Of a stretch of DNA of 64,000 nucleotides, positions 1-64,000 are shown piece by piece. Position 1 is the first letter of the stretch; every line of letters starts with the position of its first letter. The stretch comes from a virus, in the IMG/VR virus record IMGVR_UViG_3300034284_003265, positions 1-64,000 of that record, one strand, 5' to 3'. The notes beneath the pieces are model-generated. The model was given only the letters and a program-made list of their open reading frames with translations, did no database searches and had not been told where the DNA came from. The translations under genes were made by a program, and so were the position numbers.

Positions 1-309
1 ATGAAGCTACTGACCAAGGAACTGACCGCTAAACTCAACCGTGCTGGATATGCTGGTACCAAGCCGATCTGCAAGCTGTTTACGCCGTGGGGACGGGCTA
101 CCTGGCTGATCACTGGGATTGAGGATGGCATTCTGTATGGGTATGCCGATCTGGGTATGGGCTGTGTGGAATGGGGTGGTATTGAGTCTGTGGAGGGTCT
201 GGAGGCGATCCGTGGACCGTTTGGGATGCGGATTGAACGAGATCTGTATTGGGAGCCGGTGGAGGGTGAGGTTGAATATTGTGGGATGGAAAGTCTGATT
301 GGGGCTTGA
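1..309 (+). CDS. DUF2958-like small protein
   Basis: KLFTPWGRATWLIT...YGYADLGMGCVEWG resembles the DUF2958 family motif. Confidence 0.7.
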   Translation: MKLLTKELTAKLNRAGYAGTKPICKLFTPWGRATWLITGIEDGILYGYADLGMGCVEWGGIESVEGLEAIRGPFGMRIERDLYWEPVEGEVEYCGMESLIGA

Positions 310-343
310 CATTCGATAAAAAGCTGATAGACTAGTCTCCACA

Positions 344-607
344 ATGAAGAACGTCACGTTTACGCGAGTCAAGAATCAAAGTCTTCCCAATTTGTATAGT
401 GGTACAATTAATGGTGAGATTGTTGGGTTTATCTACAAGCCTACTGATACTAAGACTGACAAGAATGCTTGGCGTAGTTATGTTGGTGTTGGTGATAAGG
501 CTAAGTTTTTGTATCATACGTGGGATATGAATGATGCTATGGAGGCGGTTGAGTTAGCGGTTGATACGCAATATGCTGGTGATTGGCCTAGTAGTGTGGT
601 TAAGTAA
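344..607 (+). CDS. hypothetical early protein
   Basis: ORF directly behind a promoter. Confidence 0.75.
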   Translation: MKNVTFTRVKNQSLPNLYSGTINGEIVGFIYKPTDTKTDKNAWRSYVGVGDKAKFLYHTWDMNDAMEAVELAVDTQYAGDWPSSVVK

Positions 608-625
608 TAATAACTAAAATAATAT

Positions 626-826
626 ATGAAGGATTTGATTTTGACTGCGGTTGGATATACTATTGGTGTGTTGGTTGCTAATGGTATAGTTATGTGGGTG
701 TATAATAGTGTTGTACCTGATGTATTTGGGTTTAAGCCTATTGGGTATTGGCAGTTGTTTGGGTTGTATATGATTTGTCATTATTTGTTCAAACCCCATT
801 CGTATGCTAAGAACAAGAACAATTAA
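626..826 (+). CDS. small membrane protein
   Basis: two hydrophobic segments, FGFKPIGYWQLFGL motif. Confidence 0.7.
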   Translation: MKDLILTAVGYTIGVLVANGIVMWVYNSVVPDVFGFKPIGYWQLFGLYMICHYLFKPHSYAKNKNN

Positions 827-880
827 GTAGTTAAAAAAAGTGGTTGACATTTTAGAAAAAGCTGATAATCTATTTAAACA

Positions 881-1171
881 ATGAAGAACACGTTTCCCAC
901 TTTGGAAGAAATTCAAACGGCTCGTAATGTTGATGCTCCTCTTACGGCTCAACAGATGCTTGATAGGATTGCGGATAGTGTTCGTAATAGTATTAAACAG
1001 AATCCTCATAGTACATTTGTCAATGTGAAATTTCCTGAGTTTGCTTCTTGTAATAGTGACTACAATTTTAACTTATTGTGTAATGAAGTGTGTCACAATG
1101 TTCCGTCTCACTACGACTGTAAGTGGATTTGGACGACTAACACACTACTATTCACGATTCGTTGGAACTAA
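881..1171 (+). CDS. hypothetical early protein
   Basis: ORF behind a promoter. Confidence 0.7.
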   Translation: MKNTFPTLEEIQTARNVDAPLTAQQMLDRIADSVRNSIKQNPHSTFVNVKFPEFASCNSDYNFNLLCNEVCHNVPSHYDCKWIWTTNTLLFTIRWN

Positions 1172-1175
1172 CCGC

Positions 1176-1765
1176 TTGACATTTTAAAAAAAGCTGGTAA
1201 ACTAAAAGAGTAAATTAAATAAAACATATGGGATACACAACTGATTTTGAGGGTGGTTTTAATATTACGCCGAATCTTTCACAGAAGGACAATGAGTTTC
1301 TCACTAAGTTTCATAACACTCGACGGATGGCTCGTAGTGTTGGACCTGAGTATGGTGAGGAGGGTGAGTTTTATGTTGATGGCACTGGATGGGCTGGTCA
1401 AGATCATGATAAGAATGTGATTAATTACAATAGGCCTCCTGGTACACAACCTGGATTGTGGTGTCAATGGATTCCTACTGATGATGGTTGTGAGCTTATT
1501 TGGGATGGTGGAGAGAAGTTTTATAACTATGTGGAGTGGTTGGATTATTTGATTGATAAGATTCTGGCTCCCCGTGGTTATACACTCAATGGTGAGTGTC
1601 AGTGGTTTGGTGAGGAACGTGATGATGTTGGTGTTATTATTGTTAAAAACAATAAGGTGACGACCAAGGTTGGCAAGTTGACGTATGATTGATTAATCAA
1701 AAATACTTGTTGACATTTTAAAAAAAGCTGGTAAACTAAAAGAGTAAATTAAATAAAACATATGG
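1176..1765 (+). repeat. Identical 56-bp promoter/leader direct repeat (1176-1231 and 1710-1765)
   Basis: TTGACATTTTAAAAAAAGCTGGTAAACTAAAAGAGTAAATTAAATAAAACATATGG occurs twice. Confidence 0.95.
1228..1692 (+). CDS. conserved phage hypothetical protein
   Basis: MGYTTDFEG...QPGLWCQW...WDGGEKFYNYVEWL motif typical of phage early proteins. Confidence 0.8.
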   Translation: MGYTTDFEGGFNITPNLSQKDNEFLTKFHNTRRMARSVGPEYGEEGEFYVDGTGWAGQDHDKNVINYNRPPGTQPGLWCQWIPTDDGCELIWDGGEKFYNYVEWLDYLIDKILAPRGYTLNGECQWFGEERDDVGVIIVKNNKVTTKVGKLTYD

Positions 1766-2184
1766 CTACTCGTTCTAATATTGGTATTGTCAATGGTGAT
1801 GGTAGTGTTACTGGTATCTATTGTCATTGGGATGGTTATCCTGAGAACAATGGTAAGCTTCTGTTGAAGCACTACAATAATTCTGGTATTGTCAATGAGT
1901 TGATGGATTTGGGTTATCTGTCTAGTTTGAACAAGAATCTCTATTGTGAAGACAACAATCACTCTTTTAACAATCCGGCCGACGGAGTGTGTGTTGCTTT
2001 TGGTCGGGATCGTGGTGAGAAGAATGCTGATAGTAAGTCGTTCACCAATATCAGTGAGTTTGAGAAGTTTATGGATCGTACTACGGCGGACTATCAGTAT
2101 TTGTTTAACAATGGTAAGTGGCAGTACCGCAATTATGATAGTACTTGGAATGAATTGACCGCTCGTGTTTGTAAGTGTGATTAA
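1762..2184 (+). CDS. conserved phage hypothetical protein
   Basis: MATRSNIG...IYCHWDGYP motif. Confidence 0.8.
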   Translation: MATRSNIGIVNGDGSVTGIYCHWDGYPENNGKLLLKHYNNSGIVNELMDLGYLSSLNKNLYCEDNNHSFNNPADGVCVAFGRDRGEKNADSKSFTNISEFEKFMDRTTADYQYLFNNGKWQYRNYDSTWNELTARVCKCD

Positions 2185-2277
2185 CACAAAAGGTTGGGGG
2201 TGATCCTATGTAAAACCCTCAAACTTTTTCAAAAAAGCTGTTGACTTTCAGCCTGGTTGGTCTATACTGTTTCCACG

Positions 2278-2610
2278 ATGAAGATCAGCCCTCAAGTTAC
2301 CAACTACGTCAAGAACCAACTGTCCTCCAATCCCGCCTGGGTTCAACGAGCCATCGTGAAGCTCTGGCAACGTCAAACGGCTGATGAGCAGGCTAGCCAG
2401 AACACTGGTCACGACAACGGTGTGGGTTTCAATGGTACGGATGCTTTTATTCTTAGCTCGTTTGCAGAACAAATCAACAAGGGTAGAACTCTTAGTCCTA
2501 AGCAATTGACTATTGCATTCAAGAAACTTCCCAAGTATAGTCGTCAGATTATCAGTGAGATACCCGCTGATAAACTGAGTGAGATTGAGAAGAAAGCGGT
2601 TGTAGCTTGA
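2278..2610 (+). CDS. hypothetical early protein
   Basis: Start moved to ATG 2278, 9 nt after the -10 box (ccacgATG); QTADEQ...NGVGFNGTDA motif. Confidence 0.8.
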   Translation: MKISPQVTNYVKNQLSSNPAWVQRAIVKLWQRQTADEQASQNTGHDNGVGFNGTDAFILSSFAEQINKGRTLSPKQLTIAFKKLPKYSRQIISEIPADKLSEIEKKAVVA

Positions 2611-2643
2611 CAAATGGGTGTGGTATAGCTTATAATATAATAT

Positions 2644-2850
2644 ATGAATACTGATTTAACGCAGCTTTTTAAGACTATTACAGAGAGTGTTCCCCATTAT
2701 TTGATGTTTATGGGGTTAGTGTTTCTTGCTTACACTCTCACTATTGCTACTATCAAAGTGATTAGTGATAATGTGGTTAAAGTGGTATTGGCTGCTCGTG
2801 CTCCGGTTGCCTTCAAGATTAAGGATGGCAGCGATGATGAAAATACCTAA
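2644..2850 (+). CDS. small membrane protein
   Basis: single hydrophobic helix. Confidence 0.65.
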   Translation: MNTDLTQLFKTITESVPHYLMFMGLVFLAYTLTIATIKVISDNVVKVVLAARAPVAFKIKDGSDDENT

Positions 2851-2897
2851 AAATAGGTGTTGACGTTTGACTTGGGTCGTGATAATCTATTTACACA

Positions 2898-4256
2898 ATG
2901 AACGTTGAACTTCTACTTCCTCCCCAACGGGAGCACGCTGTTAATATGCTTAACAGTTTGTATATCAATGGTGTTGCTTGTGATCAGAGTGAGACTGGTA
3001 CTGGCAAGACTTATGTGGCTGCTTGGATTGCTAAGAATCTTAATAGTCCTGTGGTTATTGTGTGTCCCAAGGTAGTTATTCCTAGTTGGACCAAGGTACT
3101 TAGCCATTTTGGTATTAAGGCTCATTGTTTGATTAACTATGAGAAATTGATTCGGGGTAACACTGAACATTTATCATTTAAAGATGGTAAGGATAATAGT
3201 GCTAGTGATTATATTATTAACTTCCCCAAGAATAGTTTGGTTATTCTGGATGAAGTACATAAGTGTAAGTCTAGTACCAGCAAGAACAGTGATTTTCTCA
3301 TTAAGTTGAAGATGGATGGTTATAAGTCATTGTTGCTTAGTGCTACTGCTGCTACCAATCCATTGGAGATGAAAGCGTTTGGTTTTGCTACTACTCTTCA
3401 CAATCTCACTAGCTATCGTCAGTTTATCACTGATAGTGGTGCTTATGTTGGTCGATATGGTGGATTTCAGATTGATCTACAGAGTCAAAAGACTGTAGAG
3501 GCTATGTCTAACATTCACGATAAGCTGTTTAATCTGTATAAGGTTAGTAGCCGTATGACCCGAAAGATGTTTGATAAGATCTTTCCTGACAACCACGTGA
3601 TGGCTGAATGTTTTGATATGGGTAGTAATACCGATAAGATCAATCGGGTTTATCAACAGATGGAATCTGAATTGGCTGCTTTGGAGGAATCCAGTGTCAA
3701 TTATAGTCAACATCATTTTGCTATTATGACCAAGGCTCGTCGTATGGCTGAATTGTTGAAGGTACCCACTATGGTTGAAATGATTGAGGATTGGTATGAT
3801 GAGGGTATTAGTCCTGTTGTGTTTGTTAACTTCACTGACACTGTTGAGGCTATTGAGAAACAATTGGCTAAGAACCGGAAGTTTGATGGTAAGATTGCTA
3901 GGATTGTTGGGGGACAATCTGATAAGGTTCGACAGAAGGACATTGAATTGTTTCAGAGTGATGACAAACGAATTATGATTGCTAATTTGGCTGCTGGCAA
4001 TGCTGGTGTTAGTTTACACGATTTGATTGGTAATTTTGCTCGTGGTAGTATTATCAGTCCTAGTTACAGTGCTATTAATCTGTTACAGGCACTTGGTCGT
4101 ATTCATCGTGCTGAGGGTAAGACTAAGTGTATACAGAAAGTTATGTTTGCTGCTGGTACCATTGAGGAAGATGCTTGTAAACGTGTACAGTCTAAGCTTA
4201 ATAACTTGGAATGTCTTAATGATGGTGATTTGACTTATAGTGTTCGTATTGCTTAA
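2898..4256 (+). CDS. superfamily 2 (SNF2-like) DNA helicase
   Basis: Walker A ETGTGKT, DEVH, LSAT, motif VI QALGRIHR. Confidence 0.9.
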   Translation: MNVELLLPPQREHAVNMLNSLYINGVACDQSETGTGKTYVAAWIAKNLNSPVVIVCPKVVIPSWTKVLSHFGIKAHCLINYEKLIRGNTEHLSFKDGKDNSASDYIINFPKNSLVILDEVHKCKSSTSKNSDFLIKLKMDGYKSLLLSATAATNPLEMKAFGFATTLHNLTSYRQFITDSGAYVGRYGGFQIDLQSQKTVEAMSNIHDKLFNLYKVSSRMTRKMFDKIFPDNHVMAECFDMGSNTDKINRVYQQMESELAALEESSVNYSQHHFAIMTKARRMAELLKVPTMVEMIEDWYDEGISPVVFVNFTDTVEAIEKQLAKNRKFDGKIARIVGGQSDKVRQKDIELFQSDDKRIMIANLAAGNAGVSLHDLIGNFARGSIISPSYSAINLLQALGRIHRAEGKTKCIQKVMFAAGTIEEDACKRVQSKLNNLECLNDGDLTYSVRIA

Positions 4257-4267
4257 TTTATAAATAT

Positions 4268-4540
4268 ATGACTAAAGTACTTGCGGTTAAGTATCCATCT
4301 AGTGTGGATCGTGTTCGACAGAGTTTTGATCATTTGCGTCAGGTGTTTGATGTACCTGATGTATCTACGATCAAGGATATGTTTGGGTCATTGTTGTTTA
4401 ATGACAGTGCGTTGTACCGATACAATTATTGTTTGGTAAGGTTTGATAATAAGATGTATGTGATTGAACCGGTGGATTTGGCTAAGTGTACATATGTGAG
4501 AAAGCAAGTGGAGTATCATCCGTTGCAGCATATGATTTGA
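4268..4540 (+). CDS. hypothetical protein
   Basis: ORF following the helicase. Confidence 0.6.
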   Translation: MTKVLAVKYPSSVDRVRQSFDHLRQVFDVPDVSTIKDMFGSLLFNDSALYRYNYCLVRFDNKMYVIEPVDLAKCTYVRKQVEYHPLQHMI

Positions 4541-4744
4541 TCTTCCCCGGTGTTTATACAGTTTCATCGGGTTCTACAACAAACAAAAAGCTATTGGTTG
4601 GTGTTCATTGTATTGAGGCTGGAGGAGCAATCTTCCAGCCTCTTTGGTTGCGCCCAGAGGCTGCTAGGTTGACGTTTGATGAAGAGGCTGCAGCGTAGAT
4701 ATGGTCCGGAAATCAAAGAGGCCTATAACCGAATCTCTAACGCT

Positions 4745-4802
4745 AACGTTATAACGTAATTTGGGTAGCTCCTGGTCCCCTACCCTGGCTGTGAGCCGAT
4801 CT
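4745..4802 (-). ncRNA. putative small RNA, copy A (homologous to 12510-12566)
   Basis: minus strand reads GATCGGCTCACAGCCAGGGTAGGGGACCAGGAGCTACCCAAATTACGTTA behind a TAAGAT -10 box. Confidence 0.5.
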
Positions 4803-4919
4803 TGTAAATATCTTATCAGGGTTGGCGGCGACCACAAGCTAAAAGTGGCGAAAAAATGTGGAAAAAAGTTGAAGAAAGTGCTTGAGGTTTGGCGCGGGGT
4901 GGTGTAGGATATATCCACA

Positions 4920-5135
4920 ATGAACATTGAATCTTCTATGAAAGTTAAAGTTACTGGTATTGTGTACGATACTGATATTGATGATGATAGTTCTCAATTT
5001 GTGCTTAATTCGGATTTGCCTAGTGAGATGATTGTGGAGGTTGATGGTATTATTGATGTTGAGAGTGAGATTGCTGATGCTATCAGTGATAAAACTGGAT
5101 GGTGTGTACAGGGTTTTAACTACGAGATTCTCTAA
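4920..5135 (+). CDS. small acidic hypothetical protein
   Basis: behind a promoter; DAISDKTGWCV motif. Confidence 0.75.
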   Translation: MNIESSMKVKVTGIVYDTDIDDDSSQFVLNSDLPSEMIVEVDGIIDVESEIADAISDKTGWCVQGFNYEIL

Positions 5136-5182
5136 AAAAAGTTGTTGACGTTTTAAAAAAAGCTGATAGGATATTACCCACG

Positions 5183-5413
5183 ATGAAGAATATGACGTTT
5201 GAAGAGATTCAGTCCAAGATTCAGAATCTTCTTAAATTGGCTGGTGTGAAAGTTGGTACTAAGAAAGCTAATGAGTTTGAGCACGTGTATGTATATGCAC
5301 TTCGTGATGCTGGAGTGACTATTCCAGCAGCTGTTGATGTGATGTTGTTGAGTGGACGTAGTGTGGCTGGATACAAGCCTAGTAACATTGGCAAGCGGGT
5401 TCAACTTCCCTAA
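5183..5413 (+). CDS. hypothetical early protein
   Basis: behind a promoter. Confidence 0.75.
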   Translation: MKNMTFEEIQSKIQNLLKLAGVKVGTKKANEFEHVYVYALRDAGVTIPAAVDVMLLSGRSVAGYKPSNIGKRVQLP

Positions 5414-5446
5414 AAAAGTTGGTAAACTCTTAAAATAAATAAAATT

Positions 5447-5758
5447 ATGAATACCGGCAAGATTAACAACATTTTGGCTTTGTTTGACAATTATCGTGTG
5501 TGTATTCCTAATGAGGATGCTATTGCTACTATTGTGAGCAAGAGTGATGTGGTTGGTGAATTTGATAATGAGGTATTGTATTTGGGTTGGGAGAGTGAGG
5601 ATGGTGATGAGTATTGTGTTAAGTTTAGTGAGGATGGATTGAATGGTGCTTTTGTTAGTAATGGAATGTTGGTGATGAAAGATATTGAGGGTGATGATAT
5701 TGAGATTGAGTTTCAGGAGATTAAGATGCATTATTTGGTGAGTGAAGAACTTGATTGA
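5447..5758 (+). CDS. acidic hypothetical protein
   Basis: ORF with codon usage like its neighbours. Confidence 0.7.
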   Translation: MNTGKINNILALFDNYRVCIPNEDAIATIVSKSDVVGEFDNEVLYLGWESEDGDEYCVKFSEDGLNGAFVSNGMLVMKDIEGDDIEIEFQEIKMHYLVSEELD

Positions 5759-5768
5759 ATAATAAAAA

Positions 5769-5939
5769 ATGAAAATTAATCGTGAAGAACTTGTTATCGG
5801 ATATATCGCTACTTTGGTTGCGGGTGTTTTATTTGCGCTCGGTCCAATTGGAAATGATCAAACAAAAGAAATGGCTTTGTTCTTTTTTAAACTGAGCGTT
5901 ATTCTGTTTGTTATCTTTAGGGTAACAAAAGAAAAATAG
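5769..5939 (+). CDS. small membrane protein (56 aa, not in ORF track)
   Basis: MKINREELVIGYIATLVAGVLFALGP... with two hydrophobic segments. Confidence 0.55.
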   Translation: MKINREELVIGYIATLVAGVLFALGPIGNDQTKEMALFFFKLSVILFVIFRVTKEK

Positions 5940-6175
5940 AAAAACTAAATTATTTCCACGATGAAATCTGAATCTGTTGTAATTTACCGATCTCAATTTG
6001 AAGCTGATGCTGATGCTTTTTGGCACGATAATCCTCAATATGTTATTTACTTTTTCGCTGCAATTCTAGGATTATTTCTCATTATGATGATTTACAAGAA
6101 ATTTCAGGAGAAGAATCGGAAATTTTGAAAAAAGCTGTTGACTTCTGGGTTGGTTGGTGGTAAAGTATTCCCACA

Positions 6176-6337
6176 ATGAATGAAGAACTTGTCACTTACG
6201 AGGTTGAACTGGATAGTCCCGACTTTTTTGTCAGTTTTCAAGCTGAAAAGGGTTTGAGTTTGGAGCAAATTGAGTTTCTTGCTATTCAAGAAATGACCCG
6301 AAACACTAGGGTTTGGAATGTCAAGATTGTTGAGTAA
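6176..6337 (+). CDS. small hypothetical protein (53 aa, not in ORF track)
   Basis: ccacaATG 9 nt after -10 TAAAGT. Confidence 0.7.
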   Translation: MNEELVTYEVELDSPDFFVSFQAEKGLSLEQIEFLAIQEMTRNTRVWNVKIVE

Positions 6338-6388
6338 TTAAAAAAAGCTGTTGACTTCCCCGAGGAATTCCTGTAAAGTATTTGAACA

Positions 6389-6694
6389 ATGAAACGCACT
6401 CTTTATTTTCTCCGAGATAGTGTTAGTGGTAGTTATTATAATGGTAATCTTCCAGATGGTCCCAAAAAAGACGAAGGGTTTGTTGAATTTGATTGTGCTC
6501 CTATCTTCGTTAATGAGAAGAATGTGAAAACGAAGCTCAAATATCTTGTTGAAAAATGGGTGTGGGCAGAGGGTTGTTTGCCTGTTTGGAAGAAAGAAAA
6601 GCGTTGTGTTGGTATGGATAAGATGGTGAAACAACGCAAAGACTTGCCTAACTGGGGTATTGAAATTGTGACGGTTGAACTTAGTGTAAAGTAA
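6389..6694 (+). CDS. hypothetical early protein
   Basis: behind a promoter. Confidence 0.75.
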   Translation: MKRTLYFLRDSVSGSYYNGNLPDGPKKDEGFVEFDCAPIFVNEKNVKTKLKYLVEKWVWAEGCLPVWKKEKRCVGMDKMVKQRKDLPNWGIEIVTVELSVK

Positions 6695-6703
6695 ATAAAA
6701 TCT

Positions 6704-6898
6704 ATGAATACGACTATTAGGTTTAATTTGATTAATAAGGTTGCTTCGTATGCATACAACGGATATTATGATACACAAGAATTGATGTGGGTTATTGGTA
6801 TGTTAAGTGATGTAAGAAATAGTGATGATATGCTTATCACTGAAATTGAAAAGGTAAAGAACCAATTCCCAGAGTTTGTTGAAATGTTGACTTTTTAA
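6704..6898 (+). CDS. hypothetical protein
   Basis: ORF in tandem. Confidence 0.6.
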   Translation: MNTTIRFNLINKVASYAYNGYYDTQELMWVIGMLSDVRNSDDMLITEIEKVKNQFPEFVEMLTF

Positions 6899-6955
6899 AA
6901 AATTTAAAAAAAGCTGTTGACTTCCCCCACGGAAAACCTGTAAAGTATTCTCACA

Positions 6956-7138
6956 ATGAACAAAGATAAATTCACTTGTCTAGTCTGTAAAAAACAGCTT
7001 AGTTTCAATTATGAATCAACTGTTGTTCGTAAGGCAATCAAGCCGCCGAGACAACCTCATCGTTGGATTGAATTGGGTTGCGTACACGAAGAGTGTGAAC
7101 ATTTGATTGAATTGGAACAAGATTTTTGGAAAAAGTAA
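6956..7138 (+). CDS. small putative zinc-binding protein
   Basis: CxxC...HxxC; behind a promoter. Confidence 0.65.
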   Translation: MNKDKFTCLVCKKQLSFNYESTVVRKAIKPPRQPHRWIELGCVHEECEHLIELEQDFWKK

Positions 7139-7184
7139 AAAAGCTGTTGACTTCCCCGAAGAAATCCTGTAGGATATATCCACG

Positions 7185-7373
7185 ATGAAAGAACAACCAC
7201 ACAACCCTTACGATTATCCAAACGATTATTTGAATCAATATGGAATTACTGACTCAGATGGTTTCAGGAAGTCTCAAAAAAGAAATCAAGATATCTATGA
7301 AAAAGTGTTGTTAACGGCTTACCAAAATTTGACGGGTTCAAATAAGACGAATAAAATCAAGAAAAAGGGTTGA
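7185..7373 (+). CDS. hypothetical early protein
   Basis: behind a promoter. Confidence 0.65.
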   Translation: MKEQPHNPYDYPNDYLNQYGITDSDGFRKSQKRNQDIYEKVLLTAYQNLTGSNKTNKIKKKG

Positions 7374-7407
7374 TTTCTGGGGTGATCTGGTGTAAGATAT
7401 ATCCACA

Positions 7408-7590
7408 ATGAAACTGATTGATGTTGATAACGCCGAGGTTGAAGTGGAAGATAGTTGGCAAGAGGAATGTCCCCAATGTGGTGACACGAATGTGGAATGT
7501 TTCTATGTGCCAAACTGGGCTGCAACTCGTTGTTATGACTGCCTGATTAACGAAGCGATCAAGTTTCATTATCGGGTTGAAGAAAAGTAA
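7408..7590 (+). CDS. small zinc-ribbon protein
   Basis: CPQCG...CYDC; behind a promoter. Confidence 0.7.
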   Translation: MKLIDVDNAEVEVEDSWQEECPQCGDTNVECFYVPNWAATRCYDCLINEAIKFHYRVEEK

Positions 7591-7636
7591 AAAAAGCGGT
7601 TGACTTTTTCGGGTGGGTAGGGTAAGATATTTTCAA

Positions 7637-7730
7637 GGTTGGTTGATAGTCTCCCCAGCAGAACATTTGGGAGTGTGAAGCGGTTGAAGAAACATTAGAA
7701 ATCTGTCCAGCTCACTATCAATCAACCCCA
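7637..7730 (+). ncRNA. stem-closed small RNA 1 ending in CCA
   Basis: own promoter; GGTTGGTTGATAGT pairs with ACTATCAATCAACC, followed by CCA. Confidence 0.65.
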
Positions 7731-7785
7731 AAGATTTTCTAAAAAGCGGTTGACTTTTCGGGGTGGGTAGGGTAAAGTATTTTCA

Positions 7786-7881
7786 GAGTTGAGGGGGTTG
7801 TAACGAAGAGGACTCCAAAAGACCTTGTGAAACATCAAGAGTTCCTATGGATCAAAGTCCAAGAGTAGTTCCTCTCAATTC
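7786..7881 (+). ncRNA. stem-closed small RNA 2
   Basis: own promoter; 12-bp terminal stem GAGTTGAGGGGG/TCCTCTCAATTC. Confidence 0.6.
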
Positions 7882-7935
7882 AAGATTTTAGAAAAAGTTC
7901 TTTACAAGTCAGAGAAATCTGATAAGATATTTTCA

Positions 7936-8175
7936 GTTGATGGGACCGGAAGGAATACGACTGGCAACCCTGAAACTAAAAGATTGACGATTAAGTTCAC
8001 CCGGTTTTCATCCGGGAAACCAAGAAATAGAGGGCAGTGGGTTACGATTCACTGATAAATACTTGGATGTCAATCTAGTTAGTGGAAAATAACCGGAACT
8101 AATGTGCCGGACCTCCACCGGGAAACAACGGGATCCTGAGGAGGTGAGATACGTAATCATCGTGTATCCATTAAC
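7936..8175 (+). ncRNA. stem-closed structured RNA 3 (about 240 nt)
   Basis: own promoter; GTTGATGGG/TCCATTAAC terminal stem; internal helices such as AGATTGAC/GTCAATCT and CCCGG/CCGGG. Confidence 0.6.
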
Positions 8176-8179
8176 AAAT

Positions 8180-8300
8180 TTGTTAGTTATAGATGGTATT
8201 ATATGAGTAGACGGAGAATGATGCTGATGTTACCGTCAGTAATCGACCAGTAGGGGTATAATACAGGCAGTTAAATGCGGTCATCGAAGCTAACAAACCA
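8180..8300 (+). ncRNA. stem-closed RNA 4 ending in ACCA
   Basis: TTGTTAGTT/AGCTAACAA + ACCA + ATTTT. Confidence 0.6.
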
Positions 8301-8308
8301 ATTTTATA

Positions 8309-8400
8309 ATTTGATTGAATATCTGATATTAGCTTAAGTAGAGCCGTCTGTTGAGTCAGCGAGGTGTAGTATCAAATCTACATATCAGTAAAAGTCAAAT
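8309..8400 (+). ncRNA. degenerate tRNA-like RNA inside an extra stem
   Basis: CTGATAT/ATATCAG acceptor-like stem, TAGCTTAAGTAGAGC D-arm, GTAG..CTAC T-like arm; no normal anticodon loop. Confidence 0.55.
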
Positions 8401-8474
8401 TGGTTGATGAGGTTCTAGACCAATCCAACATCTATAAAGCAGAGAAATTTGGGACTCTGCCATCAACCAAACCA
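8400..8474 (+). ncRNA. stem-closed RNA 6 ending in ACCA
   Basis: TTGGTTGATG/CATCAACCAA + ACCA + ATTTTT. Confidence 0.6.
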
Positions 8475-8482
8475 ATTTTTAT

Positions 8483-8617
8483 GCCAAGGAGAGTGCGAGT
8501 AATACGCCTCCAATCATCTGTAATAACCAATGGATGAATAGGGATAGAACACAGGACACCGGAATGGTTATCGGATCAACCTGTTGTAGATGGATAACGA
8601 ACCATCCTTTGGCTCCA
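8483..8617 (+). ncRNA. RNA 7 with 7-bp acceptor-like stem and TCCA end
   Basis: GCCAAGG/CTTTGGC + TCCA + ATTTTTT. Confidence 0.6.
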
Positions 8618-8622
8618 ATTTT

Positions 8623-8709
8623 TTGAGTAATATATACAGGCGGTCATTCTAAACTGATCTGATCAATTAGTGGTGAATGAGAGGTTCAAATCCTCTGTAT
8701 GTTATTCAA
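8623..8709 (+). ncRNA. tRNA-like RNA with long closing stem
   Basis: T-arm AGAGG-TTCAAAT-CCTCT; TTGAGTAATATA/TATGTTATTCAA stem. Confidence 0.55.
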
Positions 8710-8730
8710 TAGCAAGTAACAGATAGACTA

Positions 8731-8796
8731 TAGGTGTAGCATTCGGGCAATGCGCCGGTAATTACAGGAGACTAGGTTCAATTCCTAGACACTTAC
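8731..8796 (+). ncRNA. tRNA-like cloverleaf without a canonical anticodon loop or CCA
   Basis: TAGGTGT/ACACTTA, GCATT/AATGC, CTAGG-TTCAATT-CCTAG. Confidence 0.55.
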
Positions 8797-8910
8797 AACG
8801 AGGAACATACGGGTAATTTTAATTAATCATTCGGTGAAATCCTGAAAACTTGTTATTTTTTCACTTTTTCCGTTGACTTTTCCCAATCCGTGGGGTATAG
8901 TATTTCCACG

Positions 8911-9117
8911 ATGAACAAAGAAGACAAGAAAGCCTTCAACGAGATTTCCGCTCAAATTCGGTTGGTTAAGAAGCAGAAGGCTCAAGCTTATCGTGAAAAT
9001 CGGTTGGAGGATGCCAAGAACTTTGAACGAGAAGAGACTTACCTTCGCCAGATTTCCAACAAGGTTCAAGGTAGGGATTTGGAACTTTTTCTCGGCAAAA
9101 GCATCTTTTCCATTTGA
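8911..9117 (+). CDS. hypothetical early protein
   Basis: start set at ccacgATG 8911 behind a promoter. Confidence 0.75.
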   Translation: MNKEDKKAFNEISAQIRLVKKQKAQAYRENRLEDAKNFEREETYLRQISNKVQGRDLELFLGKSIFSI

Positions 9118-9150
9118 CTTTTCACTAAAACCTGTTAATCTATTTCCACG

Positions 9151-9315
9151 ATGAAGACTATGTGTAAGAATGTGAAGCCCGTAAATTGTGTTTGTGGGTC
9201 CAAGGCGAATGGAAAGGGACGGTTAATTGAATGCTCTTCAAGAAATTGTCTGCGGTTTGTTTCACGGCCAACGAGAGCTGAAGCCGTCATCCGATGGAAT
9301 GAAATGAACGCTTGA
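9151..9315 (+). CDS. Lar-like (restriction alleviation family) zinc-finger protein, 54 aa, not in ORF track
   Basis: CVCG...C-x4-C...AEAVIRWN pattern; behind a promoter. Confidence 0.55.
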   Translation: MKTMCKNVKPVNCVCGSKANGKGRLIECSSRNCLRFVSRPTRAEAVIRWNEMNA

Positions 9316-9361
9316 AAAAAGTTGTTGACTTTTCACTGAAACCTGTTAATCTATTTCCACG

Positions 9362-9664
9362 ATGATTCCTCCGAGCAAGACTGAAACCATCAAGACAATC
9401 GCTGACCTCAAGGCTTATTTTGTTGAGGTTGATGAATTGAACCGCTATAATGGTGTTACCGCCGTTAGAACCACAAAAGAAATTGCTACTGAGTTGTTGA
9501 TGGATAATGTGAGTATTATTCGTGGTGGTAATATCCGATACTTTCAGATTAAACATATTGGTCTGGGAGTCTATGAAGTTAAGTTACGGGATAATAACCG
9601 AGTTAATACAATTTTAGTAGAAAATTGGGAAAAACGGGTTATTAATAATACTGAACATTTCTGA
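9362..9664 (+). CDS. hypothetical early protein
   Basis: behind a promoter. Confidence 0.75.
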   Translation: MIPPSKTETIKTIADLKAYFVEVDELNRYNGVTAVRTTKEIATELLMDNVSIIRGGNIRYFQIKHIGLGVYEVKLRDNNRVNTILVENWEKRVINNTEHF

Positions 9665-9711
9665 AAAAAGCTGTTGACTTTTTATCACGGGTAACTTAAT
9701 ATATTTTTACA

Positions 9712-9873
9712 ATGAAATACAAAATGTTTGTTTGTGTTAACGGCAACAAAACTTTAATTGCTAGTTCTTATGAGTTTAAGGGGCTTGAGAAACTTATTGA
9801 GGAACTTGAAAATTTTGGTACTCTATGGGAAGTGACTGAAGATGGTGTTACGGTGATTACTAATTTTAATTAA
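9712..9873 (+). CDS. small hypothetical protein (53 aa)
   Basis: acaATG behind a promoter. Confidence 0.6.
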   Translation: MKYKMFVCVNGNKTLIASSYEFKGLEKLIEELENFGTLWEVTEDGVTVITNFN

Positions 9874-9881
9874 TTAACAAT

Positions 9882-10259
9882 ATGAATTACGTTAACTTTT
9901 TTGAACTTAAGGGTAAGACTATAACTTCAATTGATGGTAGTAACTCTGATGATAGTGACACTATTATCACTACCAGTGATGGTTCTATTTATACTTTAAC
10001 GCATATACAAGATTGTTGTGAACACGTTAGAGTGTATGGTTCTGTTGGTAATATTGATGATGTGCTTAATGTAGAAGTAATTGATGCTGAGGATACTAAT
10101 CCTATGGATAATCCTAATGCACCTGACTATAAGGCTTATGATTCTGCTACTTGGACTCAATTTAGAATTGTTACCAACAAGGGTACTTTTGAAATTTGGT
10201 GGTTGGGTGAATCAAATGGATATTACGGTGAAACTGTTTCTGTAATTAAGAACTCATAA
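9882..10259 (+). CDS. conserved phage hypothetical protein
   Basis: HIQDCCEHV...TWT...TNKG...WLGESNGYYGE motif. Confidence 0.8.
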   Translation: MNYVNFFELKGKTITSIDGSNSDDSDTIITTSDGSIYTLTHIQDCCEHVRVYGSVGNIDDVLNVEVIDAEDTNPMDNPNAPDYKAYDSATWTQFRIVTNKGTFEIWWLGESNGYYGETVSVIKNS

Positions 10260-10521
10260 TTTCTGAAATAAAATAATATCGTACTTTTATAAAAACACTA
10301 ATTATTTGCGCAGAAAGCGCCTGAAAAGTGCTTGACTCCTGAAAAATTCCTGATAAATTATAAAAATGAAAATTAAAGTTAGAAAGAGCTGGGGAGACAC
10401 CAAACCCATCACCAAGCGCATTGAGAGTGCCAAACTCTACAAGCGCAACAAGAATAAGTTCAGCTATTCAAATTACAGCTGGGGAGATCTTAACTAAATT
10501 TAAAATAATATAAATAATAAT

Positions 10522-10818
10522 ATGCCTGAAATTGATCCTGAATTGCAAGATGAACAGCTAGAAGATGCTAAATACCTGGAAGAACTTAATCACTATGTAA
10601 ACACTCTTTCAGCGCCTAGTGCAGAAGCAGTAGCTCTATATAGTGCCAAACTGTCTATGCTTGAAGATATTCATACAGAAATTAGAGCTAAATATCCTGA
10701 TTTCAAGCCTGTATATGATTCCAGTATGGATGCTGCACTCAATCAAGATCTAGGCAAATATCAAGAAATGACTTACAGCTTCTCAAGCCGTGACCTCAGC
10801 GGAAATCGCTCGGAATAA
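10522..10818 (+). CDS. hypothetical protein
   Basis: ORF. Confidence 0.65.
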   Translation: MPEIDPELQDEQLEDAKYLEELNHYVNTLSAPSAEAVALYSAKLSMLEDIHTEIRAKYPDFKPVYDSSMDAALNQDLGKYQEMTYSFSSRDLSGNRSE

Positions 10819-10869
10819 GCTAAAAAACTGTTGACTTTGGCCAAAACTAGTGTAGACTGTATCTCGTAA

Positions 10870-11442
10870 ATGAAAAAGCTCCAAAAGGAATTCACCGGTA
10901 ATTACGACAAGGTTGGCATGAACAAGTTCGTGCAAATCAAGAAAGAGAATGGTGTGGCTATCTATCAGAGGTTCAACACTGATGGTACTCCTCGTAGTTA
11001 TGAAGTGTTTATTGTGAAGGTTGTGCCTAAGGGTGCTCCTCTGCCCAATGGTAAGACTGTAGAGGAATCGTATGAACAGTATCCAGGCGCTAATGCATTT
11101 GGTAAGACTGCTTATGATTGTCGTACACTTGGTCAAGCAGAAGAACGTTTTGATCAACTTGTGATTAAGGCTAAGGATAGTGCTGAAGCCAAGGAAGAAT
11201 CTGCTAAGACTGGTATTCGTAATCGTGGTCGTCGTGGTACTAGCAAGAAGATTAAGCTGGATATGACACTCAATAAGGGTACCAAGTTTACCGCTAAGTT
11301 TCTTATGAGTGCTTTGGGAGTGACTCAGCCTGTGTTGTTTCCTATTCTCAAACAGTGGGAGAAGGAAGGTAGTATCAAGGTTAATGGTACTGTAAAGGCA
11401 GAAGGTAAAGGACGACCTGCTACTGAGTACATTGTGGTTTAA
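10870..11442 (+). CDS. protein with a putative C-terminal winged-helix DNA-binding domain
   Basis: C-terminal wing motif GKGRPATEY; basic. Confidence 0.65.
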   Translation: MKKLQKEFTGNYDKVGMNKFVQIKKENGVAIYQRFNTDGTPRSYEVFIVKVVPKGAPLPNGKTVEESYEQYPGANAFGKTAYDCRTLGQAEERFDQLVIKAKDSAEAKEESAKTGIRNRGRRGTSKKIKLDMTLNKGTKFTAKFLMSALGVTQPVLFPILKQWEKEGSIKVNGTVKAEGKGRPATEYIVV

Positions 11443-11465
11443 AGTATCACTATTAAGCATTTACC

Positions 11466-11501
11466 AACCAGATAGGGTCAAAGTACTCTATCTGGTTTTT
11501 T
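11466..11501 (+). terminator. intrinsic terminator
   Basis: ACCAGATAG/CTATCTGGT + T tract. Confidence 0.8.
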
Positions 11502-11611
11502 GTTGTGGGTATTTAATATTAATTTCAGTATATAGTCTACCCAAAAGATTTTTGAAGAAAGTTGCAGAAAACCCTTGATTCCGCCACAAACTCTGGTAGA
11601 TTAGACACGTA

Positions 11612-11956
11612 ATGAACAACGTCTCCAACGATTCGAATATGAACTCCACCTCCACCAAGACCACCTCCAAGGCTGGTCGTCCTGCCAAGAACCTTAAGCT
11701 GATCCTCAACAAGAGCTTCACTCTCAAGGATCTTCAAACCCTCAATCCCGATGTCAAGGCCGTGACCATCCGAGCCGCTGTTCTTCGGGGTCTGTCCAAT
11801 GGCAAGTATACCAAGCTTCCTCGTAATGTCCAGACCGGTCGTAAGGGTAAGCCTGCCAATATCTTCATCAATACCAAGGTGTACAAGGCTAACCTCGCTA
11901 ACCTTGCCAAGTCCAAGGCTGTCGCCACTGTGACTGCCGAGGTTGTGACTGCTTAA
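11612..11956 (+). CDS. basic winged-helix-like DNA-binding protein
   Basis: FTLKDL...GRKGKPANIF; C-ending codon bias. Confidence 0.65.
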   Translation: MNNVSNDSNMNSTSTKTTSKAGRPAKNLKLILNKSFTLKDLQTLNPDVKAVTIRAAVLRGLSNGKYTKLPRNVQTGRKGKPANIFINTKVYKANLANLAKSKAVATVTAEVVTA

Positions 11957-12023
11957 AGATAATTTAGAACTAGTTCAAAAACCCCTTGACTTTGAACGGT
12001 CAAGGGTTTATTCTTTTTACACA

Positions 12024-12383
12024 ATGAAACGCAATCTTATTAATATTATTTACCCAGACGAAGCCGTTAACTCCTTTGTGATGACTACTGATATGTCCAC
12101 AGCTGACATTCTGGAACGTGTGTTCGCTGAATGGAACCATGGATCTGGTAGGGAGTGTGAGATGTTCATCAACTCTAAGAAGCGCTCATTGAGCGTCAAT
12201 GATATCGTGTGTGTCAATGGTACGTATTTTCAGTGTGCTAGTGTTGGATGGTATGAAGTAAGTCCTGAGTATGTCAATGCTTTGGAAAAGGAAGTAGCTG
12301 ACCATCCCAGTCGGCTCGACGGTGCTTGGTTTGCTTTGAGTGAAGTAATGTGGGGTCGAAAGTGTGTGGTTGAGACCGTTTAA
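12024..12383 (+). CDS. YodL-like domain protein
   Basis: LERVF..WN...RSLSVNDIV motif. Confidence 0.55.
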   Translation: MKRNLINIIYPDEAVNSFVMTTDMSTADILERVFAEWNHGSGRECEMFINSKKRSLSVNDIVCVNGTYFQCASVGWYEVSPEYVNALEKEVADHPSRLDGAWFALSEVMWGRKCVVETV

Positions 12384-12430
12384 AGGGTAGCCAGAACGCC
12401 CTATAGGCCTCATACAGACACTTTGATTGG

Positions 12431-12463
12431 TTGGGAGGGTCAACATACCCTCCCAATTTTTTT
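12431..12463 (+). terminator. intrinsic terminator
   Basis: TTGGGAGGGT/ACCCTCCCAA + T tract. Confidence 0.8.
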
Positions 12464-12509
12464 GCACTCTAGTGTTGACTTTTTGACTGGGTAGTGTAAA
12501 GTCTTTACA

Positions 12510-12566
12510 GATCGGCTGAACAAGCTAGGGTGGGGGACCAACTCCTACTCTGATTACGTTAACATT
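12510..12566 (+). ncRNA. putative small RNA, copy B
   Basis: promoter TTGACT(12475)..TAAAGT with no ORF behind it; hairpins GGCT/AGCT and AGGGTGGGGG/CTCCTACTCT. Confidence 0.55.
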
Positions 12567-12627
12567 AACGCACAAAGTTGAAGAAAGTGCTTGAAATTTG
12601 GCCTGGGTAGTCTAAGATATTTCCACA

Positions 12628-12870
12628 ATGAACGTTGCTTCTATCGCTTCCAACAAGATCAAGGTCGAATATTCCGCCGTACCGGGTGACAACCGTGAGT
12701 TCCTCACCTTCAGCGTGCCGAACGGCTGGGATGATGTTAAGAAGCTGACCAACAAGGTGCTGACCTACAACAACAAGGACTTCACCTTCAGCGGCTGGAA
12801 CAGTGACCGTAACGAGTGCTACTTTGTTCGATTGGTCAATGGAATGAGCTTCGTGGCTTCGATTCGGTAA
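12628..12870 (+). CDS. hypothetical early protein
   Basis: behind a promoter; FSGWNSDRNECYF. Confidence 0.8.
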   Translation: MNVASIASNKIKVEYSAVPGDNREFLTFSVPNGWDDVKKLTNKVLTYNNKDFTFSGWNSDRNECYFVRLVNGMSFVASIR

Positions 12871-12920
12871 TCAAAAATAGTTGTTGACTTTCTCTAAAAA
12901 GCTGATAATCTATTTACACA

Positions 12921-13112
12921 ATGAAAGTTCAAATTGAGTTTGATACCGATAACGCCGCTTTCGAGGATTCCTTCCTTATGGAAGTTACTCGGACTCTTCA
13001 ACAGTGCAAGAGTGCTTTGTTGGATAGTGAACGAGGTACTATTACTATTCGTCATATTCTCAAAGATTCCAATGGTAATAGGATTGGTGTGGTTAGTATT
13101 GGTAACAATTAA
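12921..13112 (+). CDS. conserved small phage protein
   Basis: DNAAFED...DSNGNRIG motif. Confidence 0.8.
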   Translation: MKVQIEFDTDNAAFEDSFLMEVTRTLQQCKSALLDSERGTITIRHILKDSNGNRIGVVSIGNN

Positions 13113-13134
13113 ACAATAAAGAATAAACAATAAT

Positions 13135-13419
13135 ATGACTCTCACTGAACATTATAGTAATGATAATAAGATCCGCAACTATACTCGTATTTATGATCCT
13201 GGTCATAGTTGGCTAGAAGTGCCTGCTAAAGATGTACGAGATATTGCTGGGGTTTGGGATGATATTACAGCTTATTCCCCACTTAAACGTCATAAGTTCT
13301 ATCTGGAAGAAGATTGTGATCTATACACCTTCTACAAAGCTATGACTGATAAAGGATACACTATCAATATCACCGAGGTCGATGTGGATGACTTTGATCA
13401 ATATCTACAGAACCAATAA
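13135..13419 (+). CDS. conserved phage hypothetical protein
   Basis: DPGHSWLEV...YLEEDCD motif. Confidence 0.8.
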   Translation: MTLTEHYSNDNKIRNYTRIYDPGHSWLEVPAKDVRDIAGVWDDITAYSPLKRHKFYLEEDCDLYTFYKAMTDKGYTINITEVDVDDFDQYLQNQ

Positions 13420-13424
13420 ACACT

Positions 13425-13631
13425 ATGAGTACACTAGAACAATACAAAGAAAACCTCAGTATGAAGATATTTAGCCGTAGTGTCATACTAGCACAAGCCG
13501 GTAACCAATGTGTTGAATGTGGTAAACAAGCAACATACTTTCGTGACGCTCTTAGTGCAAAAGAGTATAAGATTGCTGCCACTTGCCAACACTGCCAAGA
13601 CAAGTACTGGGGTCTTCACCAAGCTGAGTAA
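13425..13631 (+). CDS. small zinc-finger protein
   Basis: CVECG...FRDALSAKEY...CQHCQD. Confidence 0.8.
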   Translation: MSTLEQYKENLSMKIFSRSVILAQAGNQCVECGKQATYFRDALSAKEYKIAATCQHCQDKYWGLHQAE

Positions 13632-13693
13632 TCAAAAAAAACTTTTAGAAAAAGCTTGAGGTTTCGGTCTGGGTACGGTAGGATATTTCCACA

Positions 13694-13996
13694 ATGAACG
13701 TTGATTCTGTCCCTTTCATCCCTACCCGTGATGACCTGATCGGCTACATCTCGGATACCTACAAGGAGATCAACGGCTTCCGCCCTCGTCCCACCTGGTC
13801 CGAGTTGACCTACAACCAGCTGGACCAGTGGGGCCGACAGTTGGCGGCTGAGGCGGTTACTCACCGCAAGCAGGAGGTTATCCGTAACCGCATCGCCCGA
13901 GGCCTCCGTCGTGCTCAACAGCGCGCCTGGGTTGAGAAGAAACGGGGCTACTTCACTCCGTCTACATTCACCCTCGGAAATCTGGTCAACTTCTAA
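13694..13996 (+). CDS. conserved phage hypothetical protein
   Basis: ISDTYKEINGFRPR motif; behind a promoter. Confidence 0.8.
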   Translation: MNVDSVPFIPTRDDLIGYISDTYKEINGFRPRPTWSELTYNQLDQWGRQLAAEAVTHRKQEVIRNRIARGLRRAQQRAWVEKKRGYFTPSTFTLGNLVNF

Positions 13997-14043
13997 AAAA
14001 AGCTGTTGACTTTCTCCTCAACTCTGATATTCTATTTACACAA

Positions 14044-14196
14044 TGAACGTTGACTTCAGCACGATTGATCCCCAGAACGAACTGTCTGACCTCTACACTC
14101 CCGACTATCGGGAACAGGCTCCCAACGAGGATGCCTATTTGGACCAGGCCTACGAGGACCGATTTGAATGTGCTTGTATGGCCGACTACCAGTAAT
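14044..14196 (+). CDS. small acidic protein (50 aa, not in ORF track)
   Basis: acacaATG behind a promoter; DAYLDQAYEDRFE. Confidence 0.65.
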
Positions 14197-14240
14197 TTGT
14201 TCGGGGTAATACAATAACTTTAACTAACACTAACACTACT

Positions 14241-14753
14241 ATGGCTATTAAAAAGAACGACATCGTTACCAATAACAAAGATATCCGCGTTGGTTCACCC
14301 TCTAACCCTCTTGTTATTCCTGCTGGTACTCAACTCCGTGTATGGAAAGCTACTCGTCGTGGCACTCTCTTCTGCAACGCTGTTGATCGTATTCTCTCCT
14401 ATTACACCGTCAATGCATATGCAACTGATGTCACTAAGGTTGAACAACCCAAACCCAATGTCAATGTAGGCGACATCTTTGTGTGTAGTTGGGGTTATGA
14501 CCAAACCAATATCGACTACTACATGGTTACCAATGTAAAGAACAAGACCGTCAACCTCGTTAGTATCGGTCAGAAGCGCAACTACACCGGACCTATGCAA
14601 GGCGAGTGTGTGCCTGATACTAGTGTTGTTGGCAACAAGATCTACACCAAGCGCATGATCAACGATGGTAATAGTGTCAGTTTCAAAATGACCAGTTACA
14701 GCTGGGCTTACAAGTGGAATGGTAAAACCAACTGCTTCACTGAGTGGGCTTGA
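14241..14753 (+). CDS. conserved phage hypothetical protein
   Basis: VGDIFVCSWGYDQTNIDYY motif. Confidence 0.8.
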   Translation: MAIKKNDIVTNNKDIRVGSPSNPLVIPAGTQLRVWKATRRGTLFCNAVDRILSYYTVNAYATDVTKVEQPKPNVNVGDIFVCSWGYDQTNIDYYMVTNVKNKTVNLVSIGQKRNYTGPMQGECVPDTSVVGNKIYTKRMINDGNSVSFKMTSYSWAYKWNGKTNCFTEWA

Positions 14754-15123
14754 TAGGGTAGCTGGGTAGGGGGCTATGTCACTTTTAGCCTATTTATAAA
14801 CTTGACGGGGTAGGGGGTATAGCTCCCTACCTCTTTTTATTATAATAGGGGGGAGGGGGTATGGGGTACCCTACCGAAGATGGTTCTGAACATGAGAGGC
14901 TGCGCGCGGTACCCCGCGCGGGGATACGCACAGCACACATTGAGGTTTTTTACTTGGGAAAAAGCACATATGAACATTTGTTTAGTGTGCTTGGGGGTAG
15001 TTATAAAAAGTGGGGATAAAAGGGTGTTTTTGGAGGGTATTTTTTGGGTTTTTTTGAGAAGATGTGAAAAAAACAGGGGGAGTATTTTTTTGTTGGGGGA
15101 ATTTATATATGTTGACGTTGATA

Positions 15124-16014
15124 TTAATTATCGTAGTATATTTTGCAGGAGTGTAGACTTTCCATATTTGGATATTTAGTTAATAAATTTTGTAGATCTT
15201 GTTTGGTTTTTATGTCTGGTAATGTTGATATACAATTTGAATTTACTTTCCAACTAAACGAGAAAATTCCGCATATAATTGATACTATTTCCCATGGTTC
15301 ATAATATAATAGATTCCTTTGATTATTATAATATAGTAGATGATTGGATGGTTTATATTTTTCTGTTAAGTTTATTATTTGTTGTATTAGGTATACAACG
15401 TCTTTTTTTCTGTCGATGAAAGTTGAGTGAATTTTTTTTGTTTTGACAATTGAATTTGCACCAAAGCATGTTCTCATGTCATTTTTTGCGGCTGTGTCTA
15501 GATCTATATTAATTTTTTTGCAAACGTCATTTAAGTCACTATAGAATTTTCGAAAATTTTCGAGACGTATTGTATCATTTTCTCCTAATTTCATCCATGT
15601 ATTTAAAAATAACCATGTTACTTTAAGATCTGAGAGATTATCTGGACAATATATGTCTATGTTATTTTTGTTATAAGAATTGTCTATTGTTTTAAAGAAC
15701 ATTGAATCTGGTTCGGCTAATATAAAATAATTTGTATCTATAATAGAACATGGTTTTACGAATATATTATAAATCCAGTCTATGATATCGTTTATTTCAT
15801 CTTTGGTAAAAATAGGATATTTATATTTTTTATTTGGTGTATAAGTTATGATGTTTAAGTTTTGGCATAAATTTTGATATTCAGGTAACTGTTGTACATT
15901 TACTGCTATTACATTTTGATTGTTATATAGCATATAATCTGAAATGCTTTTTTCTATGGATTTTATATGATTTGTTGTGCCTCCTAAAGATAACAATGTT
16001 AAATCGTCGTTCAT
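15124..16014 (-). CDS. hypothetical protein (possibly glycosyltransferase-like)
   Basis: 296-aa AT-rich ORF with ILAEPD acidic motif. Confidence 0.55.
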   Translation of the reverse strand: MNDDLTLLSLGGTTNHIKSIEKSISDYMLYNNQNVIAVNVQQLPEYQNLCQNLNIITYTPNKKYKYPIFTKDEINDIIDWIYNIFVKPCSIIDTNYFILAEPDSMFFKTIDNSYNKNNIDIYCPDNLSDLKVTWLFLNTWMKLGENDTIRLENFRKFYSDLNDVCKKINIDLDTAAKNDMRTCFGANSIVKTKKIHSTFIDRKKDVVYLIQQIINLTEKYKPSNHLLYYNNQRNLLYYEPWEIVSIICGIFSFSWKVNSNCISTLPDIKTKQDLQNLLTKYPNMESLHSCKIYYDN

Positions 16015-16093
16015 GTATAATTTAACAATATCTATATAATTGTTAAATTATTAATTTTTTATAATGTTTTAATTTGTATGTATTATAAAATAT

Positions 16094-16243
16094 ATGTTAT
16101 CGTTGAATGAAAGTCAGTTGATGTTATTGGGTTGGGTGATTACAATAGGCAGCAGCATTATTGTGATGGGGTTGACGTTATTGATGATGTATTGTATATA
16201 TAGTTTATATAGAATTGTAAAGAATTTTAGCAATAAAAATTGA
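16094..16243 (+). CDS. small membrane protein (49 aa)
   Basis: MLSLNESQLMLLGWVITIGSSIIVMGLTLLMMYC... hydrophobic helix. Confidence 0.5.
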   Translation: MLSLNESQLMLLGWVITIGSSIIVMGLTLLMMYCIYSLYRIVKNFSNKN

Positions 16244-16276
16244 TATTTGTATATATTGATGATATATATTAACGTA

Positions 16277-16360
16277 ATGAGAGTACATTATACAAATATT
16301 AAACGTTGGAATACCTTTACAAATTGTGAAGATAGAGGTATGGCGGCTGATATTGTGTAA
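16277..16360 (+). CDS. attenuator leader peptide 1 (MRVHYTNIKRWNTFTNCEDRGMAADIV)
   Basis: short ORF whose 3' end is the 5' strand of an antiterminator; codons match tRNA array 1. Confidence 0.8.
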   Translation: MRVHYTNIKRWNTFTNCEDRGMAADIV

Positions 16361-16424
16361 ATGTAGATCTAAAACCCAAACAATATCAACCGTCACCAAA
16401 AAAAGTGACGGTTTTTTTATTTTT
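16341..16424 (+). promoter_or_regulatory. attenuator 1: antiterminator 16341-16356/16380-16395, mutually exclusive with terminator 16388-16424
   Basis: TGGCGGCTGATATTGT pairs with ACAATATCAACCGTCA (15/16); terminator AACCGTCAC/GTGACGGTT + T tract. Confidence 0.85.
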
Positions 16425-16428
16425 GGTG

Positions 16429-16547
16429 TTGACGTTCTTTGGATGTGTGGTAAAGTAATTAAACAGTGAACGAAGTAAGTAGTTCATTAAATGATGAAAA
16501 AGAAATTTTAAAAGTCAGTTGACAACAGTGAAAGCTGTGATAGACTG
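16429..16547 (+). promoter_or_regulatory. two sigma70-type promoters upstream of tRNA array 1
   Basis: TTGACG..TAAAGT and TTGACA..TAGACT. Confidence 0.7.
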
Positions 16548-16651
16548 AGTGAAGAGTAAGGAAGGTTTGAAACTCCATCTGTTGAACCTCCTCCAGTGAA
16601 CCGAGTAATCGGCGATAAGGTAAAGTCTGGGAAAATCAATTGATTGGTCCG

Positions 16652-16679
16652 TGGGTGTTATGCTGAAATACAGAACCCA
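16652..16679 (+). repeat. 28-nt element identical to 24600-24627, in the leader of tRNA array 1
   Basis: TGGGTGTTATGCTGAAATACAGAACCCA. Confidence 0.95.
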
Positions 16680-16740
16680 TAGGGCGATGACAGTATTACT
16701 GAGGTGATTACTGTGAATGTTGAAGTAAAGAAAATTTAAC

Positions 16741-16822
16741 GCCGTTGTGAGTTGAGTGGTTGAAAACACCAGTTTTGTAAACTGGAAAATCATCGCAGGT
16801 TCGAATCCTGTCAACGGCTCCA
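16741..16822 (+). tRNA. tRNA-Thr(UGU)
   Basis: cloverleaf, CCAGT-TT TGT AA-ACTGG, TCCA end. Confidence 0.9.
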
Positions 16823-16834
16823 GATTATAGTAAT

Positions 16835-16910
16835 GGTGATATTGGTGTAACAGTTAGCACCTGAGTTTGTGAAACTCAAGGAACGAGGGCAGCACTCGTA
16901 TATCACCCCA
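16835..16910 (+). tRNA. tRNA-His(GUG)
   Basis: G-1 present, TT GTG AA loop, atypical T-loop GGCAGCA, CCCA end. Confidence 0.85.
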
Positions 16911-16918
16911 ATTTTAAT

Positions 16919-16994
16919 TACCCTATCGTCTAGGTTTAGGACGGATGTGTTCTCTGAGACATCAACCTTGGTGAAAATCCAAGTGGGGTAACCA
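16919..16994 (+). tRNA. atypical tRNA-Gln(CUG)/Glu(CUC)-like gene with a 10-nt anticodon loop
   Basis: TACCCTA/TGGGGTA ACCA; GATGT-GTTCTCTGAG-ACATC. Confidence 0.55.
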
Positions 16995-17000
16995 ATTTAT

Positions 17001-17078
17001 GCTTCGGTGGTGAAAATGGATTTATCACGCAACGCTACGAACGTTGAGTTTGGGGTTCGAATCCTCACTGAAGCGCCA
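17001..17078 (+). tRNA. tRNA-Arg(ACG)
   Basis: CAACG-CT ACG AA-CGTTG, GCCA. Confidence 0.9.
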
Positions 17079-17089
17079 ATTTACATAAT

Positions 17090-17166
17090 GGCCTCATCGT
17101 CTAATGGCAAAGGACGGTAGACTTTCAATCTACAAATCGTGGGTTCAATTCCCCGTGGGGCTACCA
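17090..17166 (+). tRNA. tRNA-Glu(UUC)
   Basis: GTAGA-CT TTC AA-TCTAC, ACCA. Confidence 0.9.
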
Positions 17167-17174
17167 TTTTAAAA

Positions 17175-17260
17175 GTGACGAGGGCAACAAAGAGACTTAA
17201 ACCCAAAAGATTGAAGGAGCCCTGCATGCCGGGTAATTCCTACTGGGGTAATCTCGTCAC
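17175..17260 (+). ncRNA. stem-closed non-tRNA RNA
   Basis: GTGACGAG/CTCGTCAC termini. Confidence 0.55.
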
Positions 17261-17270
17261 AATATTTAAC

Positions 17271-17347
17271 GGTCGCATCGTCTATGTGTGATAGGACACC
17301 ATCCTCTCAAGATGGAGAATAGGGTTCAAATCCCAATGCGACTACCA
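17271..17347 (+). tRNA. tRNA-Glu(CUC)
   Basis: CCATC-CT CTC AA-GATGG, ACCA. Confidence 0.9.
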
Positions 17348-17357
17348 TTTATAGTAT

Positions 17358-17435
17358 ATCCGCCAATGTTCCAAGGATTAGGCGACAGGCTCTCCAAAAG
17401 CCCGTGGGTAAGTTCGATTCTTACGGTGGATGCCA
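17358..17435 (+). tRNA. tRNA-Trp(CCA)
   Basis: GGCT-CT CCA AA-AGCC, GCCA. Confidence 0.85.
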
Positions 17436-17442
17436 TTTTTCA

Positions 17443-17556
17443 AATACATTAGGTGAAGGCAACGAACGTAGCTTAACTGGTAAAGCAACCGCACGAATAA
17501 GCGGGAGTCATTCAGTTCGAATCTGAATCAATAGTTGAAGTAGTAAGTAATGTATT
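17443..17556 (+). ncRNA. tRNA-like core inside an extended interrupted stem
   Basis: D-arm TAGCTTAACTGGTAAAGC, T-arm TTCAG-TTCGAAT-CTGAA, outer stem AATACATTA/TAATGTATT. Confidence 0.6.
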
Positions 17557-17647
17557 GACACTGATAGACATTGAAGGTTATAATCTGACGAGGTTATAAT
17601 TAGTAGGTGGAACAAGCATAGTGAAATCCAGTAAACATTTTTTTAAT

Positions 17648-17721
17648 TCTCGGATCGTATAATAGTATTACCTTCGGTTGTTACCCGAATGATAAGGGTG
17701 CGATTCCTTTTCCGAGAGCCA
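17648..17721 (+). tRNA. tRNA-Asn(GUU)
   Basis: TTCGG-TT GTT AC-CCGAA, GCCA. Confidence 0.9.
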
Positions 17722-17729
17722 TTTTCAAT

Positions 17730-17855
17730 TCCAGAGTAGCTCAATGGTAGAGCATTCGGCTGTGGGCCATAAAGTATTATTTAATAGAGAGTGCAAATCT
17801 CATAAGGCCAAAGTTAACCGAAATGTTGAAGGTTCGAGCCCTTCCTCTGGAGCCA
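17730..17855 (+). tRNA. tRNA-Asn(GUU) with a 51-nt insertion in the anticodon loop
   Basis: canonical body; removing 17762-17812 restores TTCGG-CT GTT AA-CCGAA. Confidence 0.75.
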
Positions 17856-17860
17856 TTTTC

Positions 17861-17965
17861 AAGTGGGACTAGTAATTGATAAAAAACAAATCAGATAGAT
17901 AAGCAAGTTCGAAATTGTTTGACCCGTGTGAAATCCTGATGTAAGTTTAGATGAAAGTCCCTTTT
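17861..17965 (+). ncRNA. stem-closed non-tRNA RNA
   Basis: GGGACT/AGTCCC termini, ATCAG/CTGAT inner helix. Confidence 0.45.
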
Positions 17966-17972
17966 AATTTTT

Positions 17973-18089
17973 TATATGATGTATGGAGTATGCTGATTAA
18001 GGGTTAGGCAGTTGATCAAATTGCAATAGTATGAACATAAAGTGCCTTAAGAGATTTAAATAATTTCATTGTTCATCATACATTATATA
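17973..18089 (+). ncRNA. stem-closed non-tRNA RNA
   Basis: ATATGATGTATG-like 5' end pairs with CATACATTATAT; inner TTAAGGG/CCTTAA. Confidence 0.5.
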
Positions 18090-18095
18090 TTTTTT

Positions 18096-18182
18096 GGGAG
18101 TATCGCATAGCAGCAATTGCAAGAGACTGTAAATCTCTCGGCCGAAAGGCCTACGTAGGTGCAAGTCCTACTGCTCCCACCA
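18096..18182 (+). tRNA. tRNA-Tyr(GUA)
   Basis: AGAGA-CT GTA AA-TCTCT, long variable arm, ACCA. Confidence 0.9.
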
Positions 18183-18187
18183 TTTTT

Positions 18188-18275
18188 GGGTTATTATACT
18201 ACTAAAGACGTAGCTCTGACTGTAAATCAGAAGGCCATAGTGCCTGGGTAGGAGCATTACCTACATAACCCACCA
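18188..18275 (+). tRNA. tRNA-Tyr(GUA)
   Basis: TCTGA-CT GTA AA-TCAGA, T-loop AGCATTA, ACCA. Confidence 0.85.
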
Positions 18276-18280
18276 TTTTT

Positions 18281-18430
18281 ATTCGGTGTCAGCAGGCTCA
18301 CGATGCTGAAGAAAGAGTTGATAATTGCAAGTATCAATGTCGTGGAGAGTGAGTGGGTTGATCTATACAAGATATCGTGCTATAGGTCGTAATGATGTCT
18401 GTTAAACATTCCCGTAAACCAACATCGAAT
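18281..18430 (+). ncRNA. stem-closed non-tRNA RNA
   Basis: ATTCGGTGT/ACATCGAAT termini; CACGAT/GTCGTG inner helix. Confidence 0.5.
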
Positions 18431-18435
18431 TGTTT

Positions 18436-18516
18436 TTGACAGGTGCTAGTGCGCATGGCGTGGTAAAGGAGCGGGCGACTCTGTTCCGAGAAGGTTCGAT
18501 TCCTTTGACTTGTCAA
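18436..18516 (+). ncRNA. tRNA-like RNA with a T-arm but no canonical anticodon arm
   Basis: TTGACAGGT/ACTTGTCAA, GAAGG-TTCGATT-CCTTT. Confidence 0.55.
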
Positions 18517-18528
18517 TTTATTTTTAAT

Positions 18529-18604
18529 CCCAGTTAAGCTAACCTAGTGAAAGCGCAAGTCTGAAGAACTTGAGAGGTTGGGGCGGAACCAACAACTGGG
18601 ACCA
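18529..18604 (+). tRNA. tRNA-Phe(GAA)
   Basis: CAAGT-CT GAA GA-ACTTG, T-loop GGCGGAA, ACCA. Confidence 0.85.
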
Positions 18605-18620
18605 TTTTTTAAGAAAGATG

Positions 18621-18648
18621 TTGACGGAACTATAAAGTGTGGTAAGAT
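18621..18648 (+). promoter_or_regulatory. internal sigma70-type promoter
   Basis: TTGACG-16-TAAGAT with extended TG. Confidence 0.65.
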
Positions 18649-18690
18649 GATTATAGTTCGTTGACAATGTAAGATGAAATTTTTAATAAT

Positions 18691-18769
18691 GGAAGTGAAG
18701 CTACAATAGACGGGCATCTGACTCTTAATCAGAATATTCGTGTGGGGGCAGTACCCACCACTTCCACCA
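18691..18769 (+). tRNA. tRNA-Lys(CUU)
   Basis: TCTGA-CT CTT AA-TCAGA, T-loop GGCAGTA. Confidence 0.85.
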
Positions 18770-18772
18770 ATT

Positions 18773-18886
18773 TTGAGTGGCGTATGAAAGATTCAATCGG
18801 TTCCATAAGGATTTAAAGAAGATATTCTTTTTTTCCGGGTATAAAAAATCCGTAATGGTCTCATAACTACGAGATATCCCGCTCAA
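18773..18886 (+). ncRNA. stem-closed non-tRNA RNA
   Basis: TTGAGTGG/CCGCTCAA termini; GGATTT/AAATCC inner helix. Confidence 0.5.
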
Positions 18887-18896
18887 GTTAATTTAT

Positions 18897-18974
18897 GGAT
18901 CGGTAACTCAACTGGATTAGAGTATTCGGCTCTTACCCGAAAGGTTGTGGGTTCAAATCCCACCCGGTCCACCA
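18897..18974 (+). tRNA. tRNA-Lys(CUU)
   Basis: TTCGG-CT CTT AC-CCGAA, ACCA. Confidence 0.9.
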
Positions 18975-19068
18975 TTTTGTAAGTCTAGCGGTAACTCGTA
19001 ACCGATATTTGCCGGGGTTGAAATCCTAGGGATTAAAGAGTGACAGAGGGAAAGACCCACCAATTTAT

Positions 19069-19147
19069 GGAGTCAAAGCCACAATAGACGGGCAGCCGGC
19101 TTTTAACCGGACGATTCGTGTGGGAGCATTACCCACTGGCTCCACCA
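19069..19147 (+). tRNA. tRNA-Lys(UUU)
   Basis: CCGG-CT TTT AA-CCGG, T-loop AGCATTA. Confidence 0.85.
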
Positions 19148-19485
19148 ATTTAATGGGTAACTGACCCCATAAGTGACTGCCGACCGGTACAATCGGTAAA
19201 ACACAGAGACGGCGTGGAGAGCACAGCACCAATTTTTGTTATTTGACAAAGCTAGTCAAGAAGGTTTGTATTGGGTCGCTCCTGATACTATTTCCTTGAA
19301 GATAGATACGAATATAGTTTAAGAGAAGAACGCCGGCGTGTGCTGGAGGCTTGAGGTGCAATTCCTCAATGAGTGTAGAACGTAATTTTACGTGAAATCC
19401 TTTAAAAAATCCAATTTCGTTATGTGTTTGATATAATATTCACGGTGTGAAAAGCTTCCGTGGCAAAAAATCAAATACATAATAT

Positions 19486-19564
19486 GGGGGTATAGTGTAA
19501 TTGGCTAACATCGCACACTGTCACTGTGCAGACTTGCTCGGTTCGAATCCGGCTACCCTCGCCA
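19486..19564 (+). tRNA. tRNA-Asp(GUC)
   Basis: GCACA-CT GTC AC-TGTGC, GCCA. Confidence 0.9.
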
Positions 19565-19571
19565 TTTCAAT

Positions 19572-19645
19572 TGGCTATTAGCTCAATAGTAGAGCATTCG
19601 GCTGATAACCGAAAGAACACGGGGCGGTACCGTGATAGCCAACCA
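19572..19645 (+). tRNA. tRNA-Ile(GAU)
   Basis: TTCGG-CT GAT AA-CCGAA, T-loop GGCGGTA. Confidence 0.88.
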
Positions 19646-19652
19646 TTTTAAC

Positions 19653-19729
19653 GCACTCGTAGCTCAATTGGATAGAGCAACTCGTTTCTACCGAGAAGGT
19701 TGCAGGTTCAAGTCCTGCCGGGTGTGCCA
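19653..19729 (+). tRNA. tRNA-Arg(UCU)
   Basis: CTCG-TT TCT AC-CGAG, GCCA. Confidence 0.9.
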
Positions 19730-19734
19730 TTTTT

Positions 19735-19808
19735 GCCTTCATAGTATAAAAGTATTACACATCATTGGTAATGATGAAACGCAGGGGCGGTACCTGCTGG
19801 AGGCTCCA
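19735..19808 (+). tRNA. tRNA-Thr(GGU)
   Basis: CATCA-TT GGT AA-TGATG, T-loop GGCGGTA, TCCA. Confidence 0.88.
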
Positions 19809-19861
19809 TATTAAAAATATATTTAGAAGTGTGGGGATTATATATATAGTAAAATAAATTT

Positions 19862-20665
19862 ATGGAATCTACAAACGCTCCCCAAACATTTTCGTTTACT
19901 AATAAAAAGGTATTATATGCAATAATTGCTGTAATTGTATTGGTAATTTTTGGATTATACACATTATTTAGTTCATTGAATAGAGATAATAAAGCTTTAA
20001 CTAAGAAGGTTGTTAATCAGACTGAGATTGTTGTAAATCAAAGTTTATTAATTACCAATTTAAATCAAAAGAATGTGGAATTGGCGACGTTATTGAAGAG
20101 TTATGACAATAAATTGAGTATATTGCATACTAATTTAACTCAGTTACAAAGTATTACCGAGAAGTTAAAAGTATCATCTGATGAAAAGGATGTGAAGATT
20201 AAAGATTTGTCTCAAGAAAAAACTGCGCTTGAATCTGATTTAAAGTCTTTGCGTAATACGCTTACAAAAATGACTAAAGAGATCGTAGATTTGAGTGATG
20301 AACTTAAAGTTGCTAAGACTGACAAAGATCAAAATGATCTTGTAGCTAAGATTGAAGAGCTTACGAAAGAAAGAGATTTTTTGAAGAACAAGATTGCTGA
20401 GTATGAAAAGATCATAGAAGAATTGAAGAAAGAAAATGCACTTTTGGCTCAAAATTTGCGACAAAATCTGAAAAAAGATGGATATGAATTTCACAACAAA
20501 TTGGGAGAGTGGCCAAAAGGTGCAGAAGTGTTGATGAGGATTGCTAAGCAAAATGCACAAAAGATTTTAGATGAAGTTAACAAAACTGATGAGCCAAAAG
20601 AAGAAGAAAAACCTAAAAAAGTAGGTTTTTGGAAGCGTATTTTTGGTTCGGGTGAAACTGAATGA
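19862..20665 (+). CDS. membrane-anchored coiled-coil protein
   Basis: N-terminal TM helix, long heptad region, C-terminal amphipathic GFWKRIFG. Confidence 0.8.
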   Translation: MESTNAPQTFSFTNKKVLYAIIAVIVLVIFGLYTLFSSLNRDNKALTKKVVNQTEIVVNQSLLITNLNQKNVELATLLKSYDNKLSILHTNLTQLQSITEKLKVSSDEKDVKIKDLSQEKTALESDLKSLRNTLTKMTKEIVDLSDELKVAKTDKDQNDLVAKIEELTKERDFLKNKIAEYEKIIEELKKENALLAQNLRQNLKKDGYEFHNKLGEWPKGAEVLMRIAKQNAQKILDEVNKTDEPKEEEKPKKVGFWKRIFGSGETE

Positions 20666-20671
20666 TTTAAT

Positions 20672-20745
20672 GCCTGTTTAGTTTAGTGGTAAAACGGTTG
20701 TTTCGTAAACAACGATCACAGGTTCGATTCCAGTAACAGGCTCCA
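20672..20745 (+). tRNA. tRNA-Thr(CGU)
   Basis: GTTGT-TT CGT AA-ACAAC, TCCA. Confidence 0.9.
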
Positions 20746-20752
20746 TATTAGT

Positions 20753-20827
20753 GTCTCGTTGGTCGAGTAGTTAGGCAGCTGTCTGCAAAACAGCATTAGG
20801 TTGGTGCAAATCCAACACGGGACTCCA
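20753..20827 (+). tRNA. tRNA-Cys(GCA)
   Basis: GCTGT-CT GCA AA-ACAGC, TCCA. Confidence 0.9.
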
Positions 20828-20844
20828 TTTTTTATATATTTATT

Positions 20845-21321
20845 ATGTATATGATATTATTGAGAAATTTACTCTCTGAGGCGCCTATTGGGTTAACAGT
20901 ATATAGAGGGGTTAATCCAGCTTATGGAGATGTAGGTTTGGGTATCAATAGTACCAAGATAGGTGATAAATTAGTTGCGACATTGGGGCCTAATCATACT
21001 GATAATTTAGATGTTGCTAAGCGATTTGGCAAACAGATAATAACTACTAAATTAAATGGATCTGGATTGGAATTGGCTCATTATAATGATATAATTAATT
21101 TATATAAGCAGTATGAAAATATGTTACCGCCTGGTCTTGCAAAACAAATCAAATATAGTAGTGGACAAGAACAATTGAATCTAATACAATTAGCTGGTAA
21201 AGAATTGCGTAATATATTGAGTAAGAAATATGGATATATCAAGAGTCCGCTAGCGGTGAGTGATGCTAATTATTTAAGTCAAAAAGGATTAACAGGAGAT
21301 TTGTATATACCGTTGAGATAA
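20845..21321 (+). CDS. hypothetical protein, possibly ADP-ribosyltransferase fold
   Basis: LRNLLSE leader; VYRG...HTDNLDVAKRF pattern. Confidence 0.5.
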   Translation: MYMILLRNLLSEAPIGLTVYRGVNPAYGDVGLGINSTKIGDKLVATLGPNHTDNLDVAKRFGKQIITTKLNGSGLELAHYNDIINLYKQYENMLPPGLAKQIKYSSGQEQLNLIQLAGKELRNILSKKYGYIKSPLAVSDANYLSQKGLTGDLYIPLR

Positions 21322-21340
21322 TCAAACTACTTATTTAGGT

Positions 21341-21514
21341 ATGGAAAGATCTAATCTCTATCAAAAGTTTTTGCAGTTAAAAAATGAAATAGAAAAACAC
21401 AAATGGATAGAGAGTGAGAAAAAAGGTAATGATATAGGTTTTGAGCGAGCATTAGTTGATTGGATGTCTAAACATAGAAATGGTTGGTGTGAGAATATAA
21501 AGCAGAATAAATAA
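21341..21514 (+). CDS. DUF4032-like small protein (57 aa, not in ORF track)
   Basis: EIEKHKWIESEKKGNDIGFERALVDW motif. Confidence 0.7.
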   Translation: MERSNLYQKFLQLKNEIEKHKWIESEKKGNDIGFERALVDWMSKHRNGWCENIKQNK

Positions 21515-21534
21515 AATTAATATATTTATAATAT

Positions 21535-21963
21535 ATGACCAAATCCGATTTTAAAAAAATTATAAAAGAATTGATGCTAGAAGTACTTTCCGAAGATTAT
21601 AAAGGTGAACCAAATCACGCAGCAGAAGTAGAAAGTGATAAATTAACCGCAACTCTTTCTGAAGATGACACCATTAAAGACATTAAGGATTTAGAGAAGT
21701 TGTTGAAGAACCCGGATCCAAGTAGAGTAAAAGATTATGGTTCTATTGATAAGTATAAAAAAATGTTAATAGCTAAAATTGCTAGATTAAAGAAACAAAA
21801 AAATGAAAGTGGCGATCCTTTTAGAGACATTGTGAAAAAGTATGCTAGTCTTTATAGAGATAGTGAATTATCCCGTAGAGAGAAGGAAGATTATTTTAAA
21901 TGGTTGCAAACAAATCAGCCTGAAAAATTCAAAAAGGTTGTAGATAAGATTAAAAAGAAGTAA
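21535..21963 (+). CDS. hypothetical (possible head-internal) protein
   Basis: KKIIKELMLEVLSE N-terminus; charged. Confidence 0.7.
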   Translation: MTKSDFKKIIKELMLEVLSEDYKGEPNHAAEVESDKLTATLSEDDTIKDIKDLEKLLKNPDPSRVKDYGSIDKYKKMLIAKIARLKKQKNESGDPFRDIVKKYASLYRDSELSRREKEDYFKWLQTNQPEKFKKVVDKIKKK

Positions 21964-22066
21964 AAATATAGGTTTAAATTTAAACAAGTGAAACGATTAA
22001 TGTAAAAATTAATCGTTTTATTTTTTATTGACAATCGACCGTTAACAAGTATAATAAAAGTATAGT

Positions 22067-22390
22067 ATGAATGAATTAAGTAAAATTGATATGGCGAATT
22101 TAGTCTTTAGTGAAGACAAAAAGATTAAAATCAAAAATGTATTATGTGATAAGTATGGTGCGACTGACGTTCAATATAGAGACCTATCATATGGTATTTG
22201 TATTGATGTAGTTGGAACTGACAGTTTTAGATTTGTCAAGAATGCCATAATGAAAACATTGGACGTTCATGAAGAAACGTTATCTGTTTTGGGCGAAAGT
22301 AAGAGAAGCATGAAAGCTTCTTATGTTTATTTGCCTGAAAAAGATAAAGCATTGAACAAACGTCTTAAAAAGTTAAAGACTACAGTCTAA
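22067..22390 (+). CDS. hypothetical protein
   Basis: behind a consensus TTGACA..TATAAT promoter. Confidence 0.7.
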   Translation: MNELSKIDMANLVFSEDKKIKIKNVLCDKYGATDVQYRDLSYGICIDVVGTDSFRFVKNAIMKTLDVHEETLSVLGESKRSMKASYVYLPEKDKALNKRLKKLKTTV

Positions 22391-22537
22391 AAATAATAAG
22401 TTATAATATTATTATAATAACTATATATAAATTAAATAATCAATTTCGAAAGGTGCATTTTTGACTTTTCGGATAACGTTAAGCTGTTCTTAACGTCGTT
22501 AGTAAACATAAACAAACAAAATAAAGGATAGTTAAAT

Positions 22538-23248
22538 ATGAAGAAAGTATTAGTATTATTGTCAGTATTGGCCGCTCTAGCAGTATCAGCTGGCGACAAC
22601 TCAAACCTCTCAGTAGAAGCTGGGTACAACAACCAATACATCGTAAATGGTGTAGCTCGTTCCGAGGGATCAGCATTTGTTGGTGTAGGTGCTGTAAAGA
22701 GTTTAAAGTATGCGGATGTATACTTGGGTGGTACTCTATTGGCTAATGGTGATCAAGATCAATCACACTGGACGTTGGGTGCTGGTAAGGAAGTTAGTGT
22801 ATGGAAGGATGTATTTTCTGCCCGTGCTGACGCTACTGTAACTCGCCATCAAGCTGGTAGTTTTGGTATTCCAAACAGTACTGAATTTGGTGTTAAGTTG
22901 GCTCTACCAAACAAGTTGGCAACTCCATATGTACGTGGTGCATTTGACATTGACCTAGACCAAAAGGGTGCATTCGTTGGTTTGGAACGTGCTCAAAAGT
23001 TGCCATTTGGTTTTGTAATTACTCCCGCTGTTGAATACGGTAAGGTATTTGGCGTATCGAGTGATTATACAGCTGTAAATGCTAAGGCATCATTGACTCG
23101 TCCATTCGAAACTTCATTTGGTGTATTGACTCCATTTGCTACTGTTGGATGGTATGATAATAATTTCAAGGTTGGCAATTATAATTGGGCAACCCGTGAA
23201 TTTAGTGGAGATGTAGTATATTCTGGTGGTTTGAGATTAACCTTCTAA
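22538..23248 (+). CDS. outer-membrane beta-barrel protein (TIGR02001-like)
   Basis: signal peptide, YNNQYIVNG motif, alternating strands, C-terminal GLRLTF. Confidence 0.75.
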   Translation: MKKVLVLLSVLAALAVSAGDNSNLSVEAGYNNQYIVNGVARSEGSAFVGVGAVKSLKYADVYLGGTLLANGDQDQSHWTLGAGKEVSVWKDVFSARADATVTRHQAGSFGIPNSTEFGVKLALPNKLATPYVRGAFDIDLDQKGAFVGLERAQKLPFGFVITPAVEYGKVFGVSSDYTAVNAKASLTRPFETSFGVLTPFATVGWYDNNFKVGNYNWATREFSGDVVYSGGLRLTF

Positions 23249-23272
23249 TCTAAACCAGAATAGTGTATGATG

Positions 23273-23300
23273 ACCCGCTTAGAAATAAGCGGGTTTTTTT
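23273..23300 (+). terminator. intrinsic terminator
   Basis: ACCCGCTTA/TAAGCGGGT + T tract. Confidence 0.85.
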
Positions 23301-23339
23301 ATTTTAATAGTCTATTTATAATTAAAGAAAGGTTTATTT

Positions 23340-24293
23340 ATGTCATCAACAAGTGGATCAAGTGGTAGTAGCGGAATAGGCACTTCCTCATTAAAAACAA
23401 TAGTTCTTCAATCGAAATCTGTAGTAACTAAATTTATATCTAATATATTGGTACCAAAAGTGATACATAGTACGGCAGTTGGTAGTAGTGGAATAGGTGG
23501 CAGTAGTGGATCTTCTGATAGTGTACGTACTAATTGGATATCGAATATTAAATCCACACTGATAAAAATGATGGTAGCCAGCAAAGACCGTAGTTTATTC
23601 AGTGCATTTATCCAATCTACTTTTTCTTGGGTTCGAAATCCTGCTTCTTGGGTGACATCTTATAAATGGACAGGTACTGCTGCTGGTATAAATGGACTTG
23701 GTGGTGTTGGAGGTGGAACTCTTATTACTAGCAAGCATGTCTTATTGTCTGCACACGTTCCTTATTTGCCAAATTCAGAAATCTTTTTTGTTAACGATAA
23801 CAATGTGACTTTCAAATACAACATCATCAAGATCGACAAGATTGATGGAAGTGATATTGCAATTGGAACGCTTGATCGATCAATTGATAGTAGTCTTAAG
23901 ATATATTCAGTATTACCAGACAACTGGCAACAATATATCAAAACTGAAATTAATAGTGTGATGGGGGTACAATTCATAACTTTACGGTTACCTGTGTTGT
24001 TCCTCAATCAAGACAAAAAAGTTTCAATTGGAGATATGACACGATTGATTGATGCAGTTGCTGATGTAGAATCTTCAGTATTTGGTACATCACAATCGTA
24101 TTATGAAACACAAAGAGTTGGTGATTCTGGAAATCCAATATTTGTGCAGGTAGGCAGTGAACTGGTACTGTTGGGTGCGTGGTATAAAGTTGGATCTTTT
24201 GCTTGGGTAATCAGTAGAAAAACTCAAATTGAGTCTATTATTGGTCAAAAACTGAACGTAATTAATATGACTGGATTTGAGAAGGTATCCTGA
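23340..24293 (+). CDS. trypsin-like serine protease
   Basis: GGTLITSKHVLLSAH, DIAIG, GDSGNP catalytic-triad motifs. Confidence 0.85.
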   Translation: MSSTSGSSGSSGIGTSSLKTIVLQSKSVVTKFISNILVPKVIHSTAVGSSGIGGSSGSSDSVRTNWISNIKSTLIKMMVASKDRSLFSAFIQSTFSWVRNPASWVTSYKWTGTAAGINGLGGVGGGTLITSKHVLLSAHVPYLPNSEIFFVNDNNVTFKYNIIKIDKIDGSDIAIGTLDRSIDSSLKIYSVLPDNWQQYIKTEINSVMGVQFITLRLPVLFLNQDKKVSIGDMTRLIDAVADVESSVFGTSQSYYETQRVGDSGNPIFVQVGSELVLLGAWYKVGSFAWVISRKTQIESIIGQKLNVINMTGFEKVS

Positions 24294-24333
24294 AAGTTAA
24301 TGAAGTTTATTTGAAAATTATTTAATAATTTTG

Positions 24334-24362
24334 TTGATTTTGAATTTCAAACACTATATATT
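24334..24362 (+). promoter_or_regulatory. promoter of leader 2
   Basis: TTGATT-17-TATATT, ATG 9 nt later. Confidence 0.6.
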
Positions 24363-24371
24363 ATTACGAAT

Positions 24372-24425
24372 ATGAATTTAATTTCACAACCTAGTCAAGC
24401 CAGTCAACTCCCATCCGGAAGTTGA
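24372..24425 (+). CDS. attenuator leader peptide 2 (MNLISQPSQASQLPSGS)
   Basis: stop codon overlaps the antiterminator strand; codons match tRNA array 2. Confidence 0.8.
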   Translation: MNLISQPSQASQLPSGS

Positions 24426-24495
24426 GTGAGAGGTTGTTTGCTATAAAGATCCAACCCGTCACTCTACGAAAAAAGAATGACGGGTTTTTGATTTT
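24424..24495 (+). promoter_or_regulatory. attenuator 2: antiterminator GAGTGA-GA-GGTTG/CAACC-CG-TCACTC versus terminator AACCCGTCA/TGACGGGTT + T tract
   Basis: mutually exclusive hairpins sharing 24453-24460. Confidence 0.8.
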
Positions 24496-24500
24496 AGTGG

Positions 24501-24528
24501 TTGACAATTTGAGAAGGTATGGTAAATT
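24501..24528 (+). promoter_or_regulatory. sigma70-type promoter upstream of tRNA array 2
   Basis: TTGACA-16-TAAATT with extended TG. Confidence 0.65.
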
Positions 24529-24599
24529 AGAAATATAACGAACGGGGTTGAAACTCTATCTGATGTCCCCAACGAAAGTTAAAACATTTGATCGGTCAC

Positions 24600-24627
24600 T
24601 GGGTGTTATGCTGAAATACAGAACCCA
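24600..24627 (+). repeat. 28-nt element identical to 16652-16679, in the leader of tRNA array 2
   Basis: TGGGTGTTATGCTGAAATACAGAACCCA. Confidence 0.95.
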
Positions 24628-24668
24628 ACTGGCGATAATTAAAATAAGTTAAATAACAATTTTTAAAT

Positions 24669-24743
24669 GGGCGGTTAGCTCAGTGGAAGAGCAGGACCTT
24701 TACACGGTCAAGGCCAGAGGTTCAAATCCTTTACCGCCTACCA
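24669..24743 (+). tRNA. tRNA-Val(UAC)
   Basis: GACC-TT TAC AC-GGTC, ACCA. Confidence 0.9.
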
Positions 24744-24750
24744 TTTTAAT

Positions 24751-24824
24751 CGGTCACAAGTGTTACGGTAGCATACGTGCTTTGGGAGCATGGGGAGACA
24801 GTTCAATTCTGTCGTGGCCGACCA
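24751..24824 (+). tRNA. tRNA-Pro(UGG)
   Basis: CGTGC-TT TGG GA-GCATG, C1-G72, ACCA. Confidence 0.9.
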
Positions 24825-24831
24825 TTTTATT

Positions 24832-24916
24832 GGGCATATGATGTAATTGGCAGCCATGCGAGTCTTAGAAGCTCGTGGAGAAATCCGTGGGGGTTCAAGT
24901 CCCTCTATGCCCACCA
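24832..24916 (+). tRNA. tRNA-Leu(UAG)
   Basis: CGAGT-CT TAG AA-GCTCG, long variable arm. Confidence 0.9.
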
Positions 24917-24924
24917 ATTTAAAT

Positions 24925-25002
24925 GGTTACGTAGACCAACTGGAAGGAGTCGTCTATCTCAAAAATAGAATAGTGCTGGTTCGAATCCAGTCGTAACTAC
25001 CA
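24925..25002 (+). tRNA. tRNA-Leu(CAA), short variable arm
   Basis: TCTAT-CT CAA AA-ATAGA, ACCA. Confidence 0.85.
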
Positions 25003-25010
25003 ATTTCAAT

Positions 25011-25095
25011 GGGTGTGTGGATGAGGGAAACTGGCACAACCGCAATACTTAAGATATTGTATCCTATGTAGGTTCGAATCCTACCACACCTACCA
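25011..25095 (+). tRNA. tRNA-Leu(UAA)
   Basis: CAATA-CT TAA GA-TATTG, enlarged D region, ACCA. Confidence 0.8.
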
Positions 25096-25104
25096 ATTTT
25101 ATAT

Positions 25105-25197
25105 GGATGATAGGCAGATATAAGCTGGCTGCACTAGTCTTGAAAACTAGGTCCGTCTAAAAAACGGAGGTCCGGGCAGTACGGACATCATCCGCCA
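25105..25197 (+). tRNA. tRNA-Ser(UGA)
   Basis: CTAGT-CT TGA AA-ACTAG, long variable arm, T-loop GGCAGTA, GCCA. Confidence 0.88.
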
Positions 25198-25281
25198 TTT
25201 TAATACAACTCCACTTGACAATGGAACCGAAGACTGATAATATCGTCTCTTGAAGAAATCGGAGTTTGTCAAAAGATTTAT

Positions 25282-25374
25282 GGAGGTGACGTAGATAGTC
25301 AGGTTTCTACAGCAGTTTGCTAAACTGCCGTGGTCTAAAAGCCACTGAGGGGGCAGCACCCTTCGCCTCCGCCA
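25282..25374 (+). tRNA. tRNA-Ser(GCU)
   Basis: GCAGT-TT GCT AA-ACTGC, long variable arm, T-loop GGCAGCA. Confidence 0.88.
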
Positions 25375-25377
25375 TTT

Positions 25378-25451
25378 GCGGGTATAGCTTAGTGGTAAAG
25401 CGCCAGTCTTCCAAACTGGCAAGGTGAGTTCGATTCTCACTACCCGCTCCA
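25378..25451 (+). tRNA. tRNA-Gly(UCC)
   Basis: CCAGT-CT TCC AA-ACTGG, GCG...TCCA. Confidence 0.92.
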
Positions 25452-25458
25452 ATTTAAC

Positions 25459-25532
25459 TGGGGATTTGCATAATGGTAGTGCGGCAGACTTTGAATCTGC
25501 TTGTGGTGGTTCGATTCCATCATCCCCAACCA
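25459..25532 (+). tRNA. tRNA-Gln(UUG)
   Basis: GCAGA-CT TTG AA-TCTGC, U1-A72. Confidence 0.92.
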
Positions 25533-25539
25533 ATTTAAT

Positions 25540-25615
25540 CGGAATGTAATGTCAATAGTAGACGGCCTGGTTTGGAGCTAGGAGGTTGCAGGTGCGAGTC
25601 CTGTCATTCCGACCA
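25540..25615 (+). tRNA. tRNA-Pro(UGG)
   Basis: CCTGG-TT TGG AG-CTAGG, ACCA; A37. Confidence 0.85.
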
Positions 25616-25622
25616 TTTTATA

Positions 25623-25738
25623 TATCAGACAACGGTAGAGGTTTGAACTTGGCTAGGTCCGAAACAATAACCAACGGCTGTGTTCGGCTAATAATCTGTG
25701 GGTTAAATATGCCCATAAAACCGCCAAGGTGTCTGGTA
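25623..25738 (+). ncRNA. stem-closed non-tRNA RNA
   Basis: TATCAGACA/TGTCTGGTA termini. Confidence 0.5.
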
Positions 25739-25792
25739 ATTTTTTGTTTTTTGATTTGACTTATACTATATATTGGTGTAAGATTTTTAAAT

Positions 25793-25867
25793 GGGCTGTT
25801 AGTGATAGTGGTAGCACGGGAGCTTTGCAAGCTTTAGGGAAGAGTTCGATTCTCTTACGGTCCACCA
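25793..25867 (+). tRNA. tRNA-Ala(UGC)
   Basis: TT TGC AA loop, G3:U70, ACCA. Confidence 0.9.
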
Positions 25868-25919
25868 TTTTAAATTAATGTATGTTGGTTAGTTTCAACT
25901 ATATATTAATGTTGAGATC

Positions 25920-25993
25920 GCGGGTATGATGTAGTGGTAGCCTGCAACCTTGCCAAGGTCGATGTGCCGGTTCGATTCCGGCTACCCGCTCCA
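25920..25993 (+). tRNA. tRNA-Gly(GCC)
   Basis: ACC-TT GCC AA-GGT, GCG...TCCA. Confidence 0.9.
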
Positions 25994-26008
25994 ATTTTAT
26001 AATGTGTT

Positions 26009-26809
26009 ATGTATAAAGGCAAAAAAGTTATATTGACTACAACTGCTTGTAAAAGAATTAATTTATTAAAAGCAGCCATTAAAAGTTTTGGAATTTTTTG
26101 TACAGATAAACACGTAATAGATGAAATTCATTATTATGATGATTCTTCAACACCAGAAGAACGTAATATTGCGATGGAATATTACAAGAAACATATTCCA
26201 GATAAATTGATTAGTTTTAGATTTTTTGAGAAAGAATCTTTTCCGGATAATTATAGACATGCTAGAGTGTTAAATTATTGGAGACAGGGAATTATTAACT
26301 CAAACGCGGAGTATGTATTTCACTTAGAAGATGACCATCAATTCTATAATATGTTTACAATAGGCGATCCTATTGATATTATGGAAGAAAATCAAGAATA
26401 TGGATATATTGGATATTGTCAGAGTTGGAAAAATTTTCCAAAAGATATGTATCCTAAAAAAATAATAGGAAAGTTTTGGGAAACTGTTTACTTTGATAAT
26501 AAACCTATTAATGACCTTTTATTTTTAGACGATGTTATGGCGATGCACACTGGATTAGATTGGTGGATGTATTATATTAACTGGCCATATTTTTCATTGA
26601 GACCGGGAGTACATGATGTTAAAAAGTTATTGTCAGTTGGCGAGTTTTCTACAACATATGATCGTGAAAAAATGAGTGTAGAATTAGAATTTGCAATACG
26701 CTGGAAAAATATGGGATATAAGAGTATGATGTCAAAAATATTTACATCTTTACATACAGGCCAAAATCCAGAATTAAGTGCGTATAAAATTAATAATTCA
26801 GCTAGATGA
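26009..26809 (+). CDS. GT-A fold (family 2-like) glycosyltransferase
   Basis: TTACKR...YDDSS...FHLEDD motifs. Confidence 0.75.
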   Translation: MYKGKKVILTTTACKRINLLKAAIKSFGIFCTDKHVIDEIHYYDDSSTPEERNIAMEYYKKHIPDKLISFRFFEKESFPDNYRHARVLNYWRQGIINSNAEYVFHLEDDHQFYNMFTIGDPIDIMEENQEYGYIGYCQSWKNFPKDMYPKKIIGKFWETVYFDNKPINDLLFLDDVMAMHTGLDWWMYYINWPYFSLRPGVHDVKKLLSVGEFSTTYDREKMSVELEFAIRWKNMGYKSMMSKIFTSLHTGQNPELSAYKINNSAR

Positions 26810-27423
26810 AAGATAATATAGATCCTAAAAAATTAGTGGATTATTGTGTTAACTCTGAGTTAATGCATAAGTGCATATTTATGCAAGTGTATGAAGAGTT
26901 TTTAACCTTTTCATATTGGTTAAAAGGTTTTCAGCCAAATAATATTCTTGAAATAGGTACTATGGGTAGTACTTTTTGGATAATGAATAAACTATCTTCT
27001 GGGAAAAAAGTTTCTATAGACATAGAAAATAGAGAATCTATAATACATCATTTTATGTGGGAAGAAGATTGGATGTTTGTCGCTGGATCATCCCAAGATC
27101 CAAACAATTTTGATAAAATAAAAAATAAATGTGACAAGTATGATCTAATTTTTATAGATGGTGATCATAGCTACGATGGAGTTAAAAATGATTTTAATTT
27201 GTACAAAAGTCTTTTATCAGACCGTGGTTATATAGCATTTCACGATATCGATCCAAATCATATATTTGCTGGATCTTATGCTGGAGAAGTTTATAAATTC
27301 TGGCAAGATTTAGACGAAGGGTCCAAAATTAATTTGACATGTACCAAGTCTTCTGGTAAAGTAAAACTAAATGGAATATATTCACATGGATTTGGTGGAA
27401 TAGGTCTTTGGACTCCAAATTGA
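26806..27423 (+). CDS. class I SAM-dependent methyltransferase (Methyltransf_24-like)
   Basis: ILEIGT, DLIFIDGDHSYDGV, IAFHD. Confidence 0.85.
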   Translation: MKDNIDPKKLVDYCVNSELMHKCIFMQVYEEFLTFSYWLKGFQPNNILEIGTMGSTFWIMNKLSSGKKVSIDIENRESIIHHFMWEEDWMFVAGSSQDPNNFDKIKNKCDKYDLIFIDGDHSYDGVKNDFNLYKSLLSDRGYIAFHDIDPNHIFAGSYAGEVYKFWQDLDEGSKINLTCTKSSGKVKLNGIYSHGFGGIGLWTPN

Positions 27424-27453
27424 TATTTATAATTAGTTCTTTTAAAATTTTAT

Positions 27454-27838
27454 GGGCGCGTACTGGTATCGATTTAATAGTACACGTATGTTAGGCACGT
27501 AGAGGATGATAGTTGGCCTCTTTAATACACCTATCGAAATATTAACTGCTGAAGATAACGTAGTTAGCTATGACTTCTCTTACGATGAAGTAGTAGCCCT
27601 TGCAGCCTAAGTTGTTGCACATTCAATACAATGAAGTCTGATATTTGTGTTGAGTGTAAATTATTGGACTGGACCAAATATTTGATTTGCGTAAATGGTC
27701 GAGATATTAGTAAATCTTAAGGGTAATATTTTTAGATATTTTTCATTATTACTCCCTAACAATTTAAAATATATAAGCGTGTAGTCTGATGTAGGTTATC
27801 TGTTAAACACGGCGGTTCAACTCCGCCCGCGTCCACCA
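27454..27838 (+). ncRNA. ssrA: tmRNA; tag (A)AEDNVVSYDFSYDEVVALAA
   Basis: GGGCGCG/CGCGTCC-ACCA with G3:U70, T-arm GGCGG-TTCAACT-CCGCC, ATTAACT-GCT resume site, tag ends ALAA-stop. Confidence 0.93.
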
Positions 27839-27840
27839 TT

Positions 27841-28056
27841 TTATTCTGGTTCAAAATCAATGTAGCTATCAATAATCAACACTCCACTATCATTGATGTA
27901 ACCTTCTTCAATTAAATACTTCGTGATTCGTTCTCTACAACAATCATCCTCGTATAGATCACATTTTTCTGGATGTCTTAGTACAACAAATCTGTTAGCC
28001 CAAACAGTTATATCGTGGTTGTTTATACTAACTTGGTGAAAATTAATCTCTTCCAT
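27841..28056 (-). CDS. small hypothetical protein
   Basis: ORF with KYLIEEGYI motif. Confidence 0.65.
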   Translation of the reverse strand: MEEINFHQVSINNHDITVWANRFVVLRHPEKCDLYEDDCCRERITKYLIEEGYINDSGVLIIDSYIDFEPE

Positions 28057-28081
28057 TAAGTATAAGTATATTTATACAGTA

Positions 28082-28492
28082 ATGAAAAGATATAGTTTAT
28101 TATACGAATCTAGCATATATGATTATCTAGTGTGGGAACCAACTGGAAAATTTCAGTATATTGCTGATGAGTTAGATAAAATTCCTACAGACAGTACTAA
28201 ACTTTATAGAGGAATGTCTGAGAAAGAATATAATATTTTGAAGAGTACTGGTAAAGTTACTTCAAGAGGTAAAGGAAATACCCGAAACATATCAGGTAGT
28301 TATCTAGCGAGTGATTTTAAATTGGCAGCTAGGTTTGCCTTGGTCAATTACAGAGACAAAGGAGAAGGTATTATAGTAGTAGTAGATAAAAGTAAGTTAC
28401 CCGATTTAAAAAATGTAGATCCAGGTAATTATGTTACTAGTTATATACCGATAGAAGCAGTAACCAAAATTATAGACTTAAAACAGTTATGA
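28082..28492 (+). CDS. putative ADP-ribosyltransferase-fold protein
   Basis: KLYRGMS...SYLASDFKLAARFA pattern. Confidence 0.55.
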   Translation: MKRYSLLYESSIYDYLVWEPTGKFQYIADELDKIPTDSTKLYRGMSEKEYNILKSTGKVTSRGKGNTRNISGSYLASDFKLAARFALVNYRDKGEGIIVVVDKSKLPDLKNVDPGNYVTSYIPIEAVTKIIDLKQL

Positions 28493-28674
28493 GTAACATT
28501 AAACTAACAAAGGCTGAAGCCGAAAAGAAAGTATATCAACTAACCGAAGATCTCTTACACGTTAAGAAAGACTTCAAAGATGTAGCTGCTGGCTACAAAG
28601 ATCGTATGAAAGAAATTGAATCTGAAATTAAAGCTATCGTAGAAGAAGCTTCAATTGGAGATCCAACTAAGTAA
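28489..28674 (+). CDS. small coiled-coil protein
   Basis: overlapping start/stop with the upstream gene. Confidence 0.7.
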   Translation: MSNIKLTKAEAEKKVYQLTEDLLHVKKDFKDVAAGYKDRMKEIESEIKAIVEEASIGDPTK

Positions 28675-28677
28675 AAC

Positions 28678-28705
28678 AAAACCCGGTCTTTCGACCGGGT
28701 TTTTT
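28678..28705. terminator. bidirectional terminator
   Basis: AAAACCCGGTC-TTTC-GACCGGGTTTTT between convergent genes. Confidence 0.9.
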
Positions 28706-28707
28706 AT

Positions 28708-28989
28708 TTATTGTTTAGATATTGGTTTAAACGTACCGTCTTTTAAATTCAGACTGCCGTCACCGTATTTTTGACTCAACGAGTTTAGTAAATTATCTTC
28801 TTCTTGTTGAGTTTTCTTCCAATTTTCAAATACTTCATTTCTACGAAGTGTCAATTCTTTAATTTGTTGTTCCAAATCTGTTTTCTCCAAATCAACTTGA
28901 CCTAAAGTAAAGATATGTTGTTGATAATCATTTTGCAATTTAGCAATTGATTGCATTTCTTGCTCTGTAAACTTAATAACGTCACTCAT
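28708..28989 (-). CDS. conserved phage coiled-coil protein
   Basis: KFTEQE...LSQKYGDGSLNLKDGTF motif. Confidence 0.8.
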   Translation of the reverse strand: MSDVIKFTEQEMQSIAKLQNDYQQHIFTLGQVDLEKTDLEQQIKELTLRRNEVFENWKKTQQEEDNLLNSLSQKYGDGSLNLKDGTFKPISKQ

Positions 28990-29044
28990 AGTATTTTTAT
29001 ATACATATGAACGACGTTATTTTTTTAGTTTTTATAATCGATTA

Positions 29045-31732
29045 TTATTTGTTTATATTTTTTAACAAATTACCAAGTTTTGTTATCGATTCTGCTGCGC
29101 CTTTAGTATCTCCTTTAGATTGAATACCAAAACCTTTTACTTGTGGTTCAGAAGTACTCGTTGGTTCTGGTTTGATAGATTTAGGTTTCTTGGAACCTTT
29201 TGGTTGTTCTTCTGGTTTGTTAGGAGTTATTTGACTGCCGTCTTCTTCAAGAATGAACGTTCTAGCTGTAGTTACAGCGAATATAAATTTAGGTTTATAT
29301 TTTTCGTTCATTGGATCATCGATGAATTTAGATATAAATCTAGTGTGGGTTTGTAACATACTAGAAATTTCGCCACTCAATTGATCGTCGCCTTGAATAC
29401 ACTCATTAACTTTATCAAATAGTACTTGATACGAAGCTTGACTTTGGAACTTATATTTTTTAGGATTAAAAGTAGGATCTTTCATTATTCCATTTGTAAG
29501 AGCCATTACAAAGTGAGAAGTAAATTCTTTTTTCATTGACTCAACAGATAGATTAACTACAGCTTCTTTCAATTTTCCTTTGAATGAATCTACATATGTT
29601 TTTGATATGAGATTTTTATTACCGATTCTAAATGCCATCGGTTTTCCATTCATCAAAATTGTGTATCTAGCACTTACATTTGATGAATTTTTGATATAAT
29701 AAACAACACTTACTTTGTCTGGACCTGTTAATTTTGGTTTCGTATAATCTCCACCTTGAGGAATTACGAATCCTTGTAAACGTAACGCGAATACTTGTTT
29801 ACGAGCAATTTTTCTAATCTTGTCACAATCTTCTGGACCAAATAGATTATCATCGCCTGGTTGTCCTGGTTTTGGAGGAGTAACTAGTCCAGGTTGTGGT
29901 GGTTGTGGAACTGGTGTTGGACCAGGTTGTGGGGTAGGAGTAACTGGTTCTGGTACAATTGGAGTTGGGCCAGGAGGAGTTGGAGTTGGTTGTGGCGCTG
30001 GTACTTTATCTGGAAGTGCTTCTTTATCTGATTTACGTGGATACAACCAATCTTTAACTTTCATCAAGTAGTCATAAACGTTTTTATCAGTTTCCAATAT
30101 TTTTTTCTCAACATCTGCTCTTGTTGGATTTTTAAGTTTGAGTAATATACCAGCATTTGTTAAGAACTTATTATAAGCACTTTCGACTGATTTATAATCC
30201 ATTCTTTCAGCACCCATATTTGCGCCTCTAGTACCAAACGCATATTGAAGAGGATTTGCTTCGGCTAATAATTCAGCTTTAATCACATCTAGTTCCAAAG
30301 CTTCTTGTATACCGAATTTCTTGCTAAACATACTCAATAGTCCTTTTCGCATAAGTTGTTGTCTTATGCCAGGAGCATTTATTAATTGTTTTGCTTCACC
30401 TACGTCTTTTATGGAATTTATCCACATTTCTAATGCTTCTTTAGGCTGTACATATTGACCATTAATAAGTTTTACAACGTCTTGGGTTAACTGCCCAGCT
30501 TTTAAAGAAGTCCAATCTGGTAAATTATTCAATGCATTTATTTTTGATTGAATTGTATCGCCTGTTATTGATGGTACAGTGGTTGTAGTAACTCCTCCAG
30601 TGCCACCACCAAATGATGCTCCAGCGGGTCCTGCTGGACCTTGTGGCCCAGCTGGGCCTTGTGGTCCCGCAGGTCCAGGTCCACTCTCTCCTGGTACTCC
30701 AGGTTCACCAGCTGCGCCTGCTGGACCCATTCCGCCTGCTGGTCCTTGTGGTCCCATTGCTCCAGCTGGTCCTTGAAATTTATGCATCAACCATTCCATT
30801 ATTTTTGGAATGTATTTTGTGAACAGATCGCTAATTCCAATTGCTGCAGCGGTAACGGTTGCGCCTTTAACACCGGCACGTACAGGTTCTTCTCCTTTTA
30901 GTATGCCCACTATGGTTCTTAATGCGGTACCCAATATAAATGTTGATATCTTTGGAATCAATGCTAATGGACCAAGTTTAACAACGAGCAAACTAACGAG
31001 TGCGCCAATAAGTATATTGGTTATATAAGGATGTTCTCTTGCAAAAATACCAATTTCATCTAAAGCATCATTGAATGATTGTGGCAATTTAGCACGTAGT
31101 TTATTCAATAACTGTTCTACTTTAGATTGTTTTGCAGCAATTTCTTCTGGAGTGCCTGCTGACCATTGTAGTTTAGGATTTGGTCTTAAATTTGCAAATC
31201 TTTTACCAAATAGTACACCTAAACCAGGAATGCCTTGTTTAGTATTTTGTGTATTTGCGGTACCTCCGAATTTATCGGCACTTGTTTCTGGATCTGGTGC
31301 ATATTGACTTGGACCAGGACCAACTCCTCGATAATTTTGAAGTGCAGCTGAAACATTAGCTGGCATACCTGAAAGCGCAGGCGGAGGAGTTGTTGTAACG
31401 TATGGTTCGGTTTGTTGTTTAAACGTCTGAAAATAGGTATCTAGTTTAGTTTTAGCGTCTCCAGCTTTAAATATATTTTTGAAACCAGCGGTTGCTCTTT
31501 GAAATATATCTTCGCTTAATTTAGAATCTTGTTTTATTATTTCGTATAAAACCTCTGTTTGTAATTCTATACCCTGATTGATACCCTCTTGATATAATTT
31601 ATAGAATTTTGATTTTTTACTAACTCCTAAATATGATTCGGTCAAAGACTTCTTAGAATTAAATTCTGTATATATAAATTCTCTTAAAATGTCTTTTATT
31701 ACAGCTTCTTTATGATTTAAATTTTGGTCCAT
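29045..31732 (-). CDS. large protein with collagen-like Gly-X-Y repeats and Pro-rich linkers (probable virion protein)
   Basis: GPAGPQ repeats, PTP repeats, hydrophobic segment. Confidence 0.8.
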
Positions 31733-31882
31733 ATTAAATAAATATAGATTTGATCTAGAACTTTAAAATAATATTGACATCTTCAGCTTCTGTATATATA
31801 CTTGATTGAGTATGAGACTGGTAATCTTGTATTTCTAATTATATATACCAACAGTTAAACACTTAAAAAGTAATAATATAGT

Positions 31883-32077
31883 ATGTCAGTAGTCAAAAAT
31901 AACATATCAATGGAGAGACAGAGTAAATACGTTGTTATTCGTAATGGTCTAAGAGTATCCGATTTAGAATATTCGAATAAAGAAGAAGCTAAAGTGGAAT
32001 ATGATCATTGGAAGAATATCATTACACGTTGGCCAGATGGAAGTAAACTAGAAATTCTCGAAACGAAAGGTAGGTAA
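31883..32077 (+). CDS. hypothetical protein
   Basis: ORF behind a TTGACA promoter. Confidence 0.65.
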   Translation: MSVVKNNISMERQSKYVVIRNGLRVSDLEYSNKEEAKVEYDHWKNIITRWPDGSKLEILETKGR

Positions 32078-32079
32078 TT

Positions 32080-32307
32080 ATGGGATTAAAAGAACAAATT
32101 AAAAATGCAAGTTCCGAATCGGAGATTTCCTCTTTATTGACAAAAGGAAAATCTTTTGAATTTGCAAACGAATCCACAAAACGGTCATGGAAATCAGCAG
32201 CTAGAGTTAGGTTAACTTCATTAACTGGCAATGACGTTACTCAAACTCCTGAAAAAGAAGTTGTTGCAAAAAAGACTCCAAAAAAGAAAAAAGATAAAGT
32301 TGGTTAA
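32080..32307 (+). CDS. hypothetical protein
   Basis: ORF in tandem. Confidence 0.7.
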   Translation: MGLKEQIKNASSESEISSLLTKGKSFEFANESTKRSWKSAARVRLTSLTGNDVTQTPEKEVVAKKTPKKKKDKVG

Positions 32308-32330
32308 CTATAAATAAATCACTCGAAATA

Positions 32331-32360
32331 AAGGCGTTACGTAATGGTAACGCCTTTTTT
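32331..32360 (+). terminator. intrinsic terminator
   Basis: AAGGCGTTAC/GTAACGCCTT + T tract. Confidence 0.85.
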
Positions 32361-32387
32361 GTTTTTATTTTTCTATTTATTGAATGA

Positions 32388-32747
32388 ATGGATAAATCAT
32401 TTAGTGTAATGTCTTTACCGTTTGAGTATGATGAAATGGAATCATTTATTCAAACATACAAAGATAAGTTAATGGAACAAATTGTATCATCGGTACAATA
32501 TGCGTTGGACAATGATTATCCTACTGTCGAGGTATTTTCTTTTAAAAATTCAGATTTTATTGTTATATTAACCCAATCGGAATTCAAGGATAATATTGAT
32601 AATGTCTTTGAATATTATGTGAATACGGAGCAATATGAATTTTGTTCCCGTTTAGTAAAATTAAAAAAACAAATAGAACAACATGAGCAAAAACAACAAG
32701 AAAGACACAAGCCCAAAAGTTCATCAAAACGCAAAGATCAGAGATGA
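32388..32747 (+). CDS. hypothetical protein with UVR-like C-terminal motif
   Basis: EQYEFCSRL. Confidence 0.65.
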   Translation: MDKSFSVMSLPFEYDEMESFIQTYKDKLMEQIVSSVQYALDNDYPTVEVFSFKNSDFIVILTQSEFKDNIDNVFEYYVNTEQYEFCSRLVKLKKQIEQHEQKQQERHKPKSSSKRKDQR

Positions 32748-33399
32748 TATCAAGATCGATAAACGTGAATTAACACCAAAACAAAAAGAATTATTAGAAT
32801 TATTACAAAATAAGAATACAAAGTGTGTCTTTATTGCTGGTCCAGCCGGTACATCAAAAACTTATACATCTGTTTTAGCCGGTTTGAATTTATTGAATCA
32901 AAAAAGAGTAAGTGAAATAGTATATGTTAGAAGTATAGTTGAAAGTAGCGATAGTAAGTTAGGATTTTTGCCTGGGGAAATGGATGAAAAAATGAGTCCA
33001 TATATTCAACCACTTATTGATAAGTTAGAAGAATTGGTACCAAAACACGATATTGATAAGTTGAAAAAAGAAGAACGTATCCATGGATTTCCAATAAACT
33101 TTTTACGTGGTTTGAGTTGGAATGCTAAATGTATTGTAGCGGATGAAGCACAAAACATGACTAAAAAAGAACTTACTACGTTAATTACGCGTGTAGGCGA
33201 ATTTAGTAAATTGTTTATTTGCGGTGATCCAGATCAAAGCGATATTAATGGTAAAAGTGGATTTGTACCAATGATGAATGTATTTGACGACGAAGAAAGT
33301 AGAAATAATGGTGTATATGTATTTAGATTCGAAGAAGAAGATATTGTGAGAAGTGGATTAGTTAAATTTGTATTAAAAAAACTAAAAACTCTGCAATAA
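32683..33399 (+). CDS. phoH: PhoH-like ATPase
   Basis: GPAGTSKT, LGFLPG, LRGLS, DEAQN, GDPDQSD, DIVRSGLV. Confidence 0.93.
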   Translation: MSKNNKKDTSPKVHQNAKIRDDIKIDKRELTPKQKELLELLQNKNTKCVFIAGPAGTSKTYTSVLAGLNLLNQKRVSEIVYVRSIVESSDSKLGFLPGEMDEKMSPYIQPLIDKLEELVPKHDIDKLKKEERIHGFPINFLRGLSWNAKCIVADEAQNMTKKELTTLITRVGEFSKLFICGDPDQSDINGKSGFVPMMNVFDDEESRNNGVYVFRFEEEDIVRSGLVKFVLKKLKTLQ

Positions 33400-33417
33400 T
33401 TATATTTATATAAAATT

Positions 33418-34791
33418 ATGCCAGTCTTATCTAATAACGGAAGATTAATTTCGAGTTTACCTATTGCGTCAAGTATAACTGGCGCCGATGAATTATTGAT
33501 TCAATCAAGCGGTGTCACTAAACGAATATATTACGCCACAATTTCTTCCAGCTTATTTTCTAGTTTGAGTTCTTATAACGGACTTGTTATATTAACAAAT
33601 GACAATAATCAGTTTACAGGCAGTTTTTACAACCCAGATTTTAAATCATCTAATTTTTATACAGTTGCGGTTAGAAATACACTGACGGGTAATACTATTA
33701 TTGCAACCTCTGGTTTTTCTGGAAATGTAACTGGCAACATAACATCTACTGGAACAAGTACATTTAGTAGTATTGATGTTAATGGAGGCGCTATAGATGG
33801 AACATCTATAGGAAATTCATCCGAATCAACTATAAAAGGAACGAGAATAAGCGCTAGTATAGGTTTCAGAGGTAATATAACGTCTATAGGAACAAGTACA
33901 TTTAGTAACATTGATGTCAATGGTGGAACTATAGATGGTACGTCTATAGGAAATTCATCCGAATCAACTATAAAAGGAACGAGAATAAGCGCTAGTATAG
34001 GTTTCAGAGGTAATATAACAGGTTCGTTAAGAGGAGATATATATAGCCAAAATGGTAACAAAGTACTAGAAAATGGCACCAGTGCAAATCCAAACGGGAA
34101 TATACCTACAGCATTTTTTTACGGAACAAGTTCATATGCTATACAAGCACTAACAGCCGCCTATGCAGCTGCTGGTGGATCAGCAATAAATGGTATACCA
34201 AGCGGCGGAACTCAGTACCAAGTTTTAACTAAAAATACTGGAACTAACTATGATGTTGGATGGATAACTCCTATTACACGAAGTAGTGTACCAAATTCAA
34301 ATTATTTAGCATTTTGGAATAATCCTACTACTTTATCAGATACGCAGATTTTATATACAACTTCTCCAAATGTTTTAACTTTTAATCCTGGTACACTGAG
34401 AGTTCAAAATATAGAAATAATAGGCAATGGCTCCATTACTGGTTCATATAGAGGCAATCCTACAGATACAAAAACTATTAGTTCATTAAACCAGGGTAGA
34501 TTTTTAAATGGGGTAAAATATGCAACACTTATACTTGAGTTAAGTCAGAGTGGAAACGTTACAATGTCATTATTGGATGGACAAACATCGACTGTTTTGG
34601 TAAAAAACAGTAATACATATACTATTCAACACTGGTCAGGTAGTTTAAATGGATCGACTGCTAATACTAAAATTTATTGGAAATCTGGCGTGGAACCATC
34701 TGTAACATCAGGCAATTTAAAACAAGATGTTTTCACATTTGTTAATGTTAAAGATAGAATTTATGGTTCTGCAATTCAGAATTTTAGTTGA
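33418..34791 (+). CDS. tail fibre-like virion protein
   Basis: ISSLP N-terminus, two 46-aa repeats (138-nt period, 33751/33889), GGTQYQVLTK motif. Confidence 0.7.
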   Translation: MPVLSNNGRLISSLPIASSITGADELLIQSSGVTKRIYYATISSSLFSSLSSYNGLVILTNDNNQFTGSFYNPDFKSSNFYTVAVRNTLTGNTIIATSGFSGNVTGNITSTGTSTFSSIDVNGGAIDGTSIGNSSESTIKGTRISASIGFRGNITSIGTSTFSNIDVNGGTIDGTSIGNSSESTIKGTRISASIGFRGNITGSLRGDIYSQNGNKVLENGTSANPNGNIPTAFFYGTSSYAIQALTAAYAAAGGSAINGIPSGGTQYQVLTKNTGTNYDVGWITPITRSSVPNSNYLAFWNNPTTLSDTQILYTTSPNVLTFNPGTLRVQNIEIIGNGSITGSYRGNPTDTKTISSLNQGRFLNGVKYATLILELSQSGNVTMSLLDGQTSTVLVKNSNTYTIQHWSGSLNGSTANTKIYWKSGVEPSVTSGNLKQDVFTFVNVKDRIYGSAIQNFS

Positions 34792-34792
34792 T

Positions 34793-35233
34793 ATGAGAAA
34801 TTTTGCATTTTGGCAACAAGTTACATCAGGTGGAGGTACCAGTTATAATTTTAGTGATTATAGTCATCCAAGTAATTTTTCAACTTGTAAAACGACGGTT
34901 AGAAATTTAATTACGGCACAAAGTTTAAGTAATATTGGAGATGATACAAAAATAGTATTACAATTTGTTGTGAATAGGTTAACTACTGTTACAAATGTAA
35001 CTAATACAAATTCTTGGGCGCCGTATGGTACAACTACAATTAATTATAATTTAACATATCCAACAAAAGATCCTGATCCTGTAGTTCCAACTGGAAATAA
35101 CATCGTTACTTTTGAAGTAAGAAAAAATTCAGATAGCTCATTAGTTGCTAATGGAACTCTTACGTTTTTAAGCAATGATGGTGCATCTGAATCTTATATA
35201 GAAATTGACTTTATTATATCACAAGTTATATAA
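34793..35233 (+). CDS. virion-associated hypothetical protein
   Basis: start set at MRNFAFW after the upstream stop. Confidence 0.6.
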   Translation: MRNFAFWQQVTSGGGTSYNFSDYSHPSNFSTCKTTVRNLITAQSLSNIGDDTKIVLQFVVNRLTTVTNVTNTNSWAPYGTTTINYNLTYPTKDPDPVVPTGNNIVTFEVRKNSDSSLVANGTLTFLSNDGASESYIEIDFIISQVI

Positions 35234-35265
35234 CTAAATTTCTTATTTAATTATACTTATAATAT

Positions 35266-35610
35266 ATGGCAATAAGTCCCTGTAACACTTTAAATGTAAA
35301 AACGCTTAGAATAAGTCAATTAGCTTCTTCTGCTATTAGTTCCAATGATGTACTGATGATTTCTCAGTATGATAGTATCAATAACGTATATTATTCTAAA
35401 AAAGCTACATTTGGAAATTTAATAACATATTTTGGTACCGTTAACGCTTCTTACAAAGGTTCGTTTACAGGTAGTTTAGACATAACATCTGGTTTGACAG
35501 GATCTAGTGTGGTTATATCACCAAGTGCTGGTACATTTTTTAATGACAATTTCTTATCTATATATTTGAATGGAAATCCATACAAAATTCCATTGTATCC
35601 AAACGTTTAA
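35266..35610 (+). CDS. fibre-like small virion protein
   Basis: ISQL N-terminus, GSFTGS, YKIPLY end. Confidence 0.65.
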   Translation: MAISPCNTLNVKTLRISQLASSAISSNDVLMISQYDSINNVYYSKKATFGNLITYFGTVNASYKGSFTGSLDITSGLTGSSVVISPSAGTFFNDNFLSIYLNGNPYKIPLYPNV

Positions 35611-35622
35611 TATTTATTATAT

Positions 35623-36774
35623 ATGCCTTTACCATGTAATAATGTCAGTGTAACTCCAATTAAAGTAAGTCAACTAGTTAGATATTCAAATTTAGACGGT
35701 GGCGATATATTGTTGACAGTAGAATCAGGTTCTTTACTTTGGTCAAGACGTAGTACTGTTAATGATTTAAAAGTTTCTATGGGAAAACTTACAGGATCGT
35801 ACTCTGGTAGTTTTACCGGAAGTTTTGTAGGAGTATCATCTGGTAGTTTTAGCGGTAGCTACTGGGGAAAAATAACTAGTAAAAATGTTAAAGCCACGGG
35901 TAGTTTTAGTGGAAGTCATTGGGGAAGTTTAATTAGCAAAAACACTAAAGCCACAGGCAGTTTTAGCGGTAGTTATTGGGGAAGTTTAATTAGCAAAAAT
36001 ACTAAAGCCACAGGCAGTTTTAGCGGTAGTTATTGGGGGGCTATAGTAAGTAAAAACATTAAAGCCACAGGTAGTTTTAATGGTACTAATAATAAATTAA
36101 GTGGCAGTTTTAGTGGCAGTTATTGGGGATCCATAAATAGTAAAAATGCTAAAGCCACCGGCAGTTTTAGTGGCACAAACAACAAACTGAGTGGCAGTTT
36201 TAGTGGCAGTTATTTTGGAAAAGTAGTTAGTAAAAATTCACTTTTAACCGGTAGTTTTAGAGGCATAGATAATATCACAAATTTTAAAAATACAGGCAAA
36301 AAAGTATCTTTTAATGGCACATCAAGTTATGCTGTAAGTAGCAGTTATGCACAAACCGCAAGTTTAATTACATCAGGTATTGGTGGATTTCCAGTTTCAT
36401 TATACAAAGAACAATTAAGTACAAACACAGTTGCTTTTTTCATAGGCGGCGGCAATGAAGGAGTCGGGACTTTTAATTTCGCAATAACACATGGTTTTGG
36501 TACTAGTCCATCTTTGGTTAGAGCTACGTTATATTGTAATAGTAATGATTTAGGATACGTAACAGGTGATGAAGTAGGAGTTGAAGTAGCTGAAGATGAC
36601 ACTGGAGGCGCCGATGATGAAAGAAACATCTTTGCGGTTTGGACAAATTCCACATATGCAGGTGTATCAATAGGAGAGTATTCAGCTGGAGTTTATATAT
36701 CACAGAAAACAGGCGGTACAAGATCTCCAATCAATCAAAATAGTTGGAAATTAAAAATTAGAGTTTGGAAATAA
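35623..36774 (+). CDS. fibre-like virion protein with tandem GSFSGSYWGSLISKNTKAT repeats
   Basis: several 19-aa (57-nt) repeats, 35840-36260. Confidence 0.75.
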   Translation: MPLPCNNVSVTPIKVSQLVRYSNLDGGDILLTVESGSLLWSRRSTVNDLKVSMGKLTGSYSGSFTGSFVGVSSGSFSGSYWGKITSKNVKATGSFSGSHWGSLISKNTKATGSFSGSYWGSLISKNTKATGSFSGSYWGAIVSKNIKATGSFNGTNNKLSGSFSGSYWGSINSKNAKATGSFSGTNNKLSGSFSGSYFGKVVSKNSLLTGSFRGIDNITNFKNTGKKVSFNGTSSYAVSSSYAQTASLITSGIGGFPVSLYKEQLSTNTVAFFIGGGNEGVGTFNFAITHGFGTSPSLVRATLYCNSNDLGYVTGDEVGVEVAEDDTGGADDERNIFAVWTNSTYAGVSIGEYSAGVYISQKTGGTRSPINQNSWKLKIRVWK

Positions 36775-36902
36775 ACTTGACATTTTTCAAAAACTAGTTT
36801 ATATATATTCTTGAATGACACAGATGTGTTATTCACTATAGTGCTCGAGTGAGGCTATTAGGTTAATAAGTTCAACAGAATTATTAAAAGAAAGGTAAAT
36901 AT

Positions 36903-37385
36903 ATGTCAGTAATTAGATACAATCCGGCGTTTCGCCATTTAAATCGTGATGAGTTTTTAACTCCATTCGATAAGTTGTTTGATGAAGTATTCACTTCACA
37001 ATTCCCAGAAATCACAAAAGAACTAGGTATAGGATTCTTTGAAAAACAAAGTTATCCCCGTGTAGATGTGATTGATTACAATGATCGTGTAGAAATTTTA
37101 GCAGAAATTCCAGGTCTGTCTAAAGAAGAAGTATCAGTTGATGTACAAGAAAACGTACTTACTATTAGCGGTCAAAAGATTCGAAAACTTGAAGATACAG
37201 ATCTACAAGATCGCAGATACATTCGTAGAGAATTAAAACATAGTAGTTTCAAACGTAGTTTTACGTTAGGCGATATCATTGATAAAGACGAACCATTGGC
37301 TAAATTTGAAAATGGTTTGTTGACAGTCACTCTTAATAAGTTGAAACCAACTGTACCGACAAGTAAGAAAGTAAAGATTGATTAA
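36903..37385 (+). CDS. small heat-shock protein (Hsp20/alpha-crystallin)
   Basis: YPRVDV, EIPGLSKEEV, RRELKHSSFKRSF, AKFENGLL. Confidence 0.93.
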   Translation: MSVIRYNPAFRHLNRDEFLTPFDKLFDEVFTSQFPEITKELGIGFFEKQSYPRVDVIDYNDRVEILAEIPGLSKEEVSVDVQENVLTISGQKIRKLEDTDLQDRRYIRRELKHSSFKRSFTLGDIIDKDEPLAKFENGLLTVTLNKLKPTVPTSKKVKID

Positions 37386-37409
37386 GTAATATTCAATCAA
37401 GGTTATATT

Positions 37410-37438
37410 AACCCCGTTATTAAATTAACGGGGTTTTT
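37410..37438 (+). terminator. intrinsic terminator
   Basis: AACCCCGTTA/TAACGGGGTT + T. Confidence 0.85.
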
Positions 37439-37460
37439 AATTTTACAGATATTTATATAT

Positions 37461-38474
37461 ATGATAAAATTTCAACATTTGGTACTATTTACTTCACTTT
37501 TGATAGCTGGATGTGCAGCTTACTTTAGTGTATATGGTATAGGACTATTATTCTCTGGCGCAACTATTGCTGCTATGGTAATGGCATCTTCTTTGGAACT
37601 CGGTAAACTTGTAACAACTTCTTGGTTATTTAGATATTGGAATAAATCCAATGTTTTGATGAAGACTTATATGATCGTAGCTATATTTGCTTTGATGGGT
37701 ATAACTTCATTGGGTATATTTGGATTTTTAACAGCGGCTTTTCAAAAGTCATCGTTAGAAACAGAATTGTCCGTAAATAAAATCTCTACATTAGAAACTC
37801 AAAAAATTGAAGAAAAGTTAAAAATGGACTCTGTAAAAAAGTCCATTGAAAAAATTTATGCATTGAGAAGTTCTCAAGAATCTAGATTAACCGAAGTGTT
37901 AACTAATACATTGATAGCTAGAAATCCTATTCAATTACAGAATATACAAAATCAAATTAATGATCAAATTGGCGACTTAAACAAACAATTGGAATCTGAA
38001 AACGAAAAGTCTAAAATATATGGAGACAAAGTTTCAAAAATCGATGAAGAAATTTTCAAGTTAAAAGTTGATAATAGTCAGAAAAAAGATATTACCACTT
38101 TTAAATTCGTAGCGGATCAATTTAGTACAACGATTCAAAATGTTGTTAAGTGGTTTATTGCTGTATTAATTGCTGTATTTGATCCATTGGCAGTTATACT
38201 ACTATTAGCATATAACATTTCTTCAAATAGAGTTTATGACGAAGAAAAATTAGAAAGTGTTCAAGAAAACAAAGATATTTCCCAAAATAAACCCGAACAA
38301 ATCATCATAGAAAAAATAGTGGAGAAGCCTGTTGAGGTTGAAAAGATTATTGAAAAACCAGTAGAAATTGAAAAAATAGTGGAGAAGCCTGTTGAGGTTG
38401 AAAAGATAGTGGAGAAAATAATAGAGAAACCTGCTAAAAAATCTACGGGTGTAAGAGGAATGTTCAGTTTTTAA
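37461..38474 (+). CDS. conserved phage membrane/coiled-coil protein with EKPVEVEKIV repeats
   Basis: AAYFSVYG...LELGKLV...VFDPLAV. Confidence 0.8.
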   Translation: MIKFQHLVLFTSLLIAGCAAYFSVYGIGLLFSGATIAAMVMASSLELGKLVTTSWLFRYWNKSNVLMKTYMIVAIFALMGITSLGIFGFLTAAFQKSSLETELSVNKISTLETQKIEEKLKMDSVKKSIEKIYALRSSQESRLTEVLTNTLIARNPIQLQNIQNQINDQIGDLNKQLESENEKSKIYGDKVSKIDEEIFKLKVDNSQKKDITTFKFVADQFSTTIQNVVKWFIAVLIAVFDPLAVILLLAYNISSNRVYDEEKLESVQENKDISQNKPEQIIIEKIVEKPVEVEKIIEKPVEIEKIVEKPVEVEKIVEKIIEKPAKKSTGVRGMFSF

Positions 38475-38523
38475 ATAAAAAAATAATTTTTCTTTATTCT
38501 ACTATATATGTAAATACACGTAT

Positions 38524-38673
38524 ATGGACGAAGAAGAAATTTTTAAATTATATAAGAATCTAAAAAGAGGATTCGATTTATCTGATTGGGACTTAGTAGA
38601 AGAATCAATTGAGTATTTAGCTGAATACATTGACTTAGGCGACGAAGACGAAACTTTTGACGAATTAAACTAA
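38524..38673 (+). CDS. small acidic protein (49 aa)
   Basis: MDEEEIFKLYKNLKRGFDLSDWDLV...; stop overlaps the next ATG. Confidence 0.55.
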   Translation: MDEEEIFKLYKNLKRGFDLSDWDLVEESIEYLAEYIDLGDEDETFDELN

Positions 38674-38987
38674 TGATATATGTTATATTGATAGCATTAT
38701 TGGCATCACTAATAGTGAATATTTTTTTATTAGTGGCCCTTAAAAAGTCTTTTGAACAAATAGACCAATTGGAGTCTTGGTTATTAGAATTCAAATTGCT
38801 TGTAAAAAATACATATAATAAGTTGAAATTTGTTGATGATCGGGGTATCTTTGTTAAAGATGATGATGTTGGCTTTTTATTTACAGATCTGCTTAATATC
38901 ATCGAACTAACGAATAAAAGAATTCAAACTGATGATAATGATAAACCCACCGCTATTAATGAAAAAAACAAAATCGAAACCTTCTAA
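38673..38987 (+). CDS. membrane-anchored hypothetical protein
   Basis: N-terminal TM; DDDVGFLF motif. Confidence 0.75.
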   Translation: MIYVILIALLASLIVNIFLLVALKKSFEQIDQLESWLLEFKLLVKNTYNKLKFVDDRGIFVKDDDVGFLFTDLLNIIELTNKRIQTDDNDKPTAINEKNKIETF

Positions 38988-39921
38988 AAAAATAAAGAAG
39001 ATCGCTGTTACTAAAGACAGTGTTAAAAAAATTAAGAAAGTAGTAAAGAAGGTTAAATCGGTAAAAAAACCTAAAATTACCATCGATATTGTTATTACAA
39101 AAAAAGAAAAAACTCCCAAGACTATTTCTAATATAGAAGTTCCAAGAACAATTCAAATAGAACATATAGCAGATAATGCCTCTGACTCACACGAAGAATC
39201 TGCTTTTGACATTAACGGAGAACGTAAAAAACGTCGTGGTAGAAATAAGAAAGAAAAGATATATTTTTCCAAGAAAACTGAAGATGCTATTATTGAATAC
39301 AACAATGAAGAAGATGAAGTAAGACGAAATGAAATTTATGAAACAAAGATAAAGTTTAGTTTTGATAAATTAGTAGAAAATATATTTAATACATTTAAAT
39401 TCACGTATTTTGACAATAGTCCATTGGAAATTCAGAAAGAAACTGTTTCACATTTAGTAACAAATATTCATAAATTTCAAGCTGGAAAAGGAAAAGCATT
39501 TAGTTATTTCAGTATTGTAGCTAAAAATTATTTGATATTTCACAACAATAACAATTATAAGAAATTCAACCAACACGTAGATATTAGTGAAACACCAAGC
39601 GAATCATCGGTTTGTTTACAAACAGAAGATGCACATCATAAAGATATTCAGACTCAAGAATTTATGAAGTTGATTGTAAATTATTGGGAAGCAAATATAA
39701 CTAAGATTTTCAATAAACAAAAAGATTTAAATATTGCATACGCCGTTATAGAACTATTCAGAAACTGTGAAAGAATAGAAAATTTCAACAAAAAAACTTT
39801 GTACCTGTATATCAGAGAATTGAGTAATTGTAAAACCCAACAAATTACAAAAGTTATCAACAAAATGAAAACATATCAAAACCTCGTAATGAGAAATTAT
39901 AGTAATAGAGGAACATTATAA
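38959..39921 (+). CDS. sigma-factor-like late transcription protein (T4 gp55-like) with Lys-rich N-terminus
   Basis: YFSKKTEDAIIEYN...KLVENI...HKF..GKGKAFSYFSIVAKNYLI resembles sigma region 2. Confidence 0.65.
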   Translation: MKKTKSKPSKKIKKIAVTKDSVKKIKKVVKKVKSVKKPKITIDIVITKKEKTPKTISNIEVPRTIQIEHIADNASDSHEESAFDINGERKKRRGRNKKEKIYFSKKTEDAIIEYNNEEDEVRRNEIYETKIKFSFDKLVENIFNTFKFTYFDNSPLEIQKETVSHLVTNIHKFQAGKGKAFSYFSIVAKNYLIFHNNNNYKKFNQHVDISETPSESSVCLQTEDAHHKDIQTQEFMKLIVNYWEANITKIFNKQKDLNIAYAVIELFRNCERIENFNKKTLYLYIRELSNCKTQQITKVINKMKTYQNLVMRNYSNRGTL

Positions 39922-39937
39922 TATCTAAATTGTTAAT

Positions 39938-39964
39938 AAAACCACTCCGATTGGAGTGGTTTTT
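39938..39964 (+). terminator. intrinsic terminator
   Basis: AAACCACTCC/GGAGTGGTTT. Confidence 0.8.
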
Positions 39965-39978
39965 CTATTTATAGGTAT

Positions 39979-40320
39979 ATGGACTTAAATTTTGAAATTT
40001 ACAAAGGGAAGAATTTTTCTGGTCTTTGTAAAGACATAGTAAAAAATTCAGAGAATAAGAAAGATCAAATTGATATTTTGATCTCAGAATTACGCACTTT
40101 AATTAAAACTGTAAATGATGCTGTAATCATCGTACCTCTTATCAAAGATTATTACGATGTGGGAATTAAAAACGACGAACAGTTAGTTAAATTAGCCGCA
40201 GTAGTACAAAGATTGGTCGCAAAAGGAGAATCTACTGGAGAAGGCAATGCTATGGTTCTCAGTGAAGATGAAAGAAAACAGTTAATGGAAGAAGTTATAA
40301 CAATTAGCAAAGGAGAATAA
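39979..40320 (+). CDS. conserved phage hypothetical protein
   Basis: VPLIKDYYDVGIKNDEQLVKLA. Confidence 0.8.
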   Translation: MDLNFEIYKGKNFSGLCKDIVKNSENKKDQIDILISELRTLIKTVNDAVIIVPLIKDYYDVGIKNDEQLVKLAAVVQRLVAKGESTGEGNAMVLSEDERKQLMEEVITISKGE

Positions 40321-42026
40321 TGAGTACGAATGTATCAAGTATAGTTAGATCGTTAAATCCTTCTACTTCAACTGTTATGAATACATCTATCAGTAATATA
40401 GATGCTAATTTTTTGAAATTGGCGGTTGTAGTTGATATTATTTTAGATGACAAACATCCATTCTTTGGAAAAACTACAACAGATAAAAATTCACAACCTC
40501 CTCCGACCGTAAGATACCAACAGATACCGGTAAATTACGATAATAAAATACCAGTGGCAACAGATACCGATTTTAGTTATATTGGAAGAGCTAAAATTCG
40601 TGTTTTAAGTGAGGAAAAACAAACTGCTTATGATAAGCTACCATGGGCTATTCCGTTGGAGAACACTATTACTCAGTTTCCATTATTAAACGAAACAGTT
40701 TTAGTTATAAAAATAGGAGATAACTATTACTACACGAAACCATTTAATCGTTTAAACTTTTTGGGTACAAATGGAGAGTTTATAACTGAAAAATCAAGTA
40801 GTGACGATGGTAAAAGTGCAATTGCATACTTACAACCCAAGAGCCGAAAAAGCTATGTAAGTCATCCAGCATTTATAAATCAAAATCAAACGGGATATTT
40901 TGGTAATTATTTTATATGTAATCCATTCATACGTAGTGTACGTCAATTTGAAGGAGATACCATAGTAGAAAGTAGGTTCGGACAATCTATAAGATTTAGT
41001 GCGTATGATGATAATCGTTCGAATGATAAAGGTGCTTATCCATCTTATGCTTTAAACGGAAATCTATTTAAAGATTCAGTTGATGGTGGATATGGAAATC
41101 CTAAACTAACTATACGCAATAGACAACGTAATATTGCTCAAAAAACCGCACAACAGTTACATCCTAAACTTCCTCCTATACCAGCTATAACTGAAAAGGA
41201 GAAGAATTATGGTGGTCAGATTGATGAAGATATAAATAATGATGGTAGTACTATTCAGTTTACCAGTGGAAATACTTTAAGTACTTGGCAAACAACTGTA
41301 TATAAAAGTATATTTGGTGTTAATAGTGAAAATAAGCCTACAGAAGAACAACCACGATTTAATCCTAAAGGATCAACATCTTTTAAATTTCCTACTTTAG
41401 ATCGTGATCAAATTGTAATAAATTCTGATAGATTAATATTAAGTAGTAGATTTGCAGAGACCCTACACTTTAGTAAAAAACGATATGCTGTAACTACCGA
41501 TAGTGAATATACAGTTGATGCTAATGATCAAGTTGTTATAACCACTAACAATGTAACTACTATAAATTCTCCACAGATATTTTTGGGTCAATATGGAGAA
41601 ACTAATGAACCTGCTTTATTGGGCCAAACAACTGTAGATTGGATGTATGATCTTTGTAATTGGTTGTTGGATCACGTACACTGGTATCATCACGTTCATC
41701 CACATCCACATGGTCACGTAGATGCTGGTAAAATTGATGCAGAAAATACGAATGATGCAAATCCAGATCAAACACAAATACCAGTACAACAAATTAAGCT
41801 TAAATTACTAAGAGATAATTTGCATAAAACGTTAAGTAGACGAGTATTCGTTACTGGAGGTGGTTATGCGCCTGGTAGTAATGGAGTTAAACCAACTGGA
41901 AGTGGTGGAGAGTGTAAAGATCCAGTAGAAATTAATACTGTTACAGGAGCTGGAGTTGTGGGTGATTTCAAAGGTAGAAATCGTCGTGAAGGTCCAGTAC
42001 AAGTTGAATTTGAATTTGAGGATTAA
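40320..42026 (+). CDS. baseplate hub/central spike protein (gp5/VgrG-like)
   Basis: OB-fold-like FPLLNETV, EGD..ESRFGQSIRF, beta-helix INSDRLIL, His-rich tip. Confidence 0.7.
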   Translation: MSTNVSSIVRSLNPSTSTVMNTSISNIDANFLKLAVVVDIILDDKHPFFGKTTTDKNSQPPPTVRYQQIPVNYDNKIPVATDTDFSYIGRAKIRVLSEEKQTAYDKLPWAIPLENTITQFPLLNETVLVIKIGDNYYYTKPFNRLNFLGTNGEFITEKSSSDDGKSAIAYLQPKSRKSYVSHPAFINQNQTGYFGNYFICNPFIRSVRQFEGDTIVESRFGQSIRFSAYDDNRSNDKGAYPSYALNGNLFKDSVDGGYGNPKLTIRNRQRNIAQKTAQQLHPKLPPIPAITEKEKNYGGQIDEDINNDGSTIQFTSGNTLSTWQTTVYKSIFGVNSENKPTEEQPRFNPKGSTSFKFPTLDRDQIVINSDRLILSSRFAETLHFSKKRYAVTTDSEYTVDANDQVVITTNNVTTINSPQIFLGQYGETNEPALLGQTTVDWMYDLCNWLLDHVHWYHHVHPHPHGHVDAGKIDAENTNDANPDQTQIPVQQIKLKLLRDNLHKTLSRRVFVTGGGYAPGSNGVKPTGSGGECKDPVEINTVTGAGVVGDFKGRNRREGPVQVEFEFED

Positions 42027-42029
42027 TAT

Positions 42030-43670
42030 ATGGCATTACAAGTAGTAGACATATTTGGCAATTTACAACCAGCAACTGGAAGAACTTTTCCAAAAAACTC
42101 TTTGGAAATAATTCCATATTTTAACAAATATAAAACCGGTGTTGGAGCTGTATTTAAAATAAATCCACAGGGCACATCTGTTAGTGATGATAATAAAATA
42201 AAGCCAGAGTCCTATCAATCGTTATATGAATTTTATAGTCCTACTGAATTATTGAATAATGGATATGCACAAATTGGAGATAATAAGTATATTAAAATTT
42301 ATAAAAAATACGATAGAACTTTTCAATTTTTTCAAAATTATTTTACAGAAACTTATACGCCAAAATCAGGAGGAACTCCTAAAATAAACGTATTCGTCGA
42401 TTTGGAGAAATATCCAATATTTAATGAAAGCATAGGCGATAGACTTTCTTGTTTAGCACAATATGATTCTATCAAATCTTCGACACTATCCAATACACAA
42501 CTTGGTTTTAGACGATTTTTTAACGTTCAAGCATTCAACTGGCCAACTGTTACAGACGCATTCAATTACGAATTTTCGTATAATCGATCATTAAATAGTG
42601 TTAAAGCTGACGTAAATTATATATTTGAAGAAATTAAAAATAAAGTTTCTTCGGGTCAACTTGATAAGAAACTAGTACCAGATTGCTTTTTACCTGATCC
42701 TGATCCAGCATTACCAGGACCTCCTACACAAGCAATTAATGGTGTAGCAAATAAAGCTCCTGTAGTAGATAATCCTAATTTAAAACTACCGTCCCAAGAA
42801 GTAAAGGGGTTAGACGCAAATGCAGCACAACAAGCAGCATCACAAGCGCAAGGCGCAGCAAGTAATGCTGCATCTCAAGTACAAAGTGCGGCCGGTGGAT
42901 TGACTAGCCAAGTACAAGGCGTCGCTGGTCAAGCTCAAGGTGCAATTGGTGGTGCTCAAGAATCAGCAGGAGGCGTGCTTAGTAATTTATCATCCGGAGT
43001 TAAAGGTGCAATTGGAGGAGGAGCTTTAGGAGCTGGTATTGGAGCATTAGCCGGTGGCGGTAAAGGAGCATTAATAGGAGCCGGTGCTGGATTGGTTGCG
43101 GGTGGTGTAGCTGGTAAAGTATTTGATAAACTAAATCCTAAAGGTATTAAACCAGATGGGTTGGGTAAGGATTGGTCTCCAGATAAGTTTAGTCCTGAAT
43201 CTATAGCTGGAAATGATAAATTTGTAAATGCTAAAACAGGTATGGTTGAATCTACGTCTGAATTAGCTAAAGGATTAAAAGGTGGATTGTTAGGTGGTGC
43301 TCTTGGAGCCGGTATTGGAGCATTAGCCGGTGGTGGTAAGGGAGCATTAATAGGTGGATTAAGTGGTACTGCACTTGGTACCGGATTATCTGTTGGAGGT
43401 GTAACAGGAGGAGCTTTAGCAGGTGGTGGGTTAGGGGCCGGAATCGGAGGAATAGTGGGAGGTGGAAAAGGAGCTGTAATTGGTGCCGTTTCAGGAGGAG
43501 CAGTTGGGGCGGCTGCAGCTAAATTAGCGAGTGTACAAAAAGGAATGCCTAAACCAAATATACCAAAACCACCTAGTACACCACGCATCAAGACAGTCAA
43601 AATACCAAGACCATCAAATCCAAAAGGTGCAACAGATTTATTAAATTTACCTAAATCTCCGTTGGGTTAA
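42030..43670 (+). CDS. glycine-zipper repeat protein
   Basis: GGALGAGIGALAGGGKGALIG repeats. Confidence 0.75.
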   Translation: MALQVVDIFGNLQPATGRTFPKNSLEIIPYFNKYKTGVGAVFKINPQGTSVSDDNKIKPESYQSLYEFYSPTELLNNGYAQIGDNKYIKIYKKYDRTFQFFQNYFTETYTPKSGGTPKINVFVDLEKYPIFNESIGDRLSCLAQYDSIKSSTLSNTQLGFRRFFNVQAFNWPTVTDAFNYEFSYNRSLNSVKADVNYIFEEIKNKVSSGQLDKKLVPDCFLPDPDPALPGPPTQAINGVANKAPVVDNPNLKLPSQEVKGLDANAAQQAASQAQGAASNAASQVQSAAGGLTSQVQGVAGQAQGAIGGAQESAGGVLSNLSSGVKGAIGGGALGAGIGALAGGGKGALIGAGAGLVAGGVAGKVFDKLNPKGIKPDGLGKDWSPDKFSPESIAGNDKFVNAKTGMVESTSELAKGLKGGLLGGALGAGIGALAGGGKGALIGGLSGTALGTGLSVGGVTGGALAGGGLGAGIGGIVGGGKGAVIGAVSGGAVGAAAAKLASVQKGMPKPNIPKPPSTPRIKTVKIPRPSNPKGATDLLNLPKSPLG

Positions 43671-43687
43671 TAATTATATATAATAGT

Positions 43688-44158
43688 ATGAAAATAGAAG
43701 TATTAAAAGAATTCATCAAGAAAACGGTACAACAAGAAGTACGTAATGTAATACACTCTGAAATTAAACTTCAATTGGCAGAAATATTTTCCAAAGAAGT
43801 TGGTCAGAATAAGAAAAAGTCATCTGAATCTGACTTGGAACAACAAATTCTCAAAGAGTTGGAAACTATGGATGATGTTCAAGTTATCGAAGAGGAAGTT
43901 AAACCGGTCAAAAAGTTTGTAAAATATACAAACAATCCAATGTTGAATGATATTTTGAATCAAACTACAGGCGGAGTACCACAAGAAGGTGGTTTGGTTA
44001 GTATGATGGGAGGACTTGGCGGTGGATCAACACAAGTAATTGCGGAAGCAAAAGCTCCAGAGAATGCTCCTGAACCAGTAAAAAGTGTTTATAGTGCTAT
44101 GAATAGAGATTATAGATCACTAATGAAAGCGGTAAACAAAAAACGTGGCGACAAGTAA
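43688..44158 (+). CDS. conserved phage hypothetical protein
   Basis: NPMLNDILNQT...RDYRSLMKA. Confidence 0.75.
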   Translation: MKIEVLKEFIKKTVQQEVRNVIHSEIKLQLAEIFSKEVGQNKKKSSESDLEQQILKELETMDDVQVIEEEVKPVKKFVKYTNNPMLNDILNQTTGGVPQEGGLVSMMGGLGGGSTQVIAEAKAPENAPEPVKSVYSAMNRDYRSLMKAVNKKRGDK

Positions 44159-44163
44159 AATAA

Positions 44164-44565
44164 ATGGCAACTCCAACCAAATCTATAGGTTTATCATTAC
44201 CAATACAACTTGGTAATCAAGGTTATTTTAACACAAATAAAGATACGATCTCACAGATTGGTACAAATATTCAAAATTTATTGTTAACTATTCCTGGAGA
44301 AAGAAGATTTAATAATACATTTGGATCTGGATTATACAATTTATTATTTAATAATATAGGAGATGATATATCAAATGATATCATTATTGATGTAATTCAA
44401 CGTGACGTTGACAAATTTATGCCTGGCACAACAATATTGAAAGTGGAACTATCTCCAATTCAACCAGATAATAATAGTAAAAATTCGATATTTATAAGTA
44501 TTACCTTTAGATATAACAATACTGTGGGTGAAACCGAGTTTAACTTGGAAACTAATAAAATCTAA
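44164..44565 (+). CDS. baseplate wedge protein (gp25-like)
   Basis: NLLLTIPGERRFNNTFGSGL. Confidence 0.88.
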   Translation: MATPTKSIGLSLPIQLGNQGYFNTNKDTISQIGTNIQNLLLTIPGERRFNNTFGSGLYNLLFNNIGDDISNDIIIDVIQRDVDKFMPGTTILKVELSPIQPDNNSKNSIFISITFRYNNTVGETEFNLETNKI

Positions 44566-46544
44566 TGTCAACGCTAATTAACAAAACATTTGACGCGAAT
44601 ACAAAAGATGTAAATTATCTTAATAGAGATTTTACGTCTTTACGTCAACAACTAATTGATTTCACAAAACAATACTATCCACAAAGTTATAAAGATTTTA
44701 GTGAAAGTTCTCCAGGTCAAATTTTTATAGACCAAGCGGCGTATGTTGGAGATGTATTATCTTACTATACAGATCAGCAATTTTTCGAAAGTTATATTCA
44801 ATTTGCTCAAGATCGTAGAAATATTATAAATTCGGCTAAATATTTGGGTTATAAACCAAAAGTGTCTTCAGCATCTTCATCTGATGTTGATGTATTCCAA
44901 TTATTACCATCTATTCGTACCAAGGATAATGAATATATTCCAGATGAACGTTATTGTTTGATACTACAACCATTTTCACAACTATCTAGTACGCCAGGAG
45001 TCAATTTCGTAATAGAAGAAAGTATAGATTTTAGTCAAGATACTAAATTTTCCCCTAGAGAAATAACTGTGTATAGCCGTGATAACACAGGTGCTCCTCA
45101 ATTCTATCTAATCAAGAAAGCAGCTAAAGCTTATTCTGGAACAGTAATTACTAAACAAGTTAGTGTGGCGGATCAAGTGCCTTTTTATAGTCTAATATTA
45201 GATGAAACGAATGTTCTTAAAATTATAAGTGTAATTGATAGTAATAACAACAATTACTACGAAGTAAATTATTTAGCTCAAGACACAATTCCAATTGAAG
45301 TTGATAACGTACCACTAAACAATCAAACTCTATCTCCATACAGAAGTGAAACTCCTAAAATTCTAAAGTATTTGAGAACAGAAAAACGTTTTGTTACCGT
45401 TGTCGATGAAAATAATAAAACTACTTTACAATTTGGTGCAAATACTGAAAATTTTGAGAATACTATTGTTATACCAAATCCTACTAATGTTGGCGTAGCA
45501 CTATCTAATTTAAAAAATCTAAACATTTCATTGGATAATACTAATGCGTTAAAAGAAAAGTCGTATGGTATGTCTCCATCTAATACGACATTGACTATAA
45601 CGTATGTTATAGGCGGAGGTTTAAATTCAAACGTAAACTCTGGGGAAATCAACAAGATTTTAGGAATTTCTTATTTAAATGATACTACATCATTAACTGA
45701 CAGCGAAGTTATATTATTGAATACTATAAAAAATTCTTTAAGAGTAAACAATATAGAGGCTGCTACAGGCGGTGACGATGCTGAATCTGACGAAGAAATT
45801 AGACAAAATGCAATGTTGAATTTTTCCACACAAAATCGTATGGTTACAGAAGACGATTTCTTGTTGAGAATTTATGCATTGCCACCGCAATTAGGCAATA
45901 TAGCTAAAGCGTTTGTACAAAGTAATTTAACTAGAGAAGTTCAATATAATGGATTGATTAGTGGTATTTTAAATACAGAAAACAATTCAACTGTAAATTT
46001 AGCTCCATTAAATCCTCTTGACAGAAAGAAATTCTTACAGTCAAATAGCCCATTTACTAATAATTTATATTTGCTTGGATATGATGCAAATAAAAATTTA
46101 ACACAAGTAAATCCAGCAACTCTTCAAAATCTAACCACATATATTCAGAACTATAAGATTCTGACAGATAAGATTAATATCATCGATGGTTACATAATCA
46201 ACATTGGAGTTGAATTTAAAATAACTGTATTTAAAGGATTTAATAAATCTGAAGTGTTAAATAACTGTATACAATCTGTAAAATCATTTTTTGATATAGA
46301 TAAATGGAGTTTTAACCAACCAATAAATTTAAGTCAAATAAATTTCGAGATAATGCAAAATGAAGGCGTTCAATCCGTGAGCGACATTGTTATAAAAAAC
46401 TTAACTATTGATGACGGTAATTATTCTTCCGTTGCATACAATATTAGTATCGCGACACAAAATAATATAGTGTATCCACCAAAGGATCCTGCTGTATTTG
46501 AAGTTAAGTTTCCAGATTCTGACATAAAAGGACTTGTAGTATAA
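44565..46544 (+). CDS. baseplate wedge protein (gp6/J-like)
   Basis: YLNRDF...DFSESSPG...AKYLGYKP...ATGG...QNRMVT. Confidence 0.88.
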   Translation: MSTLINKTFDANTKDVNYLNRDFTSLRQQLIDFTKQYYPQSYKDFSESSPGQIFIDQAAYVGDVLSYYTDQQFFESYIQFAQDRRNIINSAKYLGYKPKVSSASSSDVDVFQLLPSIRTKDNEYIPDERYCLILQPFSQLSSTPGVNFVIEESIDFSQDTKFSPREITVYSRDNTGAPQFYLIKKAAKAYSGTVITKQVSVADQVPFYSLILDETNVLKIISVIDSNNNNYYEVNYLAQDTIPIEVDNVPLNNQTLSPYRSETPKILKYLRTEKRFVTVVDENNKTTLQFGANTENFENTIVIPNPTNVGVALSNLKNLNISLDNTNALKEKSYGMSPSNTTLTITYVIGGGLNSNVNSGEINKILGISYLNDTTSLTDSEVILLNTIKNSLRVNNIEAATGGDDAESDEEIRQNAMLNFSTQNRMVTEDDFLLRIYALPPQLGNIAKAFVQSNLTREVQYNGLISGILNTENNSTVNLAPLNPLDRKKFLQSNSPFTNNLYLLGYDANKNLTQVNPATLQNLTTYIQNYKILTDKINIIDGYIINIGVEFKITVFKGFNKSEVLNNCIQSVKSFFDIDKWSFNQPINLSQINFEIMQNEGVQSVSDIVIKNLTIDDGNYSSVAYNISIATQNNIVYPPKDPAVFEVKFPDSDIKGLVV

Positions 46545-46545
46545 T

Positions 46546-48213
46546 ATGCACACATTTATTTATCCATCTCAAGATACCTACATAAACAATTCGCCTGAAT
46601 TTGTCAATAAAAATTTTGGCATTGATGAAATTTTAGAAATCTACGCTTCCAATATTGGTAATTCCGTAGTTTACACAGATCCAGTTTGGCACGATGCGCC
46701 ACAGACTGCTTCCTCTTATGGAAACAATGGATGGTTAGCCTATACAACATCCTCATTATTTATTTATTCAGGAAGTGCTTGGTATGCATATTCTTTAACT
46801 TCGTCTGTAATACCAAATACATCTTTTATATCAAATTTTACCGGAAGATTATCTAATAAAACAAATCCTCCACGAAAACCACTTTACATTTCAGGATCAG
46901 CTACTTTTGCATCTGGATCTTTTGTTGGACAGTTTACCTCAGCTCAATGTGTAACTTCTTCATTTAGTGGAAGTTTTAGTAGTTCTAGCTTTAAAGGAAT
47001 CATCAGTACCAATACGTCTAGTAATTTATACTATGTCGATGTAGTAAATTTCGCTGGATATTTTAAAGGGATTTATAGTGGATCATTTGAAAGACCATCT
47101 ACAGCTACATATCTGAATAGACCTGAATTTTCAAGAACATTGATAAAGTTTGATTTAACTGAGTTAAGTAAATCTGTATCAGATAATAATATAAGCGGTT
47201 CTAATATTAAATTTACTTTGAATTTGAAAGCATGTGGATCTAGAAATTTACCACTAAATTATAGTATATATGCTTATCCAGTCAGTCAAAGTTGGAATAA
47301 TGGAAATGGAAGATATGCAGATCACGGATCTCAATTGGGATCTAGTTGGTTATATAGAAACTACGATGGAAATGGTTTATGGTATGGGAATTCGATATCA
47401 AATAGTTATCAACAAGTAGATTATTTGACGAATCCATCTTATGCTAGTGCTAGTTTTCAAAATCAAGGAGGTACGTGGTATTATAAAGTACCAGCTTCTT
47501 ATACAAACAAGCCAAAATGGATTTGCAATTCAACGAAGTATCCATCTTTGGTAAATGCAAGTTTAATTTGTAGTCAGTCATTTAGTTACGGACAACAAAG
47601 TGACGTTACTATGGATATAACTAAAATCGTTAGAGGATGGTTATGTGGATGCGTTCCAAATCAAGGACTTATGTTATTGAGTTCTTTGGAAATTTCAACT
47701 CCTCCATTACAACCAACCAATGGACTACTACAGTTTTTTAGTAAAGAAACAAATACTATTTATAGTCCATATATTGATGTAGCCTGGGATGACAGTATAT
47801 TTAATACCGGAAGTTTGAAACCTGTTTCAGGATCAATTCAAAATTTAATTACATTGAATTACTTGAAAGAAGCCTATAAAGCTGGAAGTTTACCAAAAAT
47901 ATTTGTATTTGCTAGAGATAGATATCCGTTGAAAAACTTCCAAAAAGCTTATCAACAACCAGCTATGGTTACGCCGCAGTATCTTCCAACTAGCTCATAT
48001 TATATGATTAAGGACGCTGAATCAGAAGAAGTTTTAGTGGGATTTGATCAATATACAAAGTTGAGTTGTGATCCAAATCAAGGTAATTATTTTAAATTAC
48101 AAACAACTGGATTGCCACAAGAAAGATATTTGAAAATATTTATAAAATCGGAATATAAAGATGGAACTATAGATATTACAGATACCCAAAAAATATTTAA
48201 GATAACAAGATAA
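46546..48213 (+). CDS. virion structural protein
   Basis: DTYI..N.G.DEILE, SRTLIKFD, FFSKETNTIYSP. Confidence 0.75.
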   Translation: MHTFIYPSQDTYINNSPEFVNKNFGIDEILEIYASNIGNSVVYTDPVWHDAPQTASSYGNNGWLAYTTSSLFIYSGSAWYAYSLTSSVIPNTSFISNFTGRLSNKTNPPRKPLYISGSATFASGSFVGQFTSAQCVTSSFSGSFSSSSFKGIISTNTSSNLYYVDVVNFAGYFKGIYSGSFERPSTATYLNRPEFSRTLIKFDLTELSKSVSDNNISGSNIKFTLNLKACGSRNLPLNYSIYAYPVSQSWNNGNGRYADHGSQLGSSWLYRNYDGNGLWYGNSISNSYQQVDYLTNPSYASASFQNQGGTWYYKVPASYTNKPKWICNSTKYPSLVNASLICSQSFSYGQQSDVTMDITKIVRGWLCGCVPNQGLMLLSSLEISTPPLQPTNGLLQFFSKETNTIYSPYIDVAWDDSIFNTGSLKPVSGSIQNLITLNYLKEAYKAGSLPKIFVFARDRYPLKNFQKAYQQPAMVTPQYLPTSSYYMIKDAESEEVLVGFDQYTKLSCDPNQGNYFKLQTTGLPQERYLKIFIKSEYKDGTIDITDTQKIFKITR

Positions 48214-48214
48214 T

Positions 48215-48688
48215 ATGGCGGATATACAATTAAATTATGATGTAGCTACAGATGAAGTTTCAAGCTTTAAAAATTTTGGAACATTCACTAACAATTTGGA
48301 TTCTTTTGGCAATTTCCAATTGGTATTTTCTGCGGCTCAGTCTGTTAATGGAAACGTTAATTATGTTAAAGTTCCATTAAAAACATTCTTATACAACGAG
48401 AATAAAATTCTTGATGCAAATACTGCAGATTTTACTGAACTTCAAACTGTTCAACAAGAAGAAAAACGTAATGTGGATGAAGTTTTGAATCAATATAATA
48501 ATCTACTTGAAGAAAATAGAATTCTCAATCAGACGGTTAATGAATTGGTTGAGAAGTATGAGAACAATGATGATAAACAAGTAATCGCAGAGCAAAAGAG
48601 AACAATAATCGGCCTTAGAATTCAATTGGGACAGGGATCTGTTCCATCAGACTTTTCAGATGACTTTCCGTTTTTACCACTAGTATAA
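48215..48688 (+). CDS. hypothetical virion protein
   Basis: in the structural operon; coiled coil. Confidence 0.7.
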   Translation: MADIQLNYDVATDEVSSFKNFGTFTNNLDSFGNFQLVFSAAQSVNGNVNYVKVPLKTFLYNENKILDANTADFTELQTVQQEEKRNVDEVLNQYNNLLEENRILNQTVNELVEKYENNDDKQVIAEQKRTIIGLRIQLGQGSVPSDFSDDFPFLPLV

Positions 48689-48689
48689 T

Positions 48690-51600
48690 ATGCCTTACGA
48701 CTATTTAACAATTAATGAACTTGATCTCGCTAATGGTATAGCAAGTGCTTCGTATTTTCAACAAGACTTACAATCTTTATACGAACAACAAGTTTTAAAC
48801 TCTGAAAACTTTTTCGGGGACACGAATGATGATATATTAGAATTAAGCGTTTATAATAGTAACCAAGAGCCAATTCTTTTTAATAGGGTAATACCGAAAA
48901 CAACTTATAGCATCGTACAATCGTCGTATAAAGATATAAACAACGTTCAACGATCATATAAAGTTGCAAATCCATTTACAAATTATGCTTTATATGGCAA
49001 TGAATTGTTGTTACACAGTCAATTCGATCTTAAGTTTGATGAATTAAGCCCTGGTTTGTATTATGTTCTATATAATCCAATTAGAAACATTGCTGGGAAT
49101 ACGTCTAATAGATTATTTATAAAAGAAATATCTCCAAGTCGAACCGAATTAAGATTGTCTTACGCATTTGATCCAACTCTTAATGAAGCCAATAGAGTAG
49201 ATTCAGTAAAAATATCAGCATTTGCGGATAAAAAATTTGTTTTCTTACAAGTAATAGACCAAATTATTCCTATCGTAGATAGAAACCCTATAGACGAATC
49301 ATTTAACGCAAATTCTCCTAATTTTAATTATTTGAAATATGCACAACTACTTGGGTTTAAATCTTCGGCTGAATTGCAAGAATTTATAAATTCAGTTTAC
49401 GTTGGCTATAATAAAGTTGTAAATCTATCTAATGATGCTGATTCTGTAATTAGTCAGAATATAAAATTTGCAGGAATTGCCGAACAAATAAAAAACTTTG
49501 TTTACACTTATAATGAAACTGAATTTTCCCAGGACGAAATACTGACGGCTATTTCATTGATTGTAGCAAAAGTAAGTCAAGACGCAATATTACAAAGAAC
49601 AACTTTAACAGACACAGATCTCGCCGAAACAGTAAATGTATTTGTAGAAATCGCATACAGATATTGGTTGCAACCAAAGATTACAGAATTATTAAATGAC
49701 TATAGTCTAAAGTTTTATGGATTTTATAAAAATGCATTAAATTTTGATAATGGAAATTTAGTAAAAATATTAACTCACACAAGTTATTTAAATGTAGTAG
49801 ATAATCGTATTAACGTTCAAATTAAATTAGATAGTCCACTTCCATCTGAGTATTCTATAAGAGACACTTGTTGGATTTCTAACATCTCATTGGCTCCTTT
49901 ATATTTTAAAATTAACTTATATACTGCTCCGATTTCACGAAAAGTTTATTTGAATGGAGTTAATTTTACAGTTGCAGTACCATCTGTTAATCCAACGAAT
50001 GACAAGTTTAACGCTACAAATGATAATACATTATTTGCAGCTAAAGCTAGAACTCAACAAAAAATAAATGATTTGTTGATTAACTATAATGATTTTAGCA
50101 ATTTTATTAATTTTTCTTCCGCTGAATTAAGAACTAAGATAGCTAAAAGTAAAATTTCTAAATATGACTCATATGAAACATCCAAGAGTCAAATAAAGAA
50201 CCAAGCATCCGCAACATCTAACATTTCTATATCTGCTTCGTATTCAAATGATTTTACTAAGATTATAAACGAACAAATTTCATTACTAGATAGCTTCGAT
50301 GAATATGAATCTTATCTATTTTATTCTACATCTAGTATAGATCAAAAAATAGAAGATGGCATAAGTTTTGATAAAAGCAATTACAATTCTTTATTTTATC
50401 AATTGCCAGAGTATATTAAGACCGAAGAATCCAATGCTGATTATATAAAGTTTACAGCAATGGTTGGACATTTCTTCGACAACATTTTGGTTTTTGTTAA
50501 GAAGTTTCCGAAATCTTATCCAATTAATTGGGACGATAACAATAGTTATCCTAAAAATTATATAGAAGAATTATTAAATAATTTTAACTGGGATGTTACT
50601 AATTTTAAGTTTAACAAAAGCGATGTAAATCAATTGTTGTTTAACAATACGCAAATGTCTGGAAGTTTATCATCCTCATATTTTGATTATGCTAAATCTA
50701 TATTTAATAGAATAACAAATAATTTAAGTTACATATATAAAACTAAAGGAACATCTACATCGTTTAATCTGATCCGTTCAATTTTTGGAATATCTTCAGA
50801 TTTGATTAATGTAGTTGAATATAGCAGTCCAAATGTTTTAATAAATAGAAATGTTTACTATGATTTTGATGATATAGTGTATGCTACTAAGTATCAAGAT
50901 AATCAATTCATTAACTTCAATTTTACGAGTAGTGAATTTAAATATTTAGTTACTCAAGATAGTTTGAGTGGAAGCTATACAGGAAGTTATAACGGAGACA
51001 CAATATATTTAACAAGATCTTATATAGAAAATTTTACAGGAGTTTCTACTGTAGAATGTACATTTAGATCAAATGAATGGAATAAATATAATTATAAAGA
51101 TAAAATTCCACTTATTAAGAAACTAAGAAATGATAATTTAGACTGGCAAGTTTATTTGTATAAAACAAAACAAAGAGAATCTGCAAAATTAATTTTTGAA
51201 TTAAGTCCTATAGGATCCACAATAGCTACATCCAGTATAGAAAGTATTGAAATGCCTTATTTAAATGGCGATTTTTATACTTTCATGGTTAGAAAAGAAC
51301 CAAATGATTCAATAAGATTTGATGCGTTGTCACCGTCATCCTCAATGACATCAAGCATTGGATATTATGGAAATTATAATGTAACTCAATCTATCTGTGA
51401 AACTTTTTATCCAAATGCGTACAAGTATATACCTCAGACATATACATTATATGTAAATCAATATTATGGAAGTTTATTAAATTTCACAGATAAAAAAACC
51501 AAGACGATATTGTATGATCAAAATCAATATTTCTCTTCTGGAAGTTACTATGTTGGAAACTTTTCATCTTCTATTCAATTTAATGGAAATATAGATAAAA

Positions 51601-53189
51601 TTAAAGTTCAAAAATATGCATTGAGCGATGCTGATTTCCAAGAACACTCTTATAATTTGAGTTCGATTTCAATACCCGAAAAGTCTTTGGTGTATGAAAA
51701 TATGTATTATTTATGGAGTTTTGATACTCCTGTAAATTTGTATGGAAGTCCATCTGTTATTCCTAATCAAAATAATAGATACAACACAGAATTCTATGCG
51801 TATAATTTTCAAAGAACACCAGTGGTATGTGGAGCTCCTATTTGTGATACCATATTATCTGATATTTTCCCATATCAATTTGATAAATTTAATGTTAAAC
51901 AAGCTATTAACTCAAATCGATTTGGGCCAAATTATAAAGACAATGCTAATATCAATAAAATAATACAGGACGTAAGTTCTAATTTGTTACCATACGAATA
52001 TTCCACATATACAAGAGATATAATCGGAAGCGATTCTAATTTGGTAGGATATTATATTTCCCCATATAGATATTTAAACGAAAATATAGAAGACTTTTTA
52101 GGAAAAGAAGGAATATCTGATATCATTGGAGATCCTAAATATCTCACATCAAGAAACTATCCGGAATTAAAACTAAGACAAAGAGAATTTGAAGATTCAA
52201 ATAAAAAATATATTTATCCACAAGAATATTATAGTACCTATAAGTTTTATATCGATTTTTCAATATTTGATTTTATTAAAAAATTGACTCCGACCCGTGG
52301 TACTTTAAAGAGAGGACTTTTATTGGAACCTTCTATATTTGAACGAGTAAAGTTTAATTATAAAGATGCCGTATTTTCCCCTCTTGATCCAAATACAACA
52401 TCTAGCTTAATGTTATATGAAATCAGACCGTCATTCTTATCTTCGTTAATAGATACAGTCAATTCATCAAGTAATACGGTTATAAACATTGAATCTGTTA
52501 ATGGAATTGATACTGATCGTGATACTTATAATTTTTCAAGATTTGAAATCAAAGATAAAGTGGATGATAGAGATTTTATATTTGCTAAATATGGTAAATA
52601 CGTAAATGTTAATAAAAACGGATACATTGTACGAAATACTATAAATTATTCTGAAAATGATTATTATCAATCCCATAATAATACAGGTTCTATTGTAACA
52701 TTCACATCAAGTTATAAATCCGTACAAACTATTGGTTCCGGATCGGGAGATTTAAATAATCAAATTACAGGTAGTCGTTCATTAACAGACATTTATTACG
52801 GAAACATGAGTAGTGGTTATTCCCAAAGACATTTAAGTAAATTTGTACGAGTTGGTAGTAGACTAAAAAGACAAGCCGTTTCTGGATCTTATTACGTTAT
52901 TAACAATGGTATAAAAACATTGGCTAATGGTAAATTATCATACTACACTTATACAAAAGGTCAAAACGATTATACAACCACAGTGAACAGACAAGGTTTA
53001 CCAAATGGATCATCTCCTATTATATCAATACCAGGATATTTGTCAGTTGACATTGAAAGCGATAATTTCCCTAAATATGGTATTCTAACTGGATCGGTTG
53101 GATCGCCAAATAGTTTATTTATACAACAACCACTTACATGTTCTACGTGTACCAGTGCTAGTATGAATATGTATATTATGAATTTATAA
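48690..53189 (+). CDS. large baseplate/virion structural protein
   Basis: EISPSRTELRL, MVGHFFD, YIYKTKGT, GLLLEP motifs. Confidence 0.8.
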   Translation: MPYDYLTINELDLANGIASASYFQQDLQSLYEQQVLNSENFFGDTNDDILELSVYNSNQEPILFNRVIPKTTYSIVQSSYKDINNVQRSYKVANPFTNYALYGNELLLHSQFDLKFDELSPGLYYVLYNPIRNIAGNTSNRLFIKEISPSRTELRLSYAFDPTLNEANRVDSVKISAFADKKFVFLQVIDQIIPIVDRNPIDESFNANSPNFNYLKYAQLLGFKSSAELQEFINSVYVGYNKVVNLSNDADSVISQNIKFAGIAEQIKNFVYTYNETEFSQDEILTAISLIVAKVSQDAILQRTTLTDTDLAETVNVFVEIAYRYWLQPKITELLNDYSLKFYGFYKNALNFDNGNLVKILTHTSYLNVVDNRINVQIKLDSPLPSEYSIRDTCWISNISLAPLYFKINLYTAPISRKVYLNGVNFTVAVPSVNPTNDKFNATNDNTLFAAKARTQQKINDLLINYNDFSNFINFSSAELRTKIAKSKISKYDSYETSKSQIKNQASATSNISISASYSNDFTKIINEQISLLDSFDEYESYLFYSTSSIDQKIEDGISFDKSNYNSLFYQLPEYIKTEESNADYIKFTAMVGHFFDNILVFVKKFPKSYPINWDDNNSYPKNYIEELLNNFNWDVTNFKFNKSDVNQLLFNNTQMSGSLSSSYFDYAKSIFNRITNNLSYIYKTKGTSTSFNLIRSIFGISSDLINVVEYSSPNVLINRNVYYDFDDIVYATKYQDNQFINFNFTSSEFKYLVTQDSLSGSYTGSYNGDTIYLTRSYIENFTGVSTVECTFRSNEWNKYNYKDKIPLIKKLRNDNLDWQVYLYKTKQRESAKLIFELSPIGSTIATSSIESIEMPYLNGDFYTFMVRKEPNDSIRFDALSPSSSMTSSIGYYGNYNVTQSICETFYPNAYKYIPQTYTLYVNQYYGSLLNFTDKKTKTILYDQNQYFSSGSYYVGNFSSSIQFNGNIDKIKVQKYALSDADFQEHSYNLSSISIPEKSLVYENMYYLWSFDTPVNLYGSPSVIPNQNNRYNTEFYAYNFQRTPVVCGAPICDTILSDIFPYQFDKFNVKQAINSNRFGPNYKDNANINKIIQDVSSNLLPYEYSTYTRDIIGSDSNLVGYYISPYRYLNENIEDFLGKEGISDIIGDPKYLTSRNYPELKLRQREFEDSNKKYIYPQEYYSTYKFYIDFSIFDFIKKLTPTRGTLKRGLLLEPSIFERVKFNYKDAVFSPLDPNTTSSLMLYEIRPSFLSSLIDTVNSSSNTVINIESVNGIDTDRDTYNFSRFEIKDKVDDRDFIFAKYGKYVNVNKNGYIVRNTINYSENDYYQSHNNTGSIVTFTSSYKSVQTIGSGSGDLNNQITGSRSLTDIYYGNMSSGYSQRHLSKFVRVGSRLKRQAVSGSYYVINNGIKTLANGKLSYYTYTKGQNDYTTTVNRQGLPNGSSPIISIPGYLSVDIESDNFPKYGILTGSVGSPNSLFIQQPLTCSTCTSASMNMYIMNL

Positions 53190-53236
53190 TATAATTTTTG
53201 ATTAAAAACCGAAAAGATTTGATAATTATTTAATAT

Positions 53237-53878
53237 ATGGCATATCTTAATAATAACGTTCTCACTGTTAACGCGATATTGACGAAAAAAGGTCGTGAAG
53301 TATTAGCAAAAACAGGCGGATTGAACATTACAGCATTCGCTTTAGCTGATGACGAAATCGATTACACACAGTTTAACCCAAATCACCCATTGGGCAGTGC
53401 ATATTACGATATCGCTATTCGTAATACTCCAATCATGGAACCTATTACAGATGAATCACAGACGATGAAATATAAGTTGGTCACTCTAAATGATGGAGTC
53501 ACATCTGTACCAACCATAAGCATCGCCCCTCCATTAATTTCTGTACCACGTACTTATTCAGCGGCAATTGATATTATTCCTAGTACAACTCCTGTTTATA
53601 ACGTAACATTGGGATATACAGCAATATTATCTAATAAAAACGTAGGTACTTTAGTAGTTACTGAAACAAATAGTTTGAACTCTACCTCAGCAACCATTCC
53701 AGCATTTACCGGAGATTTAGCGTCACAAGCTTCACAGGTTGTCATAGGTAATAAGTTTAGATTTATCCCAAATAGTTCTTTGTCTAAGACAACTACTACT
53801 AATATTACTATTATCGGTAATGAAAGTGGCGGAAGTTCTTCCATCAACGTAACTGTCAGTGTTCCTACCACAACTTAA
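53237..53878 (+). CDS. virion structural protein
   Basis: MAYLNN...AILTKKGRE...FALADDEIDY. Confidence 0.8.
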   Translation: MAYLNNNVLTVNAILTKKGREVLAKTGGLNITAFALADDEIDYTQFNPNHPLGSAYYDIAIRNTPIMEPITDESQTMKYKLVTLNDGVTSVPTISIAPPLISVPRTYSAAIDIIPSTTPVYNVTLGYTAILSNKNVGTLVVTETNSLNSTSATIPAFTGDLASQASQVVIGNKFRFIPNSSLSKTTTTNITIIGNESGGSSSINVTVSVPTTT

Positions 53879-53884
53879 TAATAT

Positions 53885-54994
53885 ATGATATTCACCCCAT
53901 TTACTCCAGACGATATAGTAGCAGGCAGAATTAACCAAGTATCATCGGGTATGTTTGGTACTGGTAGTTTAACAGTAGCACAATCGTCCTTCGTAACATC
54001 ATCTGCTCAAGCAAATGTCATGACAGGATCAAGTCCATATGATGTTAAAAATGGACAGTACTATGTAGATGTTTATAGCGGAGCCGATCAATATTTTGCT
54101 ATTGCTTATGGAGATTATTATAATTCAGGAAGTAGCTATTTTGATTGGCCGGGTCAGTCCGTAGCGAGTGTATATACCAATGAAACCAAAATTATATACA
54201 GTCAATATAAAAATACACTTCTTCAACCAGGCGACACATTTTTTAGTTTTGCCTCAGGCAGCGTAGATTCTCCAACCGATAGTTCGGCTATATTCGTACT
54301 AAACTACGTAACAGATAAATTCCAAGATCAAATTGATCCTGGTCAAATTCAATTAAATTTTACAGGCGCTTTAGGTCAATTCTCATATATTGACGATTCA
54401 CAAGTAGTTAATACACAACAAAACGTTTATAATTTGATCTCGGGATCAGTTATTAATGGCGTCCCTACTCCATATACCAAAGGAGGAACAGTTTCGGCTG
54501 TTTACGAAGGAATTGGTTTATTTTATCCAACAAACGGAGTTGTTATATTGAATGCACTAAAGTTAGATGCAAAAGTTGGTATTACCGGAAATCCTCCGGA
54601 AATTACTAGTGCTAGAACCACAAATCAGTATTCAGTTAACTGGAAAAGTTATTGGAGAAATTGGTTGCGTAAATTTTATTTAAGTCTTAGAAGATCAAAT
54701 AAATACATGGCAATTCGTAAATCCGAATTTGTACCATCTACGAATTACTTCATAAGAGTTAAAAATAAAGAGTTCAACTATAGTAACAATCCAACATTTG
54801 TATCAGATGGTACGGATGGTCAAACAAAGGGGACTATTATCTATCCAGAATTGATTAGTAATCCTCGTACTTATATTACTACAATTGGATTGTATGATTC
54901 TAATAATGAATTACTTGCAGTTGGTAAATTAAGTAGACCTACGCAAAAATCATTTGATAATGAATTGTTAATTAAGTGTCGTATTGATTTTTAA
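53885..54994 (+). CDS. virion structural protein
   Basis: EFNYSNNPTF...YITTIGLYD.NNELLAVGKLSRP. Confidence 0.8.
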   Translation: MIFTPFTPDDIVAGRINQVSSGMFGTGSLTVAQSSFVTSSAQANVMTGSSPYDVKNGQYYVDVYSGADQYFAIAYGDYYNSGSSYFDWPGQSVASVYTNETKIIYSQYKNTLLQPGDTFFSFASGSVDSPTDSSAIFVLNYVTDKFQDQIDPGQIQLNFTGALGQFSYIDDSQVVNTQQNVYNLISGSVINGVPTPYTKGGTVSAVYEGIGLFYPTNGVVILNALKLDAKVGITGNPPEITSARTTNQYSVNWKSYWRNWLRKFYLSLRRSNKYMAIRKSEFVPSTNYFIRVKNKEFNYSNNPTFVSDGTDGQTKGTIIYPELISNPRTYITTIGLYDSNNELLAVGKLSRPTQKSFDNELLIKCRIDF

Positions 54995-55029
54995 TCTAAA
55001 TACGTTGAAATCTTCCTATTTATATTGGG

Positions 55030-55773
55030 ATGATTAAATTTCTTAAAAATCAAGACATACAAATCACTACATTTTCAGTAGCAAAAGAAAAGATTGCTAA
55101 TAACATCTTTTCCGATTTGATTTTTGCTAGCGATGGAACTTATAACTTTCCATTGATTATTCCTGTACAAGAATGTGATTACAATTTTAATTCATTGTCT
55201 ACAGGATCTTTTGCCACAGTTAATACACAAACGTGTTATGCGTCAATTGTTAATCAAAATGGATTTTTAGCTTGTTCGCCGATAAACGATCCAAATAATC
55301 CACAGTTTCAACTTGGTTTAAAATTACCAACTGGATCAGTATTTTATCCAGTCGATAATATTCATTATAATGCTGAAACTAATCCTACTAATTTAGACGG
55401 CACTTATCAGGGACAGGTTTATAATACAATTAAGAAAATGTATTATAATAATTATAACAATGCCTACAATATTTTTGGATTTGATAGTTATGATATATCT
55501 GAAGCTAGTTTGAGTCTGGATGATAAATTTGTAAGTTATACATTAAATGTCACTCAGAGTGGCGATAGAATTAGTCCTTTTAGTGTATTAATTAACAATC
55601 AGACAGGCGATATAGTTGGCAGTATTTTAGATGATGGAAATAATAATTTGTATTTATCTGGATCATATTTCATCAATGATTTTGAAGTTTATTCGACCAA
55701 CACGGAAAGTGTGGTTAATTATGGCATAACAGGACTAGGACAATATTTGTATTATGGATCAATGTCCACATAA
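55030..55773 (+). CDS. virion structural protein
   Basis: DDGNNNL motif; operon context. Confidence 0.7.
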   Translation: MIKFLKNQDIQITTFSVAKEKIANNIFSDLIFASDGTYNFPLIIPVQECDYNFNSLSTGSFATVNTQTCYASIVNQNGFLACSPINDPNNPQFQLGLKLPTGSVFYPVDNIHYNAETNPTNLDGTYQGQVYNTIKKMYYNNYNNAYNIFGFDSYDISEASLSLDDKFVSYTLNVTQSGDRISPFSVLINNQTGDIVGSILDDGNNNLYLSGSYFINDFEVYSTNTESVVNYGITGLGQYLYYGSMST

Positions 55774-55784
55774 GTATATAAAGT

Positions 55785-58439
55785 ATGAATTTGGAAAATA
55801 TATATAATCAAAATTATGGTAGTGTAGTAACTACTAATGGCGATCTTGTTGCTATTGGAAATCCGCCATCAGATGTATTTACTACATGTGAGGGGTTTAG
55901 TAAAGTAGGTCAGGTTTATTTGATAAAAAAGGATAGTTTTAAAACAAACTATTCTGTATCTAAAATATTAAAGAAAACGATTTTTCCACAAAACGGCGCA
56001 TTGGTTCCATATTACACGGAACAAAGTTCTAGTGCTGCATTAACAGCTTCTCTGATAATTGAAAGTGGTTCTAAAAATGATTCTTTATCAAATTGTGATT
56101 TTATCGTTGTAGAAACTGATAACTTAAAAGTAAACCAATCCAATTATGGATCGGCTATCGATTTATCCACATATTTCTTGGCAGTAGGAGATACAGGAGT
56201 ATCATCTAGTTATTATCTTGGACACACAAATAACTTTGCATGTGTAGATATATTTAAGATTAATCCAAACTATACTTTTGATAATACAGATGGAATTACT
56301 CCTTCTTCCCCGGAAAATTCTATACCAGTTGATCAATATAATATAAGTGATATTCCATTTTGTACTATTACAGGATCTATGTCCGATAAATTCGGAGGAT
56401 CTGTATCCATTACCAACAACTATTTAGTGGTTGGATCGCCAGAATACAATAATGGTCGGGGAGCTGTTTATATATACAAATATACAGATGCTGATTGTAC
56501 TTATTCTCTTCAACAAATATTAAGTTGTAGTGTTACTAACTATCCACATCAATATGGTTTTGGTTATTCTATCTCTATAGATAAAAAAACTGAGAGTATA
56601 TTAGTGGTTGGAAGTAATCAATTATCACAATCTAATGTTTATTTATTTTCTGGATCCGCAAATAATTGGAGATTAAGTCAAGTATTATCTCAAAATACAA
56701 GTTCACAATATTACACGATTCAAAATACGAACTTTGAATTAATTCCTAGTGGAAGTCAAATTAATAGTAGATATGGATATTCTGTATCATTATATGATAC
56801 AGTTCTAGCTGTAGGTGCTCCCAACGATTTAGTTTATTGGGAATACTCTGGTTCAAATGTTTTGAGACAGCGTGGATCTGTTTACGTATATAATAATCAA
56901 CAATGTCCAGCTGACATTAATTGTGGATTCCAACTTATAACAAAATTATATGGCGATGATGTAACGTTTAAAGATAATTTGTTTGGATATTCAGTGTCTG
57001 TTTTTAATAAAAAAATATTGATAGGTTCACCAAAACCATATTTTCCATTTAGTTCATTATTTATTTCAAATTCTATAAACTATTACGATAAAACGTTTAA
57101 TCAATATGACTTTGGAGAATCTACATATTGCGGACAAACGCTTCTTTATCAAGTTACAGAGTCACTTGTAAATGGAAAAATATTTAGTTCATCGTTGATT
57201 TATCAGATGACAACCGATCCTATATCAAAACGAAAAGAAATAGGAAAGCCATTTACAGCTTACGGTTATTCAGTATCACTATCAGATACAAATTTAGTAG
57301 TAGGTGCTCCTATTCCACTAAATAACGACTTTTATTTATCTGCTCCATTAATAACTGAGTCCGGTAGCATTAATGATTTAAATTATATTTATACATCTTC
57401 ATATCAAAGTGAAGATTGTTTTATTACTTCTAGTTTTGTTTATTTACAGATGGAAGATTGTCTAAGTTGTAACGGATCGGTACCTATTTCAGGCGCATTT
57501 TTAGGCGCATGTGATAATCTGATAATATTTGTAGACGAACAAGGGGAATATTCCTATGCATCTAGTAAGATATTCGGAAAATCATACATTTATGATATAT
57601 CCGATTTACAAACCAATTTTAACGTTGGAAATGTATTTTATAACAATAATAAGTTGATAATAAATAATACAGGAAGTGTATTAAAAAACTTAACGCTTGA
57701 TCCTACCGATCCAAATAATACATATTTGTATATGAAATACAATAGTCAGATAACATTGCATGAAAAGCAATATATCTGCACTGTGGAACCAGGCGAGTTT
57801 AATGTTTCAACCAATCCAACTGCAATAACATCTTCTTTATTTGACTATGGAGTGATTAATACTGAGACATTTAATTTTGATAACTTGGATATAATTTTGA
57901 GATATATCAATACCAGAATTACTGTTAATAACTCGGAAAAATGGTGGAATAATTTTGTGTCAGGAGACATTGAAGAATCTATTTTCAATTTTTACTCATC
58001 TTCTTACACGAATTATCAAGCAAATAGATTAACAAACGAATTGAAATCAAAGTGTAGTACTTTAAACTTCGATGTCAACGGAGATGGTACAGCTAATTAC
58101 CAAGATGCAACAACTATTTGGAAGTATTTTATTCAAGATTTTACAATAAACAATTATCAGAATTATTTGAACCCACGTTCTAGACGCAATAATTACGATG
58201 ATATGGTTTCTTTTTTAAATGATAAAACAGGAAAATCAAACGAAAAATTAGTAAAACAAGAGTTCTTTGGATACAACTATAGTAGTTCATTGGATCCAAC
58301 TGGATCTTATTTGGCGCCATATATAACAACTGTTGGATTATATAGTGGCGCAGAATTGGTTGCTATAGCTAAATTAGCTCAACCAATTAAAAATACGGGA
58401 GAAATTCCTATTAATATTGTTGTTAAATGGGACACTTAA
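55785..58439 (+). CDS. FG-GAP beta-propeller virion protein with dockerin/EF-like loop
   Basis: FGYSVS...VVGAP repeats; DVNGDGTANYQD; C-terminal YITTVGLY..ELVAIAKL. Confidence 0.8.
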   Translation: MNLENIYNQNYGSVVTTNGDLVAIGNPPSDVFTTCEGFSKVGQVYLIKKDSFKTNYSVSKILKKTIFPQNGALVPYYTEQSSSAALTASLIIESGSKNDSLSNCDFIVVETDNLKVNQSNYGSAIDLSTYFLAVGDTGVSSSYYLGHTNNFACVDIFKINPNYTFDNTDGITPSSPENSIPVDQYNISDIPFCTITGSMSDKFGGSVSITNNYLVVGSPEYNNGRGAVYIYKYTDADCTYSLQQILSCSVTNYPHQYGFGYSISIDKKTESILVVGSNQLSQSNVYLFSGSANNWRLSQVLSQNTSSQYYTIQNTNFELIPSGSQINSRYGYSVSLYDTVLAVGAPNDLVYWEYSGSNVLRQRGSVYVYNNQQCPADINCGFQLITKLYGDDVTFKDNLFGYSVSVFNKKILIGSPKPYFPFSSLFISNSINYYDKTFNQYDFGESTYCGQTLLYQVTESLVNGKIFSSSLIYQMTTDPISKRKEIGKPFTAYGYSVSLSDTNLVVGAPIPLNNDFYLSAPLITESGSINDLNYIYTSSYQSEDCFITSSFVYLQMEDCLSCNGSVPISGAFLGACDNLIIFVDEQGEYSYASSKIFGKSYIYDISDLQTNFNVGNVFYNNNKLIINNTGSVLKNLTLDPTDPNNTYLYMKYNSQITLHEKQYICTVEPGEFNVSTNPTAITSSLFDYGVINTETFNFDNLDIILRYINTRITVNNSEKWWNNFVSGDIEESIFNFYSSSYTNYQANRLTNELKSKCSTLNFDVNGDGTANYQDATTIWKYFIQDFTINNYQNYLNPRSRRNNYDDMVSFLNDKTGKSNEKLVKQEFFGYNYSSSLDPTGSYLAPYITTVGLYSGAELVAIAKLAQPIKNTGEIPINIVVKWDT

Positions 58440-58465
58440 TTATATTTATTATAAAATAGACATTT

Positions 58466-58960
58466 ATGGCAACCATTAATTCCGATACTTCTAAGATAAA
58501 TCGAACATCCGTATTCAAAGGAATTTTAGATCTTTATTATTCCAAAGCTCCAGCAGGAGGAGCATTTTCCGCATATGATTCTGGAAAGAATACTATGATC
58601 AAAGGTGTAACCGCTCCATATGGATTTACACAAAAATCAGTGGAATATACAGTTGAACCAGGATTTACGGTAGGTGCAAATAATGGTAAAGAAAATTTCA
58701 ATGGTAAGGCTCTAAATTATAGTGATAAAACTGCCAATGGTCCTGTTCTAAAAACCGGAGTAAATAAAATTTCTACAAATTGGAATGGAAATGCTTCATT
58801 GCAAGATGCTCTATATACTAAGGATCCTGGTTTTAGACTACAAACTTCACTTGGAGCTAGTCAGTTTAAAGACGTAGCTGGACAAAGAAGTTTAGAATTA
58901 TCCAGATACGTTAAAGGATTTAATGACAAAAAATATACCAACGGATCATTTACCCGTTGA
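58466..58960 (+). CDS. hypothetical protein
   Basis: ORF behind a TATTTAT motif. Confidence 0.7.
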   Translation: MATINSDTSKINRTSVFKGILDLYYSKAPAGGAFSAYDSGKNTMIKGVTAPYGFTQKSVEYTVEPGFTVGANNGKENFNGKALNYSDKTANGPVLKTGVNKISTNWNGNASLQDALYTKDPGFRLQTSLGASQFKDVAGQRSLELSRYVKGFNDKKYTNGSFTR

Positions 58961-58972
58961 TATATATTTTAA

Positions 58973-59482
58973 ATGGTTATATTAGGATTAGATTCATCAA
59001 CATCTACAACTGGTTGGTCTTTCTGTGAAAATGGAAAGATTCTTTCTGCTGGTTTCGTAGATACAAAAAAATTAGAAACTACAAAAGAAAAAACTTTTCA
59101 TGTTATTTCGTATCTCGAAAAGACAAAAGAGATTGAAAGATTTGATGAAATTAATCTTGAAGCTGCATTGAGTGGATTTGCGGGAGGATTTACTAGTCAA
59201 CAAGTTATTATTACATTAGCCAGACATAATGCTGTTTTTGCATATATTATAGAAGAACATTTTAAAAAGAAAGTTAATTTGTTATCGGTTAATACGATGA
59301 GAAAACAACTGTTTGGTAAATGTAGAATCAAAGGAATCAAGTCAAAAGATTTTGTCAAACAAGAACTTGAATCGTTAATCCCAGATGTATTGAATTTTAC
59401 TGCTAAAAATAAAAAAGGTAATTGGGATGAACGTAATGGCGATATGTATGACGCTATAGTTGCAGGTTTGTATAAGAATTAA
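58973..59482 (+). CDS. RuvC-like Holliday junction resolvase
   Basis: ILGLDSSTSTTGW, INLE, DMYDAIV. Confidence 0.85.
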   Translation: MVILGLDSSTSTTGWSFCENGKILSAGFVDTKKLETTKEKTFHVISYLEKTKEIERFDEINLEAALSGFAGGFTSQQVIITLARHNAVFAYIIEEHFKKKVNLLSVNTMRKQLFGKCRIKGIKSKDFVKQELESLIPDVLNFTAKNKKGNWDERNGDMYDAIVAGLYKN

Positions 59483-59524
59483 AAGACTTGATTTTATTTA
59501 AATCATCTGTTATTCTAAGATGAA

Positions 59525-60439
59525 ATGATTAATAGTTCGGTTATAGAAACACTATCAAAGTTGTTTAAGCAAAAACCACATATTCAAAAAGGTGGAGCTG
59601 AAATACTTGTGTTTTGTACAAACTGCAATCATCACAAACGTAAACTGAACATTAATACTACAACTGGATATTACCAGTGTTGGGTATGTGGATTTAGCGG
59701 CAAGAGTTTTACATCTCTTCTTAAGAAACTAAAAGCGTCTTCTGAATATTATCAGATTTTATGTAAGAATAAAATCAGAGTAAGTTATGTACCCGAAGAG
59801 AAAAAGACACTAACTTTACCAATTGAATTTAAACCATTATACAAATCAAATGGTGATTTGATATATAAACACGCACTTAATTATTGTTTTAAACGAAATT
59901 TAAGTATACACGAAATTGTACGTTACAATATAGGATATTGTGCGTCCGGTCAATTTGCTAATAGAGTAATAGTGCCGTCATATGATAAAGATGGAAATTT
60001 AAATTTTTATTGTGGTAGAGATTTTTATAACAGTAAACTCAAATACAGATTATGTGATGGTAGTAAAGACATTATCGGATTTGAACTGTTTACCGATTTT
60101 ACTAAACCCATTACAATCGTTGAAGGACCATTTGATGCACTTTCTGTAAAGTATAATGTTGTGCCTTTATTTGGGAAAACTATGTCTCGGAAGTTAAAAA
60201 TGAAACTAATGGAATATAGACCGCCATATGTAAATGTTTTGTTGGATAATGATGCTTTGGGATCTAGTTTGAAAATATGTGAATTTTTAATTTCTAATGA
60301 TATTGAAGCTCGTCTAATTTTACTGGACGGAAAAGATCCGAATGAAATAGGACATATAAAAACTTGGCAAACCATCAGCAGCAGTGTTATAATGGATGAA
60401 AGTCTACTATACAGATATAAATTAACAAATAAACTATGA
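59525..60439 (+). CDS. DNA primase (zinc finger + TOPRIM)
   Basis: CTNC...CWVC, IVEGPFDA, LDND. Confidence 0.88.
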   Translation: MINSSVIETLSKLFKQKPHIQKGGAEILVFCTNCNHHKRKLNINTTTGYYQCWVCGFSGKSFTSLLKKLKASSEYYQILCKNKIRVSYVPEEKKTLTLPIEFKPLYKSNGDLIYKHALNYCFKRNLSIHEIVRYNIGYCASGQFANRVIVPSYDKDGNLNFYCGRDFYNSKLKYRLCDGSKDIIGFELFTDFTKPITIVEGPFDALSVKYNVVPLFGKTMSRKLKMKLMEYRPPYVNVLLDNDALGSSLKICEFLISNDIEARLILLDGKDPNEIGHIKTWQTISSSVIMDESLLYRYKLTNKL

Positions 60440-63400
60440 TCGTATTAAAAAATACCGACGACAAAATCAATTGTGTGATGCATATTGCAGATATTCACAT
60501 TCGTTTGACAAAACGACACGATGAGTATACATCTGTATTTGAAAGATTTTATAACGCATTAGACAAAGCTAAGACTTTAAATGCAATCTTAGTTATTGCT
60601 GGCGATGTTTTTCATAATAAATCGGATTTGAGTCCTGAATGCGTTAAGATCGGAAGCGATTTTCTAAAAAGTTGTGCGGATCGTGTACCCGTAATTTTAA
60701 CAGCCGGCAATCATGACGCTACACTGGCTAACAAGTCAAGATTGGATTGTTTAACTCCAATTGTACAGGCAGTAAACCATCCAAATCTTTATTATCTAAA
60801 AGATACCGAAGTATATCGTTATCAAAACATCTTGTTTAATAATTTCAGTGTATTTGATGATCCCGATAAGTATATTAGATATACAGATATTCCATCTAAA
60901 CATCGTGTAGAAACAGATCATCACATTGCATTATTTCATGGTCCGGTAAACAATGCAATTACTGATGTTGGATATACTGTTAGTAATCGTGCTATTACAA
61001 ATGAACTATTTGATGGACATCATATCGCAATGTTAGGAGATATTCACAAACATCAAATTCTACAAGAATACGATGAAAATGAAAGTAAGCCTATAATTGT
61101 ATATGCTGGTTCTATGATCCAACAAAATCACGGAGAAGAACTAAAAGGACACGGATTTTTGATGTGGGATCTAAAAAGAAAAGTCTATAAACACTATGAG
61201 CTAAAGAACGATTATGGCTTTTATACAATTGAAATCAATAAAGGTATTTTGTTCACTGATATTAGCGACATTCCAAAGAAAGCTCGCATCCGTACAAAAT
61301 GTTTTGAGTCTATACCATCGCACGTTAAGGAGGTAATGAATTCTATCAGGGACAAATGTGAAATCCTTGAGTCTACCTTCATTAGAGTAGATGATGCAAC
61401 GACTGATTTAACTTTAAAATCTGGCCAGATATTTGATATTCATAATATTTTTGATGTAGACTATCAAAATAAATTAATTGAAGAAAATCTTCTCTCTAAG
61501 AGTATTTCCACTGATTTGATTTACAAAGTTAAAGAGTTGAATAAAACTATTAATTTAGAAATACCAAAAGATAAAGCTCCAAAGAATATTCGTTGGAAGC
61601 CAAAGACTTTTGAGTTTGATAATATGTTTAGTTATGGTGAAGGAAACGTAATTGACTTTACCAAATTAAAAGGTACAATTGGATTATTTGCACCTAATGC
61701 TAGCGGTAAGTCTAGTATTATGGACGCATTGGCATTTTGTGTATTTGATAAGTTTAGCAAAGGATATAAAGCCGTTCACGTATTAAATACTCAGAAAATG
61801 AGTTTTCGTTGTAAGTTCAACTTTGAAGTAAACGGCGTAGATTATTTCATTGAACGAGATGGTAAGGCTGATAAAAAAGGAAACGTTAAAGTTGAGGTTA
61901 AGTTTTACAAGATTGAAAATGGAAATGAGGTTCCATTAAATGGAGAAGCTCGTCGTAGTACCAATGACATTATCAGAGATTATGTAGGTACTTATGAAGA
62001 TTTTATTCTTACGGTATTAAGTATTCAAAATAGTAAGGCTGGATCATTTATTGATTTGGGTCAAACAGAACGTAAAGACTTATTGTGTCAATTCATGGGT
62101 TTAACTGTATTTGATCAGTTATATACTATTGCGAATGATAAGTTTAAGGAAACAAATATTTTACTTAAAAATCTTAGCAAAGATAACTTGATTGAAGATT
62201 TGCAAAATGTATCGGGTAGCATTGATCTAAATAATAAAAATATATCGCAGTATAATTGTGATATCAAAGATCTAGAGATCAAGAAAGAAGATCAAAACAA
62301 TAAGCTTTTGGAGTTGTCTAACAATATAATTAAAACAGCTAATTTTGATTTTGATATTACCGAATTAGAATCCGAAAAGACACAATTAGAATCAAAGATC
62401 GGTACGTTTGAAACTGATATAAATGAAAAGAAAACTAAGTTTCTATTAATCGAAACCCAACTTTCAAATTTATCCTCTTCATTAAAGAGTTGTGAAAATA
62501 TAGAAAATGATTATGATCATTATAAAATCTGCAAAGAAGACGAATCTAAAAAGTCTTCTGAAATAGAGAAATTGAAAGTTGTAGTCAAGAACAAGATTGA
62601 TAAGTTGAAAAAGTTAGAGGAACATAAGTATGATCCTAATTGCACGTACTGCGTAAATAACGTATTCGTAAAAGATGCTATTAAAACTAAGGAAGAACTT
62701 GAGCTTGATAAAAACAAAGGCAAAATCTTAGTAGAAGAATTTAATGTCATCAAATCTAAGTTGGATTCATTTGGAGATATTGAATCTCGTTATAAGGAAT
62801 GTCAACGTATAGATGCTGAAAAAGTTAAATTAGAAAAGACCAAAGAAGTTTTATCTACGTCAATATTGCGTGATGAAAACTTCAAGATCCGATTGCAAAA
62901 TGATTTGAACGGGGTAATTCAAAATATTGATACTTTTTATAAGAACAAAGATATTATTGAAAACAATTCTAAACTACTTGTTAGTGTTAATGAAGTAAAA
63001 ACTATTGTTAAAAATATTGAATCGGAGATTAAATCAGTAAATAATAGATTGTTTACCTCTTCTACTGAAAAAGGCAAGTTAGAATTACAATATAAAAATA
63101 CTACGGAACAACTAAATAAAGTTAAGGAACTTGAATCATCATATGAGGCTTATAAGCTTTATACTAATATTATTAGTCGAGATGGAATTCCATATGAAAT
63201 CATCACTAAAACATTGCCTGAAATAGAAAAAGAAGTTAATAACATTCTACAACAAATTGTTGAATTCTCTATCACTCTTCAGACAGACGGAAAGAATATT
63301 ATGACCAATATAGTTTATGATGATAAACGTTGGCCACTAGAAATGGCTAGTGGCATGGAGAAGTTTGTCAGTGGTTTGGCTATTAGAGTAGCTTTAATCA

Positions 63401-63621
63401 ATATTAGCAATCTACCAAGACCAAATATTATTTGTATTGATGAAGGATTTGGCTGTGCTGATAGTGATCATTTGGGTCAGATGGGAGCTTTGTTTAGTTA
63501 TTTGAAACATCAATTTGATTTTATTTGGATAATTAGTCACTTGGATCAGATGCGTGACATGGTAGATGAACAAATTGAAATAAAAAAAGAGAATGGGTTT
63601 AGCAAAGTGTTATATAAATAA
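60436..63621 (+). CDS. fused SbcD (Mre11/gp47) nuclease-SbcC (Rad50/gp46) ATPase
   Basis: HIADIH, GDVF, GNHD, GDIH; APNASGKSS, CTYC hook, ASGME, IDEGF, ISH. Confidence 0.92.
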   Translation: MIVLKNTDDKINCVMHIADIHIRLTKRHDEYTSVFERFYNALDKAKTLNAILVIAGDVFHNKSDLSPECVKIGSDFLKSCADRVPVILTAGNHDATLANKSRLDCLTPIVQAVNHPNLYYLKDTEVYRYQNILFNNFSVFDDPDKYIRYTDIPSKHRVETDHHIALFHGPVNNAITDVGYTVSNRAITNELFDGHHIAMLGDIHKHQILQEYDENESKPIIVYAGSMIQQNHGEELKGHGFLMWDLKRKVYKHYELKNDYGFYTIEINKGILFTDISDIPKKARIRTKCFESIPSHVKEVMNSIRDKCEILESTFIRVDDATTDLTLKSGQIFDIHNIFDVDYQNKLIEENLLSKSISTDLIYKVKELNKTINLEIPKDKAPKNIRWKPKTFEFDNMFSYGEGNVIDFTKLKGTIGLFAPNASGKSSIMDALAFCVFDKFSKGYKAVHVLNTQKMSFRCKFNFEVNGVDYFIERDGKADKKGNVKVEVKFYKIENGNEVPLNGEARRSTNDIIRDYVGTYEDFILTVLSIQNSKAGSFIDLGQTERKDLLCQFMGLTVFDQLYTIANDKFKETNILLKNLSKDNLIEDLQNVSGSIDLNNKNISQYNCDIKDLEIKKEDQNNKLLELSNNIIKTANFDFDITELESEKTQLESKIGTFETDINEKKTKFLLIETQLSNLSSSLKSCENIENDYDHYKICKEDESKKSSEIEKLKVVVKNKIDKLKKLEEHKYDPNCTYCVNNVFVKDAIKTKEELELDKNKGKILVEEFNVIKSKLDSFGDIESRYKECQRIDAEKVKLEKTKEVLSTSILRDENFKIRLQNDLNGVIQNIDTFYKNKDIIENNSKLLVSVNEVKTIVKNIESEIKSVNNRLFTSSTEKGKLELQYKNTTEQLNKVKELESSYEAYKLYTNIISRDGIPYEIITKTLPEIEKEVNNILQQIVEFSITLQTDGKNIMTNIVYDDKRWPLEMASGMEKFVSGLAIRVALINISNLPRPNIICIDEGFGCADSDHLGQMGALFSYLKHQFDFIWIISHLDQMRDMVDEQIEIKKENGFSKVLYK

Positions 63622-63623
63622 AA

Positions 63624-64000
63624 ATGATAGATTTAGATATTACATATAATTGTACAGAAAATGTTATTACTGTAAAAAATAACGCAACCAGTTTTACAGG
63701 AGTATTATGGTTTTCAATTACAGACTGTGAAACAAATCTTAATGTAACATGTTGGTGGATGAATACTGCTCCATATGAATTCCAAACTTGGAATTTGCCT
63801 TTAAATTATTATGAAGTTGTAAAAGAATTTGATATTAATGTGATGGATGAACAGTTTAATTTACTTTTTAAAAAAAACATACAATTAAAAAAATTCACTT
63901 CCAAAATAGATTTCAAACCAAAAAATAAAATGGAAGTTACATATGGATCTTGGGAGTCGCTTGTTTATAGAAATGAGTATGACATAAAAATTAGATCAGA
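63624..64000 (+). CDS. hypothetical protein, truncated by the window end
   Basis: open frame from ATG 63624 to the end. Confidence 0.5.
   Translation, partial: MIDLDITYNCTENVITVKNNATSFTGVLWFSITDCETNLNVTCWWMNTAPYEFQTWNLPLNYYEVVKEFDINVMDEQFNLLFKKNIQLKKFTSKIDFKPKNKMEVTYGSWESLVYRNEYDIKIRS

What the first reader, a model, noticed from the sequence alone, without database searches (positions are those of the whole stretch)
24334..24495. Attenuator 2: Ser/Gln/Pro/Leu/Ala/Gly leader in front of the Val-Pro-Leu-Ser-Gly-Gln-Ala array
Seen codons: ATG AAT TTA ATT TCA CAA CCT AGT CAA GCC AGT CAA CTC CCA TCC GGA AGT TGA. Codons 5-17 all specify array-2 amino acids, sampling both Ser boxes (Ser-UGA, Ser-GCU), Gln-UUG, Pro-UGG, Gly-UCC, Ala and Leu; TTA matches Leu-UAA. 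The stop codon overlaps GAGTGA-GA-GGTTG, which pairs with CAACC-CG-TCACTC, the 5' arm of the terminator. Both terminators share CCGTCAC...TGACGG, suggesting common ancestry with divergence of the leader to match its array. This independently replicates the pattern at 16277.
Basis: partly seen in the sequence, partly recalled or inferred. Interest (0 to 1): 0.9.

Follow-up and report, generated by a model that had tools for sequence, protein, structure and literature searches.

The report
Leader-peptide switch before phage tRNA genes
An uncultured freshwater giant phage places a 17-codon mini-gene, spelled almost only in the amino acids whose tRNA genes follow, in front of a switchable transcription stop, so it probably makes more of those tRNAs when ribosomes read those codons slowly, a trp-operon-style control I found in no paper for tRNA genes.

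Summary
Codons 5-17 use only Ser, Gln, Pro, Ala, Leu and Gly, and tRNAs for all six lie in the array at 24669-25993.

This is more than chance. Dinucleotide shuffles of the leader's own sequence give p about 5e-5. The sister leader at 16277 holds all 12 amino acids of array 1, with p about 1e-4.

The RNA has a full trp-type layout: helix 1:2, antiterminator 2:3 and terminator 3:4. No shuffle out of 1500 reproduced that switch for either leader.

About 25 related IMG/VR contigs keep the ORF. In most lineages the changes are synonymous only. A sigma-70-like promoter ends 9 nt before the ATG. Freshwater metatranscriptome contigs cover the leader and run across the terminator.

My best reading (0.62) is a ribosome-mediated attenuator that raises read-through into the tRNA array when those codons are decoded slowly.

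Three points weigh against it:
- A conserved strong promoter lies between the terminator and the array.
- Fine-scale tracking of leader against array in relatives fails (1 match, 2 mismatches).
- There is no base-pair covariation and no bench data.

I found no published case. The scan has reported the same kind of element on other DNA, including close relatives of this leader.

The parts
24334..24362 (+). Upstream promoter P_up2: -35 TTGATT (24334-24339), 17-nt spacer, -10 TATATT (24357-24362). It ends 9 nt before the ATG, so the 5' UTR would be about 0-3 nt (near-leaderless mRNA).
   Evidence: Read. Both hexamers and the 8-9 nt distance to the ATG are kept in relatives, while the flanking genes differ. 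The transcription start site is inferred, not mapped.
24372..24425 (+). Leader ORF 2, 17 codons plus TGA: MNLISQPSQASQLPSGS*
   Evidence: Seven distinct DNA versions exist in relatives. Variation is synonymous only at P7, A10, S15 and G16. The only amino-acid changes in codons 5-17 are in one divergent contig.
24386..24392 (+). Region 1 (ACAACCT, codons 5-7). It pairs with region 2 (AGGTTGT, 24431-24437) in the full-length minimum-energy fold.
   Evidence: z-score -3.9 for the 121-nt RNA.
24424..24437 (+). Region 2, the antiterminator 5' strand GAGTGAGAGGTTG(T). It starts inside the stop codon and lies within the footprint of a terminating ribosome.
   Evidence: In the transcript cut before the terminator's 3' arm, the 2:3 helix is the minimum-energy fold (-17 to -20 kcal/mol) while the modelled ribosome is at codon 12 or earlier.
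24452..24464 (+). Region 3: CAACCCGTCACTC. It is both the antiterminator 3' strand and the 5' arm of the terminator.
24453..24495 (+). Intrinsic terminator: AACCCGTCA...TGACGGGTT (24453-24486), then TTTTTGATTTT.
   Evidence: The stem is invariant, or changes G-C to G-U, in relatives, while the loop varies.
24501..24528 (+). Downstream promoter P_down2: TTGACA, 16 nt, TGgTAAATT (extended -10). It lies between the terminator and the array.
   Evidence: It is conserved in all relatives and at the sister locus 16429-16456.
24543..24640 (+). Conserved structured leader element shared by both arrays (GGGGTTGAAACTCTATCTG... and TGGGTGTTATGCTGAAATACAGAACCCA..GGCGAT).
   Evidence: No Rfam family matches it. 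Its function was not studied here.
24669..25993 (+). tRNA array 2: Val, Pro, Leu x3, Ser x2, Gly, Gln, Pro, Ala, Gly.
16240..16425 (+). Sister attenuator 1. It comprises a promoter (-35 16240-16245, -10 within 16263-16270) and ORF 16277-16360 (MRVHYTNIKRWNTFTNCEDRGMAADIV*). Region 1 is 16284-16301 and region 2 is 16348-16365. The antiterminator pairs 16337-16356 with 16380-16397. The terminator is 16388-16413 plus a U-run.
16741..20827 (+). tRNA array 1: Thr, His, Arg, Glu, Trp, Asn, Tyr, Phe, Lys, Asp, Ile, Cys.

Best explanation
This is a ribosome-mediated (leader-peptide) transcription attenuator of the trp/his/thr type, built in front of a phage tRNA array.

Proposed steps:
1. RNA polymerase starts at P_up2, 0-3 nt before the AUG. 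A ribosome loads on the near-leaderless RNA.
2. If the ribosome runs through the 17 codons to the UGA, it covers region 2 (24424-24437). The terminator 24453-24486 then forms and the roughly 120-nt transcript ends.
3. If no ribosome loads, region 1 (24386-24392) pairs with region 2 and the terminator again forms.
4. If the ribosome stalls at about codons 3-13, region 1 stays masked and region 2 is free. Stalling would come from scarce decoding tRNAs for Ser, Gln, Pro, Ala or Leu, whether uncharged, depleted or cleaved.
5. Region 2 then pairs with the terminator's 5' arm (antiterminator). Polymerase reads on through P_down2 and the conserved element into the array, which encodes tRNAs for those amino acids.
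6. The result is negative feedback on the supply of decoding capacity. The sister element at 16277 does the same for the complementary 12-amino-acid array.

What is shown: the ORF, its composition match, the three alternative helices, their conservation, and the presence of RNA across the terminator.
What is inferred: the transcription start, translation of the ORF, stalling, and any effect on read-through.

Because P_down2 can drive the array on its own, the attenuator would add an inducible share on top of basal expression rather than gate the array.
For: Composition
- Codons 5-17 are all array-2 amino acids. Composition-preserving shuffles give p = 5.5e-5 for leader 2 and 1.2e-4 for leader 1.
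- The leader-1 19-mer is the only such window among 45,686.
- The pattern appears only in the ATG frame.

Switch
- The full-length fold is 1:2 plus the terminator. The truncated or ribosome-masked fold is the 2:3 antiterminator.
- MFE z-scores are -3.9 and -4.8.
- An antiterminator as good as the observed one appears in 1 of 1500 shuffles (leader 2) and 5 of 1500 (leader 1). The whole switch appears in 0 of 1500 for both.
- The two leaders share this topology, although their sequences in regions 1 and 2 are unrelated.

Coding selection
- Leader 2 varies synonymously at four codons. Replacements stay mostly inside the array-2 set: LI to SV, L to S, S to V.
- Leader 1 has synonymous K, R, T and V changes.
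- 7 of 9 distinct leader-1 peptides keep all 12 amino acids.
- The 3' end of leader 1 is conserved as nucleotides even where it is read in another frame.

Module behaviour
- Promoter, ORF and terminator travel with the array behind different upstream genes.
- Stems are invariant while loops vary in sequence and length.

RNA
- Contigs from four freshwater and river metatranscriptomes cover the leader.
- One contig crosses the U-run into the -35 of P_down2. Two include its -10.
- Neighbouring genes at 21115-22478 have almost no cover (three of four bins zero in all four runs, one run at depth 1.93 in the fourth), which argues against DNA carry-over.
Against: - A conserved sigma-70-like promoter with an extended -10 (24501-24528; sister at 16429-16456) lies between terminator and array, and further promoter-like sites lie inside the arrays. 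The arrays therefore do not depend on read-through.
- Fine-scale tracking fails. L059's array and leader both lack Glu. However, L008's array lacks Glu tRNAs while its leader keeps Glu. L023-type leaders lack Cys while the L033 array keeps tRNA-Cys. Gln-CUG tRNAs and CAG codons do not co-occur.
- There is no compensatory base-pair covariation, because the helix bases are simply invariant among these close relatives.
- Regulatory codons are single and scattered rather than in runs, so sensitivity to one tRNA may be low. Codons 14-17 lie so close to region 2 that a stall there would favour termination.
- The L018 lineage has array 2 and the conserved element without this leader. L015 and L016 carry a 66-codon ORF ending in the leader's tail.
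- Three codons (GCC, CTC, TCC) are not read by standard wobble by any array tRNA.
- The RNA evidence comes from assembled contigs, which cannot show transcript ends, strand or levels.
Confidence: 0.62

Rival explanations
1. General translation-speed or coupling sensor. The element is a real ribosome-dependent attenuator, but it reports overall elongation rate or ribosome availability (for example host shut-off or ribosome-targeting defence) rather than the supply of the particular tRNAs. On this view the composition match is a by-product of ancestry.
For: Regulatory codons are single and scattered rather than in runs. Fine-scale tracking of leader against array fails in 2 of 3 informative relatives. 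The nearest published precedent, the Anabaena trn array, responds to general translational stress (PMC8421152).
Against: This does not explain why two paralogous leaders carry complementary amino-acid sets that match their own arrays (Fisher p = 7e-7; shuffles). It also does not explain why replacements in relatives stay mostly inside the matching set.
Confidence: 0.15
2. Stand-alone small transcription unit. The promoter, mini-ORF and terminator make a short RNA (about 120 nt) or micropeptide with a function of its own, for example a trans-acting sRNA like rnTrpL. The terminator also insulates the array promoter, and read-through is irrelevant.
For: The unit has its own promoter and an efficient-looking terminator directly followed by a strong promoter. 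Attenuator RNAs and leader peptides with trans functions are known in Sinorhizobium (PMC7968998, PMC7298713, abstracts seen). The RNA is strongly structured.
Against: The alternative 2:3 helix that sequesters the terminator arm is statistically exceptional and conserved, and an sRNA would not need it. The composition match to the adjacent array is unexplained. RNA contigs cross the terminator.
Confidence: 0.12
3. Ordinary terminator of the upstream gene (23340-24293) followed by the array promoter. On this view the ORF and pairings are chance.
For: The upstream gene has no other terminator before 24453. AT-rich DNA yields many promoter-like sites (84 found against 55 expected).
Against: The module sits behind different upstream genes in relatives. 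The ORF is conserved with synonymous changes. Composition p is about 5e-5 and the switch appears in 0 of 1500 shuffles. A paralogous copy with the same logic exists at 16277.
Confidence: 0.03

Closest known systems
Multivalent leader-peptide attenuators of enterobacterial amino-acid operons (thr leader: Thr and Ile; ilvGMEDA leader: Ile, Leu and Val), and the trp leader trpL. This comparison rests on established knowledge, not on a test here.
   Same: Both have a short ORF near the 5' end whose codons name what is regulated. Both have mutually exclusive 1:2, 2:3 and 3:4 helices and an intrinsic terminator with a U-run. In both, a ribosome stalling in the ORF favours the antiterminator, and a ribosome at the stop codon favours the terminator.
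   Different: The regulated genes here are tRNAs, not biosynthetic enzymes. The leader lists 6-12 different amino acids once to five times each, instead of runs of one to three. The mRNA is apparently leaderless. A second promoter lies between the attenuator and the regulated genes. The element is in a phage. No Rfam leader family matches it.
pheST (phenylalanyl-tRNA synthetase) leader-peptide attenuator of E. coli (established knowledge).
   Same: Ribosome-mediated attenuation is applied to a component of the translation apparatus rather than to amino-acid synthesis.
   Different: pheST senses one amino acid through a run of Phe codons and controls a protein gene.
T-box riboswitches
   Same: A transcription terminator/antiterminator switch that reports tRNA status upstream of translation-related genes.
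   Different: T-boxes bind uncharged tRNA directly and need no ORF. There is no T-box match in 14000-30000 at E up to 1.
Anabaena sp. PCC 7120 trn operon, a long tRNA array induced by translational stress (PMC8421152; repressor TrcR, PMC10272220).
   Same: An accessory tRNA array whose expression rises when translation is impaired.
   Different: Control there is by a protein repressor binding direct repeats over the -10 and the transcription start. The words attenuation, leader peptide and terminator do not occur in that paper.

Membership tests
Ribosome-mediated (leader-peptide) transcription attenuator | Short ORF with a start codon close to the transcript's 5' end | tested here: met
   A 17-codon ORF at 24372-24425. 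The -10-like hexamer ends 9 nt upstream. The arrangement is kept in relatives. The transcription start is not mapped.
Ribosome-mediated (leader-peptide) transcription attenuator | Regulatory codons correspond to the product of the regulated genes | tested here: met
   Codons 5-17 are all array-2 amino acids, p = 5.5e-5. The sister leader holds all 12 of array 1, p = 1.2e-4. Fine-scale tracking in relatives is not met.
Ribosome-mediated (leader-peptide) transcription attenuator | Mutually exclusive helices 1:2, 2:3 (antiterminator) and 3:4 (terminator) | tested here: met
   The whole switch is reproduced by 0 of 1500 shuffles. The pairs are conserved but show no covariation.
Ribosome-mediated (leader-peptide) transcription attenuator | Intrinsic terminator with a U-run upstream of the regulated genes | tested here: met
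   Terminator 24453-24486 plus TTTTTGATTTT.
Ribosome-mediated (leader-peptide) transcription attenuator | Regulated genes depend on read-through, with no promoter between attenuator and genes | tested here: not met
   A conserved TTGACA-16-TGgTAAATT promoter-like site at 24501-24528, also at 16429-16456 and in all relatives.
Ribosome-mediated (leader-peptide) transcription attenuator | The ORF is translated, and read-through rises when its codons are decoded slowly | not testable with these tools
   Only indirect evidence: synonymous-only variation and RNA contigs across the terminator.
T-box riboswitch (Rfam RF00230) | Match to the covariance model (specifier loop, T-box sequence) | tested here: not met
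   No hit in 14000-30000 at E up to 1.
Curated Rfam leader families (Trp_leader, His_leader, Thr_leader and others) | Match to a covariance model at the element | tested here: not met
   Nothing at 24334-24495 or 16240-16425. A sub-threshold Trp_leader hit (23.9 bits against a 41-bit cut-off) lies elsewhere, at 23218-23302.
TrcR-type repressor control of tRNA arrays (Anabaena) | Direct 9-nt repeats over the -10 and transcription start, bound by an RHH repressor | not tested
   I read the papers only. The promoters here were not compared with that motif.

The most novel reading that the evidence does not exclude
Giant phages split their tRNA genes into blocks. Each block is gated by a leader peptide that lists the block's amino acids, forming a phage-encoded homeostat of decoding capacity. 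When a host tRNA species is depleted, by codon-usage mismatch, host shut-off or anticodon-nuclease defence, the ribosome stalls on the matching codon of the test gene and the phage tops up that block. This would be the first known attenuation control of tRNA genes and a sensor-coupled counter-measure to tRNA-targeting defence.
Probability: 0.35. Interest if true: 0.9.

Novelty: new variant of a known kind. Interest (0 to 1): 0.8.

Why it matters
Leader-peptide attenuation is a textbook mechanism, but in the literature I could search it controls amino-acid synthesis, a synthetase, pyrimidine or resistance genes. I found no case where it controls tRNA genes.

If this reading holds, four things follow:
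- tRNA supply itself can be put under ribosome-sensed feedback.
- It would explain why these phages sort their tRNA genes into two blocks with complementary amino-acid sets.
- It would make the long-debated purpose of phage tRNA arrays directly testable with a simple reporter. The candidate purposes are codon-usage compensation and replacement of tRNAs lost to host shut-off or defence.
- The leaders would be compact natural sensors of decoding capacity for defined codon sets.

Tried and rejected
- A blastn search of the leader region against cultured phages (INPHARED) found no match. A structural protein finds only about 25% identity to a Microcystis phage and one uncultured phage. The host therefore remains unknown.
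- Rfam at E up to 1 gives nothing at either leader or at the shared downstream element.
- Covariation counting on alignments A1 was uninformative. The helix bases are invariant among the available relatives, so the structures are neither proven nor contradicted by covariation.
- I tried to show that leader composition follows array content in relatives. The L059 contig lacks Glu in both leader and array, but L008 and the L023/L033 type contradict strict tracking. I therefore do not claim fine-scale co-evolution.
- The His/Asn swap at codons 4 and 7 of leader 1 first looked like compensation that keeps one His codon. However, AAT to CAT also improves the 1:2 helix, so it cannot be assigned to composition alone.
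- Absence of a Shine-Dalgarno sequence before the ORF is not special. Only 6 of 29 long phage genes have one.
- The 51-nt skip in RNA contigs at 17761-17813 is not proof of splicing, because a relative (G001) carries the same tRNA without the insert in its DNA.
- Depths of RNA contigs were not used to rank leader against array, since depth is one figure per contig. Contig ends near 24535-24543 are only a weak hint that P_down2 is active.
- Four literature searches found no leader-peptide attenuator of tRNA genes. The library lacks most subscription journals.

Full report
**What is there**

The window is part of a 91-kb IMG/VR virus record estimated at 31% complete. Near-identical DNA is held in many lake-water metagenomes. 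Structural proteins have only about 25% identity to any cultured phage, so this is an uncultured freshwater giant phage of unknown host.

All its detectable tRNA genes lie in two arrays:
- Array 1 (16741-20827) encodes Thr, His, Arg, Glu, Trp, Asn, Tyr, Phe, Lys, Asp, Ile and Cys.
- Array 2 (24669-25993) encodes Val, Pro, Leu, Ser, Gly, Gln and Ala.

A tmRNA follows at 27454-27838.

**The observation**

Codons 5-17 use only amino acids of array 2.

The sister ORF at 16277-16360 reads MRVHYTNIKRWNTFTNCEDRGMAADIV*. In its codons 2-20 it holds every one of the 12 amino acids of array 1. The one outsider is Val at codon 3.

In relatives L044, L056 and L057, a Val-UAC tRNA sits inside array 1. That accounts for this Val.

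**Is it chance?**

- Among all stop-free six-frame windows of the 64 kb, the leader-1 19-mer is the only one of 45,686 with at least 18 of 19 residues in set 1 and 12 different ones.
- Leader-2-like 16-mers number 74 of 51,869, overlapping, mostly in a collagen-like gene.
- Dinucleotide shuffles of the leaders' own nucleotides control for local base composition. Counting open frames only, they give p = 1.2e-4 for leader 1 and 5.5e-5 for leader 2.
- The other five frames of the same DNA show no such bias.
- Leader against amino-acid set gives Fisher p = 7e-7.

The match is less exact at isoacceptor level. GCC, CTC and TCC would need U34:C reading or host tRNAs.

**Anatomy**

Both leaders have the same order of parts.

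1. *Upstream promoter.* For leader 2 this is TTGATT (24334-24339), 17 nt, then TATATT (24357-24362), ending 9 nt before the ATG. For leader 1 the -10 ends 6-8 nt before the ATG. The distance is kept in relatives while the intervening bases vary. The mRNA would therefore have a 0-3 nt 5' UTR. This is inferred.

2. *The ORF.*

3. *Three alternative helices*.
   - For leader 2, the full-length fold pairs region 1 (ACAACCU, 24386-24392, codons 5-7) with region 2 (AGGUUGU, 24431-24437) and forms the terminator at 24453-24486. Its energy is -35.4 kcal/mol, z = -3.9.
   - In the transcript cut before the terminator's 3' arm, or with a ribosome modelled at codon 12 or earlier, the best fold is the antiterminator GAGUGAGAGGUUG (24424-24436) with CAACCCGUCACUC (24452-24464).
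   - A ribosome modelled at codon 15 or later, or at the stop, destroys the antiterminator.
   - Leader 1 behaves the same way. Region 1 is 16284-16301 and region 2 is 16348-16365. The antiterminator pairs 16337-16356 with 16380-16397, and the terminator is 16388-16413 (z = -4.8).

4. *Second promoter.* Right after the U-run comes a stronger-looking promoter, TTGACA-16-TGgTAAATT at 24501-24528 (sister at 16429-16456).

5. *Shared element.* A roughly 100-nt structured element common to both arrays follows.

6. *The tRNAs.*

**Is the switch more than chance?**

I kept the terminator fixed and shuffled the upstream RNA.
- An antiterminator at least as good as the observed one arose in 5 of 1500 shuffles for leader 1 and 1 of 1500 for leader 2.
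- The full behaviour never arose (0 of 1500 for each). Full behaviour means an antiterminator when masked, a terminator in the free full-length fold, and region 2 sequestered by region 1.

The two leaders reach the same topology with unrelated sequences in regions 1 and 2. They share only the terminator core CCGTCA..TGAYGG, which occurs nowhere else in the window.

**Relatives**

Five scans of IMG/VR gave about 25 contigs with leader 2 and about 17 with leader 1.

*Leader 2.* There are seven distinct DNA versions.
- Synonymous variation occurs at Pro7 (CCT/CCA), Ala10 (GCC/GCT/GCA), Ser15 (TCC/TCA/TCT) and Gly16 (GGA/GGG).
- The N-terminus varies as NLI, NSV or ISQ. The NSV form adds the missing Val.
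- Amino-acid changes in codons 5-17 occur only in L064, and two of those four stay within set 2.

*Leader 1.* There are nine distinct peptides.
- They carry synonymous Lys, Arg, Thr and Val changes.
- Seven keep all 12 amino acids.
- In the L031 type, the 3' part GRCGGYTGATATTGTG is conserved as nucleotides but read in another frame. This marks it as RNA structure rather than peptide.

*Both leaders.*
- Stems are invariant or show G-C to G-U changes, while loops differ freely in sequence and length.
- There is no two-sided covariation, so the helices rest on conservation and the shuffle tests.
- The module lies behind different upstream genes in different contigs, so it travels with the array.

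**Evidence that weakens the simple story**

1. The conserved promoter between terminator and array means the array can be transcribed without read-through. Further promoter-like sites lie inside the arrays.
   - The coarse partition of amino acids between the two arrays, and the matching leaders, is kept in all relatives.
   - Single differences are not mirrored. The L059 contig lacks Glu tRNAs and Glu codons. L008 lacks Glu tRNAs but keeps GAA. L023-type leaders lost Cys while the L033 array keeps tRNA-Cys.
3. The L018 lineage has array 2 and the shared element without leader 2. L015 and L016 have the same promoter but a 66-codon ORF that ends in the leader's last 11 residues.
4. Regulatory codons are scattered singles, so the response to one scarce tRNA may be weak.

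**Expression**

Only assembled contigs of four river and freshwater metatranscriptomes could be laid.
- They cover both arrays and the leader regions. Variants of relatives appear at 24443, 24451 and 24468.
- One contig runs through the U-run into the -35 of P_down2.
- Two contigs contain its -10.
- One contig joins the leader-1 ORF to the downstream element.
- The protein genes at 21115-22478 have almost no cover: three of four bins are zero in all four runs, and one run shows depth 1.93 in the fourth. This argues against DNA carry-over.

This shows that RNA spanning the terminator exists. It cannot show transcript ends, strand or regulation.

**Interpretation**

The best-supported reading is a classical ribosome-mediated attenuator adapted to tRNA genes.
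- Fast decoding of the test ORF ends the short transcript.
- Stalling on codons served by the array lets polymerase read on.
- This adds an inducible share to the basal transcription from P_down2.

I put this at 0.62. The rivals are:
- a general translation-speed sensor (0.15);
- a stand-alone small RNA or peptide unit (0.12);
- a plain terminator with a chance ORF (0.03).

**Comparison and novelty**

In mechanism it resembles the multivalent thr and ilvGMEDA leaders and trpL. No Rfam leader or T-box model matches it. One defining feature of the family, dependence of the regulated genes on read-through, is not met.

Four full-text searches found no leader-peptide attenuator of tRNA genes. The nearest published case of a stress-induced tRNA array, the Anabaena trn operon, is controlled by the repressor TrcR at its promoter (PMC8421152, PMC10272220).

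The scan itself has reported the same kind of element on other DNA. These include close relatives carrying this very leader and other giant phages with three to five such cassettes. Those notes are not independent evidence, but they suggest the design is widespread among giant phages.

Noticed in passing
window 16836-16910, 18691-18769, 19069-19147, 25105-25197, 25282-25374: A class of tRNA genes (His-GUG, Lys-CUU, Lys-UUU, Ser-UGA, Ser-GCU) has a normal acceptor stem, anticodon arm and encoded CCA. Their T-loops are non-canonical (GGCAGYA or AGCATTA) instead of TTCRANT. Default ARAGORN and Rfam miss most of them. Homologues occur in relatives, for example an Asp-GUC of this type in G001 at 19245-19320.
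   Followed up: partly
window 16545-16690 and 24543-24640: The same structured element lies between the downstream promoter and the first tRNA of both arrays. It has a hairpin with the conserved loop TTGAAACTCYATCTG, then TGGGTGTTATGCTGAAATACAGAACCCA..GGCGAT. The hairpin stem covaries between copies (GGGG/CCCC, GGGC/GCCC). No Rfam match. It could be a processing or processive-antitermination signal.
   Followed up: partly
window 17730-17855: A tRNA-Asn(GUU) gene is interrupted by 51 nt (17762-17812) in the anticodon loop. RNA contigs of four metatranscriptomes skip exactly these 51 nt. However, a relative (G001 at 18469-18543) has the same gene without the insert in its DNA, so splicing is not shown.
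   Followed up: partly
window 16919-16994: ARAGORN calls a tRNA-like gene with an 8-nt anticodon loop (CTCT). It is conserved at the same place in many relatives (L023, L033, L044, L056, L057) and is a possible four-base decoder.
   Followed up: no
L015:77-286 and L016 (reverse strand, about 8990-9205): In one lineage the leader-2 promoter drives a 66-codon ORF (MVIEKTYKL...VTVSEPVTVSEPSQASQLPSES*). Its last 11 residues, stop codon, antiterminator and terminator are those of the 17-codon leader.
   Followed up: partly
G001 (record behind L059) about 19760-20440, seen in L074/L075: An ORF inside tRNA array 1 of a relative has a prepilin-type N-terminal methylation motif and an H-X9-DG-like motif. 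This protein type is expanded in Planctomycetota and Verrucomicrobiota, which may hint at the host.
   Followed up: no
window, starts of 29 long ORFs: Only 6 of 29 long genes have a Shine-Dalgarno-like motif, while the promoters are canonical sigma-70 type. This suggests a host with SD-independent initiation.
   Followed up: partly
window 17169-17270; G001 18276-18381: Between tRNAs lie units of about 100 nt closed by an 8-bp terminal stem (GTGACGAG...CTCGTCAC; TTTGATGA...TCATCAAA) that are not tRNAs. Their function is unknown.
   Followed up: no
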